64,000 nucleotides of DNA, taken from NCBI GenBank assembly GCA_002449785.1, contig DJXP01000019.1, positions 102,676 through 166,675 of the forward strand, in the 5' to 3' direction. A model generated the notes under the pieces. That model ran no database searches. It was not told the origin of the DNA and saw nothing but the letters and a program-made list of their open reading frames with translations. Source of the stretch: Clostridiales bacterium UBA7001 (lineage in GTDB: Bacteria > Bacillota > Clostridia > TANB77 > CAG-508). This document shows, in pieces, positions 1 to 64,000 of this stretch. The position numbers and the translations under genes are program-made. Numbering within the stretch: the stretch's first letter is position 1; every line of letters starts with the position of its first letter.

Positions 1-615
1 TTAGAAATGATTCTAAATTATTTTGCAGATAAAAAAGAAGAATTTTCTCGAATACGTAATTATTTTTATTTAGCAGATTCATATTTAGGTTGCGATAACT
101 TATGCAAATTGTTTAAAGATAAAGTATGTCAAAAACAGTTTTTAAATTGCATAGGAATTGTTGATGGAGATAAAGAATTAGATGAAAAAGACATAAATAA
201 TAACTTGTTAAAACTACCAGGTAATGCAAGTATTGAAAAATTGGTATTCGATTATTCAAACAAATTATATGAGGAAAACATTGAAGACTTTTGGGATAAT
301 GATACTGTATCTGGAATGGGATTTACAAGGGTTTATTATAGAGATCATATAAAAGCTGATATTGATGATATAAAAGATAAATTAGGTAGCACAGATAAAA
401 AAGAAAGAGAATTAAATAAGGCATGTTTTAATAAAGATAATAATTATAACTTTTTTAAACTTATTCTTAAATATTGGATTAATCATACTGACAATCAGGC
501 AGAATTGGAGTATCTATATAATGGAATTTGTATCCTATATATGAAAACATCAGAATTGAATGGAATAAATAGAAAATTATTAAAAAAAATTGATGAAGAT
601 ACTGGCCAAATATAA
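1..615 (+). CDS. 5'-truncated ORF; C-terminal part of a possible Toprim/DUF4435-like (OLD-type) nuclease
   Basis: The reading frame is open to the window edge. The acidic motif 'CIGIVDGDKELDE' resembles a Toprim DxD motif. The ORF lies directly upstream of a Dam-type methyltransferase. Family assigned by eye only. Confidence 0.3.
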   Translation, partial: LEMILNYFADKKEEFSRIRNYFYLADSYLGCDNLCKLFKDKVCQKQFLNCIGIVDGDKELDEKDINNNLLKLPGNASIEKLVFDYSNKLYEENIEDFWDNDTVSGMGFTRVYYRDHIKADIDDIKDKLGSTDKKERELNKACFNKDNNYNFFKLILKYWINHTDNQAELEYLYNGICILYMKTSELNGINRKLLKKIDEDTGQI

Positions 616-653
616 AATTTTATGCTATGATTAGTATAAATAAGGAGGAACAT

Positions 654-1484
654 ATGATAAATACGCCATCACCATTAAGATATCCTGGTGGGAAAACCAT
701 ACTTTATGAAAAAGTAAAAAACATTATTAATAAAAATATAAGTGCAAAATGCACTTATGTAGAGCCTTTTGCAGGTGGATGTGGATTAGCATTGAAATTG
801 TTATTTAATAGCAATGTAGAAAAAATAATAATAAATGACTATGATTATGCAATTTATTGTGTATGGGACAGTATTTTAAATAATGCTGAACAATATATTG
901 AAAAAATTAATAATATAAATATAGATATAGAAGAATGGAATAGACAGCGTTACATATATGAAAATAAACAAGATTATTCTAAAATAGATGTAGCAATTGC
1001 AACTTTATTCTTAAATAGGACAAACATTTCTGGTGTTATAAAGGGTGGACCTATAGGAGGAATAAATCAAAACGGGAAATATAAAATTGATTGTAGATTT
1101 AATAAGAAAACACTAACAGATAAAATAATGAAGATATATAGCTATAAAGATAAGATTGAACTATATAATATGGAAGCAAATGAATTTATCGAAAAAGTTA
1201 TAACAAACAGAAAGGAAAAATTGTTTATCTATTTAGATCCACCATATTTTCAAAAAGGACCTATTTTATACAAAAACTTTTTTAACAAAGAAAACCATAA
1301 AGAACTATCTAATGTTATAAAGAAATATTTAGATAATTATAAATGGATAATTACATATGACAATAACGAAACAATTAAAGAAATGTATGATAATTATAGA
1401 ATAGAAATTTTTGATTTACCATATTCAGCTGGAAATAATAAAAATGGTAAAGAAATTATGATATACTCTAATATGTTGAAATAA
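654..1484 (+). CDS. D12-class (Dam family) N6-adenine DNA methyltransferase
   Basis: N-terminal 'PLRYPGGK', motif I 'EPFAGGCG' and motif IV 'DPPY'. The AGGAGG Shine-Dalgarno sequence at 641-646 favours the ATG at 654 over the ATG at 627. Confidence 0.85.
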   Translation: MINTPSPLRYPGGKTILYEKVKNIINKNISAKCTYVEPFAGGCGLALKLLFNSNVEKIIINDYDYAIYCVWDSILNNAEQYIEKINNINIDIEEWNRQRYIYENKQDYSKIDVAIATLFLNRTNISGVIKGGPIGGINQNGKYKIDCRFNKKTLTDKIMKIYSYKDKIELYNMEANEFIEKVITNRKEKLFIYLDPPYFQKGPILYKNFFNKENHKELSNVIKKYLDNYKWIITYDNNETIKEMYDNYRIEIFDLPYSAGNNKNGKEIMIYSNMLK

Positions 1485-1513
1485 TAAAGGCGAGAATTAA
1501 AACTCGACTTTAA

Positions 1514-1807
1514 CTATTCATTAAAACAGCCAACAACTAACTGGAAACCATCTACAAAACCATTTCTATAATATTTCTCGAACCAATAATGCATATATTC
1601 CATAATATTATCATCTAGCTTTTCTAATTGAGATTTTACATATTCAATGTTATTGCCAGAAACATTGTTTAGAATATCTTCTGAGATTTCTTCAAAATAA
1701 ATAAAATGCTCTTTATCTTCTTTACAAGTAAGAGAACCAAGTTCTTCTTCTCTAAAATCCAACCATTCTTTTAAAATGTCATTGGCTACTTTTCTATAAC
1801 TTCCCAT
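1514..1807 (-). CDS. Small acidic hypothetical protein (97 aa)
   Basis: Clean ORF with GGAGG-type Shine-Dalgarno sequence (revcomp of 1811-1819). No recognisable motif. Confidence 0.5.
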   Translation of the reverse strand: MGSYRKVANDILKEWLDFREEELGSLTCKEDKEHFIYFEEISEDILNNVSGNNIEYVKSQLEKLDDNIMEYMHYWFEKYYRNGFVDGFQLVVGCFNE

Positions 1808-1881
1808 AAGCTACCTCCTTAAAAATTGTTGTTATTAATCACTTAAAAATCTCTAAAAGTCAAGTCATTTATGAAAAATAA

Positions 1882-2111
1882 TTCCGTCAACGTTTCGTAT
1901 ACGAGTCGTCCACATATTGTATACAATTTGTATACAAATGATTTCCACTTGGTTGCCATCTGGTATACCATTGGTCGACCAGGAAGAATAGGAAAAATAT
2001 TTCCGTCAACGATCCGTCGACGTGTCGTATACGTAATGTATACATGATGTATCCAAATTGTATCCATCAAGAAGTGATTTTGGTATACCAAATGTCAACC
2101 ATTGGTCAACC
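1882..2111. repeat. Two imperfect tandem units (1882-1980 and 2001-2111) carrying ordered GTATAC-centred palindromes
   Basis: Both units contain the same motifs in the same order: TTCCGTCAACG, TCGTATACG, TGTATACA, TGTAT(A/C)CA, TGGTATACCA, ATTGGTC(G/A)ACC. There are seven GTATAC hexamers within about 200 bp. Confidence 0.8.
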
Positions 2112-2607
2112 AAAAAAAGCGGAAAAAGTTTTCATATATAGCTTGAAAGTACCAATATATTCCATAAAAATAAACGGCAGAAAAGCGGCAAAAATCTTAA
2201 AAGCGAACAATATATCGCAATATTTCACGATATTTTAAAACAAGTTAAAATAAAGATGCTCTTAGAGCTGTAACACTTTGCAACATTTTAAAGATTTTTG
2301 AAATATCTCTAAATATTGGACTATTCGCCTTCATAACCCGAAGGTCTAATCTATCGAAATACCGAATTGACAATTTTTATCAAATACATAAAATTATTAC
2401 CAGGAGTTGATATTTTCTTCGTTTTATATTACAGGAGACACCCATTCAGATTTTACAAGATTTACTGAAACCCAATTTTCAATAAAAATTGAAATGTCAA
2501 AAAAGATAAAAAATCAAAAAAAGTTCGAGAAATATTTATAACTTCTCTAACTTTTTTCTTTTTTATGATATATTATAATTATAATAAATTAAATTTAGGA
2601 GTTTAAA

Positions 2608-3645
2608 ATGAATTGGATTATAACAGAACCACATAATTTACCACTAATATTATGTGGAGTATTTTATAGCATTTTATGTATTTTTAGTATAGTTACAGGA
2701 TTAATTTATGCAAGTGGAAAGAAGAAATTAAATCCCTTAGAACTGTCAGATAAGTTTATGGAAAAACTATCAGATGAAGAAAAATTAAAAGCTTTTACAA
2801 TAAAAATGGGATGGGTTACATTTGTAGTTGGAATTGTGCAAGGATTAACTGCGTTTTCAATCTTTAATGGATATAACACATTTTTAAATATTTTTGCAAT
2901 ATGTTTTACTATTTTTTCAATATGCTCAGTAATGTTTAAATTAAAAGGAAAAATTAATCTTTTTCCAGTAATTAAATTATTTTTCTATGCTACTATTTTA
3001 TTAATTCTATGGCTAGCAGGAGTGAAAAGATATAGTGCTACAAATGAAGCAATTCAGTATTTAAAAAGCTCTGAAACTGTTAAAGTTTCTAAAATAGAAG
3101 AAGGATACTTCTTTGATGGACCAGGAGATGAAATAGCAATTATATTTTTCCCTGGTGCAAGAGTTCAATATACTGCATATGCAAAATTAATGTATAAATT
3201 TGCAGAAAATGGAAAAGATTGTTTTTTACTTGCATCACCACTTAATTTTGCATTTTTAAATACATATACACCAGAAAAAATCATGCAAAAATATAGTTAT
3301 GAAAGATGGTACATTTCAGGACATTCTTTAGGTGGAGTAGTTGCATGTAGATATGCATCAGATAAGCCATCAAAAGTAAAAGGAGTTATTTGTCTAGCTT
3401 CATATCCTGCTAAAGAATTGCCATCAAATTTAGAATATATTTCTATATATGGAAGTGAAGATAAAGTCTTAAATATGGAAATGCTTGAAAAATCTAAAAA
3501 ATATTTACCAGAGAATAATCAAATATTTGTTATAGATGGAGGAAATCATTCTGGATTTGCAAATTATGGAAAACAAGATGGAGATGGTAAAGCAAAAATT
3601 TCATCAGATGAACAGCAAGATTTTGTAATTAATAATATTTACTAG
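2608..3645 (+). CDS. Membrane-anchored alpha/beta-hydrolase
   Basis: About four N-terminal transmembrane (TM) helices, then the nucleophile elbow 'GHSLGG' and a C-terminal 'GGNHSGF' histidine region. Confidence 0.7.
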   Translation: MNWIITEPHNLPLILCGVFYSILCIFSIVTGLIYASGKKKLNPLELSDKFMEKLSDEEKLKAFTIKMGWVTFVVGIVQGLTAFSIFNGYNTFLNIFAICFTIFSICSVMFKLKGKINLFPVIKLFFYATILLILWLAGVKRYSATNEAIQYLKSSETVKVSKIEEGYFFDGPGDEIAIIFFPGARVQYTAYAKLMYKFAENGKDCFLLASPLNFAFLNTYTPEKIMQKYSYERWYISGHSLGGVVACRYASDKPSKVKGVICLASYPAKELPSNLEYISIYGSEDKVLNMEMLEKSKKYLPENNQIFVIDGGNHSGFANYGKQDGDGKAKISSDEQQDFVINNIY

Positions 3646-3729
3646 TTAAATACTAATTAGTGTGATATACTTGTTAGGATAAAAAATTAAAAGATAAGTT
3701 TAATAAAGCTTAAATATTAGGAGAAAAAT

Positions 3730-4377
3730 ATGAAAGTATATGGAGAAACAATATTTGATATTTGTTACCTTTTATGCGCATTAATAATAGGAATTCTTAT
3801 ATTAATAAAAAGTAAAAATAAATTAGGAAAATTAATGGGATTTGCAACATTAATTTTAGGATTTGGAGATGCATTTCATCTTATACCAAGAATATTAAGT
3901 TACTTTATTAGTTATGATTTTACAGCTAGTTTAGGTATAGGGAAATTAATTACATCAATTACAATGACAATATTTTATATATTTATGTTTTACATTTATA
4001 AAAATAACTATAATGATAATCCTAAAAAAAGTATAGAATACAGCATTTGGGTTCTAGCAGTAATTAGAATAATACTCTGCCTTTTGCCACAAAATAATTG
4101 GATAACAAATGATGGCTCTAGTAGCATTGGTATAATAAGAAATATTCCATTTATATTTATGGGATTAATGATTATATTTTTATATTTTCAAAAGAAAGAT
4201 GAAGATATTGTGCTAAAAAATATATGGTTATATGTGCTATTATCGTTTTTATTTTATATTCCAGTAGTAGTTGGAGCATCATTGGTTCCAATGCTAGGAA
4301 TGTTTATGCTACCAAAAACAGTATGTTATGTTTTAATAATTTTATGCTTTAAAAATAAGGTGAAAAATTTAAGTTAG
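3730..4377 (+). CDS. Polytopic membrane protein, unknown function
   Basis: 215 aa with about 6-7 hydrophobic helices. Shine-Dalgarno sequence AGGAG upstream. Confidence 0.6.
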   Translation: MKVYGETIFDICYLLCALIIGILILIKSKNKLGKLMGFATLILGFGDAFHLIPRILSYFISYDFTASLGIGKLITSITMTIFYIFMFYIYKNNYNDNPKKSIEYSIWVLAVIRIILCLLPQNNWITNDGSSSIGIIRNIPFIFMGLMIIFLYFQKKDEDIVLKNIWLYVLLSFLFYIPVVVGASLVPMLGMFMLPKTVCYVLIILCFKNKVKNLS

Positions 4378-4384
4378 AAGTGTT

Positions 4385-5494
4385 TTAAGGTTGGTCAAAT
4401 GTATTATTTATACTTTGAAAAGACTTATGATTTTCTATATTAGTAGCACACTCATTTAGGAAATCATGTATACCTTGTAGATTTTCAATAATTTCAGCTT
4501 TGTTTTTTTCAAACCAATCAAAGTCAAGAGCATGTTTATATCTTTCATATGTATGCTTAACTAATAAATCCATTTTGGAATTTAAATTTTCCCAAGAATT
4601 TTCAGGAGATTTTGCAACTGAGTTATAAATTTGCTCTGAATTATTTGTACCCATAAATTGGTCTTGCTTAATTGTTTGACCCAATTTACATTTATTTAAT
4701 AATTTATCTGCACATATAGTTTCTTGTCTGTAACCACTTGAAACATATGTGCTTCTTCCTTTTGGAAGTGTTAAGGATTTTCTAAACTCTCTACATGATT
4801 CAGGAATATCATTTATTGGAATTGATAGAATTCTATTCATAATATTGTTTTCATCATATGTATTTATCCCTTCTTCAAGGCCTATATTTTTTTCGTCAAT
4901 ATCTTCAATAATAATTTTTCCATCTTGCATATAAACTTTACTTTGAAGAGTAGAGATTCCAGTTCGTGTAATTAATATGTTTTCTCCATTTTCATTTTGT
5001 ATTAGTCTCATACTATTTTTATTAGATTTAAAAGCATGAGATAATTCATGAACAAAAGTTGCAAGCATTTCTGGTTTATTTGGACTATCTAACAAAGACA
5101 CTATTTCGTGTTTTCCATTTAAACTTATAATACCATTTTCTTCTGAAAAAATAGGAAAAACATAATTAATTCCAGCAGATTTTTTTAATTCGCTAATTCC
5201 TACCGCAGTATTTTTTGACTTCATTTCAGTATTTGCAGGTGTGTGCCTTTTAACAACATCATAAATATTTTCTTCATTTTGTGGAATTTCAATAGTTACT
5301 TGTTTTAATACATCAAATAAAATATCTTTATACTCATGACCATAATATTCTATCATTATAGGAAATGAAAGCCTTAAAAGATTAGCAATCTTCTCATCAT
5401 ATTTTTTCTCTGAAATAATGGCTTCTAATTCAGAACTATATTGTGAATAAGGGTTGTATTTATATTTTTCTTGAAATGTTTGCATGTTTTTCAC
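4385..5494 (-). CDS. Hypothetical protein with HExxH zinc-metallopeptidase-like motif
   Basis: 'VHELSHAF' motif. No signal peptide. Confidence 0.45.
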   Translation of the reverse strand: MKNMQTFQEKYKYNPYSQYSSELEAIISEKKYDEKIANLLRLSFPIMIEYYGHEYKDILFDVLKQVTIEIPQNEENIYDVVKRHTPANTEMKSKNTAVGISELKKSAGINYVFPIFSEENGIISLNGKHEIVSLLDSPNKPEMLATFVHELSHAFKSNKNSMRLIQNENGENILITRTGISTLQSKVYMQDGKIIIEDIDEKNIGLEEGINTYDENNIMNRILSIPINDIPESCREFRKSLTLPKGRSTYVSSGYRQETICADKLLNKCKLGQTIKQDQFMGTNNSEQIYNSVAKSPENSWENLNSKMDLLVKHTYERYKHALDFDWFEKNKAEIIENLQGIHDFLNECATNIENHKSFQSINNTFDQP

Positions 5495-5552
5495 CTCAAA
5501 ATAATTATATTATTATTTTACTTAATGTGCAATGGTATTAGCTTTAATAAAG

Positions 5553-5581
5553 TTGACATTTTTGTAAAAACGTAGCATAAT
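5553..5581 (+). promoter_or_regulatory. SigA-type promoter of yqeG-like gene
   Basis: TTGACA (5553-5558), 17-nt spacer, CATAAT (5576-5581). Confidence 0.5.
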
Positions 5582-5618
5582 ATAAAAATGAATAAGAGAA
5601 TGTAGTAGGAGAGGCAAA

Positions 5619-6116
5619 ATGAAAAGACCGGAAGAGATATTAGGTGATCAAATTTTAAGATTAGTTCATTATACATTATCTAAAGTTATAAAGCCAGATA
5701 TAACATTAGATAAGGTCACAGATTTAAGTGCTGATGAATTAGAGAAAATAAAAAGAAAATATGGTATAGAAGCTATTATTTTGGATGTAGATGATACTTT
5801 AAGAGCTGAAACAGATATGATTCCAAAAGCAAATCGAGAATGGATTGAAAGTCTTAGAGGAAAAGTTAAAATAATTATTTTGAGTAATGGAATAGATAAA
5901 AATATTGAAAAATATTTTTCTGATATAGGTATAGATTATATAGGGTTTGCACATAAACCATTTAAAATGAATTTTGTGAAAGCTTGTCAAAGGCTAGGAG
6001 TTAAACCGGAAAATGTTCTAATGGTAGGTAATAGCCTATTTGATGATATATATGGAGGGCAGAGAAACAATATGAAAACAGCTTTAGTTAAAAGTGTTGA
6101 GGAACATGAATTATAA
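5619..6116 (+). CDS. yqeG: YqeG-family HAD-IIIA phosphatase
   Basis: 'ILDVDDTL' (HAD motif I), 'ILSNG', 'HKP' and 'VGNSLFDDIYGG'. Length and layout match B. subtilis YqeG. Confidence 0.8.
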   Translation: MKRPEEILGDQILRLVHYTLSKVIKPDITLDKVTDLSADELEKIKRKYGIEAIILDVDDTLRAETDMIPKANREWIESLRGKVKIIILSNGIDKNIEKYFSDIGIDYIGFAHKPFKMNFVKACQRLGVKPENVLMVGNSLFDDIYGGQRNNMKTALVKSVEEHEL

Positions 6117-6167
6117 AATTCGATTTTGAACTATGCTTTTAAGTAATTTATTAAACAATTAAAAAAG

Positions 6168-6665
6168 TTAAAGATTAGCTAATGAGAAAAACCGTGTATA
6201 TTCATTACTGTGACCAGTCATTTTTCTTTTATTTTTACTGCTATTACTATTTTTATTTATATTATTTTTACTTTTTATATTTGATAAATCATGTGGGCTT
6301 ATTATACCACAACGAAATTCTAAATTAGGAATTTCATCTGTAAATTCTACTTTACATTTTTTATATCTTTTTTTATAATCTTTTATTTTTTTATTAATTT
6401 TTTCTTCATCTTTTCGAGATAAAGAATGTATGTATTTATGGGCTAATTCACATACTAAACTACAATTATATTCTGCAGTTTTTCCCCCTTCTGCTCTATG
6501 CTTAAAATGATGAACAGTTATAGTATTTATTAATTTTTTTAGCTCTTTTGATGTATATTTTTGTGTAAATTTTCTAAAGTGCACTGTATCACAATGAGCT
6601 GCTAAAAACATACACTTATTTCCATATATTTTTGCCAATTGTCGATGAATATTTGTATTACTCAT
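6168..6665 (-). CDS. HNH endonuclease domain protein
   Basis: 'VHHFKHRAEGGKTAEYNCSLVCELAHKYIH' (H-H...N...H pattern), followed by a basic low-complexity tail. Confidence 0.65.
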   Translation of the reverse strand: MSNTNIHRQLAKIYGNKCMFLAAHCDTVHFRKFTQKYTSKELKKLINTITVHHFKHRAEGGKTAEYNCSLVCELAHKYIHSLSRKDEEKINKKIKDYKKRYKKCKVEFTDEIPNLEFRCGIISPHDLSNIKSKNNINKNSNSSKNKRKMTGHSNEYTRFFSLANL

Positions 6666-6849
6666 TATAACTTCCTTACTTAATATTTTATATAAAGTAT
6701 AATTTTCAATTAATAAAATTAATATTTTTTAAAAATTATAACACCATAAATACAAGTTGTAAACAGATTTTTGTTTAATTATTATATTGATTAATTAATA
6801 ATAAATATGTATAATGTAAATATATTTATGTTTGAGAGGAAGAAGAAAA

Positions 6850-7284
6850 ATGGAAAGTACTGAAGAAAAAATTGAAGAAGTTCTACTAGTAGCATCAATG
6901 GATGATATTTTAATAAGTCAAGTTTGTGCTGTATTAGAAGAAAATAATATACCATTTATTAAAGTTGATGAAGGAAGTGGCTCATATATGAATATATATA
7001 TGGGATTTTCTAATCAAGAAAAGAAAATAATTGTAAGTAAGGAAAATTATGACAAAGCAGGAGAATTAATAAGTCCATTACTTACAACAAAAGAAGAAGA
7101 AGGATTAGAAGATGAAGAACTTCCAGAGGAACTTAAAGAGGATAATACTGAAGATGAAAATATGAATGCAGAAAACAGTCAAAAAGCTCATGCAATGTTA
7201 AGACATATATTAGGATTTTTAGTATTAGTTGTACCTACAATTATTGTTTTAATAGTATTAATTGCATCAAATATAATGAATTAA
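6850..7284 (+). CDS. Hypothetical protein: DUF2007-like N-terminal domain, acidic linker and C-terminal TM helix
   Basis: The ATG at 6850 is preferred over the TTG at 6832. The C-terminal hydrophobic helix is 'ILGFLVLVVPTIIVLIVLIA'. Confidence 0.45.
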   Translation: MESTEEKIEEVLLVASMDDILISQVCAVLEENNIPFIKVDEGSGSYMNIYMGFSNQEKKIIVSKENYDKAGELISPLLTTKEEEGLEDEELPEELKEDNTEDENMNAENSQKAHAMLRHILGFLVLVVPTIIVLIVLIASNIMN

Positions 7285-7316
7285 AAAAATAGAATTTTTA
7301 TAATTTGGAGATTCTT

Positions 7317-7802
7317 ATGATTGAAAATTATAGTAAATATATTGATGAAACTATAAAATTAATAGAAAATACAATGTTTGCGACAATTGCAACAGCAAAT
7401 AAAAATGGAGATGTTTCAGCGAGTAAAGTAACAATTGTTAATGATGGTTTAGACATATATTTTCAAACAGATAGTTCTTTTGAAAAAGCTAAAAATATTA
7501 AAGAGAATAATAAAATTGCTATTAATTTAGGAGCAACATATGCAAAAGGTATAGCTGAAATTATTGGAAAACCAATACAAAATGAAATGTTTATAAATAA
7601 AATGAAAAAAAAGAATATACATACATATAACGATTATTCAAAATTAGAAAATGAAGTTTTAATAAAGGTAGTTTTAACTGAAATTAGAATTTGGAAATAT
7701 GATAAAATTGATGGAAAAACAGAAGAATATTTAATTATAATAGATTTAAATAATAAAATTTCAAATAAAATTAAACTTGATAATATGAGCTATTATGAAT
7801 AA
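7317..7802 (+). CDS. Pyridoxamine-5'-phosphate-oxidase-like FMN-binding split-barrel protein
   Basis: The 'MFATIATANKNGDVSASKVTIV...LDIYFQTDSSFEKAKNI' pattern is typical of this fold. GGAG Shine-Dalgarno sequence before the ATG at 7317. Confidence 0.5.
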   Translation: MIENYSKYIDETIKLIENTMFATIATANKNGDVSASKVTIVNDGLDIYFQTDSSFEKAKNIKENNKIAINLGATYAKGIAEIIGKPIQNEMFINKMKKKNIHTYNDYSKLENEVLIKVVLTEIRIWKYDKIDGKTEEYLIIIDLNNKISNKIKLDNMSYYE

Positions 7803-7818
7803 AAAAGGAGAATTAGCA

Positions 7819-8322
7819 ATGAAATTAGATTATAAAAAAATTGAAGAAAATGATAAAGAACAATTATTTAAATTAATTAATGCTGTTTTAGATGGACTGC
7901 CAGATCCAAGTCATTTCATTCCATATGAACAATGGGAATTAGATAGTATGTTTGATGAAGTTAATTATGCACCTTTATATGGGGCATATGATGGAGAAAA
8001 ACTTGTGGGAATGGCACAGTTATATGTATCACAAGATATGTTAGAAGAGTTTAAAAAAGAGTTTAATTTAACTGACTACAATGTATGTGAATTAGGTGGT
8101 AATTTAGTGTTACCTGAGTATAGAGGATTAGGAATAACTACGAATTTACAAACACTTGAAATGAGTCTTGCAAAAAAACTAGGTTTTGACTATATTATTT
8201 CAATGGCTCATCCTGATAATATTGCAAGTTGCAAAACATTAGAAAAAATAGGATTAGAATTTGTAAAAGAAACAAAGCTTTCAAATGGATTTTTAAGAAG
8301 ATTATATATGAAGAAAATATAA
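7819..8322 (+). CDS. GNAT family N-acetyltransferase
   Basis: Acetyl-CoA-binding motif 'LVLPEYRGLGITTNL'. AAGGAG Shine-Dalgarno sequence before the ATG at 7819. Confidence 0.75.
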   Translation: MKLDYKKIEENDKEQLFKLINAVLDGLPDPSHFIPYEQWELDSMFDEVNYAPLYGAYDGEKLVGMAQLYVSQDMLEEFKKEFNLTDYNVCELGGNLVLPEYRGLGITTNLQTLEMSLAKKLGFDYIISMAHPDNIASCKTLEKIGLEFVKETKLSNGFLRRLYMKKI

Positions 8323-8325
8323 GCC

Positions 8326-8363
8326 AAAAAACTCCATGCTATATAAATAGCATGGAGTTTTTG
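8326..8363. terminator. Bidirectional rho-independent terminator
   Basis: Stem ACTCCATGC / GCATGGAGT, flanked by an A-run and a T-run. It lies between convergent genes. Confidence 0.75.
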
Positions 8364-8414
8364 ATATTTTGTGGGGTGTCCATTGGTTGTTTCCACAGCC
8401 AAAAAAGGACGTCC

Positions 8415-9422
8415 CTAATGGTTTTTTAGAACATATCTGTATGCGATTTCATTTGTTACAATAACAAATTCACCGCTCACATTTTTTTCTGTTTCATAAA
8501 ACATTATTGGAATTCTTAATTCTTCCTCAACATCAAGCATTTGGTCGAAATTTTTTACATCAATAACATTTAGTTTTGAAAGGTCTACTGGATTTACTAA
8601 TTCTGCAACTATATCTCCATAGTTTTTAAGAATTTTGTTAATTGCTTTCTCATAATATGATTTACGAGAAAGGTTATATCTTATAGTATTATAAATTTCG
8701 TAAGCTGTATATAATATTGAAATAATTGAAACTATAATAGCAATAATAACTATAATAGGTGTTTTTTGTTTGCTTTCTGTTTTAATTTCAGCTTGTATAT
8801 TGCTTTGTTCATTTTTATTAATATCTATTATTTCTGTATTTAAATTAGTTGCAAGTCCGGTATAAGCAATTATTTTATTTGTATTATTATCTATTACATT
8901 TAAATTAATTTCTAATGTTGCATCAATTGGAATATTGTAGTCTAATTTAAATTGTTTTACTTTATCATTTAAAGCATCATAATTTACAATTGCTGAATCT
9001 TGGATTTCTATAGTGTTTTTATTTGGGATAATATCTTTATTATCTATTAATTTTTCTTCTTCAGTCCATAGTTCTTTTCCAGTTGAATTGTGTTTTACAG
9101 CAATTCTATATGTTATGTTATATTTATAATTAGAATCAAATTTTTTTGAATTTGTTAATTTATAATTATAATTTACTTCAATATCATCCACCAAATCTGT
9201 AATATATGTTTTGTCTTTTTCCATATATTCAGTTTTTATGAAATCATTTTTAAATATTTTAACTCTATAATCTATTTTAGAATCTTGATTTGATGCTTCA
9301 ATAATTGGAGCTTCAGGTTTATTAGAATTATTTAAGATTACAACTATAGAAATTAAAAATATAACTATTGATACAACTATTTTTAGATAATTGTTTCCTA
9401 AATTCTTTTTAGATTTACTCAT
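8415..9422 (-). CDS. Membrane-anchored accessory protein of the SipW operon (DUF5305-like)
   Basis: N-terminal TM helix, a large extracytoplasmic region, a second TM helix and a cytoplasmic tail. It is the last gene of the operon. The family name comes from memory of the architecture. Confidence 0.4.
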   Translation of the reverse strand: MSKSKKNLGNNYLKIVVSIVIFLISIVVILNNSNKPEAPIIEASNQDSKIDYRVKIFKNDFIKTEYMEKDKTYITDLVDDIEVNYNYKLTNSKKFDSNYKYNITYRIAVKHNSTGKELWTEEEKLIDNKDIIPNKNTIEIQDSAIVNYDALNDKVKQFKLDYNIPIDATLEINLNVIDNNTNKIIAYTGLATNLNTEIIDINKNEQSNIQAEIKTESKQKTPIIVIIAIIVSIISILYTAYEIYNTIRYNLSRKSYYEKAINKILKNYGDIVAELVNPVDLSKLNVIDVKNFDQMLDVEEELRIPIMFYETEKNVSGEFVIVTNEIAYRYVLKNH

Positions 9423-9440
9423 CTAAAACTTCCTCCTTTG

Positions 9441-10604
9441 TTATTGATGTATTTTCAAAATTTGTTCACTAAACCATACTGATGGATAACCAACATGTGG
9501 AATATATTGTTTTGCTATTCCTACAATTTGTGCTTCTGATACAGGAGAGTCTTCACTTTCATTTGCATCTCCTTTTGTTATAAATGTATATTCACCATTT
9601 GACGATTTACTAATATCTACAATTCTGTGAACAATACTTATGTTATCTATTTTATATTCTACAACATCTCCAATACATAAATTTCTTAAATCTTCATGTT
9701 TTAATTTTTTTACTATAACTACATCTCCTCTTTTAACATTAGGAAACATACTATTCGAAAGGAGTGCAACAGGTTTTAATGGAAGAAGACCTGCTACAAA
9801 AAAAGTAAAAAGCATAACAAAAACCACAGATGGTATTGATTTTTTTGGATCATCTCTTTTTATTTCTTTTCTTGTAAATCTCTCTACAAATATTTTATAT
9901 TCATAATTTGCAAAATAATAAACTATAATTACTAATGCAGATATATAAGATACTTTTATAAACCAGTCCATATTTGGGACAATTGGAACAAATATATCAG
10001 AACATTTTAAAGGAAGTAAAAACATAAGTGATAAAACATATGAACCTTTTTTTACTAGAAATGTACATAATACACTTTCAATTATTAGAGGATAAATTGT
10101 TCCAGCTACATATTCAAATGCAACACTTCCTGTTGAAAAATAACTAGATAAACTAGAATAGTTTATACTTGATAATATTAATGCAACAGTAATTAGAAAA
10201 TATATAAAATTATTACGAGTATTATTTGTAATTCTTGACCTTGTATATTCTTGAAATGGTATTATTGCTATAAATGTTATAAAATTAACAATTATGTTTT
10301 TAAATGAATTTGTATAAACATTTTGAGCAAATCCCAAAAATAAACCTGAAACATAATATAATATTAAATACATAGAAATAATAATAAAAACAGTTTTAAA
10401 AGTTTCTTTTTTTGATTTAAAATTATTATGTTGATTTTCTAAGTTTTGAGAAAAAAAGGCAATAATTATCCACAAAACTAAGTTTAATATTGAAGCATAA
10501 TCAGGAAAAAATTTTGGAATAATGAGTATTTCTATAAACAATGCTAAAATAATAAGCAAAGTTATAATTACTTTAAATTTACTTTCTTTCTCAAAAGTTT
10601 CCAT
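9441..10604 (-). CDS. SipW-type (archaeal/ER-type S26) signal peptidase I fused to a roughly 270-aa polytopic N-terminal domain
   Basis: The C-terminal region aligns by eye with B. subtilis SipW: 'LLSNSMFPNVKRGDVVIVKK', 'VHRIVDI', 'TKGDANESEDSPVS'. The N-terminal part has about eight hydrophobic helices. Confidence 0.8.
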   Translation of the reverse strand: METFEKESKFKVIITLLIILALFIEILIIPKFFPDYASILNLVLWIIIAFFSQNLENQHNNFKSKKETFKTVFIIISMYLILYYVSGLFLGFAQNVYTNSFKNIIVNFITFIAIIPFQEYTRSRITNNTRNNFIYFLITVALILSSINYSSLSSYFSTGSVAFEYVAGTIYPLIIESVLCTFLVKKGSYVLSLMFLLPLKCSDIFVPIVPNMDWFIKVSYISALVIIVYYFANYEYKIFVERFTRKEIKRDDPKKSIPSVVFVMLFTFFVAGLLPLKPVALLSNSMFPNVKRGDVVIVKKLKHEDLRNLCIGDVVEYKIDNISIVHRIVDISKSSNGEYTFITKGDANESEDSPVSEAQIVGIAKQYIPHVGYPSVWFSEQILKIHQ

Positions 10605-10608
10605 TTAA

Positions 10609-11862
10609 TTACCTTTCATCATTTTCATTTGTAACTGTATTAGTATTGCTTGTGTTTTCTACATCTTTTTCATTATCTATAATAGTGTTTGTTTCAGTAT
10701 TTATAGTTGTATTAGTTACTATTTCATTTTGTATAGAATTTTGATTAATTACATTTTCACTATTTTCTGTAATAGTATTTGTATCAGGATTATTAACAGT
10801 ATTAGTAGTATTTGTATTTATTTCTTTTTCTATATTATCTATTTCATTAGTTATTGGATTTTCTTTTATTTCAGTAGGTTCAGTTTGTGTATTTGTAGAT
10901 TCTCCATTTACATTTGTATATGATATATTATTAATAGTCATACCGTTAAAAGAACCATATGTTTTTAATCCTGTAACAATGTATCCTTTATATGATAGTT
11001 GATTAATTACATCATTACTTAAAAATGATGCGCCACTTTCATTGTTTTCTAAAATATTAATTGTTGATGAGTACAAATTTGATTGATTCCTCTCTTTATA
11101 TGATACATCAAACTTAATATTTGTAACATCTGTACCTGTATTATTTACAATAAATATATACATAGTTGTGCTATATAAATTATCAGCAACTAAAATGGTA
11201 TCATAACATATTTGAATAGCAAATGTATCTGACGAATTAATGTCAAATAATACAGGTTCATTTGAAGAATTTGACCTCGTATTTAAATTAGATTTTGTAA
11301 ATCTTGCACCATTTGCAGATGGAGTATAATATGCTTTTGGGTCGCCAAATGAAAAATTATTTGTAAATATATTTACATTAAAAAACACATAAACAGTTTT
11401 AGTTTCTCCAGGTGCTAAAGTGTCTGATCCTTTAACAATAACAGTTCCATTTGAATATGTGGCTGAATCATATGCATTTTCTGAATTCAAATATGCACTA
11501 AGTCTATTATCATTTGGTTTGGTTGCAACTTGACGATTTGAAGTAAATTCTATTGTCCAATTATTTATTGTCTTAGAGAGACTATTTTGAATTGTTATTC
11601 CAACAACCTTATAACCACTAATAGGAAATCCAAAAATAGTTTGAGTGTATATTGGATCTATGCTAGTATTGAAATTTGTTACTGTTAAATCTGTTCCTTC
11701 ATCTACATATATTTTAACATTTCCATTTAAAGTTAGTTCTTGGCTTAAAATAGCATAAGAAGTCCCAAAAAGAAACATAGTAATAAAAAATATTACTAAT
11801 ACAAATTTACTATTAATTTTTTTTAGTTTTTTTCTGTTCCTTCTCAAATAGACTCTCCTCAT
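10609..11862 (-). CDS. Secreted beta-rich protein with SipW-cognate-like signal peptide and N/T-rich tail
   Basis: N-terminus 'KKINSKFVLVIFFITMFLFGTSYAILSQELTLNG'. The C-terminal 90 aa are Asn/Thr low-complexity. Confidence 0.6.
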   Translation of the reverse strand: MRRVYLRRNRKKLKKINSKFVLVIFFITMFLFGTSYAILSQELTLNGNVKIYVDEGTDLTVTNFNTSIDPIYTQTIFGFPISGYKVVGITIQNSLSKTINNWTIEFTSNRQVATKPNDNRLSAYLNSENAYDSATYSNGTVIVKGSDTLAPGETKTVYVFFNVNIFTNNFSFGDPKAYYTPSANGARFTKSNLNTRSNSSNEPVLFDINSSDTFAIQICYDTILVADNLYSTTMYIFIVNNTGTDVTNIKFDVSYKERNQSNLYSSTINILENNESGASFLSNDVINQLSYKGYIVTGLKTYGSFNGMTINNISYTNVNGESTNTQTEPTEIKENPITNEIDNIEKEINTNTTNTVNNPDTNTITENSENVINQNSIQNEIVTNTTINTETNTIIDNEKDVENTSNTNTVTNENDER

Positions 11863-11974
11863 TTATATACTATTTTAAAATAACCTAAAAAGATTACCTT
11901 AAAATAATATATATAATTGTTTTTATAAAATAGTTTTAAAAGAGCTACTACCAATAGATAGTAGCTCTAAAATT

Positions 11975-12517
11975 TTAATGTGCTTGTGTATAATCAAATG
12001 TAACTTTAATCTTAGCTTCTTCAGCTTTGTTAGGTAATTCATTCATATCTAAACAATCAATTTTTACTTTGAATTTGTCTGTACCTGAAACATTTCCACC
12101 TTCTGTATAAAGTTCTATTGGCTCTTCAACAGGTGTTACTGTACATTTAATATGCTCTGTTTCTCCTTCAACTTTAGGATCTCCATTTAAAATTGCATGT
12201 AATCTACCATCATTTACAACTTTTATTTCATATTCAATAGATGCACCTGGTGCAAGTACAACAGAAAATTCTCCAGTTAAATTTTGTAAATTAATACTTT
12301 GTTCAAAAACGCCATCATGTTCTTCAGCTGTTGTAGGAGCCATTGTAGGAGTAGGATCAGTAACGAAATGAACATCCCAGTCTTCTAATGATAAAGTTGA
12401 TGCAGTACCATTTAATATTAATGTTTGTGCCATTGTTGCATATCCAACGGCAATAGCAACAATTGCTAAAAGCACAATTATAATTAATAAATTTTTTCTT
12501 TTTTTGCTTTTGTTCAT
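11975..12517 (-). CDS. Small secreted TasA/camelysin-context protein (putative major fibre subunit)
   Basis: N-terminus 'KKRKNLLIIIVLLAIVAIAVGYATMAQTLILNG' is paralogous to the N-terminus of the next gene. It is the first gene of the operon and is followed by a hairpin. Confidence 0.55.
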   Translation of the reverse strand: MNKSKKRKNLLIIIVLLAIVAIAVGYATMAQTLILNGTASTLSLEDWDVHFVTDPTPTMAPTTAEEHDGVFEQSINLQNLTGEFSVVLAPGASIEYEIKVVNDGRLHAILNGDPKVEGETEHIKCTVTPVEEPIELYTEGGNVSGTDKFKVKIDCLDMNELPNKAEEAKIKVTFDYTQAH

Positions 12518-12738
12518 AATAAATTTATTTCCTCCTTTGGATAATTATACAGAAATATTAAATCATATTTAAATAATTGTTTCAACTGTAATTTGCACAA
12601 TTTAATAAAATAATATACTAATGTAATATTAGTTTAATACTGAAATAATAATGTATCAAAAATGTAAAGTGTTCTTAATTGTAAAATTAAAGCAGATAAT
12701 GTAAAATTATGTATAAGTAATATAATCGGAGAAAATAT

Positions 12739-13674
12739 ATGAAAATCACTAAAGATATTTGGATTTTATTAACTGAATATGATGATTTTGGTCAGATTGA
12801 AATTGTGTTATATAAAGACAACGTCAACAACTATAAGCCATATGTATATTATACAAACGGTGAAGATGCTTCTTTAAAGAAAATGGATGAAAATGACTTT
12901 TTATATTTCTTAAAAATTAATATCAAGAAAAATTCTGAATTTAAATTTGCAATAGTAGGCGACGGAGATATTATAAAATATGAAATTTATTTAGGAAATA
13001 ATTCAGATGAATGCTACTTATTAAAAAATGAAAAATACATAGAACCTAAAATAGAAACTAAACTTGAAAAAATAGAAGATATTGAAGAAAACATATTAGG
13101 TTCAATGGAATTAATTGAAAAAGTAGAGGATACTGAAGAAAACATATCAGATTCAGTAGAAATAAATAAAAAAATAGAAGATACAGAAGAAATAGAAAAC
13201 ATAGAAGAACCAGAAGAACCAGAAGATATAAAAAATATAGAAGAAACAGAGAACATAGAAAATATAGAAGAAAAAATAGAAATAATTGATGAAAATTATA
13301 AAGAAAATGTAGATAATTCTAATAAGCAATTATCATTTCAAAGCATAATAGATTTAATAGATAACTTTGATTTTTCTTTTGATGAATATGATAAAAAATC
13401 TGAGAATAATCAAGACACAATTATTAACATAGAAAATCAAAAAGTTGAATATGTTGAAGAAAACACGAATATACTTGAAAGTAAATCTTCAGATGAAGAA
13501 TTTGAAGAAAAATCTCTTATTATTCAATCTGATAAAAGTATTAAGAAAAACACCAAAAAAGGTTTAAGATTTGGATACAAACTAAATAAAAAGATTAAAA
13601 TCACATTAATTAAATTATACAGACTAATGCCTAATTTTATAAAAGGAGATTATAGAAGAAGAATTAATTTGTAA
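12739..13674 (+). CDS. Acidic repeat protein, unknown function
   Basis: The central region (about 13050-13300) is built from degenerate Glu-rich repeats (IEDTEE / NIEE). The C-terminal tail is basic. Confidence 0.5.
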   Translation: MKITKDIWILLTEYDDFGQIEIVLYKDNVNNYKPYVYYTNGEDASLKKMDENDFLYFLKINIKKNSEFKFAIVGDGDIIKYEIYLGNNSDECYLLKNEKYIEPKIETKLEKIEDIEENILGSMELIEKVEDTEENISDSVEINKKIEDTEEIENIEEPEEPEDIKNIEETENIENIEEKIEIIDENYKENVDNSNKQLSFQSIIDLIDNFDFSFDEYDKKSENNQDTIINIENQKVEYVEENTNILESKSSDEEFEEKSLIIQSDKSIKKNTKKGLRFGYKLNKKIKITLIKLYRLMPNFIKGDYRRRINL

Positions 13675-13692
13675 GTAGAAGGAGGTGATTTT

Positions 13693-14514
13693 ATGGAACT
13701 TGCTGAAATAAAAGAAGATGCTAAAAATATGTTACAAGGAAAAAGATTTAATTGTGCGATGGTAGCAGCTACTCCATTGATAATTGAATTTATATATTCT
13801 TTAATATTCCAGAATTTAATTAATGATAAAGGAGTACTTTCAATTATTGTACAAGTCATTAGTATTGTAATCTCTATATTTTTAGCTCTTGGATGTTTAA
13901 GTTATTTTTTAAAAATATCTAGAAACGAAGAAGTTGAATATAGGGAAGTGTTTAGTAAAGGTTCTTTGTTTATTAAAATATTGATAGTTTTAATTTGTAT
14001 ATTATTTGCTTCTAATTTTCCAGTTTTTTTATGGTATATTATTGGTGGATTATACATAGCGTTTCATCCAGGATTATTATTAGCTTTTTCATATCCTATG
14101 TATGTGTATTTTGCTGGAGTTTTATTGTTGAGTATTCTTGGAATAATAAGAGCTTTATCATATTCTATGGTTGAATTTATTATTTTAGATAATCCAGAAA
14201 TTGGAATAATTGAATCAATGACTACTAGTAAAGAGATGATGAAAGGTCATAAATGGGAATACTTTTTGCTTGGAATTAATATTGTTGTAGTACCGGTAAT
14301 TATATTAATTGTTGTACTAATTTTTTTATCTATTCTTAGTAAAGAAATGGTTTTAACTGGTACGCTTCTATTTGCAATTGTTCTTATAGCATTTTTAATT
14401 TATATATATACAAATATTATTCCACAATTATATTTAGCTATTTCAATTTTTTACAATAATTTAATTGAAAAGTCAAAAAATAATAATGTAGAAGAATCTA
14501 TTGAAAATAACTAA
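13693..14514 (+). CDS. DUF975-like integral membrane protein
   Basis: N-terminus 'IKEDAKNMLQGKRFNCAMVA' followed by multiple TM helices, as is typical of DUF975. Confidence 0.5.
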   Translation: MELAEIKEDAKNMLQGKRFNCAMVAATPLIIEFIYSLIFQNLINDKGVLSIIVQVISIVISIFLALGCLSYFLKISRNEEVEYREVFSKGSLFIKILIVLICILFASNFPVFLWYIIGGLYIAFHPGLLLAFSYPMYVYFAGVLLLSILGIIRALSYSMVEFIILDNPEIGIIESMTTSKEMMKGHKWEYFLLGINIVVVPVIILIVVLIFLSILSKEMVLTGTLLFAIVLIAFLIYIYTNIIPQLYLAISIFYNNLIEKSKNNNVEESIENN

Positions 14515-14545
14515 TTAATGATTAGTTTAAATTAATTAAAAGAGC

Positions 14546-16507
14546 TCAACTTTGAGCTCTTTTATATTGCTTTTTATCTTCCGCCACCGCCGGCCACCAC
14601 CACCGGCCACCGCCACCACCTGATGAGAAGCCTCCACCAGATCCTGAGCCAGATGAAAATGAGCTAGCAGCAACTTGAACATTATGAACTGAGATGGCTT
14701 TATTTATAGAATTGTTTACAGTAGATGAAAACATATGATTATTTGCAATGTAAAAACATGAGTAGTTATTTAAGTAGTTTGAATCAGATAATTCAGGATA
14801 TTTAGTCTTTAATTTTTTTAATACTTTTTGAGCGATACCAAATCCAGTTGCGTAAACTAAATATTGTTCCCAAAGTTCTAGTTCTGGTATTTCTCTTTCA
14901 TCTAATAAAGAAAAGTTTTTCATGAAATTTTTTAGTCCACGCCATTTGGCTTTTTCTTCAGTTCCAACTTCTGTATAAATATTTATTTTTCTTTTTAAAT
15001 GAAAAAAATGGAACATAGAATAAAGATATATAAGTATAATAAGCATTATTGCTATAAATAATATATTTCTTGATATTGTTGATAATATCATAAAGAACCA
15101 GCTTATTATGAAAAGATAAATCATAATAAATATTAAACATGTATATGCTCTTGTTTCTAATTTTGCTTTTAATGATTGAATATTAGAGTCTATATATTTG
15201 TAATCTTTTATTAAGTTTGTAGATGAGCTTTTTTTTATGCGATTTATTAAATTATAAAAAGACTCGGCATGACTATCGATATACTTTTCAAATTTTTTTA
15301 TTGAAAATGATTTCCCTATTTTTTCTAAATAACCACCTAAATATCTTTCTCCTTCTGTTAATTGAATTAAATTTGAAGTGCTATTATCATTTAAATTAAG
15401 TAAAATCTCTGTATTATCTTTATTGTTACCAGGTTTTATAGTAATTGCTTTTTTATATGCAAGAGACATAAGTAAAGAAGAAATCATATTTTTATCATCG
15501 ATTTTGTTGTAAGCAAAAATAGTAGCTTCTGCTGGATCCATTTGACTATTAGGTATATCTCTAAAGTATTTAAAATCAAATTTTTCTTTAAATATATTTG
15601 CTTTATTATATTCTTTTTTTAATTTTATAAAATTTTTTAGTGAAAAAAATCCGAAAATTCCAGAAATAATTAGGCTTATAACGAGACCAATTTTTGAGTA
15701 TAATTTAGATATTTCTCTTTGTTTATTAGCTTTATCTGCATTTTTTTGTTCTTCTTGTAGTATATTATCTAAATTATTTATATTTTTAATATTTATTGCA
15801 TTATTTACAATATAAGTTGGAAATACAAGTCTTAGTTCTAAAAAAGTGTTTGTTGGCATGTTTTCTATACTAAAAAAACACGAATTGTTATTAGTTTTGC
15901 GTATTTCTCCATGAAGGGGACCGTGTGCCCAAACTCTAAAATCGTCAATATTTACAACTTCTGAAGGAAGTAATACTGTACCAGTTATTTTGTAGGTATC
16001 TATGCTCCATTGATTTCCAATTACTTGCCAATAAAATTCTGCACAATCATTGTAAACATTTATACAGTCATAAATAGTGTAATTTAATCTAAAAAATCTA
16101 TGTTCATTTCCATTTGCAGAAACGCCCCAAGCAATTTCAAAGTTTCCAGTATCATCATCTGTTGCATGGAAATAGTCTTTATTTTCATGATATTTATATG
16201 CTTCAGAATTTTTAAAGCTTTTAATTTTATTTCCATTTTCATCTAATTCTGTTATAGAAACATCAGCAATTTCTTTAAACTTAGAATTTTTAGTAAATGT
16301 TTTAAATAATGTATTTGTATCATATAATTCTGCATCCCAAATTTCTGTTATTGAAACAGAACCATTATTATTAATTTTTATATTAAAATTTAAGTTATTT
16401 AAGTGCTGACTCATTGCATAAGAAGGGGTAGATAACATTATTCCTAAAAAAACAAATACGATAGTAAAAAATAATTTATATTTTTTCATAGTAGATAATC
16501 CTTTCAT
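14546..16507 (-). CDS. DUF2207-like membrane protein with Gly-rich C-terminus
   Basis: Signal peptide, extracytoplasmic domain, TM segments and a terminal 'GSGSGGGFSSGGGGG' tail. Confidence 0.65.
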   Translation of the reverse strand: MKGLSTMKKYKLFFTIVFVFLGIMLSTPSYAMSQHLNNLNFNIKINNNGSVSITEIWDAELYDTNTLFKTFTKNSKFKEIADVSITELDENGNKIKSFKNSEAYKYHENKDYFHATDDDTGNFEIAWGVSANGNEHRFFRLNYTIYDCINVYNDCAEFYWQVIGNQWSIDTYKITGTVLLPSEVVNIDDFRVWAHGPLHGEIRKTNNNSCFFSIENMPTNTFLELRLVFPTYIVNNAINIKNINNLDNILQEEQKNADKANKQREISKLYSKIGLVISLIISGIFGFFSLKNFIKLKKEYNKANIFKEKFDFKYFRDIPNSQMDPAEATIFAYNKIDDKNMISSLLMSLAYKKAITIKPGNNKDNTEILLNLNDNSTSNLIQLTEGERYLGGYLEKIGKSFSIKKFEKYIDSHAESFYNLINRIKKSSSTNLIKDYKYIDSNIQSLKAKLETRAYTCLIFIMIYLFIISWFFMILSTISRNILFIAIMLIILIYLYSMFHFFHLKRKINIYTEVGTEEKAKWRGLKNFMKNFSLLDEREIPELELWEQYLVYATGFGIAQKVLKKLKTKYPELSDSNYLNNYSCFYIANNHMFSSTVNNSINKAISVHNVQVAASSFSSGSGSGGGFSSGGGGGRWWWPAVAEDKKQYKRAQS

Positions 16508-16795
16508 TCTATTTAAATATAAAATGGAAAATTAAAAAATATACACATATTATATCATAAATTATAATATTTGTATTATATATCTTCATATTTTTAAAAA
16601 TATAAGAAACGTTTACATAACATAAAGAATGTAAATATTTATAATTCTATGTAAATACTGGTAAATCGGCAAAAATACTAGTTAACTTAAATTCATGATG
16701 CTATAATAAATTTATAATAGTATTTTAAGAATATTTTAAATAAAAATTCTTATTTTACAGAAGCAATAGTTTATAAGTGAGGTGATACTAGTATT

Positions 16796-17944
16796 ATGCA
16801 CAAAAAAATTATAACAGCTTTTATGATAGTTATTATATTATTTTTTAAAATAAATCCTATTATTTATGCAAGTAATTCCAATGGATCAGTTAGATATCAA
16901 GTTCATCTGCAGGATAGAGGATGGGTAAATACTGTTTATGATGGAAATGTTGCAGGAACGACAGGAGAAGCTAGAAGAATGGAAGCAATTGCAATTGCAA
17001 TCTCCGGAATTGATGGAAGCTTATCATATAAAGTCCATGTACAAGATTATGGATGGCTAGGAAGTGTAACAGAAGGAATTATTGCTGGAACAACTGGACA
17101 AAGCAAAAGAATGGAAGCCATTATTATCAATTTAGATAATAGTTCATATAATATAAAATATAGAGTACATGTACAAGACTATGGTTGGATGAATTGGGTA
17201 ACAAATGGACAGGTAGCAGGGACAACAGGGCAGAGTAGGAGAATAGAGGCAATACAGATAGCTATAGAGAAGAAAAATAAACAAGAAGCAGTAAATAATG
17301 CTCAATCATCAAATATAAATACTAATATTAATAATGAATATAGTGGAATTGATGTTTCAAAACATCAAGGAAACATCGATTGGAAAAAAGTTAAAAATGC
17401 AGGAATAAATTTTGCAATGATAAGAGGCGGATATAGAGGTTATACAGAAGGTTATATAAATGAAGATATTAAATTTAAAGATAATGTAAAAAATGCATAT
17501 GAAAATGGCATAAAAGTTGGAATTTATTTTTATTCATCAGCTGTTAATGAAATTGAGGCTAGAGAAGAAGCTGAATTTATATTAAATTTAATAAACAAAT
17601 ATAATATAAAAAGTTACATAACATATCCAATTGCAATTGATATTGAAGATTTTGAAGATACAAGAAATTACAGTTTATCTATACAACAAAGAACAAATAT
17701 TGTAAAAACATTTTGTGAAGTTATAAAAAACAATGGATTAAAACCCATGGTATATTCATATACATATTTTTTAGAGACAAAATTAGATATGGATAAATTA
17801 ACTAATTATGATACATGGATAGCAGATTATTATGGAAATACATGGTATAAGAGGAAATATACTATTTGGCAGTATAGTGATAAAGGAAATATTGATGGAA
17901 TAGAAGGTGATGTGGATTTAAATTATTCATATTGCAATTATTAG
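16796..17944 (+). CDS. GH25 muramidase with three N-terminal ChW repeats
   Basis: Three repeats of 'Y(K/R)VH(V/L)QD(Y/R)GW...AGTTG(Q/E)S(K/R)R(M/I)EAI', followed by the GH25 signature 'GIDVSKHQGNIDW'. Signal peptide present. Confidence 0.85.
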   Translation: MHKKIITAFMIVIILFFKINPIIYASNSNGSVRYQVHLQDRGWVNTVYDGNVAGTTGEARRMEAIAIAISGIDGSLSYKVHVQDYGWLGSVTEGIIAGTTGQSKRMEAIIINLDNSSYNIKYRVHVQDYGWMNWVTNGQVAGTTGQSRRIEAIQIAIEKKNKQEAVNNAQSSNINTNINNEYSGIDVSKHQGNIDWKKVKNAGINFAMIRGGYRGYTEGYINEDIKFKDNVKNAYENGIKVGIYFYSSAVNEIEAREEAEFILNLINKYNIKSYITYPIAIDIEDFEDTRNYSLSIQQRTNIVKTFCEVIKNNGLKPMVYSYTYFLETKLDMDKLTNYDTWIADYYGNTWYKRKYTIWQYSDKGNIDGIEGDVDLNYSYCNY

Positions 17945-17954
17945 AGAGACCAAA

Positions 17955-18185
17955 GCAGTTAATTCTTTTTGATTAAATTATTTTAATTTAGTATTGTCCT
18001 GCTAATCAAGTAATTATATATAAATTTTTTCATTTTCCCCATCCTAAAAATTCTAACAAAAGTTCTTTTAGAACTTTTGAGAATTTTTGGACGGTCCCCA
18101 CATGTCATTTCAAAATTTATATATAATTACTTGGCACGGACAAATAAGTAATTTTTAAATAATTTAATCAAAAAGAATTAACTGC
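17955..18185. repeat. About 230-bp long imperfect inverted repeat (MITE-like or structured element)
   Basis: Terminal 29-bp arms GCAGTTAATTCTTTTTGATTAAATTATTT and its reverse complement. Inner 22-bp arms CAAGTAATTATATATAAATTTT. Central palindrome GTTCTTTTAGAAC. Confidence 0.8.
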
Positions 18186-18255
18186 TATTATAATTATTTT
18201 GCTAGTTTTGTAGTTTCTGAAAATATATTGAAAATTTACAGAAAATCAGTAAAAA

Positions 18256-18903
18256 CTACTTTATGTCGATATATTCTTTTATTTTCTCAAATTTTTTTTC
18301 TCCAATTCCACTTATGTTTTTTAAATCTTCAATACTTGAGAATTTGCCATTTTCATTTCTATAATCAATTATTTTCTGTGCTGTTGATTCTCCTATTCCT
18401 GGAATAGAAGTAAGTTCAGTTACATTAGATTTATTTATGTTGATTTTCTTATTAGTATTTTGTGAATTATTATTTCCTTCAATAATATTTTCACCACTTC
18501 CATCTAAAACATATTCTACATTTTTATCATAAATACTAGGAATATATATTTTTTGCCCATCTTCTATTTGATATGCTAAATTAACTTTGCTTAAATCAGC
18601 AATTTCAGTTGGACCTCCTGCAAGAATTATGGCATCTTCAATTCTTGAGCCATATTCTAATTCGATTACTCCAGAGGAATTTACTTGACCAATTATGTAT
18701 ACTTTTATTTTTTCAATTTCAATTTCATTTTCTAAATTGGTATTTGTATTTATTAAATTATCATTATAGTTTGTGTAATTTATGTTATCAGTGTAAATAA
18801 AGTCTTCTGTGCCTTTTTTTACATTTATCAAATTATAAATTACAATAATAATTATTATTAAAATTATTATAATTTCTATTATTATTTTTTGCTTTTTATT
18901 CAT
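18256..18903 (-). CDS. comEA: ComEA family DNA receptor (SLBB domain plus helix-hairpin-helix motifs)
   Basis: N-terminal TM helix, then 'VYIIGQVNSSGVIEL' (SLBB-like) and C-terminal 'LTSIPGIGESTAQKIIDYRNENGKFSSIEDLKNISGIGEKKFEKI'. Confidence 0.85.
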   Translation of the reverse strand: MNKKQKIIIEIIIILIIIIIVIYNLINVKKGTEDFIYTDNINYTNYNDNLINTNTNLENEIEIEKIKVYIIGQVNSSGVIELEYGSRIEDAIILAGGPTEIADLSKVNLAYQIEDGQKIYIPSIYDKNVEYVLDGSGENIIEGNNNSQNTNKKININKSNVTELTSIPGIGESTAQKIIDYRNENGKFSSIEDLKNISGIGEKKFEKIKEYIDIK

Positions 18904-19008
18904 TATATTTTACTCCTTTTATTGATGTTATTAACAATTGTTAATAGTATTGAATTTTGTCTAATTATAAGATATTATATATATAGTTTTTATTTTGTGA
19001 GGAACTAT

Positions 19009-20241
19009 ATGAAATTAAGAAAAAAAATTTTGATTTTTGTGATATTATTTATTGTTTTAATAAATAATTATGTATTTGCAGATGAGCTTAGATTAAATGC
19101 AACATCAGCAATTTTGGTTGAAGTAAGTACTGGCAGAATTATTTATGAAAGAAATTCAACTGAAAAGAAGTATCCTGCAAGTATTACCAAAATTATGACT
19201 GCAATTTTAGTTTTAGAAAATTGTAAATTAGAAGATATGGTAACGGTTTCAGAAAGTGCATTAAGTAATATCCCAAGTGGATATGTAACATGCGATTTAA
19301 TTGCAGGAGAAGAAATATCTGTTGAAAATTTATTATATGCACTTATGGTTAAATCTGCTAATGATGCAGCTTATGTATTGGCTGAACATGTTGGTGGAAC
19401 AGTAGATGCCTTTTCAGACATGATGAACATAAAAGCAAGAGAATTAGGATGTACAGGAACTCATTTTGTAAATCCAAATGGAATTCATGAAGAAAGGCAT
19501 TATACAACAGCATATGATATGTACCTTATAGCAAATTATGCTATGAAAAATGAGACTTTTAGAAAACTAGTAACAACTAAATCATATACTTTGCCAGCAA
19601 CTAATTTATATTCTAAAGCTGATAGAAGTTTTAATACAACAAATGCATTAATTGATGATAATAGTTCATTATTTTATAAATATGCAATAGGAATAAAAAC
19701 AGGATATACTTCTCAAGCAGGGGAATGTTTAGTAGCTGAAAGCTCTAGAGATGGACTAGATTTTATTGCTGTTGTTTTAGATGCCGGGACACCTAGTCAA
19801 GGAAATAGATTTATAGATGCCAAAAAATTATTTGATTATGGTTATGATAACTATACGTTAACAAAAATTAAGGAAAAAAATACAGTTATAGATACTATAG
19901 AAATAGAAAATGGAGATAAAGAAACCAAAAATTTAGATGTTTTAATAGATTCAAGTATAACAGTAATAAATAATAAATCGATAGATATAAATGGATTAAT
20001 TCCTGATATTACATATAATGAGAACTTATTGGCACCAATAAAAAAGGGGGATAGTATAGGAACAATTAAGTATAAACTTGAAGGAATTGAATATAGCGCA
20101 GGTTTAATTGCAGGAGCTGATGTAATAGAAAAACCTGATTACAGTATTTATATAATATTAAGTGGAGTTGTTTTATTGATTATTTCTTTTGGAATAATCA
20201 AGAATAATAATAGAAAAAATAGAAGGAGACATAGAAAATAA
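19009..20241 (+). CDS. D-alanyl-D-alanine carboxypeptidase (S11, PBP5-type) with C-terminal anchor
   Basis: SxxK motif 'ASITKIMT', SxN motif 'SAND' and 'KTGYT'. The ATG at 19009 with its signal peptide is preferred over the ORF-track start at 18889. Confidence 0.85.
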   Translation: MKLRKKILIFVILFIVLINNYVFADELRLNATSAILVEVSTGRIIYERNSTEKKYPASITKIMTAILVLENCKLEDMVTVSESALSNIPSGYVTCDLIAGEEISVENLLYALMVKSANDAAYVLAEHVGGTVDAFSDMMNIKARELGCTGTHFVNPNGIHEERHYTTAYDMYLIANYAMKNETFRKLVTTKSYTLPATNLYSKADRSFNTTNALIDDNSSLFYKYAIGIKTGYTSQAGECLVAESSRDGLDFIAVVLDAGTPSQGNRFIDAKKLFDYGYDNYTLTKIKEKNTVIDTIEIENGDKETKNLDVLIDSSITVINNKSIDINGLIPDITYNENLLAPIKKGDSIGTIKYKLEGIEYSAGLIAGADVIEKPDYSIYIILSGVVLLIISFGIIKNNNRKNRRRHRK

Positions 20242-20257
20242 TATTGTAAAACATTAT

Positions 20258-20290
20258 AAAAGCTTGCTTATTAAAAAGCAAGCTTTTATT
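20258..20290. terminator. Bidirectional terminator
   Basis: Stem AAAAGCTTGCTT / AAGCAAGCTTTT between convergent genes. Confidence 0.7.
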
Positions 20291-21303
20291 TAAAATTTTC
20301 CATAATTTTTTTTGTTTCTTTTTTATCATAAATGAAAAACCATAAATCATTATATTTATCAGATTTCCCAGGTAATTGTGTGCTTTCAATATTTTGAGTG
20401 TCTAGTTCTACTATTTTAGGTATATATGGAATTAAATCATTTTTTTCTAAATTTGTTTCTATGTTATTAAATACAGAGTCTATTATTTTATTAGCTTTTA
20501 ATATATTTTTTATATCCATAGTTTGTTTGGCTGTTTTTTCAATAAAGTTTCTTTGTGTTTTCATTCTACCAAAATCGTTATCACCATATTCTGATGGATA
20601 AGATGTACCATCATTATTATGTCTAAATCTTAATAATTGTTCTGCTTTTTCACCATCAATTAATTGATAACCTTTTTTTAAATGAATATGCAAATTTTGT
20701 GTTGGATCGTCATAATCCATATCAATAGGAACATCAAAATAAACTCCCCCGAATGGCATCAACTAAACTAATTAATGATTGATTATTAATTAATGCGTAA
20801 TAATTTATGTCGCTATCTGTAATTTTATTTACTGTTTCAAGAAGTTTATCAATTCCTTTTTTTGAATATAAAGAATTAATTTTATCAGAACCTTTTGCTG
20901 TAGATGGATTTTTTCCTATAAATGTGTCTCGTGGTATTGAAAGCATTTTTATAGATTGTTTTTGTGGATTATATGAGCAAACAATGATTGTATCTGTGAG
21001 TTTTGTATCAATATCTTCGCTTATACCAAGAAGAAGTACATTAATTGTTTCTAAATTTTCTAAATCTTCCACAGATTGTCCAAGAATTGTGCATAAAACG
21101 CCTTGGATTCCGCCACCATTATCTTGTACTTTTTTATAGAATAAAATTCCAATTATAATTATTATTAGTAGTAGAAATATAAAAAAATTTCTAATTGGAT
21201 GTTTTTTTCTTTTTTTTATTTTCTTTTTATTCTTATTTGATTCTAAAACAGTATTATTATTTTTTTTGTCTTTTTTATTTCTTTTGTTTTCTATTCTGTT
21301 CAA
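20286..21303 (-). pseudogene. LytR-CpsA-Psr (LCP) family gene interrupted by a 1-nt frameshift
   Basis: The N-terminal ORF (20734-21303) has 'LLLGISEDIDTKLTDTIIVCSY...SIPRDT'. The C-terminal ORF (20286-20762) continues 'GGVYFDVPIDMDY...'. Deleting one nucleotide at the C5/G run (20746-20751) gives 'LVDAIGGVYFDVP'. Confidence 0.75.
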
Positions 21304-21335
21304 TAAATTGCTCCTTTAATTTAAATGAGTATAAT

Positions 21336-22031
21336 TTAATGTTTTGATATTAAATTAATAATTATATTGTGGTTATACATTTTACTTCCTATTAAAGAAT
21401 CACTAATATAACCGATTATTCCCCATGAATTAATTATAGGAGAAATTAGAGAGAATATTGCTAAAATTATATAAACCGTTATCATTCCTTTTAAAATACC
21501 ATATATTAAACCACCTGATTTATTAAATGTACTAATAATAGGAAGTGATGCGAGTATATCAGCGATAAATCTGACTAGTAATAATGCAAACTTAGCAACA
21601 ACAAAAATAATTACCATTGATCCAAATCGAATAAATGCATAAGCTAATTCAGTTGAAATATATACTAAAGCATTACTATCTTGTGCTTTTGCAAGTGCAT
21701 CTGATAGAAGTGAATTTATTAAATTTACAATTCCTTCAGATAAATTAGTATTTGAAGTTGTTAAAGCTTCATTATCAGCTAAAGAAGTATTTGATAAACT
21801 ATTTTGTATAGCTGATGCAATTTTTTCATCAATTTGAGTATTAGTTATAATTGCATTTGAAACTGGTTTATATAGTGCAAGTACTATTAGTATTGATACT
21901 ATAAAAACACATAATTTAAAAATAACACCAACTAGTCCTTTTCTATATCCTAAATATGTTGATGAAGTAATTATAAATAGTATAATTAAATCTACAATTA
22001 TTCCACCTAAAGATAAACTTAATGCTTCCAT
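21336..22031 (-). CDS. cvpA: CvpA family membrane protein
   Basis: N-terminus 'IIVDLIILFIITSSTYLGYRKGLVGVIFKL' and four TM helices match the CvpA pattern. Confidence 0.65.
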   Translation of the reverse strand: MEALSLSLGGIIVDLIILFIITSSTYLGYRKGLVGVIFKLCVFIVSILIVLALYKPVSNAIITNTQIDEKIASAIQNSLSNTSLADNEALTTSNTNLSEGIVNLINSLLSDALAKAQDSNALVYISTELAYAFIRFGSMVIIFVVAKFALLLVRFIADILASLPIISTFNKSGGLIYGILKGMITVYIILAIFSLISPIINSWGIIGYISDSLIGSKMYNHNIIINLISKH

Positions 22032-22097
22032 TTTTATTCCTTATATACTAAATTTAGGTTTTTATTTAATACTTGGATTTACCTATAAACCAAATTT

Positions 22098-23321
22098 TTA
22101 AAAGTCTATAACTTCAATTCTATTTTTATATACAATTCCTAAAATGCTGTCTCCTAATATTATATTACTTATTTGTTTATTTGAAGTATATTTTTTTATC
22201 ATCCAGCCATTTGAATTTACAATTTGTATTTCGTTTCCAAAGTTAAGTGCCATAACTGAATTATTTGTAACAAGTGATTTTGGAAGACCATTATTTAATA
22301 TATATAAGTTTTCAGATTTGCTTTCAATACTTTTTATTAATATTTCATATTCATAAGAAAATAAACCAGAAGATTGTTTAGTTATTGTTGCAATATTATT
22401 TTTTAGATGTATATCAGCGAATATGTCTTTATCTGAAAAATCATATATTCTTTCATTACTGTCTATTCCAACTTTTTGAATATATTTATCAAACATGCAA
22501 ACTGCAATATTTTTATCTTGGTATTTTATATTAGTTATAATAGAATCATTATCAGCTTCATATACATATATTACTGAATTTTCCGGATCAGTTTGAGCAA
22601 GCTCTACTGAAAGTATTTTTATATATGATTTAATAATTGTTCCTGTAAAATCTACTTCTCCAATTGCTAAATATTTATTATCATTAGATATTGCTGTACA
22701 TATAGCGTAATTTGTAGAAATATAGCTTCTAAAAAGTTCATTACCATTTAAGTCAAAATAAAGTACTACTGATCTATAAATAGTATTTTTCATTACAACA
22801 CTTACATATCCGTTTTGATTTACATTAACTCTTACAATACTTCCATCAACTGTTTTTTGCCAGATAATATTTGAACCAGAAATTAAATATATTTTGTCAC
22901 TATCTTGTTCTGCTAATACTAAATATTTTCCATTAGTTTCAACTATAGGGACAGCAATATTAACACTTAGTTCAGAAGATATTTTGCCTGAAGAATTATA
23001 TGAAGTTAAAGTGTTTTTACTAAGTATAGCGATATATTTATCATATGCATATAATGAGGGATTTGAATCTGGGTCTACTTCTATTGTTGTAAGCGAAATA
23101 TCAGACACTTCTTTTTTTAATATTTTTGTGTCAACAGATAGTCTAAAATCCTCATTGGTAATATATCTAGCTACTAAAAAAACTATTGAAAAAAGTATTA
23201 TTAGTATAATTATAGATTTTAAATTTGAAGAATTATGAGTTTCTTTATTATTAATTTTCACTATTTTTTCACCTATAAATTTTCTCACAAATATAATAAC
23301 AATTAAACATTTTTTTTTCAA
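22098..23321 (-). CDS. N-terminally anchored repeat (beta-propeller-like) protein, DUF5711-like
   Basis: One TM helix followed by about 330 aa of beta-rich repeats. The start codon is uncertain. Confidence 0.4.
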   Translation of the reverse strand: MKKKCLIVIIFVRKFIGEKIVKINNKETHNSSNLKSIIILIILFSIVFLVARYITNEDFRLSVDTKILKKEVSDISLTTIEVDPDSNPSLYAYDKYIAILSKNTLTSYNSSGKISSELSVNIAVPIVETNGKYLVLAEQDSDKIYLISGSNIIWQKTVDGSIVRVNVNQNGYVSVVMKNTIYRSVVLYFDLNGNELFRSYISTNYAICTAISNDNKYLAIGEVDFTGTIIKSYIKILSVELAQTDPENSVIYVYEADNDSIITNIKYQDKNIAVCMFDKYIQKVGIDSNERIYDFSDKDIFADIHLKNNIATITKQSSGLFSYEYEILIKSIESKSENLYILNNGLPKSLVTNNSVMALNFGNEIQIVNSNGWMIKKYTSNKQISNIILGDSILGIVYKNRIEVIDF

Positions 23322-23351
23322 GTATTATTTAATGTTTTAAACACCAAATAA

Positions 23352-23380
23352 TTGACAAATCTAAATTAGAAGTTTATAAT
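23352..23380 (+). promoter_or_regulatory. Consensus SigA promoter for tRNA-Arg
   Basis: TTGACA (23352-23357), 17-nt spacer, TATAAT (23375-23380), about 20 nt upstream of the tRNA. Confidence 0.7.
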
Positions 23381-23401
23381 TAACATTGTGATATTTAAAT
23401 T

Positions 23402-23477
23402 GCACCCATAGTCTAATTGGATAGAATGGCAGGCTACGAACTTGCAGAAGGGGGTTCGAATCCCTCTGGGTGCACCA
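23402..23477 (+). tRNA. tRNA-Arg(ACG)
   Basis: Cloverleaf folded by hand. Acceptor stem GCACCCA/TGGGTGC, anticodon loop CTACGAA, T-loop GGTTCGAATCC, and CCA is encoded. Confidence 0.9.
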
Positions 23478-23486
23478 AAAAAGTGG

Positions 23487-24005
23487 CTATTTTTGGCTAC
23501 TTTTTTTTGTATTATACACTGCAATAGAAGTTGAAACTATGGAAATACAATTTGAAACAATACCAGCAACTGAGAAAACACATATATTATAAATTAGCCA
23601 TAAAAAGTAGCAAAAAAATGCTACTTTTTTTACTTGTAATTCATTACCATTCCAAATAAAAAATAAGTATATAGTTGCTGCAAGTATAGGAAGAATTGAA
23701 AAAATGTTTTGATAAGATATAATTCCAGATATTATATAAACAGTAAATATTAAAAATAAAACGAGTTTACTATTTAATTTTTGTTTTTTTTCTTTAAGTA
23801 TTATTATTTCATTTCTAATTAATGCTATTATTTTTGTGAAACATCCACTATAAGCATGTAAGAAAAAATAATGAATGATATCTAAAATATTTGCAATTAA
23901 CATTGTTTTAAATATTTTTTCTTTATCTTTTTTATGATATGCCATTAAAGAGATTATAAATGCAGAAAATCCAAATGTCTGTGAAATTATATAAATATGG
24001 TTCAT
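23487..24005 (-). CDS. Small polytopic membrane protein (YgjV-like?)
   Basis: 172 aa with about five TM helices. The family guess is weak. Confidence 0.4.
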   Translation of the reverse strand: MNHIYIISQTFGFSAFIISLMAYHKKDKEKIFKTMLIANILDIIHYFFLHAYSGCFTKIIALIRNEIIILKEKKQKLNSKLVLFLIFTVYIISGIISYQNIFSILPILAATIYLFFIWNGNELQVKKVAFFCYFLWLIYNICVFSVAGIVSNCISIVSTSIAVYNTKKSSQK

Positions 24006-24160
24006 TAGTTACCTCGATTTTTTTATTATTATTTATTATTCTATCAAAAATATAATGAAAAGCAATACAATAATAAATTATTACAAATTAACAATTATTA
24101 TTGTATAATTAAAAAAATAATATATAATTTTATATATAAATTATTATAATAGAGGTTTTT

Positions 24161-24880
24161 ATGATAGAGATTAAAAATGTAAGCCAGTCATATGTAAAAG
24201 GTAAAAAAACAATTGACAATATGAACTTAAAAATAGATGATGGAATAATTTTTGGATTTATTGGGCCAAATGGAGCGGGTAAAACTACAACAATAGAAAT
24301 GATTACTGGAATTTTAGATATTGATGAAGGAGATATTTTAATTGATAATCAAAGTATAATTTCAAATCCAATAAGTGCCAAAAAACTTTTTGGATTTGTG
24401 CCAGATACTCCGGATGCATTTGAAAAATTAACAGGAATAGAATATTTGAATTTTATTGGAGATATTTATGAAGTATCTCAAGAAAATAGAAAACTGATGA
24501 TTGAGGATTTAGCTAAAAGGTTTGAAATATATGATAGTTTGCAAGATAGAATACAGAGTTATTCACATGGTATGAAGCAAAAATTATTAATTATAAGTGT
24601 TTTATTATATAATCCTAAGAATTGGATATTAGATGAGCCCATGACAGGACTTGATCCTAAAGCTTCATATATATTAAAAAATTTAATGAAAGAACATAGT
24701 CAAAAAGGAAATACTGTATTTTTTTCAACACATGTTTTAGAAGTAGCAGAAAAACTATGTGATAAAATTGCTGTAATAGATAAAGGCAAAATCATTTTTG
24801 TAGGTACAGTAGATGAGCTTAAGGAAAAATCTAAAACAAATGCATCACTTGAAGAATCATTTTTAAAAATTATTGAATAG
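24161..24880 (+). CDS. ABC transporter ATP-binding protein (ABC-2 type)
   Basis: Walker A 'GPNGAGKTT', signature-like 'YSHGMKQKL' and Walker B 'WILDEP'. Confidence 0.85.
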   Translation: MIEIKNVSQSYVKGKKTIDNMNLKIDDGIIFGFIGPNGAGKTTTIEMITGILDIDEGDILIDNQSIISNPISAKKLFGFVPDTPDAFEKLTGIEYLNFIGDIYEVSQENRKLMIEDLAKRFEIYDSLQDRIQSYSHGMKQKLLIISVLLYNPKNWILDEPMTGLDPKASYILKNLMKEHSQKGNTVFFSTHVLEVAEKLCDKIAVIDKGKIIFVGTVDELKEKSKTNASLEESFLKIIE

Positions 24881-24900
24881 CGGATATTTATAAAACATTT

Positions 24901-25077
24901 TATAGTTGTATTAGCAAATGTATAAATTATTTTTTTCATTCCTTGTGTGTCGCAATTTTCTTTTAAATATTTTTATATGAAAATTGCTCCAATCGCATTA
25001 CATTCACTTCGTTCATTTCATTTAATCGCTTACGCGGAATTTTAAAAAATAATTTATACATTTGTTAATACACTATA
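24901..25077. repeat. About 177-bp inverted-repeat element between the ABC ATPase and permease genes
   Basis: 33-35 bp arms TATAGTTGTATTAGCAAATGTATAAATTATTTTTT and its near-exact reverse complement. Inner hairpin GCAATTTTC...GAAAATTGC. Confidence 0.8.
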
Positions 25078-25112
25078 ATTTATTAACCAATAATACCTAG
25101 AAGGAGAATAAA

Positions 25113-26750
25113 GTGCGAACTCTAAATAGTGTAATTTATAAGAATTCAAAAAGGAAAAATGAATTAACTACTAAAAATAATAGTATACCACTTGCTGGAC
25201 TTGCTTTTATTATTGTTTTTTCATTTTTTTCTATTATAATGGTAGTATTTAGTTATACAGTTACAAGTGGATTATTGAAAATTTCGCAAGCTTATGCATT
25301 TATTAATATTTTATTTCTTATGAACTTTTTTATACTATTTACTAAAAGTGTATTTGAAAGTTTAAATGTTTTGTATTTTGCAAAAGATTTAAGAGTTTTA
25401 CTTAGAATGCCAATAAAATCCAAAGATATTCTGCATGCAAAATTTTTAAATATGATTATTTCCGAATATCAAATGGAAACTATTATGCTTGCAGTTCCAA
25501 TGATAGTATATGGAATATTAACCAAGGTAAATTTTGTTTTTTATATTTATATGATTATAGTTTTAGCACTTCTTCCAACTATTCCAATAATGATAACATC
25601 TTTAATTATTTCAATTATTATGAGATTTACTAATTTTATAAAAAATAAGAATAAAGTTGCATATATAACAATAATATTTACTATAATTATTGCAAGTCTT
25701 TTAACGATTGGAATGAATAGCCAAACCACGTTTTCTGTTAATTCTTTTAGAAATATGATTTTAAGAGCTAATGGACTTGCAGAGACAATATCAGATTATT
25801 TTATTTTACTTAAACCAATTATGAATACAATGATTAATTATGATAGTTTATATGGTTTGCAAAATTTATTATTATATATTATAGAAAATATATTATGTTA
25901 TCATATTATTTTAAATATAATATCAAAAATCTATTTAAAAGGTGCAATTGGAACAACAATAAATAGTAATATAGATAAAAATAGAATAAATAATTATTCA
26001 GAAAATAATTATAAAAAATATAATAAAAATCTCTCATATATAGTTAAAGAATTAAAAATATTATTAAGAAGTCCAATATTTTGTATTCAGTGTTTAATAA
26101 TGCCTCTATTAGATCCTATTATCATTTTGGGAATTATTTTTGGATTATTAAAATTTGCAGACAGTGTTGGTATGGATTTAATTAATAGTTTCCGAAGTAT
26201 TGTAGAATCTGGATTAGGTGGATTTATTTTTCTGGGAACTTCTCAAGTATTTTTTATGATGAATTTTAGTTCCATAATTGCAGTATCAAGGGAAGGAAAG
26301 AATGCTATTATTTTAAAGGTATTACCAATAAGTTTATATAAGCAATTCAATTTAAAGATTACAATTGGACTCATAATAAACTTTTTTACAAGTGCTTTAG
26401 CTACAATTACATTTTTTATTTTTACAGAGAAATTATTTTTTTCATTTATTTTGTTAATAGTTTTAACTATTATGAGTTTAATTAGTGAAAAAGTAAAATT
26501 ATTTATTGATTTAAAAAATCCTCAGCTTGATTGGAATAGTGAATATACAATGATGAAGCAAAATACTAATGTTATGTATGAACTTTTCTATACTGTTGTA
26601 ATTTCTGGAATTTTATTAATTTTAAGTAAAATAATAAATAGACTTGGAATATATATTTTTGTTTGTTTGATTTTATTTACTATTATTAATACTTATTTAA
26701 GTATATATATAAAAAAACATCAAAAAAAATTATTCAAAAATGTTTTTTAA
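25113..26750 (+). CDS. Polytopic permease partner of the ABC ATPase (putative ABC exporter family)
   Basis: 545 aa with more than ten TM helices. GTG start preceded by an AAGGAG Shine-Dalgarno sequence. Confidence 0.55.
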   Translation: MRTLNSVIYKNSKRKNELTTKNNSIPLAGLAFIIVFSFFSIIMVVFSYTVTSGLLKISQAYAFINILFLMNFFILFTKSVFESLNVLYFAKDLRVLLRMPIKSKDILHAKFLNMIISEYQMETIMLAVPMIVYGILTKVNFVFYIYMIIVLALLPTIPIMITSLIISIIMRFTNFIKNKNKVAYITIIFTIIIASLLTIGMNSQTTFSVNSFRNMILRANGLAETISDYFILLKPIMNTMINYDSLYGLQNLLLYIIENILCYHIILNIISKIYLKGAIGTTINSNIDKNRINNYSENNYKKYNKNLSYIVKELKILLRSPIFCIQCLIMPLLDPIIILGIIFGLLKFADSVGMDLINSFRSIVESGLGGFIFLGTSQVFFMMNFSSIIAVSREGKNAIILKVLPISLYKQFNLKITIGLIINFFTSALATITFFIFTEKLFFSFILLIVLTIMSLISEKVKLFIDLKNPQLDWNSEYTMMKQNTNVMYELFYTVVISGILLILSKIINRLGIYIFVCLILFTIINTYLSIYIKKHQKKLFKNVF

Positions 26751-26809
26751 ATTGACTTTAAAATTGCTAATGATATAATTTAGATAGTAAATAAAAGGAG
26801 GTATTTTTT

Positions 26810-27472
26810 ATGAAAAAATACATTAGTGAATTTATTGGAACTTGTGTATTAGTTCTATTTGGATGTGGAACAGCAGTTGTAACTGGCGCTGATGTTGTAG
26901 CAACATCTTTAGCATTTGGTCTTTCAATTGTTGCAATGGCATATGTAATTGGAAACATTTCAGGATGCCATGTAAATCCTGCAGTTTCTTTAGCAATGCT
27001 AATTAATAAAAAAATGGATGTAAAAGAATTTTGCTTATATGTTGTATCACAAGTTTTAGGGGCTTTTTTCGGAGTAGCACTATTAAAAATGATTTTAGCA
27101 GGAACATTGATGGGAACAGAAGCATTAGGTGCAAATGGATATGGAGAACTTTCTGCTTCAGGAATATCTTTAGTATCTGCAATTTTAGTTGAAGTAATAC
27201 TTACATTTGTATTTATTTATACAATTTTAGGAGTAACATCTGATGACAAAAAAGGAGCTGTTGCTGGAATTGTTATAGGATTAACTCTTACATTTGTTCA
27301 TCTTATAGGAATAAACTTAACAGGAACATCTGTAAACCCTGCAAGAAGCTTAGCACCAGCCGTATTTTTAGGTGGAGAAGCTTTAAAACAAGTTTGGGTA
27401 TTTATTTTAGCACCATTTGCGGGTTCAGCCATTGCTGCAGTTGTTTACAAGTTTTTAAATAAAGAAGCTTAA
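26810..27472 (+). CDS. aqpZ: Aquaporin (MIP family, AqpZ-like)
   Basis: Two NPA boxes, 'HVNPAVS' and 'SVNPARS', and six TM helices. Confidence 0.9.
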   Translation: MKKYISEFIGTCVLVLFGCGTAVVTGADVVATSLAFGLSIVAMAYVIGNISGCHVNPAVSLAMLINKKMDVKEFCLYVVSQVLGAFFGVALLKMILAGTLMGTEALGANGYGELSASGISLVSAILVEVILTFVFIYTILGVTSDDKKGAVAGIVIGLTLTFVHLIGINLTGTSVNPARSLAPAVFLGGEALKQVWVFILAPFAGSAIAAVVYKFLNKEA

Positions 27473-27496
27473 TATAATAAATAAAGAATACTAATG

Positions 27497-27533
27497 AAAG
27501 CTATGTATTGTTTTAATATATAGCTTTTTTTAT
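27497..27533 (+). terminator. Rho-independent terminator after the aquaporin gene
   Basis: Stem AAAGCTAT / ATAGCTTT followed by a T7 run. Confidence 0.6.
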
Positions 27534-27690
27534 TTTATCGGAAATTATACATACTTCCTATAAAATAAAGTCTTAGATAGCATTGAGTATTAGATTATAT
27601 TTAACATAAAAAATAATTGAAAATGAAAATTGTTATTATTATTCTATTATGTTATAATATTTTAAAATTTATAATATCATAGGAGGTCTA

Positions 27691-28722
27691 ATGGATTTAG
27701 AAAACTTTGATTTTAAATCTTATTTAATTCAAATTGGTTTAGAAGAAAAATATGCTAAAATGCCAGTTGTAATTGAGTTTTTAAAAAATAGATTAAAAGA
27801 AGTAAAAGAGGATGACGAATTTGAAATAACTGACCGCGGAATCTTCTATAAAAATGGTGTAATTCGATTAGAAAGTGGTAAACTACGAATTTCGCCAAAT
27901 AGTTTTTTTACAGAGAAAAATGATGTATATGTTTATATAGAAGATGAGTTTTCTAAATATAAAATATCTGTTTTAGATGAATTTGGAACAATACAAAAAA
28001 TAATATACAGTAAAAAACATTCGTATGCGGATGAATACGAAAGAGTCGAAAGATTATATGAGTTAGATACTCCAATTATCGAATCTGTTGTAACTTACAA
28101 TGAAGAGGAAATATCACAAGATTATATTGCAGATTATGGAGACCCAGTTAGTTTAAATCCCAATGCTAAGAGCTTTGAAGAAAACTATAACTATTATACT
28201 AGAAAATATCCTGAACTTAAAAAATGGTATGATGATAGATATAAAATTAGCAATAAAAAAATTAAAGAATATTCTAATAAATTGAAAGATAAACAAAGCG
28301 ATTTGAGTATTAGGCTTATAAATGAACAAATTGAAAGATTTAATGGTTATATTGAAGAAGCTAAAAATAGAAAACAAGAATATCAAGAAAAACTTGATTT
28401 TAGAATGAGTTTATTTACAAATTGTAATTTTATAAAAAAACTTTTTTATAAACCATTAATAAAAGATATAAACGAAGAATTTAAGAAAATTGATGAAAAA
28501 AATGAATATAAAATAAAATCTGATGATGAAAAACTTAAAATTGAACATGAGAAGTTAGATAAAGATTATACCAATCCATTATCTGAAAAAGAAAAAGAAC
28601 TTGAAACCTTGAAAAATATTATGATAGATAAGAAAGTTGAACTTCATAATATTGAAAGAAATATTGGAGATATTATTAAAAAGATTGAAATTATTAAGCT
28701 TAAAACGCAAGATATAGAATAA
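27691..28722 (+). CDS. Hypothetical coiled-coil protein
   Basis: The C-terminal half is rich in K/E heptad-like sequence. No motif recognised. Confidence 0.5.
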   Translation: MDLENFDFKSYLIQIGLEEKYAKMPVVIEFLKNRLKEVKEDDEFEITDRGIFYKNGVIRLESGKLRISPNSFFTEKNDVYVYIEDEFSKYKISVLDEFGTIQKIIYSKKHSYADEYERVERLYELDTPIIESVVTYNEEEISQDYIADYGDPVSLNPNAKSFEENYNYYTRKYPELKKWYDDRYKISNKKIKEYSNKLKDKQSDLSIRLINEQIERFNGYIEEAKNRKQEYQEKLDFRMSLFTNCNFIKKLFYKPLIKDINEEFKKIDEKNEYKIKSDDEKLKIEHEKLDKDYTNPLSEKEKELETLKNIMIDKKVELHNIERNIGDIIKKIEIIKLKTQDIE

Positions 28723-28739
28723 TTAAGGAGTAAGTTAAT

Positions 28740-29315
28740 ATGAAAGATTTAAGTAAAATTAATAAAGTATTGATAAATGTTGATATGGTAAATGGATTTG
28801 TAAATATTGGCGCTATGCACGATAAATATATTAATCATATAATACCAAAACAAATAAGTTTAATGGAAGAATTTGATAGGGAAGAGCAAAAACTTAATAT
28901 TATAGTAAAAGACACACATAAAGAAAATTGTATGGAGTTTAATAGATATCCTGTACATTGTGTTGAAAATACAGAAGAATCTGAACTTGTAGATGAATTA
29001 AAAAAATTTGAAAATGAAAATTCAATTTGCTTTAAGAAAAATTCTACTAGTACAATTTATGCAGAAGGATTCTTAGAATTAATAGATAACCTTAAAAATT
29101 TACAAGAAGTAATAATAGTAGGATGTTGTACAGATATTTGTATTTTAAATCTAGCAATACCTCTTAGAAACTATTTTGACCAAAAAGATAGAAATATTGA
29201 AATAATTATATATAAAGATTGTGTAGAAACATATGATGCACCAAATCATTCAAGGAATGAGTATACTGAAATGGCTTATAAATTAATGACACAAGCAGGA
29301 ATTAAAATCATTTAA
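28740..29315 (+). CDS. Isochorismatase/cysteine-hydrolase family protein (nicotinamidase-like)
   Basis: 'VLINVDMVNGF' and the catalytic-Cys region 'VIIVGCCTDICILN'. Confidence 0.7.
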   Translation: MKDLSKINKVLINVDMVNGFVNIGAMHDKYINHIIPKQISLMEEFDREEQKLNIIVKDTHKENCMEFNRYPVHCVENTEESELVDELKKFENENSICFKKNSTSTIYAEGFLELIDNLKNLQEVIIVGCCTDICILNLAIPLRNYFDQKDRNIEIIIYKDCVETYDAPNHSRNEYTEMAYKLMTQAGIKII

Positions 29316-29320
29316 ATCAG

Positions 29321-29821
29321 GTGGTGGGACTTAGGTTTGTATCTGAAAATATATATTTAAAAGATTATCCTGAAATAATGGAAATGTTTGAACGAACTAC
29401 TTCTATTGAACAAAGAGCAGTTTCTTTTAAAGTAAAGGAAGGTTACAAAAATAAAATTATTGAGACTTTTAATAATACTTTTGGAAACGATTTTTCACTT
29501 TATGAAAAAAAGGATATTATTGATAGTAAACTATTTGGAGACGGAGTTTCAAATGAATTATTTGAAGAAGCTATTGGAGATTTTATTGCAATAGCGGAAA
29601 AATCTAATAAATGCTTATTAACATATGGAGATAATCCTCAATTCTCACAACATGCAGGTTATACTGATGAGGAAATTTATATTCCATTAGGATTACTAGA
29701 CTATATACCTACTAGTAAGGTAATAGTAGGACTTGGAATTATTAAATTTAGAATGCCTATTAGTTTGGTTATACAATTACACAACCAAAATGCTTTACAT
29801 AATTGGTTCTTTAATGTATAA
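29321..29821 (+). pseudogene. Probable 3' remnant of an alkaline-phosphatase/phosphodiesterase-superfamily gene
   Basis: Only a C-terminal-like region is present ('FSQHAGYTDEEIYIPLGLL'), with no N-terminal metal-binding half. GTG start, and the tail of the ORF looks like read-through. Weak call. Confidence 0.3.
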
Positions 29822-29889
29822 TATTCAGTAAAAATATAGAGTAGACTACTTTTATATTTTGTTTTGGAGGTGTAAAAAAAAATAGCGAA

Positions 29890-30801
29890 ATGGAAAAGCA
29901 TATCAATAAATCTGTAAATCTAAAACAAATGGCAATTGAAATGCTCAAAGAAAATCACATTACTTATGATTGCATTGGAAACAAAGTTTATTATGGAATG
30001 GATAGTTTTACAATTCCAATAATGATAGAGGATACAATATTTTATTTTAAATTTTTTGTAGATGCATATGAAAATGATATAAATGCTGAAATTAAAATTG
30101 TAGAATATATTAAAAGCCAGAACATTACTATTGTTCCAAAATACTTTTCAAAAGAAAATAAAAAAGTTTTTAAATCACAAAAGTATAATATGGTATTTTA
30201 TGGAACACAAAGTATTGATGGTAAAACTAATACTCAATTAAATAGACAAATAGTCGAAAATATAGTTATTAATATTGCTACTATTCATTCTAAGTTAAAA
30301 CAATTTGATATGCAAAATATAGATTTAAGGAAGTCATATACTTCAGAAAGAATACTTAAACTATTTATAAAGAATAATCGATATAACGATTTTAAAAAAA
30401 TTAATAGCTATATTGAAGAGTTAATGTCAATAAATATAGAATATGAAAAATTATATCCTATACATGCAGATTTACATATTGGAAATTTTAAAATAATTAA
30501 TGGAAAACTCGAAGGAATTATAGATTTTTCAAATATTATGGAGGCATCATTTGAGTATGATGTTAGTAAGTTTTTTCAAGATATAATAATGAAGGATATT
30601 ATTAAAATAGATGAATTAGATGATTTAATACATTTATATAGAAATACATCAAAACTGAATTTGAATCTAAAGTGCTTATATGTGAATATAGCATATAATA
30701 TTTTATTTAGATATTTATATTCAAATGAAGATAATAATGAAAAAATATTATTCTCAGTAAAAGAGTTAATAAAATATGCAAATAATCTATATCAAATATG
30801 A
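29890..30801 (+). CDS. Aminoglycoside/choline-kinase-fold phosphotransferase
   Basis: Catalytic loop 'IHADLHIGNF' (HxDxxxxN) and 'IIDFSNI' (DFG-equivalent Asp). Confidence 0.7.
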   Translation: MEKHINKSVNLKQMAIEMLKENHITYDCIGNKVYYGMDSFTIPIMIEDTIFYFKFFVDAYENDINAEIKIVEYIKSQNITIVPKYFSKENKKVFKSQKYNMVFYGTQSIDGKTNTQLNRQIVENIVINIATIHSKLKQFDMQNIDLRKSYTSERILKLFIKNNRYNDFKKINSYIEELMSINIEYEKLYPIHADLHIGNFKIINGKLEGIIDFSNIMEASFEYDVSKFFQDIIMKDIIKIDELDDLIHLYRNTSKLNLNLKCLYVNIAYNILFRYLYSNEDNNEKILFSVKELIKYANNLYQI

Positions 30802-30817
30802 AAGGGGAATTAATATT

Positions 30818-31144
30818 ATGGATGAAAAAGATAAGGTAAAAGAAATGGCAAACGAAATTATTAAAAAAGGAAGCAAAGCACAGAATAGTGAAGAATTTAT
30901 TAGAACACAATTGAATAGATTTAAAAACTCGATTATTAATTTAGGATATTCTAATGAATCTATTGCATTTTTGGAAGAGTTTATAGAAGGAAGCCTTGAT
31001 ATGAGGGAACAAAGAACTAATTCTGGAGAAGAACCTAAAAAGGATAACATTTCAACTAAAAGGGAAGAACCCCAAACAACGGGATATAACACAATATCAG
31101 GATGTGCAAGTTGTGGTGGAAGTAGGAGAAAATCGAGATGTTAA
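30818..31144 (+). CDS. 109-aa protein with Cys-rich C-terminal tail (candidate RiPP precursor)
   Basis: Helical, acidic body ending in 'GYNTISGCASCGGSRRKSRC'. Its stop codon overlaps the next start codon (ATGTTAA at 31138-31144). AAAGGGGA Shine-Dalgarno sequence before the ATG at 30818. Confidence 0.5.
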   Translation: MDEKDKVKEMANEIIKKGSKAQNSEEFIRTQLNRFKNSIINLGYSNESIAFLEEFIEGSLDMREQRTNSGEEPKKDNISTKREEPQTTGYNTISGCASCGGSRRKSRC

Positions 31145-32439
31145 CAGATGATTTTTTTACTATAGCAAAGGATAATTTTTTATGTAATACTTCATATCCA
31201 TTAGATAAATACAATTGGAATGAATATAAAACAACTAATAATGTAGATATTTTCAATAACGAGCATGATTTTAATTTTTACATTCACATTCCATTTTGTG
31301 AGAAACTGTGTACATTTTGCGAATACATAAAATATCCTAAAAATGGTATAGAAAAAGAGAAAGAATATCTACGAATTTTAAAGAGGGATATATACAAATT
31401 TATAGAGGAACATAGTCCAATACAGCTTTATGGATTTGATATAGGAGGAGGAACTCCAACAGTTCTATATGATGATATATTTTCAGAATTAATGGATTTT
31501 TGCAAAAGTATTATAGATAGTATTAGTAAAGTAAAAGATATGGAGCCAAGTATTGAAGCTACATTTAATACTATTACAGAAAAAAAAGCAAAAAAAATAT
31601 TTAAAGCAGGATTTAGAAGAATTTCTTTGGGAATACAAACAAGAAATTCTTCATTTTTAAAGAAAAGCAATAGAGCAGATTTAGAAGATAGTAGTATTAT
31701 AGAAAAATGTAAGATGCTAAAAGATGTTGGAATTGAAAAAATTAATATTGATTTGATGTATGGGTTAGAAAAACAAACTTATGATGATATAAAAGAAACA
31801 TTAAAGCTTATTGAAATGATTAATCCTGAACAGGTAACTTTATATGAGATTAGATATAATTTGTTAAATAAAAAAATTGATATTAATAGGGAATATTTAT
31901 ATAATCAATACTTATTCTTTTATGATAATTTAATAAAAATGGGCTATTATGCTAGATTAGGTCAAAATACATTTTCTAAAAATAAGCAGGATTTTGGGTT
32001 ATCATCTTATCTTAGATATAGAATGATAGACAATGTTTCATATAAAGGATTTGGAATTGCTGCTCAATCTAAGTCAAAAATTGGTATTAGTTATAATGTA
32101 GGGAAAAACAGAAAAAAACTTGATGATTGTTTAAATTTTAATTCATTTGGAGAAGAAGATACTTATTTATTACCAAAGGAAGAATTATTAGCAAAGTATA
32201 TTGCAATTAGTATGTATTACGGAATGTTTAAAATATCAGTAATGCAAGATATATTAAAAGCAGATCCACTTGATGTATATGGAACAGAGTTTGAATTTTT
32301 AAAAAATAATAAATATATTGAAATGAAAGGGGATAACGTATTTTTAACTGAAACAGGATTTAAATTTTACGGAGCTATTGGAGCTTTGTTTTATTCAAAT
32401 AAAGTAAAAAAATGGTTATTAGATAAAAATAATGTTTGA
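31138..32439 (+). CDS. HemN-like (class C-type) radical SAM enzyme
   Basis: 'HIPFCEKLCTFCEY' (CxxxCxxC), the 'GGGTP' motif and a HemN-type C-terminal region. Confidence 0.8.
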   Translation: MLTDDFFTIAKDNFLCNTSYPLDKYNWNEYKTTNNVDIFNNEHDFNFYIHIPFCEKLCTFCEYIKYPKNGIEKEKEYLRILKRDIYKFIEEHSPIQLYGFDIGGGTPTVLYDDIFSELMDFCKSIIDSISKVKDMEPSIEATFNTITEKKAKKIFKAGFRRISLGIQTRNSSFLKKSNRADLEDSSIIEKCKMLKDVGIEKINIDLMYGLEKQTYDDIKETLKLIEMINPEQVTLYEIRYNLLNKKIDINREYLYNQYLFFYDNLIKMGYYARLGQNTFSKNKQDFGLSSYLRYRMIDNVSYKGFGIAAQSKSKIGISYNVGKNRKKLDDCLNFNSFGEEDTYLLPKEELLAKYIAISMYYGMFKISVMQDILKADPLDVYGTEFEFLKNNKYIEMKGDNVFLTETGFKFYGAIGALFYSNKVKKWLLDKNNV

Positions 32440-33325
32440 GGAAATAGAATTATTAGGAAAAAAAATAAAAATAAAAAATTATAATTGTTCTATAAATAAA
32501 GATATTTTTCAACGCGAAAAAATAAAATTAAATCTTTATATAAAAATAAATGATGAATGTAATGCACAATGTTTATATTGTAGTAATCATAATATGAAAA
32601 ACAATGGTAAATTAGATATTGAAAAGCTTAAATTCTTGTTAAAAGAGTTAAAAAAACAAGACTTAATAAATAGAATTTCAATTACTGGTGGAGAGCCAAT
32701 GTTAAATTTTGAATTATTAAATAATGTAGTAAATTCAGTTTTTGAGGTTATTCCTAATGCATTCTTAACTATAAACACTAATGGATTTAATTTAAAGAAT
32801 ATATTAAATTTGGATGAAATTGATAAAATTGAAGGAGTTCATATAAGTAGACATCATTATGATGATATAAAGAATAACAAAATTTTTGGAATTGAAGTTG
32901 CAAGTTATAATGATATAAAAAATGTAATGGAAATGCTTAGTAATAAAAGATTAATAAGATTAAATTGTTTGTTACTGAAAGGAAATATTGACAATATAGA
33001 TGAGGTAAATAAATATTTAGAATTTGCAAGTTTGCTTGATGTTTTTAGGGTAGGATTTGTATCTTTAATGAAAGTTAGTGATTATTGTAAAGAAAATTTT
33101 ATAGATTTTAATAATGTTTTTAATAAAGATAAAAATGTATTAAAACATTATTATGATAAGAATATATGTGAATGTATTAATGGTGCATATATTTCAAATG
33201 AAGGAAAGATTATAGAATACTATGCAAGAATGACAAAAGAATTAAATTGTGAATATTCCAGACAGTTCGTTTATACATCTGATAACAAATTAACTCTAGG
33301 ATTTGGCAAAGAGATAATTATTTAA
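32432..33325 (+). CDS. Radical SAM enzyme (MoaA/PqqE/SkfB-like core)
   Basis: 'NDECNAQCLYCSNH' (CxxxCxxC) and 'ISITGGEPML'. Three C-terminal Cys ('DYC', 'ICEC'). The start overlaps the upstream stop by 8 nt. Confidence 0.8.
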   Translation: MFEEIELLGKKIKIKNYNCSINKDIFQREKIKLNLYIKINDECNAQCLYCSNHNMKNNGKLDIEKLKFLLKELKKQDLINRISITGGEPMLNFELLNNVVNSVFEVIPNAFLTINTNGFNLKNILNLDEIDKIEGVHISRHHYDDIKNNKIFGIEVASYNDIKNVMEMLSNKRLIRLNCLLLKGNIDNIDEVNKYLEFASLLDVFRVGFVSLMKVSDYCKENFIDFNNVFNKDKNVLKHYYDKNICECINGAYISNEGKIIEYYARMTKELNCEYSRQFVYTSDNKLTLGFGKEIII

Positions 33326-33389
33326 AAAAGAGCTATTTGTTGAAGTGCTCACCATATAGTAGACACTAAAAAAGAGTGCTCTTATATTT

Positions 33390-33427
33390 AGAGACTACAT
33401 TCATTAATTGTAGTCTCTATTTTTTTG
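33390..33427 (+). terminator. Rho-independent terminator of the radical-SAM operon
   Basis: 10-bp stem AGAGACTACA / TGTAGTCTCT followed by a T-run. Confidence 0.75.
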
Positions 33428-33437
33428 GTCGAGGTGA
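33425..33437. repeat. 13-bp copy of the tRNA-Pro 3' end (att-like direct repeat)
   Basis: TTGGTCGAGGTGA at 33425-33437 is identical to 35090-35102, which covers the 3' terminal 12 nt of tRNA-Pro on the minus strand. Confidence 0.6.
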
Positions 33438-33587
33438 ATTCTTTCAAAATATTGAAAATACCGAAATATCCACTTTTTTAAAAGTGATTGCTTGGAGAAA
33501 TGCTTGGAGTTAGTTGAATAGATTTCATAATTTCAGTATAAAATAAATAATAGAAGGAATGCTAAATAGCAGTAAAAGTAGAAAAAT

Positions 33588-33699
33588 ATTACGAAAAAAG
33601 TACCTAAACGGAAAAAATTCGTAATACAAAATTGACAATAGTTTATATGAATGGTATAATTATTACGAAAAAGTTCCACAAACGGAAAAAATTCGTAAT
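33588..33699 (+). promoter_or_regulatory. Consensus promoter bracketed by two 38-bp repeat operators
   Basis: Repeats lie at 33588-33625 and 33662-33699 (ATTACGAAAAA..AAACGGAAAAAATTCGTAAT). Each has 8-bp inverted ends ATTACGAA/TTCGTAAT. Between them are TTGACA (33632-33637), a 17-nt spacer and TATAAT (33655-33660). Confidence 0.65.
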
Positions 33700-33712
33700 G
33701 GAGGTTTGGCAT

Positions 33713-34957
33713 ATGGAAATAAAAAGAGATCTATATTTAAAAAGACTTATTGAAGGCTTGGATAATGGATTAGTTAAAGTTGTAACAGGAATTAGAAGAT
33801 GCGGAAAATCCTATTTATTAGATCCTATTTTTAAGAATTATTTGCTTGAACAAGGTATTAAAGAAGATCATATTATAAAATTAGATTTAGATGAAAGAGA
33901 AAATTATATATATCACGATCCAGATGAATTAAATAAGTATGTTAAAGAAAAAATAATAGATAAATATAAGTATTATGTTATATTAGATGAAATTCAAAAA
34001 GTCAAAGAATTTGAATCTGTATTAATAGGATTTTTACATATGAAAAATGTAGAAGTTTATGTTACAGGAAGTAATTCAAAATTCTTGTCTTCTGATATTA
34101 TTACAGAATTTAGAGGTAGAGGCTGGGAAATTAAAGTATATCCACTATCTTTTAGCGAGTTTTATTCAATATATAATGGTTCAGAGGAAAAAGCATTAAA
34201 TGAATATTATACTTATGGAGGCTTACCATTGACAGTTCTTGCAAAATCAGACGAAGGTAAAATATCATATTTAAAGTCTCAAAAAGATAATGTGTATATA
34301 AAAGATATTATAGATAGAAATAATATTCAAAATAAAGAAGAATTAGAAATGCTTGTACAGATAATTTCTTCTGACATAGGATCTCTTACTAATCCATTAA
34401 AATTATCTAATAATTTTAAAGAAAGAGATAAAACATCAACAATGACAGATAAAACAATATATAATTATTTAGGATATTTACAAGATGCTTTTATGATAGA
34501 GAAAGCAAAAAGATTTGATGTTAGAGGTAAAAGATTCATAGAAACACCTCAAAAATATTATTTTACAGACATGGGAATAAGAAATTCTTTTTTAGATTTT
34601 AGACAAAGTGAAGAAATATCACATACAATGGAAAATGTTATTTATTTAGAATTAAAAAAGAGAGGATATAATGTTGATATAGGCTCTGTTGAAATTAGAG
34701 AAGGAGATAAAAGGAAACAATTAGAGATTGATTTTGTTGCTAATAAAGGTAATAACAAAATATACATTCAGTCGGCATTAGAAATGAAGACAAAAGAAAA
34801 AGTAGAACAAGAACAGAAATCTTTGTTAAATGTTAATGATTTCTTCAAAAAAATTATTATAGTAGGAGATAATATAAAAAGATCAAGATATGATAATGGA
34901 ATTATCATTATGAGTATATATGATTTCCTTCTAGATAATGAAAGTCTAAAATATTAA
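33713..34957 (+). CDS. AAA-family ATPase with DUF4143-type C-terminal domain
   Basis: Walker A 'GIRRCGKSYLL' and Walker B 'ILDEIQKV'. GGAGG Shine-Dalgarno sequence before the ATG at 33713. The ORF-track TTG at 33632 is the promoter -35 box. Confidence 0.75.
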   Translation: MEIKRDLYLKRLIEGLDNGLVKVVTGIRRCGKSYLLDPIFKNYLLEQGIKEDHIIKLDLDERENYIYHDPDELNKYVKEKIIDKYKYYVILDEIQKVKEFESVLIGFLHMKNVEVYVTGSNSKFLSSDIITEFRGRGWEIKVYPLSFSEFYSIYNGSEEKALNEYYTYGGLPLTVLAKSDEGKISYLKSQKDNVYIKDIIDRNNIQNKEELEMLVQIISSDIGSLTNPLKLSNNFKERDKTSTMTDKTIYNYLGYLQDAFMIEKAKRFDVRGKRFIETPQKYYFTDMGIRNSFLDFRQSEEISHTMENVIYLELKKRGYNVDIGSVEIREGDKRKQLEIDFVANKGNNKIYIQSALEMKTKEKVEQEQKSLLNVNDFFKKIIIVGDNIKRSRYDNGIIIMSIYDFLLDNESLKY

Positions 34958-34970
34958 TTGCACAATATGT

Positions 34971-35002
34971 AAAAAGGGGCTTTTTTTATAGCCCCTTTTT
35001 TG
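34971..35002 (+). terminator. Rho-independent terminator
   Basis: Stem AAAAGGGGC / GCCCCTTTT followed by a T-run. Confidence 0.7.
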
Positions 35003-35049
35003 CATAATTTTTAGAAATTTTAGCAAAGAGTATTCTGTAATAATCTTGA

Positions 35050-35087
35050 ATAAAAAAATCCTGTAATTGCCAAAAATTACAGGATTT
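35050..35087 (-). terminator. Terminator of the minus-strand tRNA pair
   Basis: 12-bp stem AATCCTGTAATT / AATTACAGGATT, followed on the minus strand by a T7 run. Confidence 0.7.
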
Positions 35088-35090
35088 TGT

Positions 35091-35166
35091 TGGTCGAGGT
35101 GACAGGGATCGAACCTGCGACCTCATGGTCCCAAACCACGCGCGCTACCAACTGCGCTACACCTCG
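35091..35166 (-). tRNA. tRNA-Pro(TGG)
   Basis: Folded by hand from the reverse complement. Acceptor stem CGAGGTG/CACCTCG, anticodon loop TTTGGGA, T-arm GCAGGTTCGATCCCTGT, and CCA is encoded. Confidence 0.9.
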
Positions 35167-35215
35167 ATTAAGCATTTTTAATATAGAGGATAGTTAGCTA
35201 ACCTCTATATTAAAA

Positions 35216-35292
<77 letters not shown>

Positions 35293-35384
35293 AGAAGACA
35301 ATAATTATATTAACACAATGAAAAGCTTTTGTCAAGAAAAAAACAATAATTTTCACCGTGTTTAGTAATATTAATTAGTCTTTA

Positions 35385-37010
35385 TTAATTTCTTTCAAAT
35401 AAAGTAAAATATTCATCTTCATAAATTACATTATATTTTGCGTCTCTTTTTAAATATTTTAATATTAATTCATCATTTTTAAGTAAAATATGAGTAAAAT
35501 CGTATTTTGTAAAAATATCTTCATAGTATTGGGTGTCACTTTTAATGCTAATAAAATCTTTAAATATATCAGTATGATTAAATTCACTACAATAAACATC
35601 TAATCTTGAATCAATAAATACAGGAATTTCGTTGAGCATTAGATAACTACCAAAATCATAATCATTATATATTCTCATTTTCTTATAATCAATATTTTCC
35701 AAAATGTACTGAGTAGCATTTATTGGATAGTTTTTGTTGCTAAAAAATTCTGTATTTCTATTGTTAATTAATTTGTAGATAGTATATGTTATACAAGAAG
35801 AAATAATAAAAAAAACTATTATATTTGATGTAAGAAATTTTTCAAAAACTTTTGTATCATTAGTTACATATATATTAAAAGCTTGATTAATTAAGTCTGC
35901 TATAACATAGCTACCTAAAAAAATTAAAAGTGTAATGTATCGTTTACTTGTAAGTGTCATAATTAATAATCCTAATATTAGAAATCCATGTTCAAGTTTA
36001 AGTTTTGTAGGTAAGAAAATTAAAAATTCTATAAGAAAAACTAGAAATATTAGAAGAGCAATGCTTGATGCTGGGACAATTGGTTGCATTTCTGAAATGT
36101 AGTGTATTGATTTTAAATTTTCAAAATTGCTATATCCAAACATAGATTTTATTATATAAGTAAATGGAACGTCATGAATCGGTGTTAGAAAACCAGTAAT
36201 AATTGTTAAAATCATTACAATTAATAAATGTTTAGTGTTATAGTTTGACCTTTTTATAATCTTATATGAAGATGTATTGTTTGATTTATTTATTATTTTT
36301 TCATAAATTTCAATGTCCTCTTTAATTTTCTTACATTTAGGGTCATTATTAGAAAGATTTTTTAATTTATTTTCAGATTTGTTTTTTAATTTTGTGTATA
36401 TATTTTTATCAGAAAAATAGTTAAAAAAAGATGCAACAATATATGGGATAAAAAGTACGAATATTAAAGGCCATGTTGCTGCGTGAAAGTTGGCAATAAT
36501 TATACCTATTATGAAAATTATTAAACCATATTTTTTTTCATCAGTTTCTATAATTTTTTCGATACAATATATTTCTATTATAAAACCTAAGAATGAAACA
36601 ATTTGCGAACGAGCTACATAATGATGCATATTAAGAAAAGAAAATACAATTACTACAAAAAAAGAAATAATTGGATTTTTATTCAATTTATATAATAAAT
36701 AATATAAGGAAATATTTATTATTATAGATAATAAAATAGTAAATATATATATTCCTAAAAAACTAAATTTCGAATAAATAATGTATATAATAATATCAAA
36801 AGCCCAATGAGAATATGTATATTTTAAACCAGATATCCAAGAAAAATGTTCTTGCATATCAATTCCATTTTCTAATATATATTTACCTATTGAAATATTA
36901 AAAAATGTATCATTTTGAAATGCTTTTGGAACAATTGAAATTGTTATAATGGCAATAATAAGTGTAAAAAGTATATTAATTTTTAATCTAACATTTTTTT
37001 CTTCATTCAT
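35385..37010 (-). CDS. Large polytopic membrane protein, GT-C (ArnT/PMT-like) glycosyltransferase candidate
   Basis: 541 aa with about 12 TM helices and a soluble C-terminal domain of about 130 aa. The architecture fits GT-C, but the family is not verified. Confidence 0.4.
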   Translation of the reverse strand: MNEEKNVRLKINILFTLIIAIITISIVPKAFQNDTFFNISIGKYILENGIDMQEHFSWISGLKYTYSHWAFDIIIYIIYSKFSFLGIYIFTILLSIIINISLYYLLYKLNKNPIISFFVVIVFSFLNMHHYVARSQIVSFLGFIIEIYCIEKIIETDEKKYGLIIFIIGIIIANFHAATWPLIFVLFIPYIVASFFNYFSDKNIYTKLKNKSENKLKNLSNNDPKCKKIKEDIEIYEKIINKSNNTSSYKIIKRSNYNTKHLLIVMILTIITGFLTPIHDVPFTYIIKSMFGYSNFENLKSIHYISEMQPIVPASSIALLIFLVFLIEFLIFLPTKLKLEHGFLILGLLIMTLTSKRYITLLIFLGSYVIADLINQAFNIYVTNDTKVFEKFLTSNIIVFFIISSCITYTIYKLINNRNTEFFSNKNYPINATQYILENIDYKKMRIYNDYDFGSYLMLNEIPVFIDSRLDVYCSEFNHTDIFKDFISIKSDTQYYEDIFTKYDFTHILLKNDELILKYLKRDAKYNVIYEDEYFTLFERN

Positions 37011-37208
37011 ATATTATATTACTCCTTTTATTTATAAAATTATAGTTTATTTGTAATAAAATGTAAAGAATATAATAGATTCTTAAAAGCTATAAATGCA
37101 ATTTAAAGAAAAAGTAGAAAATTTACATAATATGTGTTATAATATAAAAATAGAAAAAAAGAAAGGAGAATATAGTTTATTTAGAAACTGTATTGAAAGT
37201 AGAAAGAA

Positions 37209-37562
37209 ATGAATCATGAATTTATATGCTATCCAAAATGTTCAACCTGTAAGAAGGCAAAAAAATTTTTGGATGATAATAATATTAAATATAAAGAAAA
37301 AAATATTGTTACAGAAACTCCTACATATGAAGAATTAAAAAAAATTATTAAATTAAGCGGTTTACCAATTAATAAGTTTTTTAATACTAGTGGCTTAATA
37401 TATCGAAGTATGAATTTAAAAGAAGAATTAAGTAAAATTTCTGATGATGATAAAATAAGGCTACTCGCAAGTGATGGAATGTTAATTAAAAGACCACTAT
37501 TTATCATGAAAGATAAAGTGTTTGTAGGGTTTAAAGCAGAAGAGTGGGATACATTAAAATAA
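37209..37562 (+). CDS. ArsC/Spx/MgsR family protein
   Basis: N-terminal 'CSTCKKAKKFL' and 'LIKRPL'. Size and layout match the ArsC-fold family. Confidence 0.75.
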   Translation: MNHEFICYPKCSTCKKAKKFLDDNNIKYKEKNIVTETPTYEELKKIIKLSGLPINKFFNTSGLIYRSMNLKEELSKISDDDKIRLLASDGMLIKRPLFIMKDKVFVGFKAEEWDTLK

Positions 37563-37635
37563 TTTTAAAAAAACATTTACAAAAAAAAATTTATATGCTA
37601 TTATAAAATTAATGTGATATTAATATACTAAAATG

Positions 37636-37664
37636 TTGAAAAAACTTTAAAAATAGTATATAAT
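37636..37664 (+). promoter_or_regulatory. Promoter of pilin paralog 1
   Basis: TTGAAA (37636-37641), 17-nt spacer, TATAAT (37659-37664). Confidence 0.65.
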
Positions 37665-37696
37665 GTAATTAGTACAGTAAAAGGAGGATTTTAAAA

Positions 37697-38110
37697 ATGA
37701 AAAAAAATGTAATTAAAGCAATTTCACTATTATTAGTTGCAGTTTTATGTGTAACAGTATTAACAACAATTGTTAATGGCGAGACAATAGGTTATAAAAA
37801 TATTGATACAACAACAGTTACTGAAAGTGCTCAAGATACATCTGGAGCTGCTGGATTAATAAACCAATGGATGGGTGCTGCTTTAACAATTGTGCAAGTC
37901 GTTGGTGTTGGTGTAGCTGTTATTATGTTAATTATATTAGCTATTAAATATATTTCTGCTGCTCCAAGTGATAAAGCAGAAATCAAAAAACATGCTGTTG
38001 TATATGTAGTTGGTGCAGTAGTATTATTTGCAGCATCAGGAATTTTACAATTAATAAAAACATTTGCTAACCAAGCTAATGATACATTTTCAGGTTCAGG
38101 TAAACCATAG
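37697..38110 (+). CDS. VirB2/TrbC-like T4SS pilin paralog 1 (monocistronic)
   Basis: Signal peptide, a variable segment, then 'VQVVGVGVAVIMLIILAIKYISAAPSDKAEIKKHAVVYVVGAVVLFAASGIL' (TM helix, basic loop, TM helix). It has its own promoter and terminator. Confidence 0.7.
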   Translation: MKKNVIKAISLLLVAVLCVTVLTTIVNGETIGYKNIDTTTVTESAQDTSGAAGLINQWMGAALTIVQVVGVGVAVIMLIILAIKYISAAPSDKAEIKKHAVVYVVGAVVLFAASGILQLIKTFANQANDTFSGSGKP

Positions 38111-38126
38111 AGAAAGAATTATAAAG

Positions 38127-38161
38127 AACAAGCAGATTTTTAATCTGTTTGTTTTTTTTTT
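38127..38161 (+). terminator. Rho-independent terminator after pilin 1
   Basis: Stem AACAAGCAGATT / AATCTGTTTGTT followed by a T10 run. Confidence 0.8.
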
Positions 38162-38208
38162 GCAAAAATATTTACAAATCTTATATTTATATATAATATT
38201 ATAATTAG

Positions 38209-38237
38209 TTGAAAAAAAAGTAAAAAAATGTTATAAT
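38209..38237 (+). promoter_or_regulatory. Promoter of the pilin 2-6 unit
   Basis: TTGAAA (38209-38214), 17-nt spacer, TATAAT (38232-38237). Confidence 0.65.
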
Positions 38238-38284
38238 ATAAGAGAAAGATTTTAACATTAATATGTTTGCAGGAGGTAAATATT

Positions 38285-38662
38285 ATGAAAAAAAGTTTAA
38301 TGAAGCTTGTAATTTCTTTAATTATATTTTGCTTTGTTTTAGGATTTTATTTTTATTTCTCACAAGTAGAAGCCTTTGACTGGGGAGGAGAGATTAATAA
38401 TACTGTAGCATCTGAAGATAGTTCAGGAGTTTCTACATCTCTTACCGGGTTAGCTGGTACAGTGGTTACCGTTGTAAGAGTGATTTGTATGGGAGTTGCA
38501 GTAATTATGTTAATTGTTCTTGGAATAAAATATATGGTTTCAGCTCCTAGTGATAGGGCTAGTATTATGAAACATGCTTGGGTATATTTAGTAGGAGCTT
38601 TGATTATGTTTGCAAGTAGTGCAATAATTGGAATTATTGCTAAATTTGCAAGTCAATTATAA
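38285..38662 (+). CDS. VirB2/TrbC-like pilin paralog 2
   Basis: 'VVRVICMGVAVIMLIVLGIKYMVSAPSDRASIMKHAWVYLVGALIMF'. AGGAGG Shine-Dalgarno sequence before the ATG at 38285. Confidence 0.7.
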   Translation: MKKSLMKLVISLIIFCFVLGFYFYFSQVEAFDWGGEINNTVASEDSSGVSTSLTGLAGTVVTVVRVICMGVAVIMLIVLGIKYMVSAPSDRASIMKHAWVYLVGALIMFASSAIIGIIAKFASQL

Positions 38663-38685
38663 TTAGCAATTTTTAGGAGGAAAAA

Positions 38686-39066
38686 ATGAAAAAAGTTCAT
38701 GTAGTAAAATTTTTTGCGATAATATTAATGTTTTTTTTAATAAGTAGTTCATTTGTTTATGTTTCAAATGCTGGAGAACAAATGATAAAAACACTTCAAA
38801 CCGTAGATGAAGCACAAGATTCAACAAATGCTACAAAAACTGTTAGAAGTGTTCTTGGAACAATATTAGTAGCTGTTCAAATTGTTGCTATGACAGTTGC
38901 TGTTGTTATTTTATTAGTTCTTGCAATGAAATATATGGCTGCAGCTCCAGGAGAAAAAGCAGATATAAAAAAGAGTTTTTTTGTGTATGTTGTAGGAGCA
39001 GTAGTTGTATTTGGGGCAATTGGAATATTAAGAGTAATAGAGATGGCATCACATGCAATCGGATAA
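38686..39066 (+). CDS. VirB2/TrbC-like pilin paralog 3
   Basis: 'AVQIVAMTVAVVILLVLAMKYMAAAPGEKADIKKSFFVYVVGAVVVF'. Confidence 0.7.
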   Translation: MKKVHVVKFFAIILMFFLISSSFVYVSNAGEQMIKTLQTVDEAQDSTNATKTVRSVLGTILVAVQIVAMTVAVVILLVLAMKYMAAAPGEKADIKKSFFVYVVGAVVVFGAIGILRVIEMASHAIG

Positions 39067-39107
39067 TTATAAATAAAGAAATAGAAAAGTGTATGTGGAG
39101 GAGTATA

Positions 39108-39479
39108 ATGAAAAATAATCTTATTAAAATTATTTCAGTTGCAATTATTATATGTATGAGTTTTGGTGTGATGAACATAGTTATAGCAGCTGATAATGGT
39201 AGATTTCAAGTGGAAAGATTTGAAGATAAAGAAAATCCAATTGATAATACAACAAAAAATGCTACTGCTACTATTATTAGTGCTGTTAGAATTGTTGGAG
39301 TAACAGTTGCGATTGTAATGCTTCTTGTAATAGCAATGAAATATATGGCATCAGCTCCTGGAGATAGAGCAGATATAAAAAAACATGCAGTAGCTTATGT
39401 AATAGGTGCTGTTATACTTTTTGGCGTATCTGGAATACTTGGAATTTTAGTAGAAATAGCAGGAGCAATAAAAGCTTAA
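39108..39479 (+). CDS. VirB2/TrbC-like pilin paralog 4
   Basis: 'AVRIVGVTVAIVMLLVIAMKYMASAPGDRADIKKHAVAYVIGAVILF'. Confidence 0.7.
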   Translation: MKNNLIKIISVAIIICMSFGVMNIVIAADNGRFQVERFEDKENPIDNTTKNATATIISAVRIVGVTVAIVMLLVIAMKYMASAPGDRADIKKHAVAYVIGAVILFGVSGILGILVEIAGAIKA

Positions 39480-39514
39480 ATTAGTTAATAATAAAAAGAT
39501 AAATGGTGATTATT

Positions 39515-39886
39515 ATGAAAAAAGTTTTAGCGATAGTAGTAATTGTAATGTTAATAATTTCATTTGGTTATAATATGGTTATGGCTGTTGATGGTGGTTT
39601 TATAACATCAAATTTTTCAGGAGCAGATCCTGATGGTGATGTAAGCAATGCAGCAGGAGAAATATTAGGTGGGATATTAGCAGTTGTAAGAGTTGCTGGT
39701 GTTACTACAGCAGTAGTTATTTTAATGGTAATTGGTATAAAATATCTAATTGCATCAGCAGGAGATAGAGCAGATATAAAAAAATATGCTGTAAAATATA
39801 TAATAGGTGCTTTAATTCTTTTTTCAGCATCAGGACTAATAGGAATTGCTCAAGGAATTATATCTGAAAGTGTTAAAGCCGATTAA
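39515..39886 (+). CDS. VirB2/TrbC-like pilin paralog 5
   Basis: 'VVRVAGVTTAVVILMVIGIKYLIASAGDRADIKKYAVKYIIGALILF'. Confidence 0.7.
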   Translation: MKKVLAIVVIVMLIISFGYNMVMAVDGGFITSNFSGADPDGDVSNAAGEILGGILAVVRVAGVTTAVVILMVIGIKYLIASAGDRADIKKYAVKYIIGALILFSASGLIGIAQGIISESVKAD

Positions 39887-39907
39887 CTATAGAAAAGAGG
39901 ATTAAAT

Positions 39908-40291
39908 ATGAAAAGGGTTTTATATATTTTTTTAATTTTAATAATTATATGTAATTTTATTAATTTTTTTTATAATATTTCTTATGCAAAAGATGGAAAA
40001 ATTGATGCACTTATTGGTCAAGCAAGTGAGGCTCAAAATCCTGCAGATACAGAAGGAGATCCTTTTTTTGAAGGCATTAATAAAATAATAGGAATTATTC
40101 AAATTGTAGGAACAGGTATTTCAATTATTGTTGTTTCAATTCTTGGAATAAAATATATGATGGCAAGTCCAGGTGAAAAAGCAGATGTTAAGAAAAATAT
40201 TTTACCAATAATATATGGATGTGTATTGGTATTTGGTGGAGTAAATGTGGTCGCAATTATTGCAAATTTCTCAAGTAAAGTATTAAAATAA
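39908..40291 (+). CDS. VirB2/TrbC-like pilin paralog 6
   Basis: 'IIQIVGTGISIIVVSILGIKYMMASPGEKADVKKNILPIIYGCVLVF'. Confidence 0.7.
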   Translation: MKRVLYIFLILIIICNFINFFYNISYAKDGKIDALIGQASEAQNPADTEGDPFFEGINKIIGIIQIVGTGISIIVVSILGIKYMMASPGEKADVKKNILPIIYGCVLVFGGVNVVAIIANFSSKVLK

Positions 40292-40387
40292 TGCTTTACA
40301 GAAAATATTAAATAATTATTTAATATTTAATTTTTATTAAATTATATCGTTATTTAAAAAATTAAATATATAAAAAATAGTTTTAAG

Positions 40388-40430
40388 AGATTTTTGCGAT
40401 ACTTATGTAATTTGCAAAAATCTTTTTTTG
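40388..40430 (+). terminator. Rho-independent terminator after pilin 6
   Basis: Stem AGATTTTTGC / GCAAAAATCT followed by a T7 run. Confidence 0.75.
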
Positions 40431-40470
40431 TTACAATTTTATTAAAAATATCAAATATTATACAAAAATA

Positions 40471-40499
40471 TTGAAAAAAATTTTTGTTTTAAGTATAAT
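40471..40499 (+). promoter_or_regulatory. Promoter of the core T4SS-like operon
   Basis: TTGAAA (40471-40476), 17-nt spacer, TATAAT (40494-40499). Confidence 0.65.
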
Positions 40500-40578
40500 T
40501 AATATAATAGTGATATTATGCGAAGAAATTAGATTTATTATAGTTATATAGCAATTCTTGCAAGAAAGGGTGAGAAAA

Positions 40579-40965
40579 ATGAAAAAAATGTTATTTATTA
40601 AAACTTTATTAGCATTATCCTTATTTTTTGTGGTATTTTCAAATTTTAATTATTCTCATGCAAGTCTTTTAAGTGATATGAGAGGGCAAATTAATTCATT
40701 TGAATCACAAGGTCAAGGTGTAAATGTTGATACGGGAAATGTTGTTAAACCATTTGTTGAACTTGCTAGATTACTTATGACAATTGGTGCTGGTGTATTA
40801 GTAGCTGTTACAACATATATGGGTATTAAATATTTAACATCTGGACCAGATGCACAAGCTAAGTTAAAAGTTCAATTAATTGGATTAGTAGTTTCAGGTT
40901 TTGTTATTTTTGGAGCATATTTTATTTGGAAAATAGTATTAACTTTTGCAAATAATTCATTATAA
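40579..40965 (+). CDS. Divergent VirB2/TrbC-like pilin paralog 7 (first gene of the core operon)
   Basis: 'LMTIGAGVLVAVTTYMGIKYLTSGPDAQAKLKVQLIGLVVSGFVIF'. Same architecture as the other six but the lowest similarity to them. Confidence 0.6.
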   Translation: MKKMLFIKTLLALSLFFVVFSNFNYSHASLLSDMRGQINSFESQGQGVNVDTGNVVKPFVELARLLMTIGAGVLVAVTTYMGIKYLTSGPDAQAKLKVQLIGLVVSGFVIFGAYFIWKIVLTFANNSL

Positions 40966-40981
40966 TAAGGGGAGGATTTTT

Positions 40982-41341
40982 ATGGGGACATATTATATAC
41001 CTCGTAATTATAGAGGTGAAACAAGAATATTATACATATTTACAATTAAGTCTTTAATTTCTACTGCGGTAGGAGTAATGGTTGGCGCAATTTTTCTTTT
41101 CATATTTAGAGCAATGAATATGATGCCTGTTGGTCTAGGAATTATGGCATTTTTTGCATTAATAGGTTTTGTAGTAGGAGCTATAAAAATCCCTACAATT
41201 GTCGCAATACCTGTTACAAAGAAAATTGGTGGAGAACCAATTTATGAAATTGTACTTAGGTATTTTAAACATAAGAAAAGAAGAAGATTATATGTTTATA
41301 CAAAAGAAATAAATAAGGAGGAAAGTGCAAATGAACAGTAA
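40982..41341 (+). CDS. PrgI/VirB3-like two-TM T4SS protein
   Basis: 'YYIPRNYRGETRILYIFTIKSLI' followed by two adjacent TM helices. It sits immediately upstream of the VirB4 region. GGGGAGG Shine-Dalgarno sequence before the ATG at 40982. Confidence 0.6.
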   Translation: MGTYYIPRNYRGETRILYIFTIKSLISTAVGVMVGAIFLFIFRAMNMMPVGLGIMAFFALIGFVVGAIKIPTIVAIPVTKKIGGEPIYEIVLRYFKHKKRRRLYVYTKEINKEESANEQ

Positions 41342-42575
41342 TGTAATACCTTTACTTCAACTTGGTATAGTTCTTATTTTTATTATAATGATTTTATTAA
41401 TTCTATTATATGTTTACTTAATGAGACCAAAAAAAGTTGAAAAGCGTAAAGAGGAAGAGGATGAGTTATTAACTCAAGATGATGAAAACAAGAAAAATAG
41501 AATTCAAAATTATGGAAAATTTACAACCAATTTATCAAGAGAATCAATTTATGAATTTATGGAATTTGATGAAATCGTTGATAATATGATAGTAAGAAAA
41601 AACGGCGCACAATATATTATGATTTTACAGTGTAATGGTGTAAATTATGATTTAATGAGTGAAGATGAAAAAATAGCAGTTGAAGAAGGATTTGTACAAT
41701 TCCTAAATACTTTAAGATTTCCAATTCAATTATATGTTCAAAGTAGAACATTAAATTTAAGAGATATAATTGAAGAATATAAAGCAAGAATAGATAATTT
41801 AACAGTTGAAATAGATAAAATAGATGCAAAACTTGCTCAAACTTCTGGTAATAAGGCATTAAGAGAAAAACTAGAATTTGAAAAGAGAAGAAAAGTAAAT
41901 ATATTAGAATATGGTATAAATATTACAGATTATGTTGAAAAAATGAGTTCAAATAAAAATGTATTACAACAAAGAACATATGTTGTAGTTTCATATTATT
42001 CAGCAGAAATTGGTGGAAATTTAGATAGATGGTCTAAAGAAGAAATATATAATATGTGTTTTTCTGAATTATATACAAGATGTCAAAATATAGCGAGTTC
42101 CCTAAGTACATCACAAGTTTCTAGCCGTATTTTAGACTCTGAAGAATTAGCAGAACTATTATATATTGCTTATAATAGAGATGAATCTGAATTATTACAA
42201 CTTTCAAAAGTTTTAGATGCTCAGTATGATTCATTATATAGTACAGGCAAAGATGTATTACAGAAAAAACAAGAAAAAATTGAACAAGAAATTAATATTG
42301 CTGCAATTGATATGGCAACAGATAGTATCTTAAAAGCTGATAGACAAAGACAAGTTGAGGAACTTGAATTTAAGATTAATAAAACAGAAAGAATTAAACA
42401 AAAAGCTAGTGAGTTAATAGATTCATATCATGATCAATTAGACCCTAGAGTATATCAATTAGCTAAAAGAGAAGTCGAAAAAGTTGGCAATGAAGTAAAA
42501 AAACCTGAATTGCAGGAAGCCCAAACTACTGCTCCTAGAAAAAAAGTGGTTAAAAGAAGAAGAATAGAGGACTAA
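41331..42575 (+). CDS. Membrane-anchored coiled-coil protein with a VirB4-N-terminal-like segment and no P-loop
   Basis: N-terminal TM helix, then 'IVRKNGAQYIMILQCNGVNYDLMSEDEKIAVEEGFVQFLNTLRFPIQLYVQSR', then coiled coil and a basic tail. Overlaps the upstream gene by 11 nt. Confidence 0.4.
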   Translation: MNSNVIPLLQLGIVLIFIIMILLILLYVYLMRPKKVEKRKEEEDELLTQDDENKKNRIQNYGKFTTNLSRESIYEFMEFDEIVDNMIVRKNGAQYIMILQCNGVNYDLMSEDEKIAVEEGFVQFLNTLRFPIQLYVQSRTLNLRDIIEEYKARIDNLTVEIDKIDAKLAQTSGNKALREKLEFEKRRKVNILEYGINITDYVEKMSSNKNVLQQRTYVVVSYYSAEIGGNLDRWSKEEIYNMCFSELYTRCQNIASSLSTSQVSSRILDSEELAELLYIAYNRDESELLQLSKVLDAQYDSLYSTGKDVLQKKQEKIEQEINIAAIDMATDSILKADRQRQVEELEFKINKTERIKQKASELIDSYHDQLDPRVYQLAKREVEKVGNEVKKPELQEAQTTAPRKKVVKRRRIED

Positions 42576-42593
42576 AGATAAGGAGGATATAAT

Positions 42594-44591
42594 ATGTTTG
42601 GAAATAATAAAAAGAAAGAAACTACTAATGAAATAGATAGTATAAAAAAAGAAGAAGATAGTATTTTTAAAAGAAATGAGAAAGATATAAAATCTTTAAT
42701 TGCTCCTGGCGGAATAGATGCAAGTTATACTAATCATTTAGAAATTGCTTCATCAAGAACTAGATATGCTAGAAGCATGGTTGTTGCTAATCTTCCAAGA
42801 ATGTGTACTTTTCCAGAATTTTTAAGAGGAATGTATACTTTTGGAGATATAAATGTATCTGTATTTATAAATCCTGTTAGTGAAGCATCTTCACAAACTG
42901 ATTTAAATAGAACAATAAATGAATTAGAGTCTGAAAGAATCGTTGCTTTAGATAGAGGAGATATAAACAGAGAGAGAATAATAGCTCAAAAGAGAATGGA
43001 AGCAGAAGAACTACGTGATGCCATAGCTGCTGGTTTTAATAAGTTATTTGATTCATCTATAATTGCAACAATTTTTGCATATAGTATGGATGAACTTGAT
43101 AGATATACAGAGCTTTTATCAAATGAGATGTCAAAAAACCTTATCGATATTAAACCAGCTTGGGCAATACAAGATGAAGCATTTAGAAGCAATTTACCTT
43201 TTTCTGATAATATTTTAACAAAATCACATACATTTGATAGAAGAGCAATGTCTACTGTATTTCCATTTTTCAATTCTGAAGTAGGACATGAAAATGGTAT
43301 TCCTTTAGGATTTAATAAACAAACTGGATTACCTATATTATATGATAATTTTAGTTCATCACTTAATAACTATAATATGGTTATATTTGGAAAATCTGGT
43401 GCTGGAAAATCTGTTACTATAAAAACTATTACAGCTCGTTCAGCAGTACTTATGGGAATAGAAAGTTTAGCTCTAGATGCTGAAGGTGAGTATGGAATAG
43501 TTGCTGAAGCACTAGGTGGTGTTAATGTTACATTAAGCCCAAATTCTAAAACAGTTATAAATTTGTTTGATATAGAACCTGAAATTATTAAAGATGAAAT
43601 AACAGGAAAAGAAAGAACTGTATTAAGTGTTGAAAATAAAGTTGAAGACGTTACAAATGGATTACTAACAATGGCAAGAGGTAGTACAAGAAGCCAAGAA
43701 GTAAATGAGCTTACTAAACAGATAATTTCTGAATCTGTTGCTGAAGAATATGCTGCTCTTGGTATAACAAATAATGTTGAAAGTTTATATGAAAGAGATG
43801 ATAAAGGAAAAATAGATATTTCCCAAAATTATTTAGGAAGAACTAAAAAGCAAATGCCTACAATTGGTTCATGGTATAAAAGAATTTGTAGAAAAGCAAC
43901 AGAAAATGAAAACCCAGATTATCGTTTCCACTACAGTTATTTAGTAAAAGTTATGAAACAGTATGTTAGAGAATATCAAGGACAAATGGCATATTTTGAT
44001 GGACAATCTACTTTTGAATTATTAGATGGTGTTCCATTTATTAATATAGATATTTCTCAATTAGAGGAAAGATTTGCAAGACCTTTAGCACAGCAAATAA
44101 TGCTATCATGGGTTTGGGAAAAATATGTTAAGAAAAATAGTGAAGATAAAACAAAAGCTGCTAAAAAGAGAGTTTTAGTTGATGAGGCTTGGATGCTTTT
44201 ACCTTATCCTGAAGCTGTAGATTTCTTAAATACAATGGCTAGACGTGCCAGAAAAAGAAATGTTTCTCTTGCTGTTATTTCACAAAAATTCCAAGACTTT
44301 TATGAAAAACAAGAGGTACAAGCAGTTTTAACATCTTCTGATACAAAATTATTCTTAGCACAAGATAAATCAGAAATTCAGTATTTAAAAGAAGTATTTA
44401 AACTAAGTGAAGGTGAAGCTGGATTTTTAATTACATGTAATAGAGGTGAAGGATTGCTTAAAGTTGGTGGTGATTCAGCTATACTTGCAATTCAACCAAC
44501 TAAGAAGGAATTTGAATTTGTTGAAACAAACTTAAATAAGCAATCTCAAATGGAAAGAGCAAAGAAAGAAGCATTAAATAGTTCTAATTAA
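42594..44591 (+). CDS. VirB4-family T4SS ATPase
   Basis: Walker A 'FGKSGAGKSV', Walker B 'VLVDEAWMLL' and 'AVISQKFQDF'. The N-terminal domain follows the Firmicutes VirB4 pattern ('LIAPGGID...YARSMVVANLP'). Confidence 0.85.
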   Translation: MFGNNKKKETTNEIDSIKKEEDSIFKRNEKDIKSLIAPGGIDASYTNHLEIASSRTRYARSMVVANLPRMCTFPEFLRGMYTFGDINVSVFINPVSEASSQTDLNRTINELESERIVALDRGDINRERIIAQKRMEAEELRDAIAAGFNKLFDSSIIATIFAYSMDELDRYTELLSNEMSKNLIDIKPAWAIQDEAFRSNLPFSDNILTKSHTFDRRAMSTVFPFFNSEVGHENGIPLGFNKQTGLPILYDNFSSSLNNYNMVIFGKSGAGKSVTIKTITARSAVLMGIESLALDAEGEYGIVAEALGGVNVTLSPNSKTVINLFDIEPEIIKDEITGKERTVLSVENKVEDVTNGLLTMARGSTRSQEVNELTKQIISESVAEEYAALGITNNVESLYERDDKGKIDISQNYLGRTKKQMPTIGSWYKRICRKATENENPDYRFHYSYLVKVMKQYVREYQGQMAYFDGQSTFELLDGVPFINIDISQLEERFARPLAQQIMLSWVWEKYVKKNSEDKTKAAKKRVLVDEAWMLLPYPEAVDFLNTMARRARKRNVSLAVISQKFQDFYEKQEVQAVLTSSDTKLFLAQDKSEIQYLKEVFKLSEGEAGFLITCNRGEGLLKVGGDSAILAIQPTKKEFEFVETNLNKQSQMERAKKEALNSSN

Positions 44592-44603
44592 AAGGAAAAA
44601 ATT

Positions 44604-45821
44604 ATGGAAAATATGAAAAAATTAGTAACATCAATGTTATTAATAGTATTATTGTTTAATTTCATATTTTTAAATAGTTCTTATGGAGCAGCTGAAGATA
44701 ATGCAGATGACTCAGTTTTAGCTCAAGAAGCTAAGCCAAGTGACGGAATGATGAAAAGTATTTTAGAGGAAGGTACAGCTGCTCATAAGCAAGATGATAG
44801 TATTAAAACGACACTATCTTTTGCTAATTTTGGTTCATCAATTGTCGGTTTTGTTTTAGGAATATTATCAAGGCTTTTTAATGCAGTTATTGCATTAGAA
44901 TTAGATATTATTTTTGGACAATTAACATATACAGTTGAAAATGGTGAATTACAATATTTTGTTACAATAGATAGATTAGTTTTTAATAGAATTCCACTAC
45001 TTAATGCTAATTACTTTAATACAAATGATACATATAAAATTGGAGATTTAGAACTACCAATTAATGAAAATAACAAATTAATTAAAGAAAGTATAGCAAG
45101 TGTTTATACAATATGTAGAATATTAGCTCTTATTATTGGTTTAGTGGTTTTAGTATATATTGGTATAAGAATGGCTATTTCTACTGTTGCATCAGAACAA
45201 GCAAAATATAAGAAGATGCTTATTGGTTGGTTTGAAAGTATTGTTATTATTTTTGCAATGCCTTATATTATGGCTGCTTTGTTCACCATAGAAGAAGTTC
45301 TAATTGGTGTTTTCTACGAGCTTAGAAATTCATTAATGGGTGGTAACACTAATGAAGTATTTGAAAATGTTGTAAGAAATATTGTGTTAGAACTAGTGTT
45401 TTCTGCATCTGGAATTGAGCTTACAATGTGGTCTATAATGTATTGGGTTTTATTATATATGGAAATCAAGTTTTTATGGACATATACAAAGAGATTTTTT
45501 ATGATAGGTTTTCTTGTAGCAATTGCTCCATTAGTTACAATAACATATTCAATAGATAAAGCAGGAGATGGAAAAGCACAAGCTTTTTCTAATTGGCTTA
45601 AAGAGTTTATGTTAAATGTATTAATACAGCCATTACATGCTATTATTTTTTTAGTAATTGTAATGACTGCAAATAATATAGCTTCAAAAGCTCCTATTAT
45701 AGCTATTTTCTTGTTGTTATCAATGGGAACAGTTGAAAAAATGGTAAGAGTTGTATTTAATGTTAGTGATTCTGTTACATTTAATGGTATAAGAGATAGA
45801 CTATTCAAGAAAGGAAAGTAA
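44604..45821 (+). CDS. VirB6/TcpH-like polytopic membrane protein, paralog 1 (short form)
   Basis: Signal peptide, 'LLNANYF', 'LVYIGIRMAISTVASEQAKYKKML' and 'ITYSIDKAGDGKAQAFSNWLKEFMLNVLIQPLHAIIF'. Confidence 0.65.
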   Translation: MENMKKLVTSMLLIVLLFNFIFLNSSYGAAEDNADDSVLAQEAKPSDGMMKSILEEGTAAHKQDDSIKTTLSFANFGSSIVGFVLGILSRLFNAVIALELDIIFGQLTYTVENGELQYFVTIDRLVFNRIPLLNANYFNTNDTYKIGDLELPINENNKLIKESIASVYTICRILALIIGLVVLVYIGIRMAISTVASEQAKYKKMLIGWFESIVIIFAMPYIMAALFTIEEVLIGVFYELRNSLMGGNTNEVFENVVRNIVLELVFSASGIELTMWSIMYWVLLYMEIKFLWTYTKRFFMIGFLVAIAPLVTITYSIDKAGDGKAQAFSNWLKEFMLNVLIQPLHAIIFLVIVMTANNIASKAPIIAIFLLLSMGTVEKMVRVVFNVSDSVTFNGIRDRLFKKGK

Positions 45822-45825
45822 ATAT

Positions 45826-46995
45826 TTGAAAAATAATAATATTTTAAGATTAGTTATAGTAGGATTTATTCTTTTATTTTTTGCAATACTTTGTTTCTTA
45901 TTGTATATTGTTATTTCTTATAATTTATCTGATACAAGTTCAAATATTTCAGTTACTACTGCAAATAATGAATTTAAGGAAACGGTTGAAGATGTTGTAA
46001 TAGAATATGATTGCAAATTTTATAAAGTAGATAATAATAAAATATATGTGAGATTTTCTAAGAATTTATTTGATGACAATGGTAAAAGCAATGAAAATTA
46101 CTTTAAATCTATTGTTAATGATATATCTAGATTTTATGAAAAATCAGATTTTTATTTAATTGATAATAATAAGGAGCTAGAGATTTTTGCTAAATATGAT
46201 ACTACAAATGAAAAACATGTTATAGTAATTAATTCAATTGAGGATTACTATAATAATGTAGACGGAAATGACTATGTTGAAATTAATAATATTAAATTAC
46301 CAAAAGAATCAGATACAATAAAATCTGTAAATTCCTTGTTAACAAATTTAAAAGATAGTGGTATGAAATTTTCTAGTATAGAAGAAGAACTTGGTGAAGG
46401 TACTCATTTAGATAACGGATATATTAGCTATTTGAATAATACTGTTAAGCTAAGAATTGTTGGAAATAAAGTTGTTAGAAATATTGTTTTTTCAAGAAAA
46501 TATGATGAAAAGATTTTCAATAACGTAGATAATGACGCTTCACTTGAAGAATTTTATATGGAAAATCCTAATAATTGCTATGGTGGAATAGAAGAAGGTT
46601 ACTTGGGATATAGAACTAATCAATTATATTATTTTATATATGATGATGAAATTTCTGTTTATGGATATTCATATACTAAAAATGTTAAATTCGAAGAATT
46701 ATTAGAAAAATATCTTGATAATAAAAATTTTGAAAGATTTATAATACTACTTACTGGTCAAATGCCTACATATGATTACTGTGAATATGATGTGGAGAAT
46801 AAAACTGCTAATATAATGCTTTCATCATATGGAATTGAAATAGATATAAAAGATAATGATCCAAAAGGAATTATACTTTATAACAATTATTGTTTTACAG
46901 ATGATTCTAAGAAATTGGTAAAAAATGGTTTAATTACATTTAAAAATGATGAAAATTCAATTGAAAAAATGGAGATTGAAAGAAGAAAAAAGTAA
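45826..46995 (+). CDS. Single-pass membrane protein, unknown function (paralog A)
   Basis: TTG start, an N-terminal TM helix and an extracytoplasmic domain of about 350 aa. The N-terminal 130 aa align by eye with the next ORF. Confidence 0.55.
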   Translation: MKNNNILRLVIVGFILLFFAILCFLLYIVISYNLSDTSSNISVTTANNEFKETVEDVVIEYDCKFYKVDNNKIYVRFSKNLFDDNGKSNENYFKSIVNDISRFYEKSDFYLIDNNKELEIFAKYDTTNEKHVIVINSIEDYYNNVDGNDYVEINNIKLPKESDTIKSVNSLLTNLKDSGMKFSSIEEELGEGTHLDNGYISYLNNTVKLRIVGNKVVRNIVFSRKYDEKIFNNVDNDASLEEFYMENPNNCYGGIEEGYLGYRTNQLYYFIYDDEISVYGYSYTKNVKFEELLEKYLDNKNFERFIILLTGQMPTYDYCEYDVENKTANIMLSSYGIEIDIKDNDPKGIILYNNYCFTDDSKKLVKNGLITFKNDENSIEKMEIERRKK

Positions 46996-47005
46996 GGAGT
47001 AAGAA

Positions 47006-48547
47006 ATGAAAAATCAAAAATATAAAAATAAGGGGTTGAATAGAGTTATTTTCTGTGCTATTTTAGTTTGCACCTTTATTTTTATATTTTTGATTGCTGT
47101 ATTAGTAATTAATAAACATAATAGTGAAGAATACAACTTGTCATATAACAGTTTAACAACTGTAAAGCAAGTTATTGAGTATCATAAATCAAAATATATT
47201 TCGGAAAAAGAAAGTGAAGATCCAGCTTTTTATTTAGACATAAATTTAGAGTTAAAAGTTTTACCATATGATGAAGATGATAAGAGTAATGAAGATTATT
47301 ATAATGCATTATTAAATGATGTTGCAAAAGTAATAAAGTATAATAGTTATAGAATGTTTGATGAGAAAAATGATATTACAATAGAAGTATTATGCAAAAA
47401 TGATGAAATAGAATCAATTATTATTAATGGTATTGAGGATTATTTTATTTATATGGATTTACAAATTAGTATGAAATCATATGAAGAGATACCTATAACC
47501 AATTTAAACATTAGTTCTGAAAAACTAAAAGAATGTAAAAATAATAATTGGAATTCTTTAATTGATTTTGGTACAAGAGAGAGTACATTTAATCAATATA
47601 ATATATATTTTGATGAAGGTATATTTGTAAGAAATATCCAATCAAAAATATATAATATTATTTTTACACGTAATTATAGGGGGAGTGTTATAGATAATAT
47701 ATATCCAGGAATGAACTTAGATGATGTAAAAGATATCCTTGGAAAACCAACTTTTGAAGACGAAGAACTAAATGTAATTGGCTATAAAGGAAATGATATT
47801 TATGCATTTTTTACAAATGATGTGATTTCTATATATGCAATTAAAGATGATTATTATGGAACTGAGCAATTTTTAGATTTATATGAATACTATTTAGATG
47901 GTGATGATAGTGATTTATTGGAATTTATGAACCAATTGACATATACATGGCCAGATTATAGTGAATATAATTATTCTTCAAATTATGTTTTCATAGCATA
48001 TCCTTTAAAAGGTATTGAAATTAAAGTAAATTATGATGACACGAACGGAATTTTGGTGTATAATAATATTAAGGGCGATATTAATAGTATTGAGCCATAT
48101 TTAAAAAATTCAGATTTTATTTCAAGACTACAAATAGATTGTGTATTTGAAGCTGAAAAAAGACGAATAACTGAAGAAAAGGATTTAATAGAAAAAAGTA
48201 AAGATTATATAAATAATATTCAAGATAATGAAAAGAATACAAAAAATGAAAGTTTAGTTTATAATATTTTACCTGAAATGGATTCTAATAATGGTATATA
48301 TTGTATAAAGTTTATTTCCAAAACAGGAGAAAAGCCAAACAGAGAATTATTTGATGGAATAAATGATTATATTTGGATTTCAAATGAATATTTTCTATAT
48401 TCAAAAATTGGAAAGGGTATATTTTTATACAATCTAGAAAATGGTAATGTGCAGAGAATAATTGAAGGAAAAGATGATTATAAGTTTGAAAGTTACAATA
48501 ATGGAATTCTAACATATGATAATGGAAAAACAATTGAACTTAGATAG
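47006..48547 (+). CDS. Single-pass membrane protein, unknown function (paralog B)
   Basis: N-terminal TM helix. 'DDKSNEDYYNALLNDVAKVIKY' matches 'NGKSNENYFKSIVNDISRFYEK' in paralog A. Confidence 0.55.
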   Translation: MKNQKYKNKGLNRVIFCAILVCTFIFIFLIAVLVINKHNSEEYNLSYNSLTTVKQVIEYHKSKYISEKESEDPAFYLDINLELKVLPYDEDDKSNEDYYNALLNDVAKVIKYNSYRMFDEKNDITIEVLCKNDEIESIIINGIEDYFIYMDLQISMKSYEEIPITNLNISSEKLKECKNNNWNSLIDFGTRESTFNQYNIYFDEGIFVRNIQSKIYNIIFTRNYRGSVIDNIYPGMNLDDVKDILGKPTFEDEELNVIGYKGNDIYAFFTNDVISIYAIKDDYYGTEQFLDLYEYYLDGDDSDLLEFMNQLTYTWPDYSEYNYSSNYVFIAYPLKGIEIKVNYDDTNGILVYNNIKGDINSIEPYLKNSDFISRLQIDCVFEAEKRRITEEKDLIEKSKDYINNIQDNEKNTKNESLVYNILPEMDSNNGIYCIKFISKTGEKPNRELFDGINDYIWISNEYFLYSKIGKGIFLYNLENGNVQRIIEGKDDYKFESYNNGILTYDNGKTIELR

Positions 48548-48556
48548 GAGGTAGAA

Positions 48557-51500
48557 ATGGTAGTACTTAGAAATTTACTTAAGAAAATAGTAATATTAAT
48601 AATTATACTAGCTATATTTATTTCTTTTTGTACTACTCCTGCGTCTTATGCTAAATTAGATATTAAGTCAGATGAGTTTTATTACGCTGGAACTCAAAAA
48701 GGTCAATATGTAGCAAAAGAAGGTGTGTTTGATTGGTTAATTAATGCACTTGCTGAAGTTGCAGATTGGATAATTGGTGCAATTTCAATGGCTATTAGAG
48801 CACCTTTTATTGGATGGACAGCTCTTATTGAAAGACTACTTACAGCTGCATTAGATGCTACTTGTGGATTAGATATGAATAATGAAATAAGTAATACAGA
48901 TTTAATGTCTATTGTTACATCAGAAAATAATGTTACTGTTCAAGCAATTGTATACAACCAAGTTCCAGCATTAGATGCAAACTTTTTTAAAACAGAATAT
49001 AATAAAAAATATTCTCCAACAGGTGGAATATTAAGGTGTAAAAAATGTCAGAAAGTATGTAGCGAGTGTTGCCCTGATGGCACATGTACAGGCGGATGTA
49101 CATGTAATGGTTCATGTGATTCTTGTGCTAAATATAAACAATTGTTAGATGCTGAACCAGTAATTATTGAATTAAAAAAATATGTTTCTTTTTGGTATTA
49201 TACAATAAGAATAATAGCATTAGCTGGAATGCTTGCAGTTCTTGTATTTATAGGAATTAAGATAGCATTAAATACAGTTGCTTCTGAAAGAGCAATGTAT
49301 AAAAGAATGTTAGTAGATTGGGTTGTTGGTATTTTAATAATATTTTTAATTCATTATATAATGTATTTTACTATATATATTAATGAAACATTTGTTAATA
49401 TTGTAAAAGAATATGCAACAGATATAAATACACATACTATTCAAAAAATGGAATTAGCTGAAAAAACATCAGATGGATCATCAGCTGAATATACTAGTGA
49501 AGAATTAGAAATAGATATATATGAAGAAATAAGAACTAGAGCTTATGATGCTAAATTAGTTAATGGTTTAATTGGAATGGTTTTATATATGTCTATGGTA
49601 TATATGGCTATACGATATACTTTAGTTTATTTAAAAAGAATGTTTGTAATAGCTGTTTTAATGATTATGGGGCCAGGAGTTGGTTTTGCATATGCACTTC
49701 AAAAAGCATTATCTGGAAGAACAATGGCACTAAAAAAGTGGTTATCAGAATATATAATTAATGTAATTATTCAAACTGTTCATGCAATAATTTATTCTGT
49801 ATTTATTTCAACTGTGTTAGTTTTATCTTTAAAAAATGTTGCTGGAATTGTAGTTGCATTAATTGTTATGAATTTTTCTTTAAAAGCAGAAGATATATTT
49901 AGAAAAGTATTTAATTTAAATTCTAGTGGTTTACTAAAAGAAACTGATAAAGCTGGAAATCTTGAAGAAAGAGCGAGAAATATGTTCGGAACTTATAAAG
50001 GTGCTACAGCAATTGCTAAGAACGTTGGAAATTCATTTTATGGAAAAACAGTTGCAGCAGCTGGAAAAATAGGAGTAGGTGGAGCTATTGTGGCAGCATC
50101 TGCAATAAGAAGTGGATTAAGTAATGGCATACAATCTGCAGTTGCTTCTTCAAATATAAATGCTGCTTCAGAATCAAATGATGATTCTGGTAATGATGAA
50201 GATTTATCTAGTAATAATGCTTCAGGAAATTCAAATTCAGTTCCGAATTATGGTTCAGATGGAATTGCAACTAAAATACCAATTATTGGTAATGCAGTTT
50301 ATCATCATAGAAGAGATAAAGAACTTTCTAATATTTCTTTAGGAGACTTAACAAGTGCTTTTGAAAAAGCTAAAGCAGAATACGAGAAAAATCCAGATGA
50401 TCAGAAGGCTCTTGAAAATTATATATATGCATATAATAATTTAGAAAGAAAGCAAGAATTAAATACAGTAACACATGGTGATGTTTTAAAAGGACATATG
50501 GAAAGACTGTTAGACATAGATAATTATTTTGAATTTAAATTAGATTCAAAAGGAAATAAAGTATATTCCCCTAAAAAGGGTCTATTACTCGGTACAAGTC
50601 ATTATGATTATCAAACAAATAAAATGGTTTCAGATAAAAATTCTGCAATATACCAATTAAGTCCAAAGAATTTACTTGGTTTTACAGATGAAGATAGTAA
50701 AGTATTTAATGAAAATATTGTTAAACCACTTAAAAATGGATTCTTAGGGACAGCTGCAATGTTTGTTGGTTTATCTACATTTGCATTTCACCCTAGACTT
50801 GGAATGGGTCTTCTAGCATATGGTGTACCAAATAAATATGGAGCTTTTAAAAAACTAGGATATATTCCAAGTTTAAATACGTCAGTAAATTATAAAAATA
50901 GAAAATACAATTTTAAGGCATTTTCAACACCAGCATTAAATAATATGAAAGATATTGCTATTGAAAGGATGAGAGCAGAACAAGGACAACTTGCTGTAAA
51001 TAGAATTAGAGAAAAGCATCCAAATTTATTTAAAGGTTTAAGAGCTGGAACAGTAGTAGCTTCTACACTTGTTGGTGGACTTGCAGGAGGAGCTGTAACA
51101 TATTCTGCACTTAAAGCATATGATAGATTTGCTTATGATAAAAGTAGAAGATTAGCAGATGCTAGAGATTCTAAAGGTAGACCTATTATACATAGTATGT
51201 ATGATAAAAGTGAGTATAAAGTTAGAAGAGTAAGTGAAGCAGAAGATGCAATAAATAAACAAAGTTATAAACAATTAAAAGCACAAGAAAAAGAATTTGA
51301 AGAAGATGCTTTAAAAACAATTGCTATGGAAGCTAGTGTAAATACTGAAAAAGAAATTGAAGATTTTGCTGATAATCAAAGAGAAGAAATTCTTGCACAA
51401 ATGGGATATAAATATAATAAAAAGACTGGAGAACTTATTAAAATAAATGAGGAAGGTTCTTTTGGAAGAAATAATGATGATTCTTCTCATGAATCTTCAA

Positions 51501-52768
51501 ATGCTGAGAATTCAAATAATACTAGAAAAAGTTCTACAGATGAAAGTGCAATTGCTAAAGAAGAAATTAAAGAAAAGAAAATTAATGATGCAGAGATAAA
51601 GAAATTAAATGATAGTATTGATGCTATTTTATTAAAAATAGCAAATTCAAAACCTTTAGAGATTAATAGTGAGTCAAAATTAAATCATGTTATTTCAGAA
51701 TTGAATTCTGAACTTATTAAGGCTAATATTATTTCAAAAGATCAAAAAGTTGAAGAATTGTTTAAAGGTGGAAGAAGTGCTTTAGTATCTACAATTAAGA
51801 GAAAAACCAAAAGAGTTAATAAAAAAATAGCTAAAGAAAATGAAATATTTGAAAAAATGAATAATATAGAAAGATCTGCTATAAAAGAGTCTGTTGAAGA
51901 AGCAATTCAAAAAGAACTATCTAAGGGTTCCGAATCTTCAAAAAGTAAGAAAAGTGTGTATGATACTATAAGTAAAGAATCTATTCTAGATAGAATGTTA
52001 AGTAAGGTAGGAGCAGTATTAAATCCAAATGCACAAAATGGTCCAATAGGGTCTAATTCTAATAATCATAGTTCAGATAGTCAGAATAGAGGCAAAGAAA
52101 ATACAGATACAGCTCATACATCTCCAAATGTAGCATCTAGAATTCCAGCAAGTAAAAAAAGCGATTATATGGAAGCTATAAAACAATATTTATTATATAG
52201 AAAAGATGAAGAATCTTCAGATACAAGTGAAAGTACAGCAAAGAAAGTTTCTGGTAGAGAAAAAGAAGAAGTAATGAGTAAAGCAAATGCTGAGGTAGAA
52301 AAAAGGAAAAATAAATTAAAACAAGCTCTTGAGGTTTCTTTAGATACTCCAGAAGAAGGACTTGCTATACTAAGTGCAGATGATGAATTAAATGGTTTAA
52401 ATTCTTCAAAAATATTGGAACAATTATTTGTTATGAAAGAAATTAATAAAAGAGGAAAAGAAATTAAAGTTAAAGGTTCTTCTGCATATAAAAAACAATC
52501 TAAAGCACTTAGTAGTGCTGAGACAGAATATTATAAAACTCAAAGAGATATATTAATGGAAGAGATAAACAATGGCTATCCAAAAGATTTTGATGTATCA
52601 AGTGTAGATTATGATGCATTAAGTATAGAAGAAAAAGTAAAAGTTGACAATTATAGTAGATTAAAAAGGAAATTAGCTGAAAAAGAAAAAACAATGGCAA
52701 AACAAAAGAAAATAAAACAAGAAGCAGGGCCTATTATAAATATTAATCAACTGTTAAATAATTTATAG
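48557..52768 (+). CDS. VirB6/TcpH-like paralog 2 with a Cys-rich loop and a roughly 950-aa C-terminal extension
   Basis: 'ALDANFF', 'LVFIGIKIALNTVASERAMYKRML' and 'WLSEYIINVIIQTVHAIIY'. The extension is low-complexity (S/N/K/E) and contains additional hydrophobic segments. Confidence 0.6.
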   Translation: MVVLRNLLKKIVILIIILAIFISFCTTPASYAKLDIKSDEFYYAGTQKGQYVAKEGVFDWLINALAEVADWIIGAISMAIRAPFIGWTALIERLLTAALDATCGLDMNNEISNTDLMSIVTSENNVTVQAIVYNQVPALDANFFKTEYNKKYSPTGGILRCKKCQKVCSECCPDGTCTGGCTCNGSCDSCAKYKQLLDAEPVIIELKKYVSFWYYTIRIIALAGMLAVLVFIGIKIALNTVASERAMYKRMLVDWVVGILIIFLIHYIMYFTIYINETFVNIVKEYATDINTHTIQKMELAEKTSDGSSAEYTSEELEIDIYEEIRTRAYDAKLVNGLIGMVLYMSMVYMAIRYTLVYLKRMFVIAVLMIMGPGVGFAYALQKALSGRTMALKKWLSEYIINVIIQTVHAIIYSVFISTVLVLSLKNVAGIVVALIVMNFSLKAEDIFRKVFNLNSSGLLKETDKAGNLEERARNMFGTYKGATAIAKNVGNSFYGKTVAAAGKIGVGGAIVAASAIRSGLSNGIQSAVASSNINAASESNDDSGNDEDLSSNNASGNSNSVPNYGSDGIATKIPIIGNAVYHHRRDKELSNISLGDLTSAFEKAKAEYEKNPDDQKALENYIYAYNNLERKQELNTVTHGDVLKGHMERLLDIDNYFEFKLDSKGNKVYSPKKGLLLGTSHYDYQTNKMVSDKNSAIYQLSPKNLLGFTDEDSKVFNENIVKPLKNGFLGTAAMFVGLSTFAFHPRLGMGLLAYGVPNKYGAFKKLGYIPSLNTSVNYKNRKYNFKAFSTPALNNMKDIAIERMRAEQGQLAVNRIREKHPNLFKGLRAGTVVASTLVGGLAGGAVTYSALKAYDRFAYDKSRRLADARDSKGRPIIHSMYDKSEYKVRRVSEAEDAINKQSYKQLKAQEKEFEEDALKTIAMEASVNTEKEIEDFADNQREEILAQMGYKYNKKTGELIKINEEGSFGRNNDDSSHESSNAENSNNTRKSSTDESAIAKEEIKEKKINDAEIKKLNDSIDAILLKIANSKPLEINSESKLNHVISELNSELIKANIISKDQKVEELFKGGRSALVSTIKRKTKRVNKKIAKENEIFEKMNNIERSAIKESVEEAIQKELSKGSESSKSKKSVYDTISKESILDRMLSKVGAVLNPNAQNGPIGSNSNNHSSDSQNRGKENTDTAHTSPNVASRIPASKKSDYMEAIKQYLLYRKDEESSDTSESTAKKVSGREKEEVMSKANAEVEKRKNKLKQALEVSLDTPEEGLAILSADDELNGLNSSKILEQLFVMKEINKRGKEIKVKGSSAYKKQSKALSSAETEYYKTQRDILMEEINNGYPKDFDVSSVDYDALSIEEKVKVDNYSRLKRKLAEKEKTMAKQKKIKQEAGPIININQLLNNL

Positions 52769-52787
52769 AGCTAAGAGAGAAGGTGAA

Positions 52788-55580
52788 ATGTTGAACAAAA
52801 CATTAAAAAAGATTTTAGTGCTAATTTTAATAGTATTATTATTAAATAACTTTATTATAAGTAATGTCGTTTATGCAGCTGGGGAAAGTGAAGTAGAAAA
52901 ATTCTTAACAAAAATGTTAGGAACAGTTGTTGGTTGGTTTACTTACCCTATAAGGCTTGTAGCAATAGGACTCGCTCATGGAATGCAATCACTTACTGCA
53001 TCTGTTGCATATTGCGATACTCCAAGTACAGATGGTGGAAGTGCACAAGATACATCTACAATTAGCCCATATGATATATTATTTAATAAAGTTGGAATGC
53101 TTGATATTAATTTTTTTGATGTAACAAATGAAGATACAATAGTAATGACAATTAGAAGAGGAGTTGCAACTTGGTATAATGCAATGAGATTAGTGGCTTC
53201 AGCAATCTTACTTGCAGTCTTAGTTTATGTTGGTATTAGAATGGCTATTTCAACAATAGCTTCTGATAGAGCAGTATATAATAAAATGCTTACAGATTGG
53301 GCGGTAAGTTTAGCGTTAATATTTTTATTAAGTTTTATTATAGTATTTGTAATTCATGTAAATAGTGCATTAGTTAGCACTATTGAAGCGTTTGTTACTA
53401 GTAATGCTTCTTCATCAAATAATAGTGATAGTATTAATGCAGCTATTGATGCTATTGGAGAAATAGCTACAAGTGGTAGTGTAGATGGAATTGCTGCAAC
53501 TATTGTATATGTCTTAATTGCATGGCAAACATTAGGATTATTAATCTCATATTTTTCTCGTATGCTAAAGCTTGCATTTTTATTAATAATTGCACCACTT
53601 ATCACATTAACATATGCAATAGATAAGATGGGTGATGGAAAAGCTCAAGCATTAAATGCATGGCTAAAAGAATTTATTTTTACAGTTTTAATTCAACCAT
53701 TTCATTGTATTATTTATGCCGTTTTAATTAGTATGTCTTTTGAATTATTAACAAATGATAGTGTAAATAAATTAGCAGCAGGGTTAATAGCAGTATTGTG
53801 TATTAAATTTGTAAAAGAAGCAGAAGATATTGTTAGAAAAATATTTAGCTTTGCTGATGATAATAAGAATACATCTTTAGCAGCAGGAGCTGCAACAGCA
53901 ATGTTAGGAATGAAATATGCTTCTGGTGTAGGAAAATCAGCAGGTATGTTTGCTGGAAAAGCAGTAAATACTGCAACGAATGTCTTTAAAAATAGAGGAG
54001 AAATAATGGCTAACATGGGTGCTAATGCATATGCATTAAGAACAATTGTTGGTAGCGGTGGAAAAACTTTCCAAGAGAGAAAAGATGATTATATGGAAAG
54101 CCATGATAATGCTAGTGCTGATAAAGATGAAAGAAAATTAGATTCATATGAAAAGAAAGATTTAGCAAAAGCAGGTTCAGAAGAGGAAAAAGCTAAAATT
54201 AGGAAAAAATATTCTGCAATGAGAAATAATATGGATAAAGCTGTTTCAGCTAGAGCTGCGGCGTTAATGAATAGTGACCCAACATTAACAGCTAGTCGTG
54301 CTAAAGCAAGAGCAAGAAGTGAAATGGCTAAGCAATATAGAACACAGGAAAAAAATAGTAGAGAATCAGGTACTTTAAGGAGTATTAAAGGATTTACTAG
54401 TGGTGCTGTAAACGGCTTTAGAAATTCACAAGTTGTTAAAGAAATTGGAAAAATGGCGAAATTCCAAGCTGGAGCTGGCGTTGCAGTATTTATGGGGGCT
54501 GAAAGTTATGCTAATGACGGAAATGCATTTGCAGCAATAGGTTCTGGAGTAGCTTCATATAAAGCTGTAAGTTCTGGTGTTGATTCATTTTTCCAACAAA
54601 CTGGTGGCACTCTTGCTCAAAACACAAAAAATAATTTTGTTGCTTTAGGTGCAACAGACTCAACTAAAATAATGGAAATTGCAAATAGAATTATGGCTAA
54701 TGGTGATGATTATGAAGATGGAGATAAATTAAAAGAATTAGTTGATGATTTGAAAGAACAATTAAGAAAAGCAGGTTTAGACGAAAAACAAGTTTCAAAT
54801 ATACATAATCATATTAAAAAAGGTATTGCTTCAGGGACACCATTTAATCCAGATACACTCGTAAAAGGAATTTTAGGTGAAAGTAAAACAAATCCAGCAA
54901 TTTTACAAGCATCTAGAAAATTAAGTAATTTTGAGAACGAAAAGAATATTTATAATGCTATGAAGACATCTGAAGATCTTGGAAGAAGTAATGCAACATT
55001 TATATCAGATATTACAGGGCGTACTACTGATAAAGACTTTAGAGATGCAAAAGCATTCGTATATGATGATTCTACTGATATAGAATCTAGTGCAAGAACT
55101 GAAGATATGGACTTTTCAGGTATGAGTGTAGATGAAAAGAAAAATGCTCAAAGAGATATAGATAGAGCATTAGAAAATGCTAAAAAACAACAAGATAGTC
55201 AAAGGGGTTATGGCGTTGAATCTAGTGCATTAGAAAGAGAAATTGAACAATTAGAAAAGAATAAATTAAAAGTACAGATGGAATTAAAAATAGAATTTGA
55301 GAAAAATGCTAGAGAATTAAGTAAACAACTAGTAGAAATCAAAAAGGAAATTTCAAAAGAAGTAGCTAAAGAAAAAGCAAAACTAGTTCTTGACAAAGAA
55401 ACATTTATGAGAGAAATAGAAAGAGAAGCAGCAAATAGAGAAAAAGAAATTGAGGATTTGAAAAGATCTGCTGAAACTATTGAGATACCAGGAATTAGAC
55501 AAAAAATTGCTTTAAAAGAAAATGAATTAAATATATTTAAAAATAATTCAACTGCAGTAATTAATGAAGTAAAAGAATAA
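52788..55580 (+). CDS. VirB6/TcpH-like paralog 3 with a roughly 570-aa C-terminal extension
   Basis: 'MLDINFF', 'LVYVGIRMAISTIASDRAVYNKML' and 'LTYAIDKMGDGKAQALNAWLKEFIFTVLIQPFHCIIY'. The C-terminus is a K/E coiled coil. Confidence 0.65.
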   Translation: MLNKTLKKILVLILIVLLLNNFIISNVVYAAGESEVEKFLTKMLGTVVGWFTYPIRLVAIGLAHGMQSLTASVAYCDTPSTDGGSAQDTSTISPYDILFNKVGMLDINFFDVTNEDTIVMTIRRGVATWYNAMRLVASAILLAVLVYVGIRMAISTIASDRAVYNKMLTDWAVSLALIFLLSFIIVFVIHVNSALVSTIEAFVTSNASSSNNSDSINAAIDAIGEIATSGSVDGIAATIVYVLIAWQTLGLLISYFSRMLKLAFLLIIAPLITLTYAIDKMGDGKAQALNAWLKEFIFTVLIQPFHCIIYAVLISMSFELLTNDSVNKLAAGLIAVLCIKFVKEAEDIVRKIFSFADDNKNTSLAAGAATAMLGMKYASGVGKSAGMFAGKAVNTATNVFKNRGEIMANMGANAYALRTIVGSGGKTFQERKDDYMESHDNASADKDERKLDSYEKKDLAKAGSEEEKAKIRKKYSAMRNNMDKAVSARAAALMNSDPTLTASRAKARARSEMAKQYRTQEKNSRESGTLRSIKGFTSGAVNGFRNSQVVKEIGKMAKFQAGAGVAVFMGAESYANDGNAFAAIGSGVASYKAVSSGVDSFFQQTGGTLAQNTKNNFVALGATDSTKIMEIANRIMANGDDYEDGDKLKELVDDLKEQLRKAGLDEKQVSNIHNHIKKGIASGTPFNPDTLVKGILGESKTNPAILQASRKLSNFENEKNIYNAMKTSEDLGRSNATFISDITGRTTDKDFRDAKAFVYDDSTDIESSARTEDMDFSGMSVDEKKNAQRDIDRALENAKKQQDSQRGYGVESSALEREIEQLEKNKLKVQMELKIEFEKNARELSKQLVEIKKEISKEVAKEKAKLVLDKETFMREIEREAANREKEIEDLKRSAETIEIPGIRQKIALKENELNIFKNNSTAVINEVKE

Positions 55581-55614
55581 TTTATCAATTAAAAATATGA
55601 GAAAGGGGCTTAAA

Positions 55615-64000: not shown

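Follow-up and report, generated by a model that had tools for sequence, protein, structure and literature searches.

Closest Described Systems

In mycofactocin and PQQ biosynthesis, the cognate radical SAM (rSAM) enzyme (MftC or PqqE), encoded next door, acts at the C-terminus of a small ribosomal product (MftA or PqqA) or close to it, and what is made has a part in primary or redox metabolism, not in antibiosis. The two-gene module described here, in which a small protein ending in Cys is encoded beside an rSAM enzyme of about 300 amino acids (the core rSAM), would be alike in these respects. It differs in that MftC and PqqE have SPASM domains of their own and depend on MftB or PqqD as RRE chaperones, with neither domain found here, and their targets are Val-Tyr or Glu/Tyr, whereas the target here would be Cys; the NCBIfam PqqE score is 33 bits against a cut-off of 381. 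In the thiazole synthase THI4 and in LarE of the nickel-pincer cofactor pathway, a protein Cys is consumed in chemistry on a molecule derived from NAD or NaAD, although neither is an rSAM enzyme and the sacrificial Cys resides in the enzyme itself. A disposable protein that offers Cys at several Cys-Gly sites would suit such logic, but there are no LarB, LarC or thiamin genes near the module and the parallel is one of analogy only.

The best full-length structural neighbours of the core rSAM, which is of similar size, are MoaA and viperin-like enzymes (TM 0.62–0.66), a moderate similarity (about 0.63) that is no proof of nucleotide binding. As in MoaA, three extra conserved Cys might ligate an auxiliary cluster that has an open site, but they are placed otherwise (one N-terminal Cys plus a CxC), the sequence scores are far below the family cut-offs, and the core rSAM has an obligatory small-protein partner, with neither MoaC nor a pVip-type nucleotide kinase. 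The STM4011–STM4015 cluster (NCBIfam naming), in which a HemN-like rSAM is presumably paired with a second rSAM, supplies the top family model, STM4012, for the HemN-like enzyme of the locus studied here, but the match reaches 149 bits against a cut-off of 380 and the core rSAM is not among the STM4011 matches; no paper on STM4012 was found in the literature searched.

The carrier-peptide pathways of the pearlins (3-thiaglutamate and 3-thiahomoleucine; PMC9303977) also place chemistry on the C-terminal Cys of a small ribosomal scaffold, possibly with an rSAM methyltransferase among the tailoring enzymes. Here, however, the gene itself encodes the Cys, which a PEARL aminoacyl-tRNA ligase attaches in those pathways; a DUF692/HEXXH enzyme for beta-carbon excision is lacking, the core rSAM is of another clade and the genomic context is NAD salvage. 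Lastly, the phage NAD-reconstitution pathways NARP2 (NAMPT + NMNAT) and NARP3 (PnuC + NadR; PMC13464706) involve exactly the genes that the pair directly adjoins in three phages (L091, L105 and L106), but as described they have no rSAM or Cys-ended protein, and none is mentioned in the NARP3 paper.

The Four-Gene Cassette

The window, a 64,000-nucleotide stretch of a contig from Clostridiales bacterium UBA7001, contains a cassette of four open reading frames (ORFs), all on the plus strand, preceded by a promoter-like site and closed by a strong terminator, listed here with the two upstream genes:

28740..29315, + strand, isochorismatase-family gene, PncA-like nicotinamidase candidate (Pfam Isochorismatase, E = 7e-20)
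29321..29821, + strand, 166-aa ORF, function unassigned, between the PncA-like gene and the cassette
29794..29822, + strand, promoter-like site 5' of the kinase gene (TTTACA-17-TATAAT, 11/12 matches)
29890..30801, + strand, APH-fold kinase, 303 aa (HxDxxxxN and DFS motifs)
30818..31144, + strand, Cys-ended small protein, 108 aa, core partner of the 297-aa rSAM
31138..32439, + strand, HemN-like rSAM, 433 aa (Pfam Radical_SAM)
32432..33325, + strand, core rSAM, 297 aa (CxxxCxxC, GGEP; uncurated clade)
33389..33426 (about), + strand, intrinsic terminator at the operon end (11-bp stem, 9-nt loop, U7 tail)

The original prediction, made from the sequence of this region, had described four coupled genes ending at a strong terminator, and the ORFs, motifs, junctions and terminator were all confirmed. 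The kinase and small-protein genes are separated by 16 nt, with an AAGGGG ribosome-binding site about 9 nt 5' of the latter; the stop of the small-protein gene and the start of the HemN-like gene share ATGTTAA (a 7-nt overlap), and the HemN-like stop and second rSAM start overlap by 8 nt, both as predicted. The terminator has a folding energy of −15.3 kcal/mol (z = −5.7, with 0/200 shuffles as stable) and was overlooked by a simple terminator scan because its loop exceeds 8 nt. The promoter-like site is a consensus match only, since the region is AT-rich and has no excess of such sites over shuffles, and a search for an NAD riboswitch found none. The 166-aa ORF has no Pfam, NCBIfam or PADLOC match and a counterpart only in a near-identical contig (L002). 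No protease, exporter or immunity gene lies alongside the cassette, which is flanked by a candidate defence gene (PDC-S01) and tRNA genes.

The same four-gene block was found in L001, on an element with an integrase, a relaxase and RepA_N, with AbiEii adjoining. The PncA-like gene is missing from this relocated cassette and thus represents context outside the mobile block. Defence-type neighbours such as PDC-S01 in the window and AbiEii in L001 also suit a role in conflict, a point against the reading preferred below. Since the block recurs in this other genomic context, and the small protein and core rSAM recur as a pair in more than 80 loci, the four-gene arrangement is far beyond chance. 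The window cassette is best read as a mobile version of a two-gene module that is widespread and undescribed.

The Conserved Pair

The conserved heart of the cassette is the small protein and the core rSAM only. Around the core rSAM in 83 non-redundant loci, mostly from gut and rumen Firmicutes, an adjoining ORF of 60–210 aa ending in Cys was present in 68, against 9 of 1245 background genes (0.7%), with the proviso that these species-representative loci are phylogenetically related and the counts overstate independent events. Most of the 15 apparent non-pairs were truncated contigs or miscalls, as settled by the raw ORF list. Every relative of the small protein that was found kept the C-terminal Cys and adjoined an rSAM of about 300 aa; homologues without the tail or the partner, which had been proposed as a test, did not turn up, and the idea that the two belong together was borne out as a functional pair. 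Neither Pfam nor NCBIfam has a model that covers the core rSAM, and the literature searched contains no paper on it.

The small protein, originally given as 109 aa and acidic, is 108 aa long with an overall pI of 7.7: an acidic helical part (the N-terminal 75 aa, pI 5.2) is followed by a basic tail (pI 9.1), which ends in GCASCGGSRRKSRC, the last residues being SRC. Its AF2 model has three helices (3–19, 24–42 and 46–68; pLDDT about 83) and a disordered tail (69–108). The N-terminal domains are homologous between small-protein types (hhalign 86% and 90%, E about 1e-6), the profile of the window domain matching the Bacilli-type proteins at a probability of 86% (E = 5.6e-6). The tail is kept in all five full-length relatives of the window protein; across the family it is flexible and rich in Ser, Gly and Arg, and the final Cys is its sole invariant residue, the last three residues being GRC in 24 loci, SRC in 11 and GGC in 6. 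Of 88 internal Cys in the tails, 52 have Gly as the next residue, with Gly making up 6.7% of tail residues.

The core rSAM has at least 265 clusters of homologues. Its motifs in the window are CNAQCLYC at residue 43 and GGEPML at 86, and CxxxCxxC, GGEP, an SRH motif and C19, C246 and C248 are invariant, the three Cys from bacteria through phages; of the three C-terminal Cys noted originally, C246 and C248 thus hold, while C273 is variable and the third invariant residue is C19. A MoaA/viperin-like fold is predicted by the high-confidence AF2 model (pLDDT 93.8), of which peptide-modifying rSAMs match the core part only. RRE or SPASM/twitch domains, for which a search in both rSAM enzymes had been proposed earlier, left no signature in Pfam, NCBIfam or structure comparison. 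Neither window rSAM falls into a housekeeping clade such as HemW or MoaA, as every NCBIfam match is far below its cut-off (MoaA 63 bits versus 284, HemW 124 versus 205, HemN 118 versus 325).

Lineage-Specific Additions

The kinase and two rSAM enzymes had been taken as the defining unit, which the wider comparison does not support. The kinase (HADLHIGN at residue 192, IDFS at 211; Pfam APH at 28.6 bits, above its cut-off) has two detectable homologues among 5.8 billion proteins, 97% and 87% identical and both in the same cassette. The HemN-like enzyme adjoins the core rSAM, upstream or downstream, in 18 of the 83 loci. It has CEKLCTFC at residue 54 and GGGTP at 103, thus a CxxxCxxC without the fourth Cys of HemN; the HemW, HemN and ChuW models all remain below cut-off, and its sequence matches in the PDB are HemN (E = 4e-21) and NocN (E = 5e-13). 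It is a facultative second enzyme that resembles class-C methyltransferases.

NAD Salvage and Phages

At least one NAD-salvage gene (PnuC-NadR, NadD, PncA/B, CinA, NadK or NrtR) lies within the fetched flank in 47 of the 83 loci; the other 36 have none there, so the link is facultative. The pair is beside PnuC-NadR in about 35 bacterial loci. Gene orders include PnuC-NadR-small-rSAM-CinA-NrtR-NadK in Bacilli, small-LRR-rSAM-DUF2201-MoxR-PnuC-NadR-NrtR in Lachnospiraceae and, as a further arrangement, NadD-small-HemN-rSAM-CinA. The link is weakest in the HemN-containing group of the window (4 of 18 species loci), to which are added the PncA-like gene of the window and two loci whose enzymes are 64–65% identical to that of the window: P0017 (L088), near NadE and a NAMPT_N/NAPRTase gene, and P0015 (L090), near PnuC. 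The window isochorismatase is 40–54% identical to the PncA-like isochorismatase gene that stands first, beside PncB, in the NAD-salvage operons of L017, L038, L011, L013, L029, L027 and L005.

The pair also occurs on phage contigs, including phages of 630–735 kb, and in three phage loci it is beside NAMPT-NadM or PnuC-NadR: NadM-NAMPT-rSAM-small in L091, small-rSAM adjoining NadR-PnuC in a 642-kb phage (L105), and TonB receptor-PnuC-NadR-small-rSAM in a 635-kb phage (L106). This embedding in NAD salvage and in phage NAD-reconstitution clusters was beyond what the earlier reader could see.

Possible Functions

The reading we prefer, at roughly an even chance, is an undescribed module of a carrier-like Cys-ended protein and a dedicated rSAM that performs radical chemistry at the terminal Cys and is tied to pyridine-nucleotide metabolism. 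The fallback offered originally, maturation of a Cys-tailed carrier protein, comes closer to the evidence but lacked the NAD context.

A classical RiPP is unlikely. The 108-aa protein would then be a long-leader precursor with a Cys/Ser/Thr core of about 20 aa, modified by both rSAMs and phosphorylated by the kinase before release as an antimicrobial or signalling peptide. Consistent with this are a precursor-like gene directly 5' of two rSAM genes with overlapping junctions, carriage by a mobile element, weak similarities to HxsC, PapB and StsB (NCBIfam), and, in the Lachnospiraceae version, a possible means of product release in the form of a metallopeptidase-VWA protein and an AAA ATPase. 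The tail is also better conserved than the linker among close relatives, and the repeated Cys motifs in many tails recall multi-core precursors; many other members, however, have a single Cys, and the terminal one alone is invariant. RRE, SPASM and twitch signatures were not found, the window encodes no protease, exporter or immunity function, and the kinase and HemN-like enzyme are not conserved. The N-terminal part, a conserved three-helix domain, is unlike a typical leader and gives no indication of the core cut from a long leader that was first proposed, though the remark that no described RiPP class was recognised stands, as no class or curated model matches. The module also occurs in phage genomes and, in gut Bacilli with reduced genomes, within core NAD-salvage operons, where a secreted antibiotic would be hard to account for.

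Less probable again is that the small protein is an accessory and not the substrate of a nucleotide-acting rSAM. It might be a chaperone for Fe-S clusters or metal, a shuttle of the redox or hydrogen-atom kind seen in the C-terminal Cys tails of ribonucleotide reductases, or a regulator. In favour of this, the folds nearest to that of the core rSAM are MoaA and viperin, which act on nucleotides. Bacilli-type tails, with conserved His/Tyr motifs (KHYxHY) and Cys-Gly repeats, look metal-binding, and the L005 protein has three VDHCG repeats, but the Lachnospiraceae type has a charged helix, one terminal Cys and no such motifs. That the one invariant residue is strictly C-terminal speaks for a tail entering an active site more than for general metal supply, and the one-to-one, translationally coupled pairing is typical of enzyme and substrate.

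A conflict system, whether a viperin-like enzyme and kinase making an anti-phage modified nucleotide or a phage counter-defence protecting or mimicking NAD against NADase effectors, is improbable: a weak PADLOC match to 'viperins associated with kinases' (E = 3e-11), the PDC-S01 and tRNA genes flanking the window cassette, AbiEii on the mobilisable element of L001 and the NARP2- and NARP3-type phage neighbours (PMC13464706 for NARP3) speak for it, but the viperin score is 30 bits against a cut-off of 180, no further PADLOC model matches, the kinase is missing outside the closest relatives and most copies in bacteria belong to NrtR-controlled housekeeping NAD operons and not to defence islands.

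Proposed Mechanism and Role

For the carrier-like module, the three-helix domain would act as a handle that docks the small protein onto the core rSAM, while the tail threads into the active site. There the terminal Cys thiolate, probably with the free carboxylate, may bind the open iron of an auxiliary Fe-S cluster, putatively held by C19, C246 and C248, as their conservation suggests. A 5'-deoxyadenosyl radical would start the chemistry with the terminal Cys as reactive partner, which could itself be transformed or cross-linked, or could act as donor of its sulfur or hydrogen, the acceptor being a bound pyridine nucleotide or nucleoside. The HemN-like enzyme, probably an rSAM C-methyltransferase of the class-C type, and the orphan APH kinase would each be a lineage-specific tailoring step added to the core pair.

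Because the module recurs in NAD-salvage operons and in clusters by which phages reconstitute NAD, pyridine-nucleotide metabolism is what its product most likely serves. A secreted antibiotic is unlikely, and on this context the product would most likely supply, convert or protect the NAD pool.

The cassette and its surroundings

The original prediction described four coupled genes, and four plus-strand open reading frames were found within the interval 29890-33427, with a promoter-like site just ahead of it:

29794-29822, promoter-like site
29890-30801 (+), APH-fold kinase, with HADLHIGN at residue 192 and IDFS at residue 211
30818-31144 (+), small protein of 108 aa with a C-terminal Cys, with an AAGGGG ribosome-binding site upstream
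31138-32439 (+), HemN-like radical-SAM (rSAM) enzyme, Pfam Radical_SAM
32432-33325 (+), 297-aa rSAM enzyme, Pfam Radical_SAM

The junctions are as first described, with the stop codon of the small gene lying in ATGTTAA together with the next start, a 7-nt overlap with the HemN-like gene, and with an 8-nt overlap between the two rSAM genes. The strong terminator after the cassette was likewise recovered; its 11-bp stem runs into U7 (-15.3 kcal/mol, z = -5.7). The small protein is 108 aa long, not 109 aa as first given, and the description of it as acidic and helical stands for the helical domain and fails for the whole, which has a pI of 7.7 and a basic tail. The organism has a G+C content of about 25%, and its closest species-level relatives are metagenome-assembled genomes of uncultured Clostridia and Bacilli. 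NAD riboswitches, in the form of the nadA and pnuC motifs, were sought with Rfam in the window and at five loci, and only tRNAs and a pemK RNA came up.

Directly downstream of the cassette is a PDC-S01 candidate defence gene (33632-34957, plus strand; AAA_14 and DUF4143; PADLOC E = 2e-118). A promoter-like site at 33632-33660, matching the sigma-70 consensus at 12/12 positions with an extended -10, begins at the first base of this TTG-initiated ORF, so the real start of the gene is probably an internal ATG (MEIKRDL...). Just past it are two tRNA genes, at 35094-35166 and 35219-35292 (-); tRNA genes are typical integration hotspots, and the cassette may therefore sit in a variable island. Eight tandem paralogous ORFs of ~126-137 aa occupy 37697-40965 (+), each with a signal-peptide-like N-terminus and with a conserved membrane segment (...KYMxSAPGDRADIKKHA...), and they may be akin to TrbC/VirB2-type pilins; large plus-strand ORFs of up to 1403 aa follow, and from sequence the whole looks like a conjugative element. 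Two ORFs flanking the PncA-like gene of the window, at 27691-28722 (+; 343 aa, Lys/Glu/Asp-rich) and 29321-29821 (+; 166 aa), had no library match, and their homologues occur solely in the near-identical contig L002.

The conserved unit is a pair

Searches with the small protein reach only close relatives: seven were detectable, all at least 72% identical, and a profile run against 1.84 billion representative proteins added nothing to them. The rSAM partner was therefore used to trace the family. At least 265 clusters, extending down to ~40% identity, make up the family of the 297-aa enzyme, which has the signature CxxxCxxC, TGGEP, TNG, HISRHHYDD and CxC. A scan of one genome per species placed it at 80 loci, mostly from gut or rumen Bacilli (RF39 or 'Tenericutes'-like), Clostridia and Lachnospiraceae, and cultured carriers include Butyrivibrio sp. 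VCB2006, B. proteoclasticus P6B7 and Eubacterium ruminantium FB3002. A same-strand, Cys-ended ORF of 60-210 aa lies beside the rSAM gene or one gene off in 68 of 83 non-redundant loci, a count that comes from a crude longest-ORF caller and carries the kinship of phylogenetically non-independent species representatives. The loci where no such ORF was called are mostly contig truncations or miscalls, resolved by the raw ORF list, and the background is 9 Cys-ended genes among 1245 (0.7%). The co-occurrence of Cys tail and rSAM enzyme thus extends to almost every locus, as the original prediction would have it.

The proposed unit of a kinase with two rSAM enzymes fared differently: a HemN-like gene accompanies the core enzyme at 18 of the 83 loci and the kinase occurs solely in the related loci L001 and L002. 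What is conserved is the Cys-ended small protein with the ~300-aa rSAM enzyme. The window enzyme carries all the marks of this module (CxxxCxxC, GGEP, the SRH motif, C19, C246 and C248), and its partner is adjacent, on the same strand, helical in its N-domain (family profile, hhalign 86%) and ended by Cys.

The small Cys-ended protein

For the small protein, whatever its type, neither Pfam nor NCBIfam has a model. The AF2 model of the window protein has helices at 3-19, 24-42 and 46-68 (pLDDT ~83) followed by a disordered tail, and Foldseek returned no significant match for what is a generic three-helix bundle. The N-domains were compared with hhalign, which joined the window type to the Bacilli type (probability 86%, E = 5.6e-6) and the Bacilli type to the Lachnospiraceae type (90%, E = 1.7e-6), with a weak match in the same register between window and Lachnospiraceae types. 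By these profile comparisons the domains are related across types, though beyond the reach of BLAST and HMMER.

In the tail, all five full-length relatives of the window protein keep ...GCASCGG.R..SRC, and across the loci the endings are GRC (24 loci), SRC (11), GGC (6), then RGC, RSC and others, so that the terminal Cys alone is invariant. Of 88 internal tail Cys, 52 have Gly as the next residue, with Gly making up 6.7% of tail residues. Tails of the Bacilli type (alignment A5, e.g., L023 9609-9995) have a near-invariant K-H-Y-x-H-Y about 20 residues ahead of a conserved S-x-x-C-G and the terminal Cys, and the L005 protein has three VDHCG repeats in its place. These motifs look metal-binding or cross-linking, and the window and Lachnospiraceae types do not have them.

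The core radical-SAM enzyme

Membership of the rSAM enzymes in housekeeping clades such as HemW and MoaA had been named as a possible refutation, and every NCBIfam score fell far under its curated cut-off. The bit scores (score/cut-off) were MoaA 63/284, HxsC 59/268, viperin 30/180, PapB 30/340 and StsB 25/625 for the 297-aa enzyme, and STM4012 149/380, HemW 124/205, HemN 118/325 and ChuW 111/400 for the HemN-like one; neither is therefore a housekeeping HemW or MoaA or a member of a curated maturase family. The RRE and SPASM/twitch domains sought in these enzymes were not found with Pfam or NCBIfam, nor did any of the four cassette proteins match RRE/PqqD models in either library. Having no SPASM domain, the core enzyme is set apart from the sactipeptide and ranthipeptide maturases.

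The AF2 model of the core enzyme (pLDDT 93.8) has MoaA (TM 0.62) and viperin-like proteins (TM 0.64-0.66) as full-length Foldseek neighbours, and the peptide-modifying enzymes SuiB, EpeE, SkfB and CteB align to it over the rSAM core only. Three C-terminal Cys had been pointed out in this enzyme; the conserved extra ones are C19, C246 and C248, invariant from Firmicutes through huge phages, and C273 is not among them. In MoaA three extra Cys hold an auxiliary cluster whose open iron binds the substrate, and by analogy we infer that C19, C246 and C248 may hold a MoaA-like cluster. The enzyme is not itself a MoaA, as its score is below the cut-off and no surveyed locus has Moco genes.

Other known systems differ as well. 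For the prokaryotic viperins (pVip), the 297-aa enzyme gave only a weak PADLOC match ('viperins associated with kinases', E = 3e-11), and the adjacent nucleotide kinase expected there is replaced in the window by an APH-fold kinase. The His-Xaa-Ser system would have HxsB and a tail with HxS repeats; the window partner is HemN-like and the tail has no such repeats. MftA/MftC and PqqA/PqqE, which yield peptide-derived cofactors, are similar in outline but have the SPASM and RRE domains that are missing here. The module likewise resembles the pearlin pathway (PMC9303977) with its chemistry on the C-terminal Cys of a carrier peptide; the PEARL ligase of that pathway, a LanB-like, aminoacyl-tRNA-dependent enzyme that lengthens the scaffold at its C-terminus, was found neither in the window nor at the surveyed related loci.

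Accessory enzymes and mobility

HemN-like partners were detected by BLAST where the core enzyme is at least ~47% identical to that of the window, either upstream or downstream of the core gene. The motif of the window protein, CEKLCTFCEY, is missing the fourth Cys of the HemN CxxxCxxCxC, and by sequence the enzyme is classed as a HemN-like superfamily member only, with no curated equivalog. A truncated RlmN/Cfr-like rSAM enzyme of ~260 aa is encoded close to the pair in the viral contigs L091 (9491-10273; RlmN model E = 1e-24) and L092 (6521-7306; E = 2e-19), both below the cut-off. HemN-like class-C-type and RlmN/Cfr-like enzymes both methylate aromatic sp2 carbons, and the phage enzyme may be a counterpart of the HemN-like one.

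The kinase matches Pfam APH and has just two homologues, 97% and 87% identical, in a collection of 5.8 billion proteins. BLAST over the 83 loci found its gene only in L001 and L002, and a PDB sequence search gave only a marginal match to amicoumacin kinase (E = 0.01). With so few and such near-identical homologues, the context of the kinase gives no leverage. The activation of Ser/Thr by kinases of class III/IV lanthipeptides had been brought up for comparison; the cassette does not qualify as lanthipeptide class III, IV or V or as thioamitide, having an APH-fold kinase but no lyase, cyclase or HFCD gene within the window.

All four genes recur together in L001 in a different context, among integrase, AbiEii, relaxase, MobC, TnpV and RepA_N genes, which indicates that the block moves as a unit. 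Megablast matched the cassette to no plasmid or phage sequence. The mobilisable element in L001 also carries a pemK RNA motif (Rfam, 52 bits; 2272-2390, minus strand) beside DUF6076 and AbiEii genes.

The pair among NAD-salvage genes

Neighbours within 6 kb were clustered, checked against Pfam and NCBIfam and drawn as gene-order maps, and four architectures emerged. In Bacilli the order is Prs-NadD-PnuC-NadR-small-rSAM-CinA-NrtR-NadK, with overlapping junctions, and in L005, L011 and L013 it is PncA-PncB-NadE-NadD-small-HemN-rSAM-CinA-NadK-NrtR. In Lachnospiraceae the small gene, an LRR_5 protein gene and the rSAM gene are followed by a DUF2201 metallopeptidase/VWA gene and a MoxR ATPase gene, and PnuC-NadR(-NrtR) comes next at roughly half of these loci. 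In Clostridia the order is small-rSAM-HemN, and the vicinity has no NAD genes. Of the 83 loci, 47 have one or more NAD-salvage genes within the fetched flank, divided into 43 of the 65 loci without a HemN-like gene and 4 of the 18 with one. Such genes are also found near two relatives that share 64-65% identity with the window enzyme: P0017 (L088) lies near NadE and a NAMPT_N/NAPRTase gene, and P0015 (L090) next to PnuC. Two genes upstream, the window has a PncA-like isochorismatase as its only NAD-type neighbour; this shares 40-54% identity with its PncA-like counterpart at the head of the operons. The link to NAD genes is thus strong and turns up in different gene orders; it is facultative, and weakest in the window's own subgroup.

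Several further genes accompany these loci. The Lachnospiraceae type adds a BspA-type cytoplasmic LRR_5 protein (40 loci), a DUF2201_N metallopeptidase with VWA (37) and a MoxR-type AAA_5 ATPase (34), for instance at L049 4287-8727, L057 4103-5092, L053 5146-6408 and L061 13538-14629; tail binding, proteolytic release, and chaperoning or metal insertion are possible roles. Where PnuC-NadR is missing in this type, the neighbours were considered as alternative NAD enzymes and rejected, their N-termini resembling, by eye, PurB, MetF, PurF and DAP aminotransferase. A protein of ~120-136 aa with no Pfam or NCBIfam match heads the Bacilli NAD operons at nine loci (e.g., L031 6696-7106, L003 5966-6370), and L005 has adjacent ORFs of 130 and 120 aa (4854-5246 and 5249-5611) at the same operon position that do not cluster with it. 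An ADP-ribosylglycohydrolase (Pfam E = 3e-35) directly follows the rSAM gene in L030 (9278-10159) and is also found in the Bacilli NAD operons of L025, L029 and L037, which hints at ADP-ribose chemistry nearby.

The core pair is also present in viral contigs. L091 has a NadM-like NMNAT/Nudix gene, NAMPT, rSAM and small protein (...SRITRC), in that order; L106, from a 635-kb phage, has a TonB-dependent receptor, PnuC, NadR, small protein (...RRSSC) and rSAM; in L105 (642 kb) the small protein (...STSRC) and rSAM lie beside divergent NadR and PnuC; and L104, L092 and L093 have the pair alone. The TonB-dependent outer-membrane receptor adjoining PnuC-NadR in the huge phages (L106 4104-6086; L105 10570-12621, minus strand) suggests that these phages carry a route for taking up an NAD precursor across two membranes. 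NAMPT with NMNAT and PnuC with NadR are the phage NAD-reconstitution pathways NARP2 and NARP3 (PMC13464706); the NARP3 paper names no rSAM enzyme, and the module appears neither there nor in the NAD-ADPr survey.

Proposed mechanism and alternatives

In the mechanism proposed here, the flexible tail of a carrier-like small protein would bring the terminal Cys into the rSAM active site, where its thiolate and free carboxylate would probably bind the auxiliary cluster. The Cys would be the reactive partner: it would either be modified itself or, with a pyridine nucleotide or nucleoside as acceptor, donate sulfur or hydrogen, and the resulting product would serve NAD metabolism. For the window variant, a methyl or methylene group would come from the HemN-like enzyme, and the APH kinase would phosphorylate a tail Ser/Thr or else a riboside. 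The general model, a Cys-tail carrier and rSAM chemistry serving NAD metabolism, we hold at even chances. Any specific chemistry is distinctly improbable. Those considered are an adduct to the nicotinamide ring through a thioether or C-C bond, a sacrificial sulfur transfer analogous to THI4 or LarE, and, for the terminal Cys, an epimerisation or an oxidative decarboxylation. De novo formation of the pyridine ring from that Cys was rejected on chemical reasoning, as Cys or dehydroalanine would lead to a 2-carboxy, not a 3-carboxy, pyridine.

A stand-alone RiPP would account for a precursor-like small gene with its 7-nt overlap into the first rSAM gene and for a pairing conserved in at least 68 of 83 loci. 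It is nevertheless unlikely, since an RRE or PqqD-like element is absent and the N-domain of the small protein is an all-helical bundle. No leader peptidase or exporter gene lies within the window, and the DUF2201 metallopeptidase-VWA and MoxR ATPase genes belong solely to the Lachnospiraceae version. That the cassette is not a described RiPP class, as originally suggested, was upheld, with no family model for the small protein and no description of the module in the literature on radical SAM with NAD salvage or C-terminal cysteine. The small protein might otherwise assist the enzyme as an accessory and not be its substrate, which we regard as quite doubtful. A nucleotide system for defence or counter-defence is very improbable; AbiEii in L001 could point to one, as could the tRNAs and the PDC-S01 gene that lie downstream of the cassette in the window.

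Possible implications for NAD metabolism

NAD salvage is regarded as a fully mapped pathway, and NAD depletion and reconstitution are a central battleground between bacteria and phages. In dozens of gut species the core pair is flanked by NadR and CinA, and in phages it adjoins NAMPT-NadM or PnuC-NadR, a placement that suggests a missing reaction or cofactor in NAD salvage. For genome mining it also offers a new signature, in which a three-helix handle is joined to a flexible tail whose C-terminal Cys never varies; this would escape small-protein HMM searches and RRE/SPASM-based RiPP tools. The existence of cultured carriers makes the module directly testable. Tentatively, and at less than even chances, the pair may represent a new protein-dependent radical step in pyridine-nucleotide metabolism that is common to gut anaerobes and huge phages. 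Such a step could possibly take the form of the synthesis or conversion of an NAD precursor, of an NAD-derived or NADase-resistant cofactor for which a disposable carrier protein provides the scaffold or the sulfur, or of an accessory arm of phage NAD reconstitution.

Follow-up and report, generated by a model that had tools for sequence, protein, structure and literature searches.

At positions 37697-40965 (forward strand) of the 64-kb stretch of DNA analysed here (the window), a chromosomal type IV secretion system (T4SS) has its VirB2/TrbC-type pilins encoded by seven tandem genes. The host belongs to TANB77/CAG-508, an uncultured lineage of low-G+C gut Clostridia close to Ca. Scatovivens, and its T4SS is of the monoderm, MPF-FATA-like kind. 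With moderate confidence, we regard the locus as a monoderm T4SS that has been domesticated, in which P1 is the probable major pilin, P2-P6 are five accessory pilins, and P7 is an ancestral pilin linked to the machinery.

Seven pilin genes in three transcription units

A sequence-only reading of this region had proposed seven tandem pilin paralogs, and all seven were recovered there as open reading frames (Table 1). The proteins have 123-137 aa, with the same lengths in independent gene calls on identical metagenome contigs. All seven match PF18895 (T4SS_pilin) and six also match PF04956 (TrbC/VirB2), with P2, P3, and P5 falling below the curated cut-offs; of the 120 best database relatives, nearly all have PF18895 as well. 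The proteins are therefore T4SS (VirB2-type) pilins rather than type IV pilins, and the alternatives of holins and bacteriocin immunity proteins are left unsupported. Each protein has three hydrophobic segments, i.e., a signal peptide and a two-helix hairpin. In the AlphaFold2 model of P1 (pLDDT 78), the signal peptide is helical and a linker of low confidence joins it to a helical hairpin (H51-87 and H90-131); the hairpin, with a basic loop between its helices, is conserved in P1-P7. Foldseek and PDB sequence searches returned no significant pilin match. P1 is the best-conserved paralog across species (core identity 0.84), and the others are 22-40% identical to it.

The proposed division into P1 alone, P2-P6 together, and P7 ahead of the machinery also held, and is conserved in ten other species. 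The three promoters are indeed identical in their hexamers and spacer length. This exact motif has only three matches on the two strands of the window together, all of them pilin promoters, for 0.29 expected, and as many were reached in 1 of 100 shuffles. Both proposed terminators fold well and are followed by a T run; a consensus terminator scan missed them because their stems are A+T-rich. The spacers within P2-P6 (21-41 nt) gave no hairpin upon folding, and we found no internal terminators in them. From P7 onward, 13 genes are separated by gaps of at most 19 nt and form the machinery operon. The three promoters and both terminators are found at matching positions in ten other species. There, a P1-type promoter lies 31-33 nt 5' of the P1 ortholog, and in other species terminators of different sequence occupy the same position after it. 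The TGnTATAAT form of the P2-P6 promoter is kept across species, and of 77 loci, 67 have a promoter of the form TTG[ACT][ACT]A-17-TATAAT ahead of their last pilin gene.

The genes downstream of P7 include a T4SS machinery. The TrsD/TraC-like protein is similar to the N-terminal part of VirB4. The VirB4-type ATPase has intact Walker A and B motifs and matches the NCBIfam CD1110 family (E 3e-60) and PDB 4ag5 (E 4e-24). Among the VirB6-like proteins, a has weak matches to PF18895 and to the NCBIfam families Mbov_0396 and MMCAP2_0566, while b carries a Cys-rich insert and a charged tail of ~950 aa and had no match in Pfam and PDB sequence searches. The two bitopic proteins are 26% identical (E 6e-19), and the 389-aa one is found in 69 of 80 loci. 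The ATPase of the operon tail matches ABC_tran (E 3e-34). Overall, core T4SS genes are present in 69-80 of the 80 species loci examined. The neighbours of the locus are ordinary chromosomal genes.

Table 1. Pilin array, regulatory elements, and machinery operon (positions in the window).
Feature	Positions	Strand	Evidence or remarks
Promoter of P1, TTGAAA-17-TATAAT	37636..37664	+	32 nt 5' of ATG
P1, VirB2-type pilin, 137 aa, monocistronic	37697..38110	+	PF18895 34.4 bits (cut-off 26.6)
Terminator of P1, intrinsic: 16-bp stem, 3-nt loop, T run	38123..38161	+	-15.6 kcal/mol, z -4.75
Promoter of P2-P6 operon, extended -10 (TGnTATAAT)	38209..38237	+	exact TTGAAA-17-TATAAT
P2, pilin paralog, 125 aa	38285..38662	+	PF18895 E 5e-5, below cut-off; alignable with other paralogs
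P3, pilin paralog, 126 aa	38686..39066	+	PF18895 E 1.7e-5; PF04956 E 4e-5
P4, pilin paralog, 123 aa, strain-variable	39108..39479	+	PF18895 34.5 bits
P5, pilin paralog, 123 aa, strain-variable	39515..39886	+	PF18895 E 3e-5
P6, pilin paralog, 127 aa, strain-variable	39908..40291	+	PF04956 32.3 bits (cut-off 27.9)
Terminator of P6, intrinsic, with T run	40385..40430	+	-16.4 kcal/mol, z -4.05; position conserved
Promoter of P7-plus-machinery operon	40471..40499	+	exact TTGAAA-17-TATAAT
P7, most divergent pilin, 128 aa, machinery operon gene 1	40579..40965	+	PF18895 30.3 bits
PrgI/VirB3-like membrane protein, 119 aa	40982..41341	+	PF12666 E 1.4e-4, below cut-off; 80/80 species loci
TrsD/TraC-like protein, 416 aa	41325..42575	+	precomputed PF26593 match; 80/80 loci
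VirB4-type ATPase, 665 aa	42594..44591	+	PF19044, AAA_10, DUF87
VirB6-like polytopic protein a, 405 aa, embedded pilin-like hairpin	44604..45821	+	alignment with VirB6-like paralogs
Bitopic protein, 389 aa	45826..46995	+	paralog of 47006..48547
Bitopic protein, 513 aa	47006..48547	+	paralog of 45826..46995
Extended VirB6-like paralog b, 1403 aa	48557..52768	+	VirB6-like paralog comparison
Extended VirB6-like paralog c, 930 aa	52788..55580	+	VirB6-like paralog comparison
Extended VirB6-like paralog d, 872 aa	55597..58215	+	paralog comparison; weak PF18895 match
Operon tail: 172-aa membrane protein, 323-aa protein, 233-aa ABC-type ATPase	58230..60437	+	gaps <=15 nt

Conserved cores and variable N-terminal stretches

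The core motif described in the sequence-only reading is real and fits P1-P6 well, but P7 only loosely (GIKYLTSGPDAQAKLKV); K84, Y85, A94, and F111 are the only invariant core residues in the alignment of the seven paralogs. The stretch between the signal peptide and the first transmembrane helix cannot be aligned between copies, as had been claimed, but its length is 23-30 residues rather than 25-45. Between paralogs, identity in this stretch (0.19) is that of shuffled controls (0.18), whereas in the core it is 0.35 versus 0.22. The stretch is acidic in every paralog, with a net charge of -1 to -5. Variation is thus concentrated N-terminally at all levels of comparison: species orthologs are 0.20-0.53 identical in the variable region and 0.59-0.84 in the core, and between strains pN is 0.14-0.26 in the former and 0.03-0.06 in the latter.

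Strains differ by gene. P1-P3 are invariant between them, and P4-P7 have old, divergent alleles whose differences are concentrated in the exposed segment. The pS of P4-P7 ranges from 0.04 to 0.28, versus ~0.02 in flanking genes. Relative to strain L003, P4 has a pS of 0.23 and a pN of 0.11, and P5 has 72% amino-acid identity; P6 is 75-83% identical between strains, with the changes in its N-terminal stretch. The strain comparison gave no formal signal of diversifying selection (pN/pS < 1), which, together with the strongly raised pS, speaks for alleles that are old or recombined, not for simple positive selection.

Distribution, origin, and related systems

The locus is present in ~310 species genomes, with VirB4 identities of 78-93% in the best 80. 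Pilin genes are positionally orthologous across species, and their number ranges from 3 to 8 in the lineage, rising with VirB4 identity (Spearman 0.85). The pilin duplications are old. Four close relatives (L005, L007, L009, and L012) have no P1 ortholog at the locus, so P1 is not indispensable everywhere. The nearest relatives outside the lineage (VirB4 identity ~40%) are Clostridium plasmids and mobile elements that have one pilin gene. Across the outgroups with 35-41% VirB4 identity, likewise plasmids and mobile elements, the pilin position is taken by just one small gene; in four outgroups it is confirmed as pilin-like, and in others it is a candidate pilin gene by position. This gene sits where P7 does, which suggests that the position of P7 is the ancestral one. 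The T4SS would derive from a conjugative module arranged as one pilin-PrgI-TrsD-VirB4-VirB6-hydrolase; the coupling protein, relaxase, and integrase would have been lost near the locus, and the pilin (3 to 8 copies), VirB6 (4, three of them extended), and the bitopic protein (2) amplified in the lineage.

The modules of C. botulinum p12/29, a C. beijerinckii plasmid, and Heliorestis show the same order of pilin-like, PrgI-like, TrsD-like, VirB4, and large VirB6-like genes, and their VirB4 is 38-41% identical to that of TANB77. The Mycoplasma ICE proteins Mbov_0395/0396/0397 are comparable, and NCBIfam names a counterpart 'pilin-like conjugal transfer protein'. Unlike the TANB77 locus, the Clostridium plasmid and ICE modules have a single pilin gene, lie on mobile elements, and consist of genes annotated as hypothetical, and those of L090 and p12/29 include an integrase or T4CP. 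Another comparable system is the rvh T4SS of Rickettsiales, which is mentioned in PMC4676284 and PMC12102498. Anaplasmataceae have several virB2 paralogs, and rvh has 4-5 extended VirB6 paralogs; as in the TANB77 locus, VirB2 and very large 'extended' VirB6 proteins have multiplied in a host-dependent bacterium whose genome is small. However, rvh is a system of diderm Alphaproteobacteria with genes dispersed over several islands, and it has a T4CP.

Relaxase-less T4SS of Patescibacteria (CPR) carry VirB2 arrays of 2-11 divergent pilins, essential in one species, as in the six-pilin array of Ca. Southlakia epibionticum (PMC12102498, PMC12857230). Like the TANB77 locus, they are chromosomal, MPF-FATA-derived systems of monoderm, uncultured hosts with reduced genomes, and combine TrsD, VirB3, VirB4, and VirB6 with tandem PF18895/PF04956 pilins that are structurally alike and divergent in sequence (~25% mean identity, for 22-40% to P1 in TANB77). 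The TANB77 locus differs in its host (phylum Bacillota, class Clostridia), its four VirB6-like paralogs, and its conserved three-promoter layout. All organism-named VirB4 relatives are from Bacillota and the outgroups have one pilin gene, so the amplification was probably independent of that in Patescibacteria. The Trw T4SS of Bartonella, also conjugation-derived and without coupling protein, has tandem variant copies of surface-exposed pilus parts (trwL/virB2, trwJ-H), proposed to act in host-specific adhesion, and a duplicated VirB6 (PMC2610397, PMC12857230). Yet it is of the diderm MPF-T type, which includes VirB5 and VirB7-10, and its duplications are recent and lineage-specific, whereas those of TANB77 are old, with positional orthology in many species. 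Finally, a lineage-conserved Tad-type pilus cluster with seven individually promoted 'pilin-like' proteins was described in the same order, TANB77, by Kim et al. 2024 (PMC11680825). These, too, are small surface-fibre proteins, but both the locus and the machine differ (CpaB, TadZ, CpaE, CpaF, TadB/C; one-TM pilins of 143-621 aa), and the paper does not mention VirB4, VirB2, or T4SS.

Candidate functions of the array

Could the locus still be the mating-pair apparatus of an integrative conjugative element, with pilins serving intercellular DNA transfer? Its nearest relatives are plasmid or ICE modules with T4CP and integrases, and RepA_N and TnpV genes lie near it, upstream of a neighbouring 541-aa gene, in three of four strains. 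But the window strain lacks this block and its array is unchanged; no relaxase, T4CP, or integrase occurs in the window or within ~20 genes on either side of the locus, although a T4CP or relaxase could lie in another part of the genome. The presence in ~310 species, the covariation of pilin number with VirB4 relatedness, and, in L013, the better conservation of VirB4 (91%) than of the neighbouring ArsC/Spx-like gene (75%) also make this improbable. A DNA-uptake machine like Helicobacter ComB or archaeal Ced/Ted, whose pilins capture DNA, would fit the lack of a nearby T4CP, shared with ComB (PMC12857230), and the weak VirB4 matches to CedB and CedD, and might suit reduced genomes in need of nucleotide scavenging. 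We consider it very improbable: these VirB4 matches are far below cut-offs, the net acidic exposed parts are unfavourable for DNA binding, and the window encodes a conventional ComEA elsewhere.

The multiple divergent copies with variable exposed parts, and homopolymer runs inside promoter spacers, could also suggest antigenic or phase variation, with one pilin expressed at a time through promoter switching or cassette gene conversion. This is very unlikely, because P2-P6 are closely spaced genes under one promoter, and the promoter spacer has the same length, 17 nt, in every strain. Moreover, the paralogs are old and positionally orthologous, with a core identity of only 35%, so recent gene conversion has not taken place and the array is no switching cassette system. 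Alternatively, there may be no extracellular pilus, the seven proteins being membrane-embedded or wall-spanning channel parts with N-termini that are merely hydrophilic spacers. Classical Gram-positive T4SSs are not known as pilus makers, VirB2 is required in some systems showing no pili (PMC12857230), and this hairpin recurs in the VirB6-like proteins, where it is an integral membrane element. Still, we find this unlikely. A surface-exposed polymer agrees better than a buried channel part with the conserved positions of all seven paralogs, with the strong promoter and the terminator that P1 has to itself, and with allele differences between strains that are restricted to the exposed stretch.

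In the domesticated T4SS that we favour, prepilins would be inserted by Sec and cleaved after an AxA-like site, leaving mature pilins N-out and C-out with the basic KY..AP.D+A.IKK loop in the cytoplasm. VirB4 and the VirB6-like platform would extract the pilins and polymerise them via the conserved hairpin, placing the acidic variable residues outside on a fibre or channel. The promoter and terminator layout suggests that P1 is probably the highly expressed major subunit, supplying the bulk of the polymer; P2-P6 would be accessory or alternative subunits setting surface properties, and the production of P7 would be coupled to that of the machinery. As to function, the least certain part of our reading, the apparatus most likely serves in contact with, or adhesion to, other cells or surfaces of the host, perhaps also in transfer, and not in the self-transfer of a mobile element. 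Among single-membrane bacteria, recent reviews describe a layout of multiple divergent pilin copies in parasitic Patescibacteria only. A seven-copy VirB2 array is now seen beyond them, in a chromosome of Clostridia.

The pilins and their secretion machinery

The sequence-only reading had described seven tandem paralogous pilin genes, which we call P1 to P7. Seven ORFs of 123-137 aa are indeed present (see table), and gene calls made independently on identical metagenome contigs agree with them in start and length. All seven proteins match the Pfam profile PF18895 (T4SS_pilin), and six also match PF04956 (TrbC/VirB2). Four exceed a curated cut-off: P1 (34.4 bits), P4 (34.5), and P7 (30.3) that of PF18895 (26.6), and P6 (32.3) that of PF04956 (27.9). 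The remaining P2, P3, and P5 lie just under the PF18895 cut-off (23.7-25.2 bits, E ≤ 5e-5) and are clear paralogs of the others. P1 also weakly matches the NCBIfam family Mbov_0395, a 'pilin-like conjugal transfer protein' of a Mycoplasma ICE. Among 5.8 billion proteins, a profile search picked out at least 2250 relatives of the pilins; PF18895 is present in nearly all of the best 120, and the few that have a source name are called hypothetical.

A hydropathy scan identified three hydrophobic segments in all seven pilins—predicted signal peptide, TM1, and TM2—as expected for a two-helix hairpin. As read from the sequence, each N-terminus has an MKK n-region followed by ~20 hydrophobic residues, with small residues at -3/-1; the signal peptides are predicted to end in VNG, VEA, SNA, IAA, VMA, SYA, and SHA. 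A short basic loop, KY..AP.D(K/R)A.IKK, joins TM1 and TM2. The common core claimed for all copies is real and aligns over the C-terminal two thirds (identity between paralogs 0.35 vs 0.22 in shuffled sequences), but P7 fits the consensus only loosely, P1-P6 fitting it well; only K84, Y85, A94, and F111 are invariant in the alignment. The stretch between signal peptide and TM1, net-acidic in each pilin, is as unalignable between copies as proposed (identity 0.19 vs 0.18 shuffled), but its length is 23-30 residues and not 25-45. An AlphaFold2 model of P1 (62-sequence alignment, pLDDT 78 overall) has a signal-peptide helix at residues 3-29, a low-confidence linker at 30-50, and a long hairpin at 51-87 and 90-131 (pLDDT 87-94). 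Foldseek matched this model to generic helical hairpins in the PDB (best E 2.6), a bare hairpin being too simple to discriminate, and a profile search of PDB sequences matched designed TM proteins only; with a fold as simple as this, neither search is informative.

The array lies directly upstream of genes for PrgI-like, TrsD-like, and VirB4 proteins, in the window as in 80 of 80 related loci. The PrgI/VirB3-like protein scores 22.8 bits in Pfam (cut-off 27), the TraC-like/TrsD-like protein carries PF26593, and the VirB4 ATPase has intact Walker motifs. The best NCBIfam matches of VirB4 are the CD1110 family (E 3e-60) and Mbov_0397 (E 5e-58), both under the equivalog cut-offs, and it matches a Thermoanaerobacter protein in the PDB (4ag5). 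VirB4 with PrgI/VirB3 and TrsD partners points to the monoderm MPF-FATA class. Four paralogous polytopic proteins resemble VirB6-like Mbov_0396/MMCAP2_0566 and are 29-33% identical over a common module of ~400 aa. Each contains a pilin-like hairpin (LV.GI..A..T.AS..A.Y..M..W), and three of the four have long charged C-terminal tails (450-1000 aa). The longest, which has no match among PDB sequences, carries in its first external loop a cysteine-rich insert, CKKCQKVCSECCPDGTCTGGCTCNGSCDSC, that is missing from the other three. The two bitopic paralogs between the VirB6-like genes (26% identity, E 6e-19) match no Pfam family and could be VirB8-like parts. A G5-SH3-glucosaminidase wall hydrolase, encoded after a 493-nt gap behind the operon tail, could play the VirB1 role.

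Coordinates of features in the window and in related loci
Feature	Record	Coordinates	Strand	Remarks
Pilins P1-P7	window	37697-40965	+	
VirB6-like paralog a	window	44604-45821		405 aa
Bitopic paralog	window	45826-46995		
Bitopic paralog	window	47006-48547		
VirB6-like paralog b	window	48557-52768		1403 aa
Cysteine-rich insert	window	49030-49130		residues about 160-190 of paralog b
VirB6-like paralog c	window	52788-55580		930 aa
VirB6-like paralog d	window	55597-58215		872 aa
Machinery operon tail	window	58230-60437		172-aa membrane protein, 323-aa protein without family, ABC-type ATPase
Wall hydrolase	window	60931-62253		
AAA_14/DUF4143 ATPase gene, tRNA-Pro, tRNA-Arg	window	33632-37010		
Four-gene cluster	window	8415-12517	-	DUF5305 protein; 387-aa protein with weak signal-peptidase S26 match
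Pilin-profile proteins in array	L051	4937-6217, 7182-8381		
Pilin-profile proteins in array	L052	5251-6204, 7155-8354		
Outgroup locus	L092	9247-15668		
Tad-type genes	L091	16535-21724		T2SSE/CpaF, T2SSF, CpaB-like, prepilin peptidase
Tad-type genes	L094	20604-22040		T2SSE/CpaF
Tad-type genes	L095	18897-22019		T2SSE/CpaF, T2SSF

Several other identities were considered for the seven proteins. Type IV pilins of the Tad/Flp or Com kind have a class III signal peptide that a prepilin peptidase cuts, a single N-terminal helix, and a CpaF/PilB ATPase encoded nearby. In the present proteins, a type-I-like signal peptide precedes two TM helices in the C-terminal part, which speaks against type IV pilins, as does the absence of T2SSE and T2SSF genes from the window in Pfam scans. 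A Tad pilus is published as the 'conserved pilin' cluster of TANB77; that cluster lies at another locus (PMC11680825) and is not the one described here. Holins and bacteriocin immunity proteins were named by the sequence-only reading as families that would refute it; neither appears among the Pfam matches at E up to 1, and the gene context is that of a T4SS. Given the profile matches, the hairpin, and the linkage to virB3 and virB4, the seven are best regarded as predicted VirB2/TrbC-type T4SS pilins.

Transcription units and sequence variation

The proposed division of the array into three units is borne out. The exact sequence TTGAAA-17 nt-TATAAT occurs at all three promoter sites and nowhere else on either strand of the 64-kb window (0.29 occurrences expected). 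The two proposed terminators are strong folds (-15.6 and -16.4 kcal/mol, z about -4 to -5), and the short spacers inside P2-P6 show no fold. A consensus terminator scan was blank in this region because of its G+C rule, as the folding showed. P7 leads the machinery operon, with 13 genes following it at gaps of ≤ 19 nt.

The same layout is found in ten other seven-copy species, with promoters (≥ 11 of 12 positions of TTGAAA-17-TATAAT) before P1, P2, and P7 and hairpin-plus-T-run terminators, unrelated in sequence, after P1 and P6. Each promoter class has its own mark: a leader fixed at 31-33 nt for P1, an extended -10 (TGnTATAAT) for P2, and TAATATAATA downstream for P7. Three-copy arrays, made of a P1-like, one middle, and a P7-like copy, have the first two genes in one unit, then a terminator and a promoter for the last pilin and the machinery. 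Since this layout is kept across species, it is under selection, and we infer that P1 is the most abundant subunit. The number of P1 genes varies: four six-copy loci of close relatives (L005, L007, L009, L012) are without a P1 ortholog, their arrays beginning with a P2-type gene and promoter, and three eight-copy loci (L026, L027, L035) have two tandem P1-like copies. Each of these has its own promoter and terminator in L026 and L035; in L027, a strong promoter before the first copy was not found.

Variation is concentrated in the N-terminal stretch, both between species and between strains, and is not uniform along the protein. When positional orthologs from eleven species are compared, the core is 0.59-0.84 identical vs 0.20-0.53 for the variable stretch, P1 and P7 being the most conserved. 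Within the window's species, four contigs (on which P1 and VirB4 look-ups agree) represent three haplotypes. The flanking genes and P1-P3 are nearly identical between haplotypes (pS 0-0.04), and P4-P7 differ more (pS 0.04-0.28, pN 0.02-0.14). When P4-P7 are pooled, pN is 0.14-0.26 and pS 0.21-0.38 in the variable stretch vs 0.03-0.06 and 0.07-0.19 in the core. The pN/pS ratio is below 1 in P4-P7, at 0.64-0.67 in the variable stretch. The tenfold synonymous excess points to old alleles that were kept, or imported by recombination, rather than to recent positive selection. Phase variation through promoter spacer length has no support, as the spacer is 17 nt in all strains.

Distribution, origin, and genomic setting

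The window's exact VirB4 is present on many rumen and gut metagenome contigs, and 310 stretches in GTDB representatives (one genome per species) encode a relative of it. The best 80 of these 310 relatives are 78-93% identical and belong to uncultured Clostridia, including Ca. Scatovivens faecipullorum and Clostridium sp. CAG:354; Scatovivens is of family CAG-508, order TANB77 (PMC13106387). The number of pilin copies rises with VirB4 similarity to the window (Spearman 0.85): the median is 3 (range 1-4) at 70-80% VirB4 identity, 4 (3-6) at 80-85%, 7 (4-8) at 85-90%, and 7 (6-7) at 90-100%. In close relatives the order P1 to P7 is positionally orthologous, and the duplications are therefore older than many speciations. 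Identity decreases from VirB4 (78-93%) through TrsD and PrgI (48-83%) to the VirB6-like proteins and pilins (26-65%), a gradient that would be expected if exposed parts evolve fastest. In two more distant species (L051, L052), the array includes proteins of 317-426 aa that match the pilin profile and may be pilin domains fused to larger proteins.

Outside its own clade, and short same-clade fragments aside, VirB4 has at most about 40% identity to any of 1.84 billion cluster representatives. Most relatives are unnamed metagenome proteins, and the named ones are all from Bacillota: plasmids of Clostridium beijerinckii and C. botulinum (40-41%), Heliorestis (38%), and Peptostreptococcaceae and Caldanaerobacter (about 32%). 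In these outgroup loci, one small gene (109-140 aa) at the pilin position is followed by PrgI-like, TrsD-like, VirB4, and large VirB6-like genes and, where the contig reaches far enough, by a cell-wall hydrolase or peptidase gene. They sit on mobile elements with T4CP (coupling protein), integrases, or replication genes. In four of them, the pilin-like nature of the small gene was confirmed by profile searches. The single pilin-like genes on Clostridium plasmids imply that the ancestral monoderm module already had one pilin, and because the single outgroup pilin occupies the position of P7, P7 is the ancestral copy linked to the machinery and P1-P6 were added within the lineage. The array thus apparently grew, independently, out of a plasmid or ICE module with a single pilin.

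On the C. botulinum plasmid p12/29 (L092), listed as non-mobilizable in PLSDB, the annotation reads 'hypothetical protein' for each of the pilin-, PrgI-, TrsD-, and VirB6-like genes and 'DUF87 domain-containing protein' for VirB4. In three other outgroup T4SS elements, from Heliorestis and two metagenome contigs (L091, L094, L095), Tad-type pilus genes follow downstream of VirB4 at a distance of a few kb. The present T4SS and the Tad pilus published for TANB77 might descend from one kind of mobile element.

The window locus is set among ordinary chromosomal genes (ComEA, PBP5, LytR, CvpA, aquaporin, radical SAM enzymes, and a GH25 lysozyme with ChW repeats), at a G+C content of ~25% throughout. 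Of the window's roughly 65 non-overlapping ORFs of ≥ 90 aa, 58 were searched against Pfam and none of these matched a relaxase, coupling protein, or integrase; precomputed Pfam lists show no coupling protein (VirD4/TcpA) or relaxase in the 10-kb flanks on the four strain contigs. A divergent 541-aa membrane protein, which has no match among PDB sequences, and an ArsC/Spx-like gene were rejected as parts of the system, being beside the array in only 8 and 11 of the 80 species loci, respectively. RepA_N and TnpV genes lie upstream of the 541-aa gene in three of the four strain contigs (L001, L003, L004); the window strain has an ATPase gene and two tRNA genes instead, a difference that suggests the gain or loss of a small mobile element next to the array. 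A four-gene cluster elsewhere in the window, unrelated to the T4SS, recalls SipW/TasA-type fibre loci.

Known systems, function, and meaning for TANB77

Multi-pilin, relaxase-less T4SS have precedents as a general phenomenon. Patescibacteria have 441 VirB2 arrays of 2-11 pilins with 25% mean identity, and the six-pilin array of Ca. S. epibionticum is essential (PMC12102498, PMC12857230). The Bartonella Trw system, which is without a T4CP, uses variant TrwL and TrwJ in erythrocyte adhesion (PMC2610397), and VirB2 arrays of Anaplasma are cited in PMC12102498. The TANB77 locus resembles the Patescibacteria systems in being chromosomal and relaxase-less at the locus, with a divergent VirB2 array. 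Nothing among the few named VirB4 relatives, all Bacillota, supports a special affinity to them, and a position of this VirB4 inside the Patescibacteria clade is unlikely because the named neighbours (32-41% identity) are all Clostridia or Bacilli. In Rickettsiales, VirB6 proteins are extended and multiplied; the four VirB6-like paralogs of the window, three with extended tails, parallel this. In our full-text literature searches, no paper connected TANB77 and a T4SS. What is new here is a multi-pilin T4SS, relaxase-less at the locus, in true Clostridia, with a conserved three-unit layout and a parallel VirB6 amplification; its origin appears to be independent.

By analogy with VirB2 and TraA, the prepilins would be inserted by Sec and cut by signal peptidase I (PMC12857230), leaving mature pilins whose two ends face outward and whose basic loop faces the cytoplasm. 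These would then be extracted by VirB4 and the VirB6 platform and stacked via the conserved hairpin, the N-terminal stretch remaining on the fibre surface. The common hairpin would let all seven use one machine, and binding or immune properties would differ with the divergent surfaces. In this scheme, P1 would make up the bulk of the subunits, P2-P6 would have accessory or alternative roles, and P7 would be coupled to the machine; that the four VirB6-like paralogs serve different pilins is speculation. The interpretation offered by the sequence-only reading is largely right. The lack of a nearby coupling protein or relaxase and the vertical inheritance pattern make contact or adhesion, perhaps exchange, a more likely role of the apparatus than self-transfer. 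Less likely alternatives are conjugation of an ICE, parts of a channel that forms no pilus, a set of switching cassettes, and DNA uptake.

A December 2025 review states that Gram-positive systems are without VirB2 pilins, with Patescibacteria as the sole exception, and that these are unique among monoderms in their potential for conjugative-type pili (PMC12857230); PMC12102498 likewise reports VirB2 homologues missing from Gram-positive T4SSs apart from Patescibacteria. To judge from its sequence, the TANB77 locus contradicts this for Clostridia. The core locus is conserved in about 310 species-representative genomes, and a statement of textbook rank is thereby revised. Clostridium conjugation modules commonly carry single pilin-like genes that are left unannotated. 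Whether single-membrane bacteria make T4SS pili, and what purpose multi-pilin arrays serve, can now be asked of a second, independent case. TANB77 has already drawn medical attention because it marks the response to checkpoint immunotherapy, and it gains a predicted lineage-wide surface apparatus distinct from the published Tad pilus. We think it improbable that TANB77 depends on this domesticated T4SS and its multi-pilin fibre for obligate contact with partner bacteria or host cells, a trait that would have evolved independently of the essential T4SS of epibiotic Patescibacteria and in convergence with it. If it did, such contact would help explain the resistance of TANB77 to cultivation, and the T4SS pilins would join the published Tad pilins as candidates behind its reported host effects.
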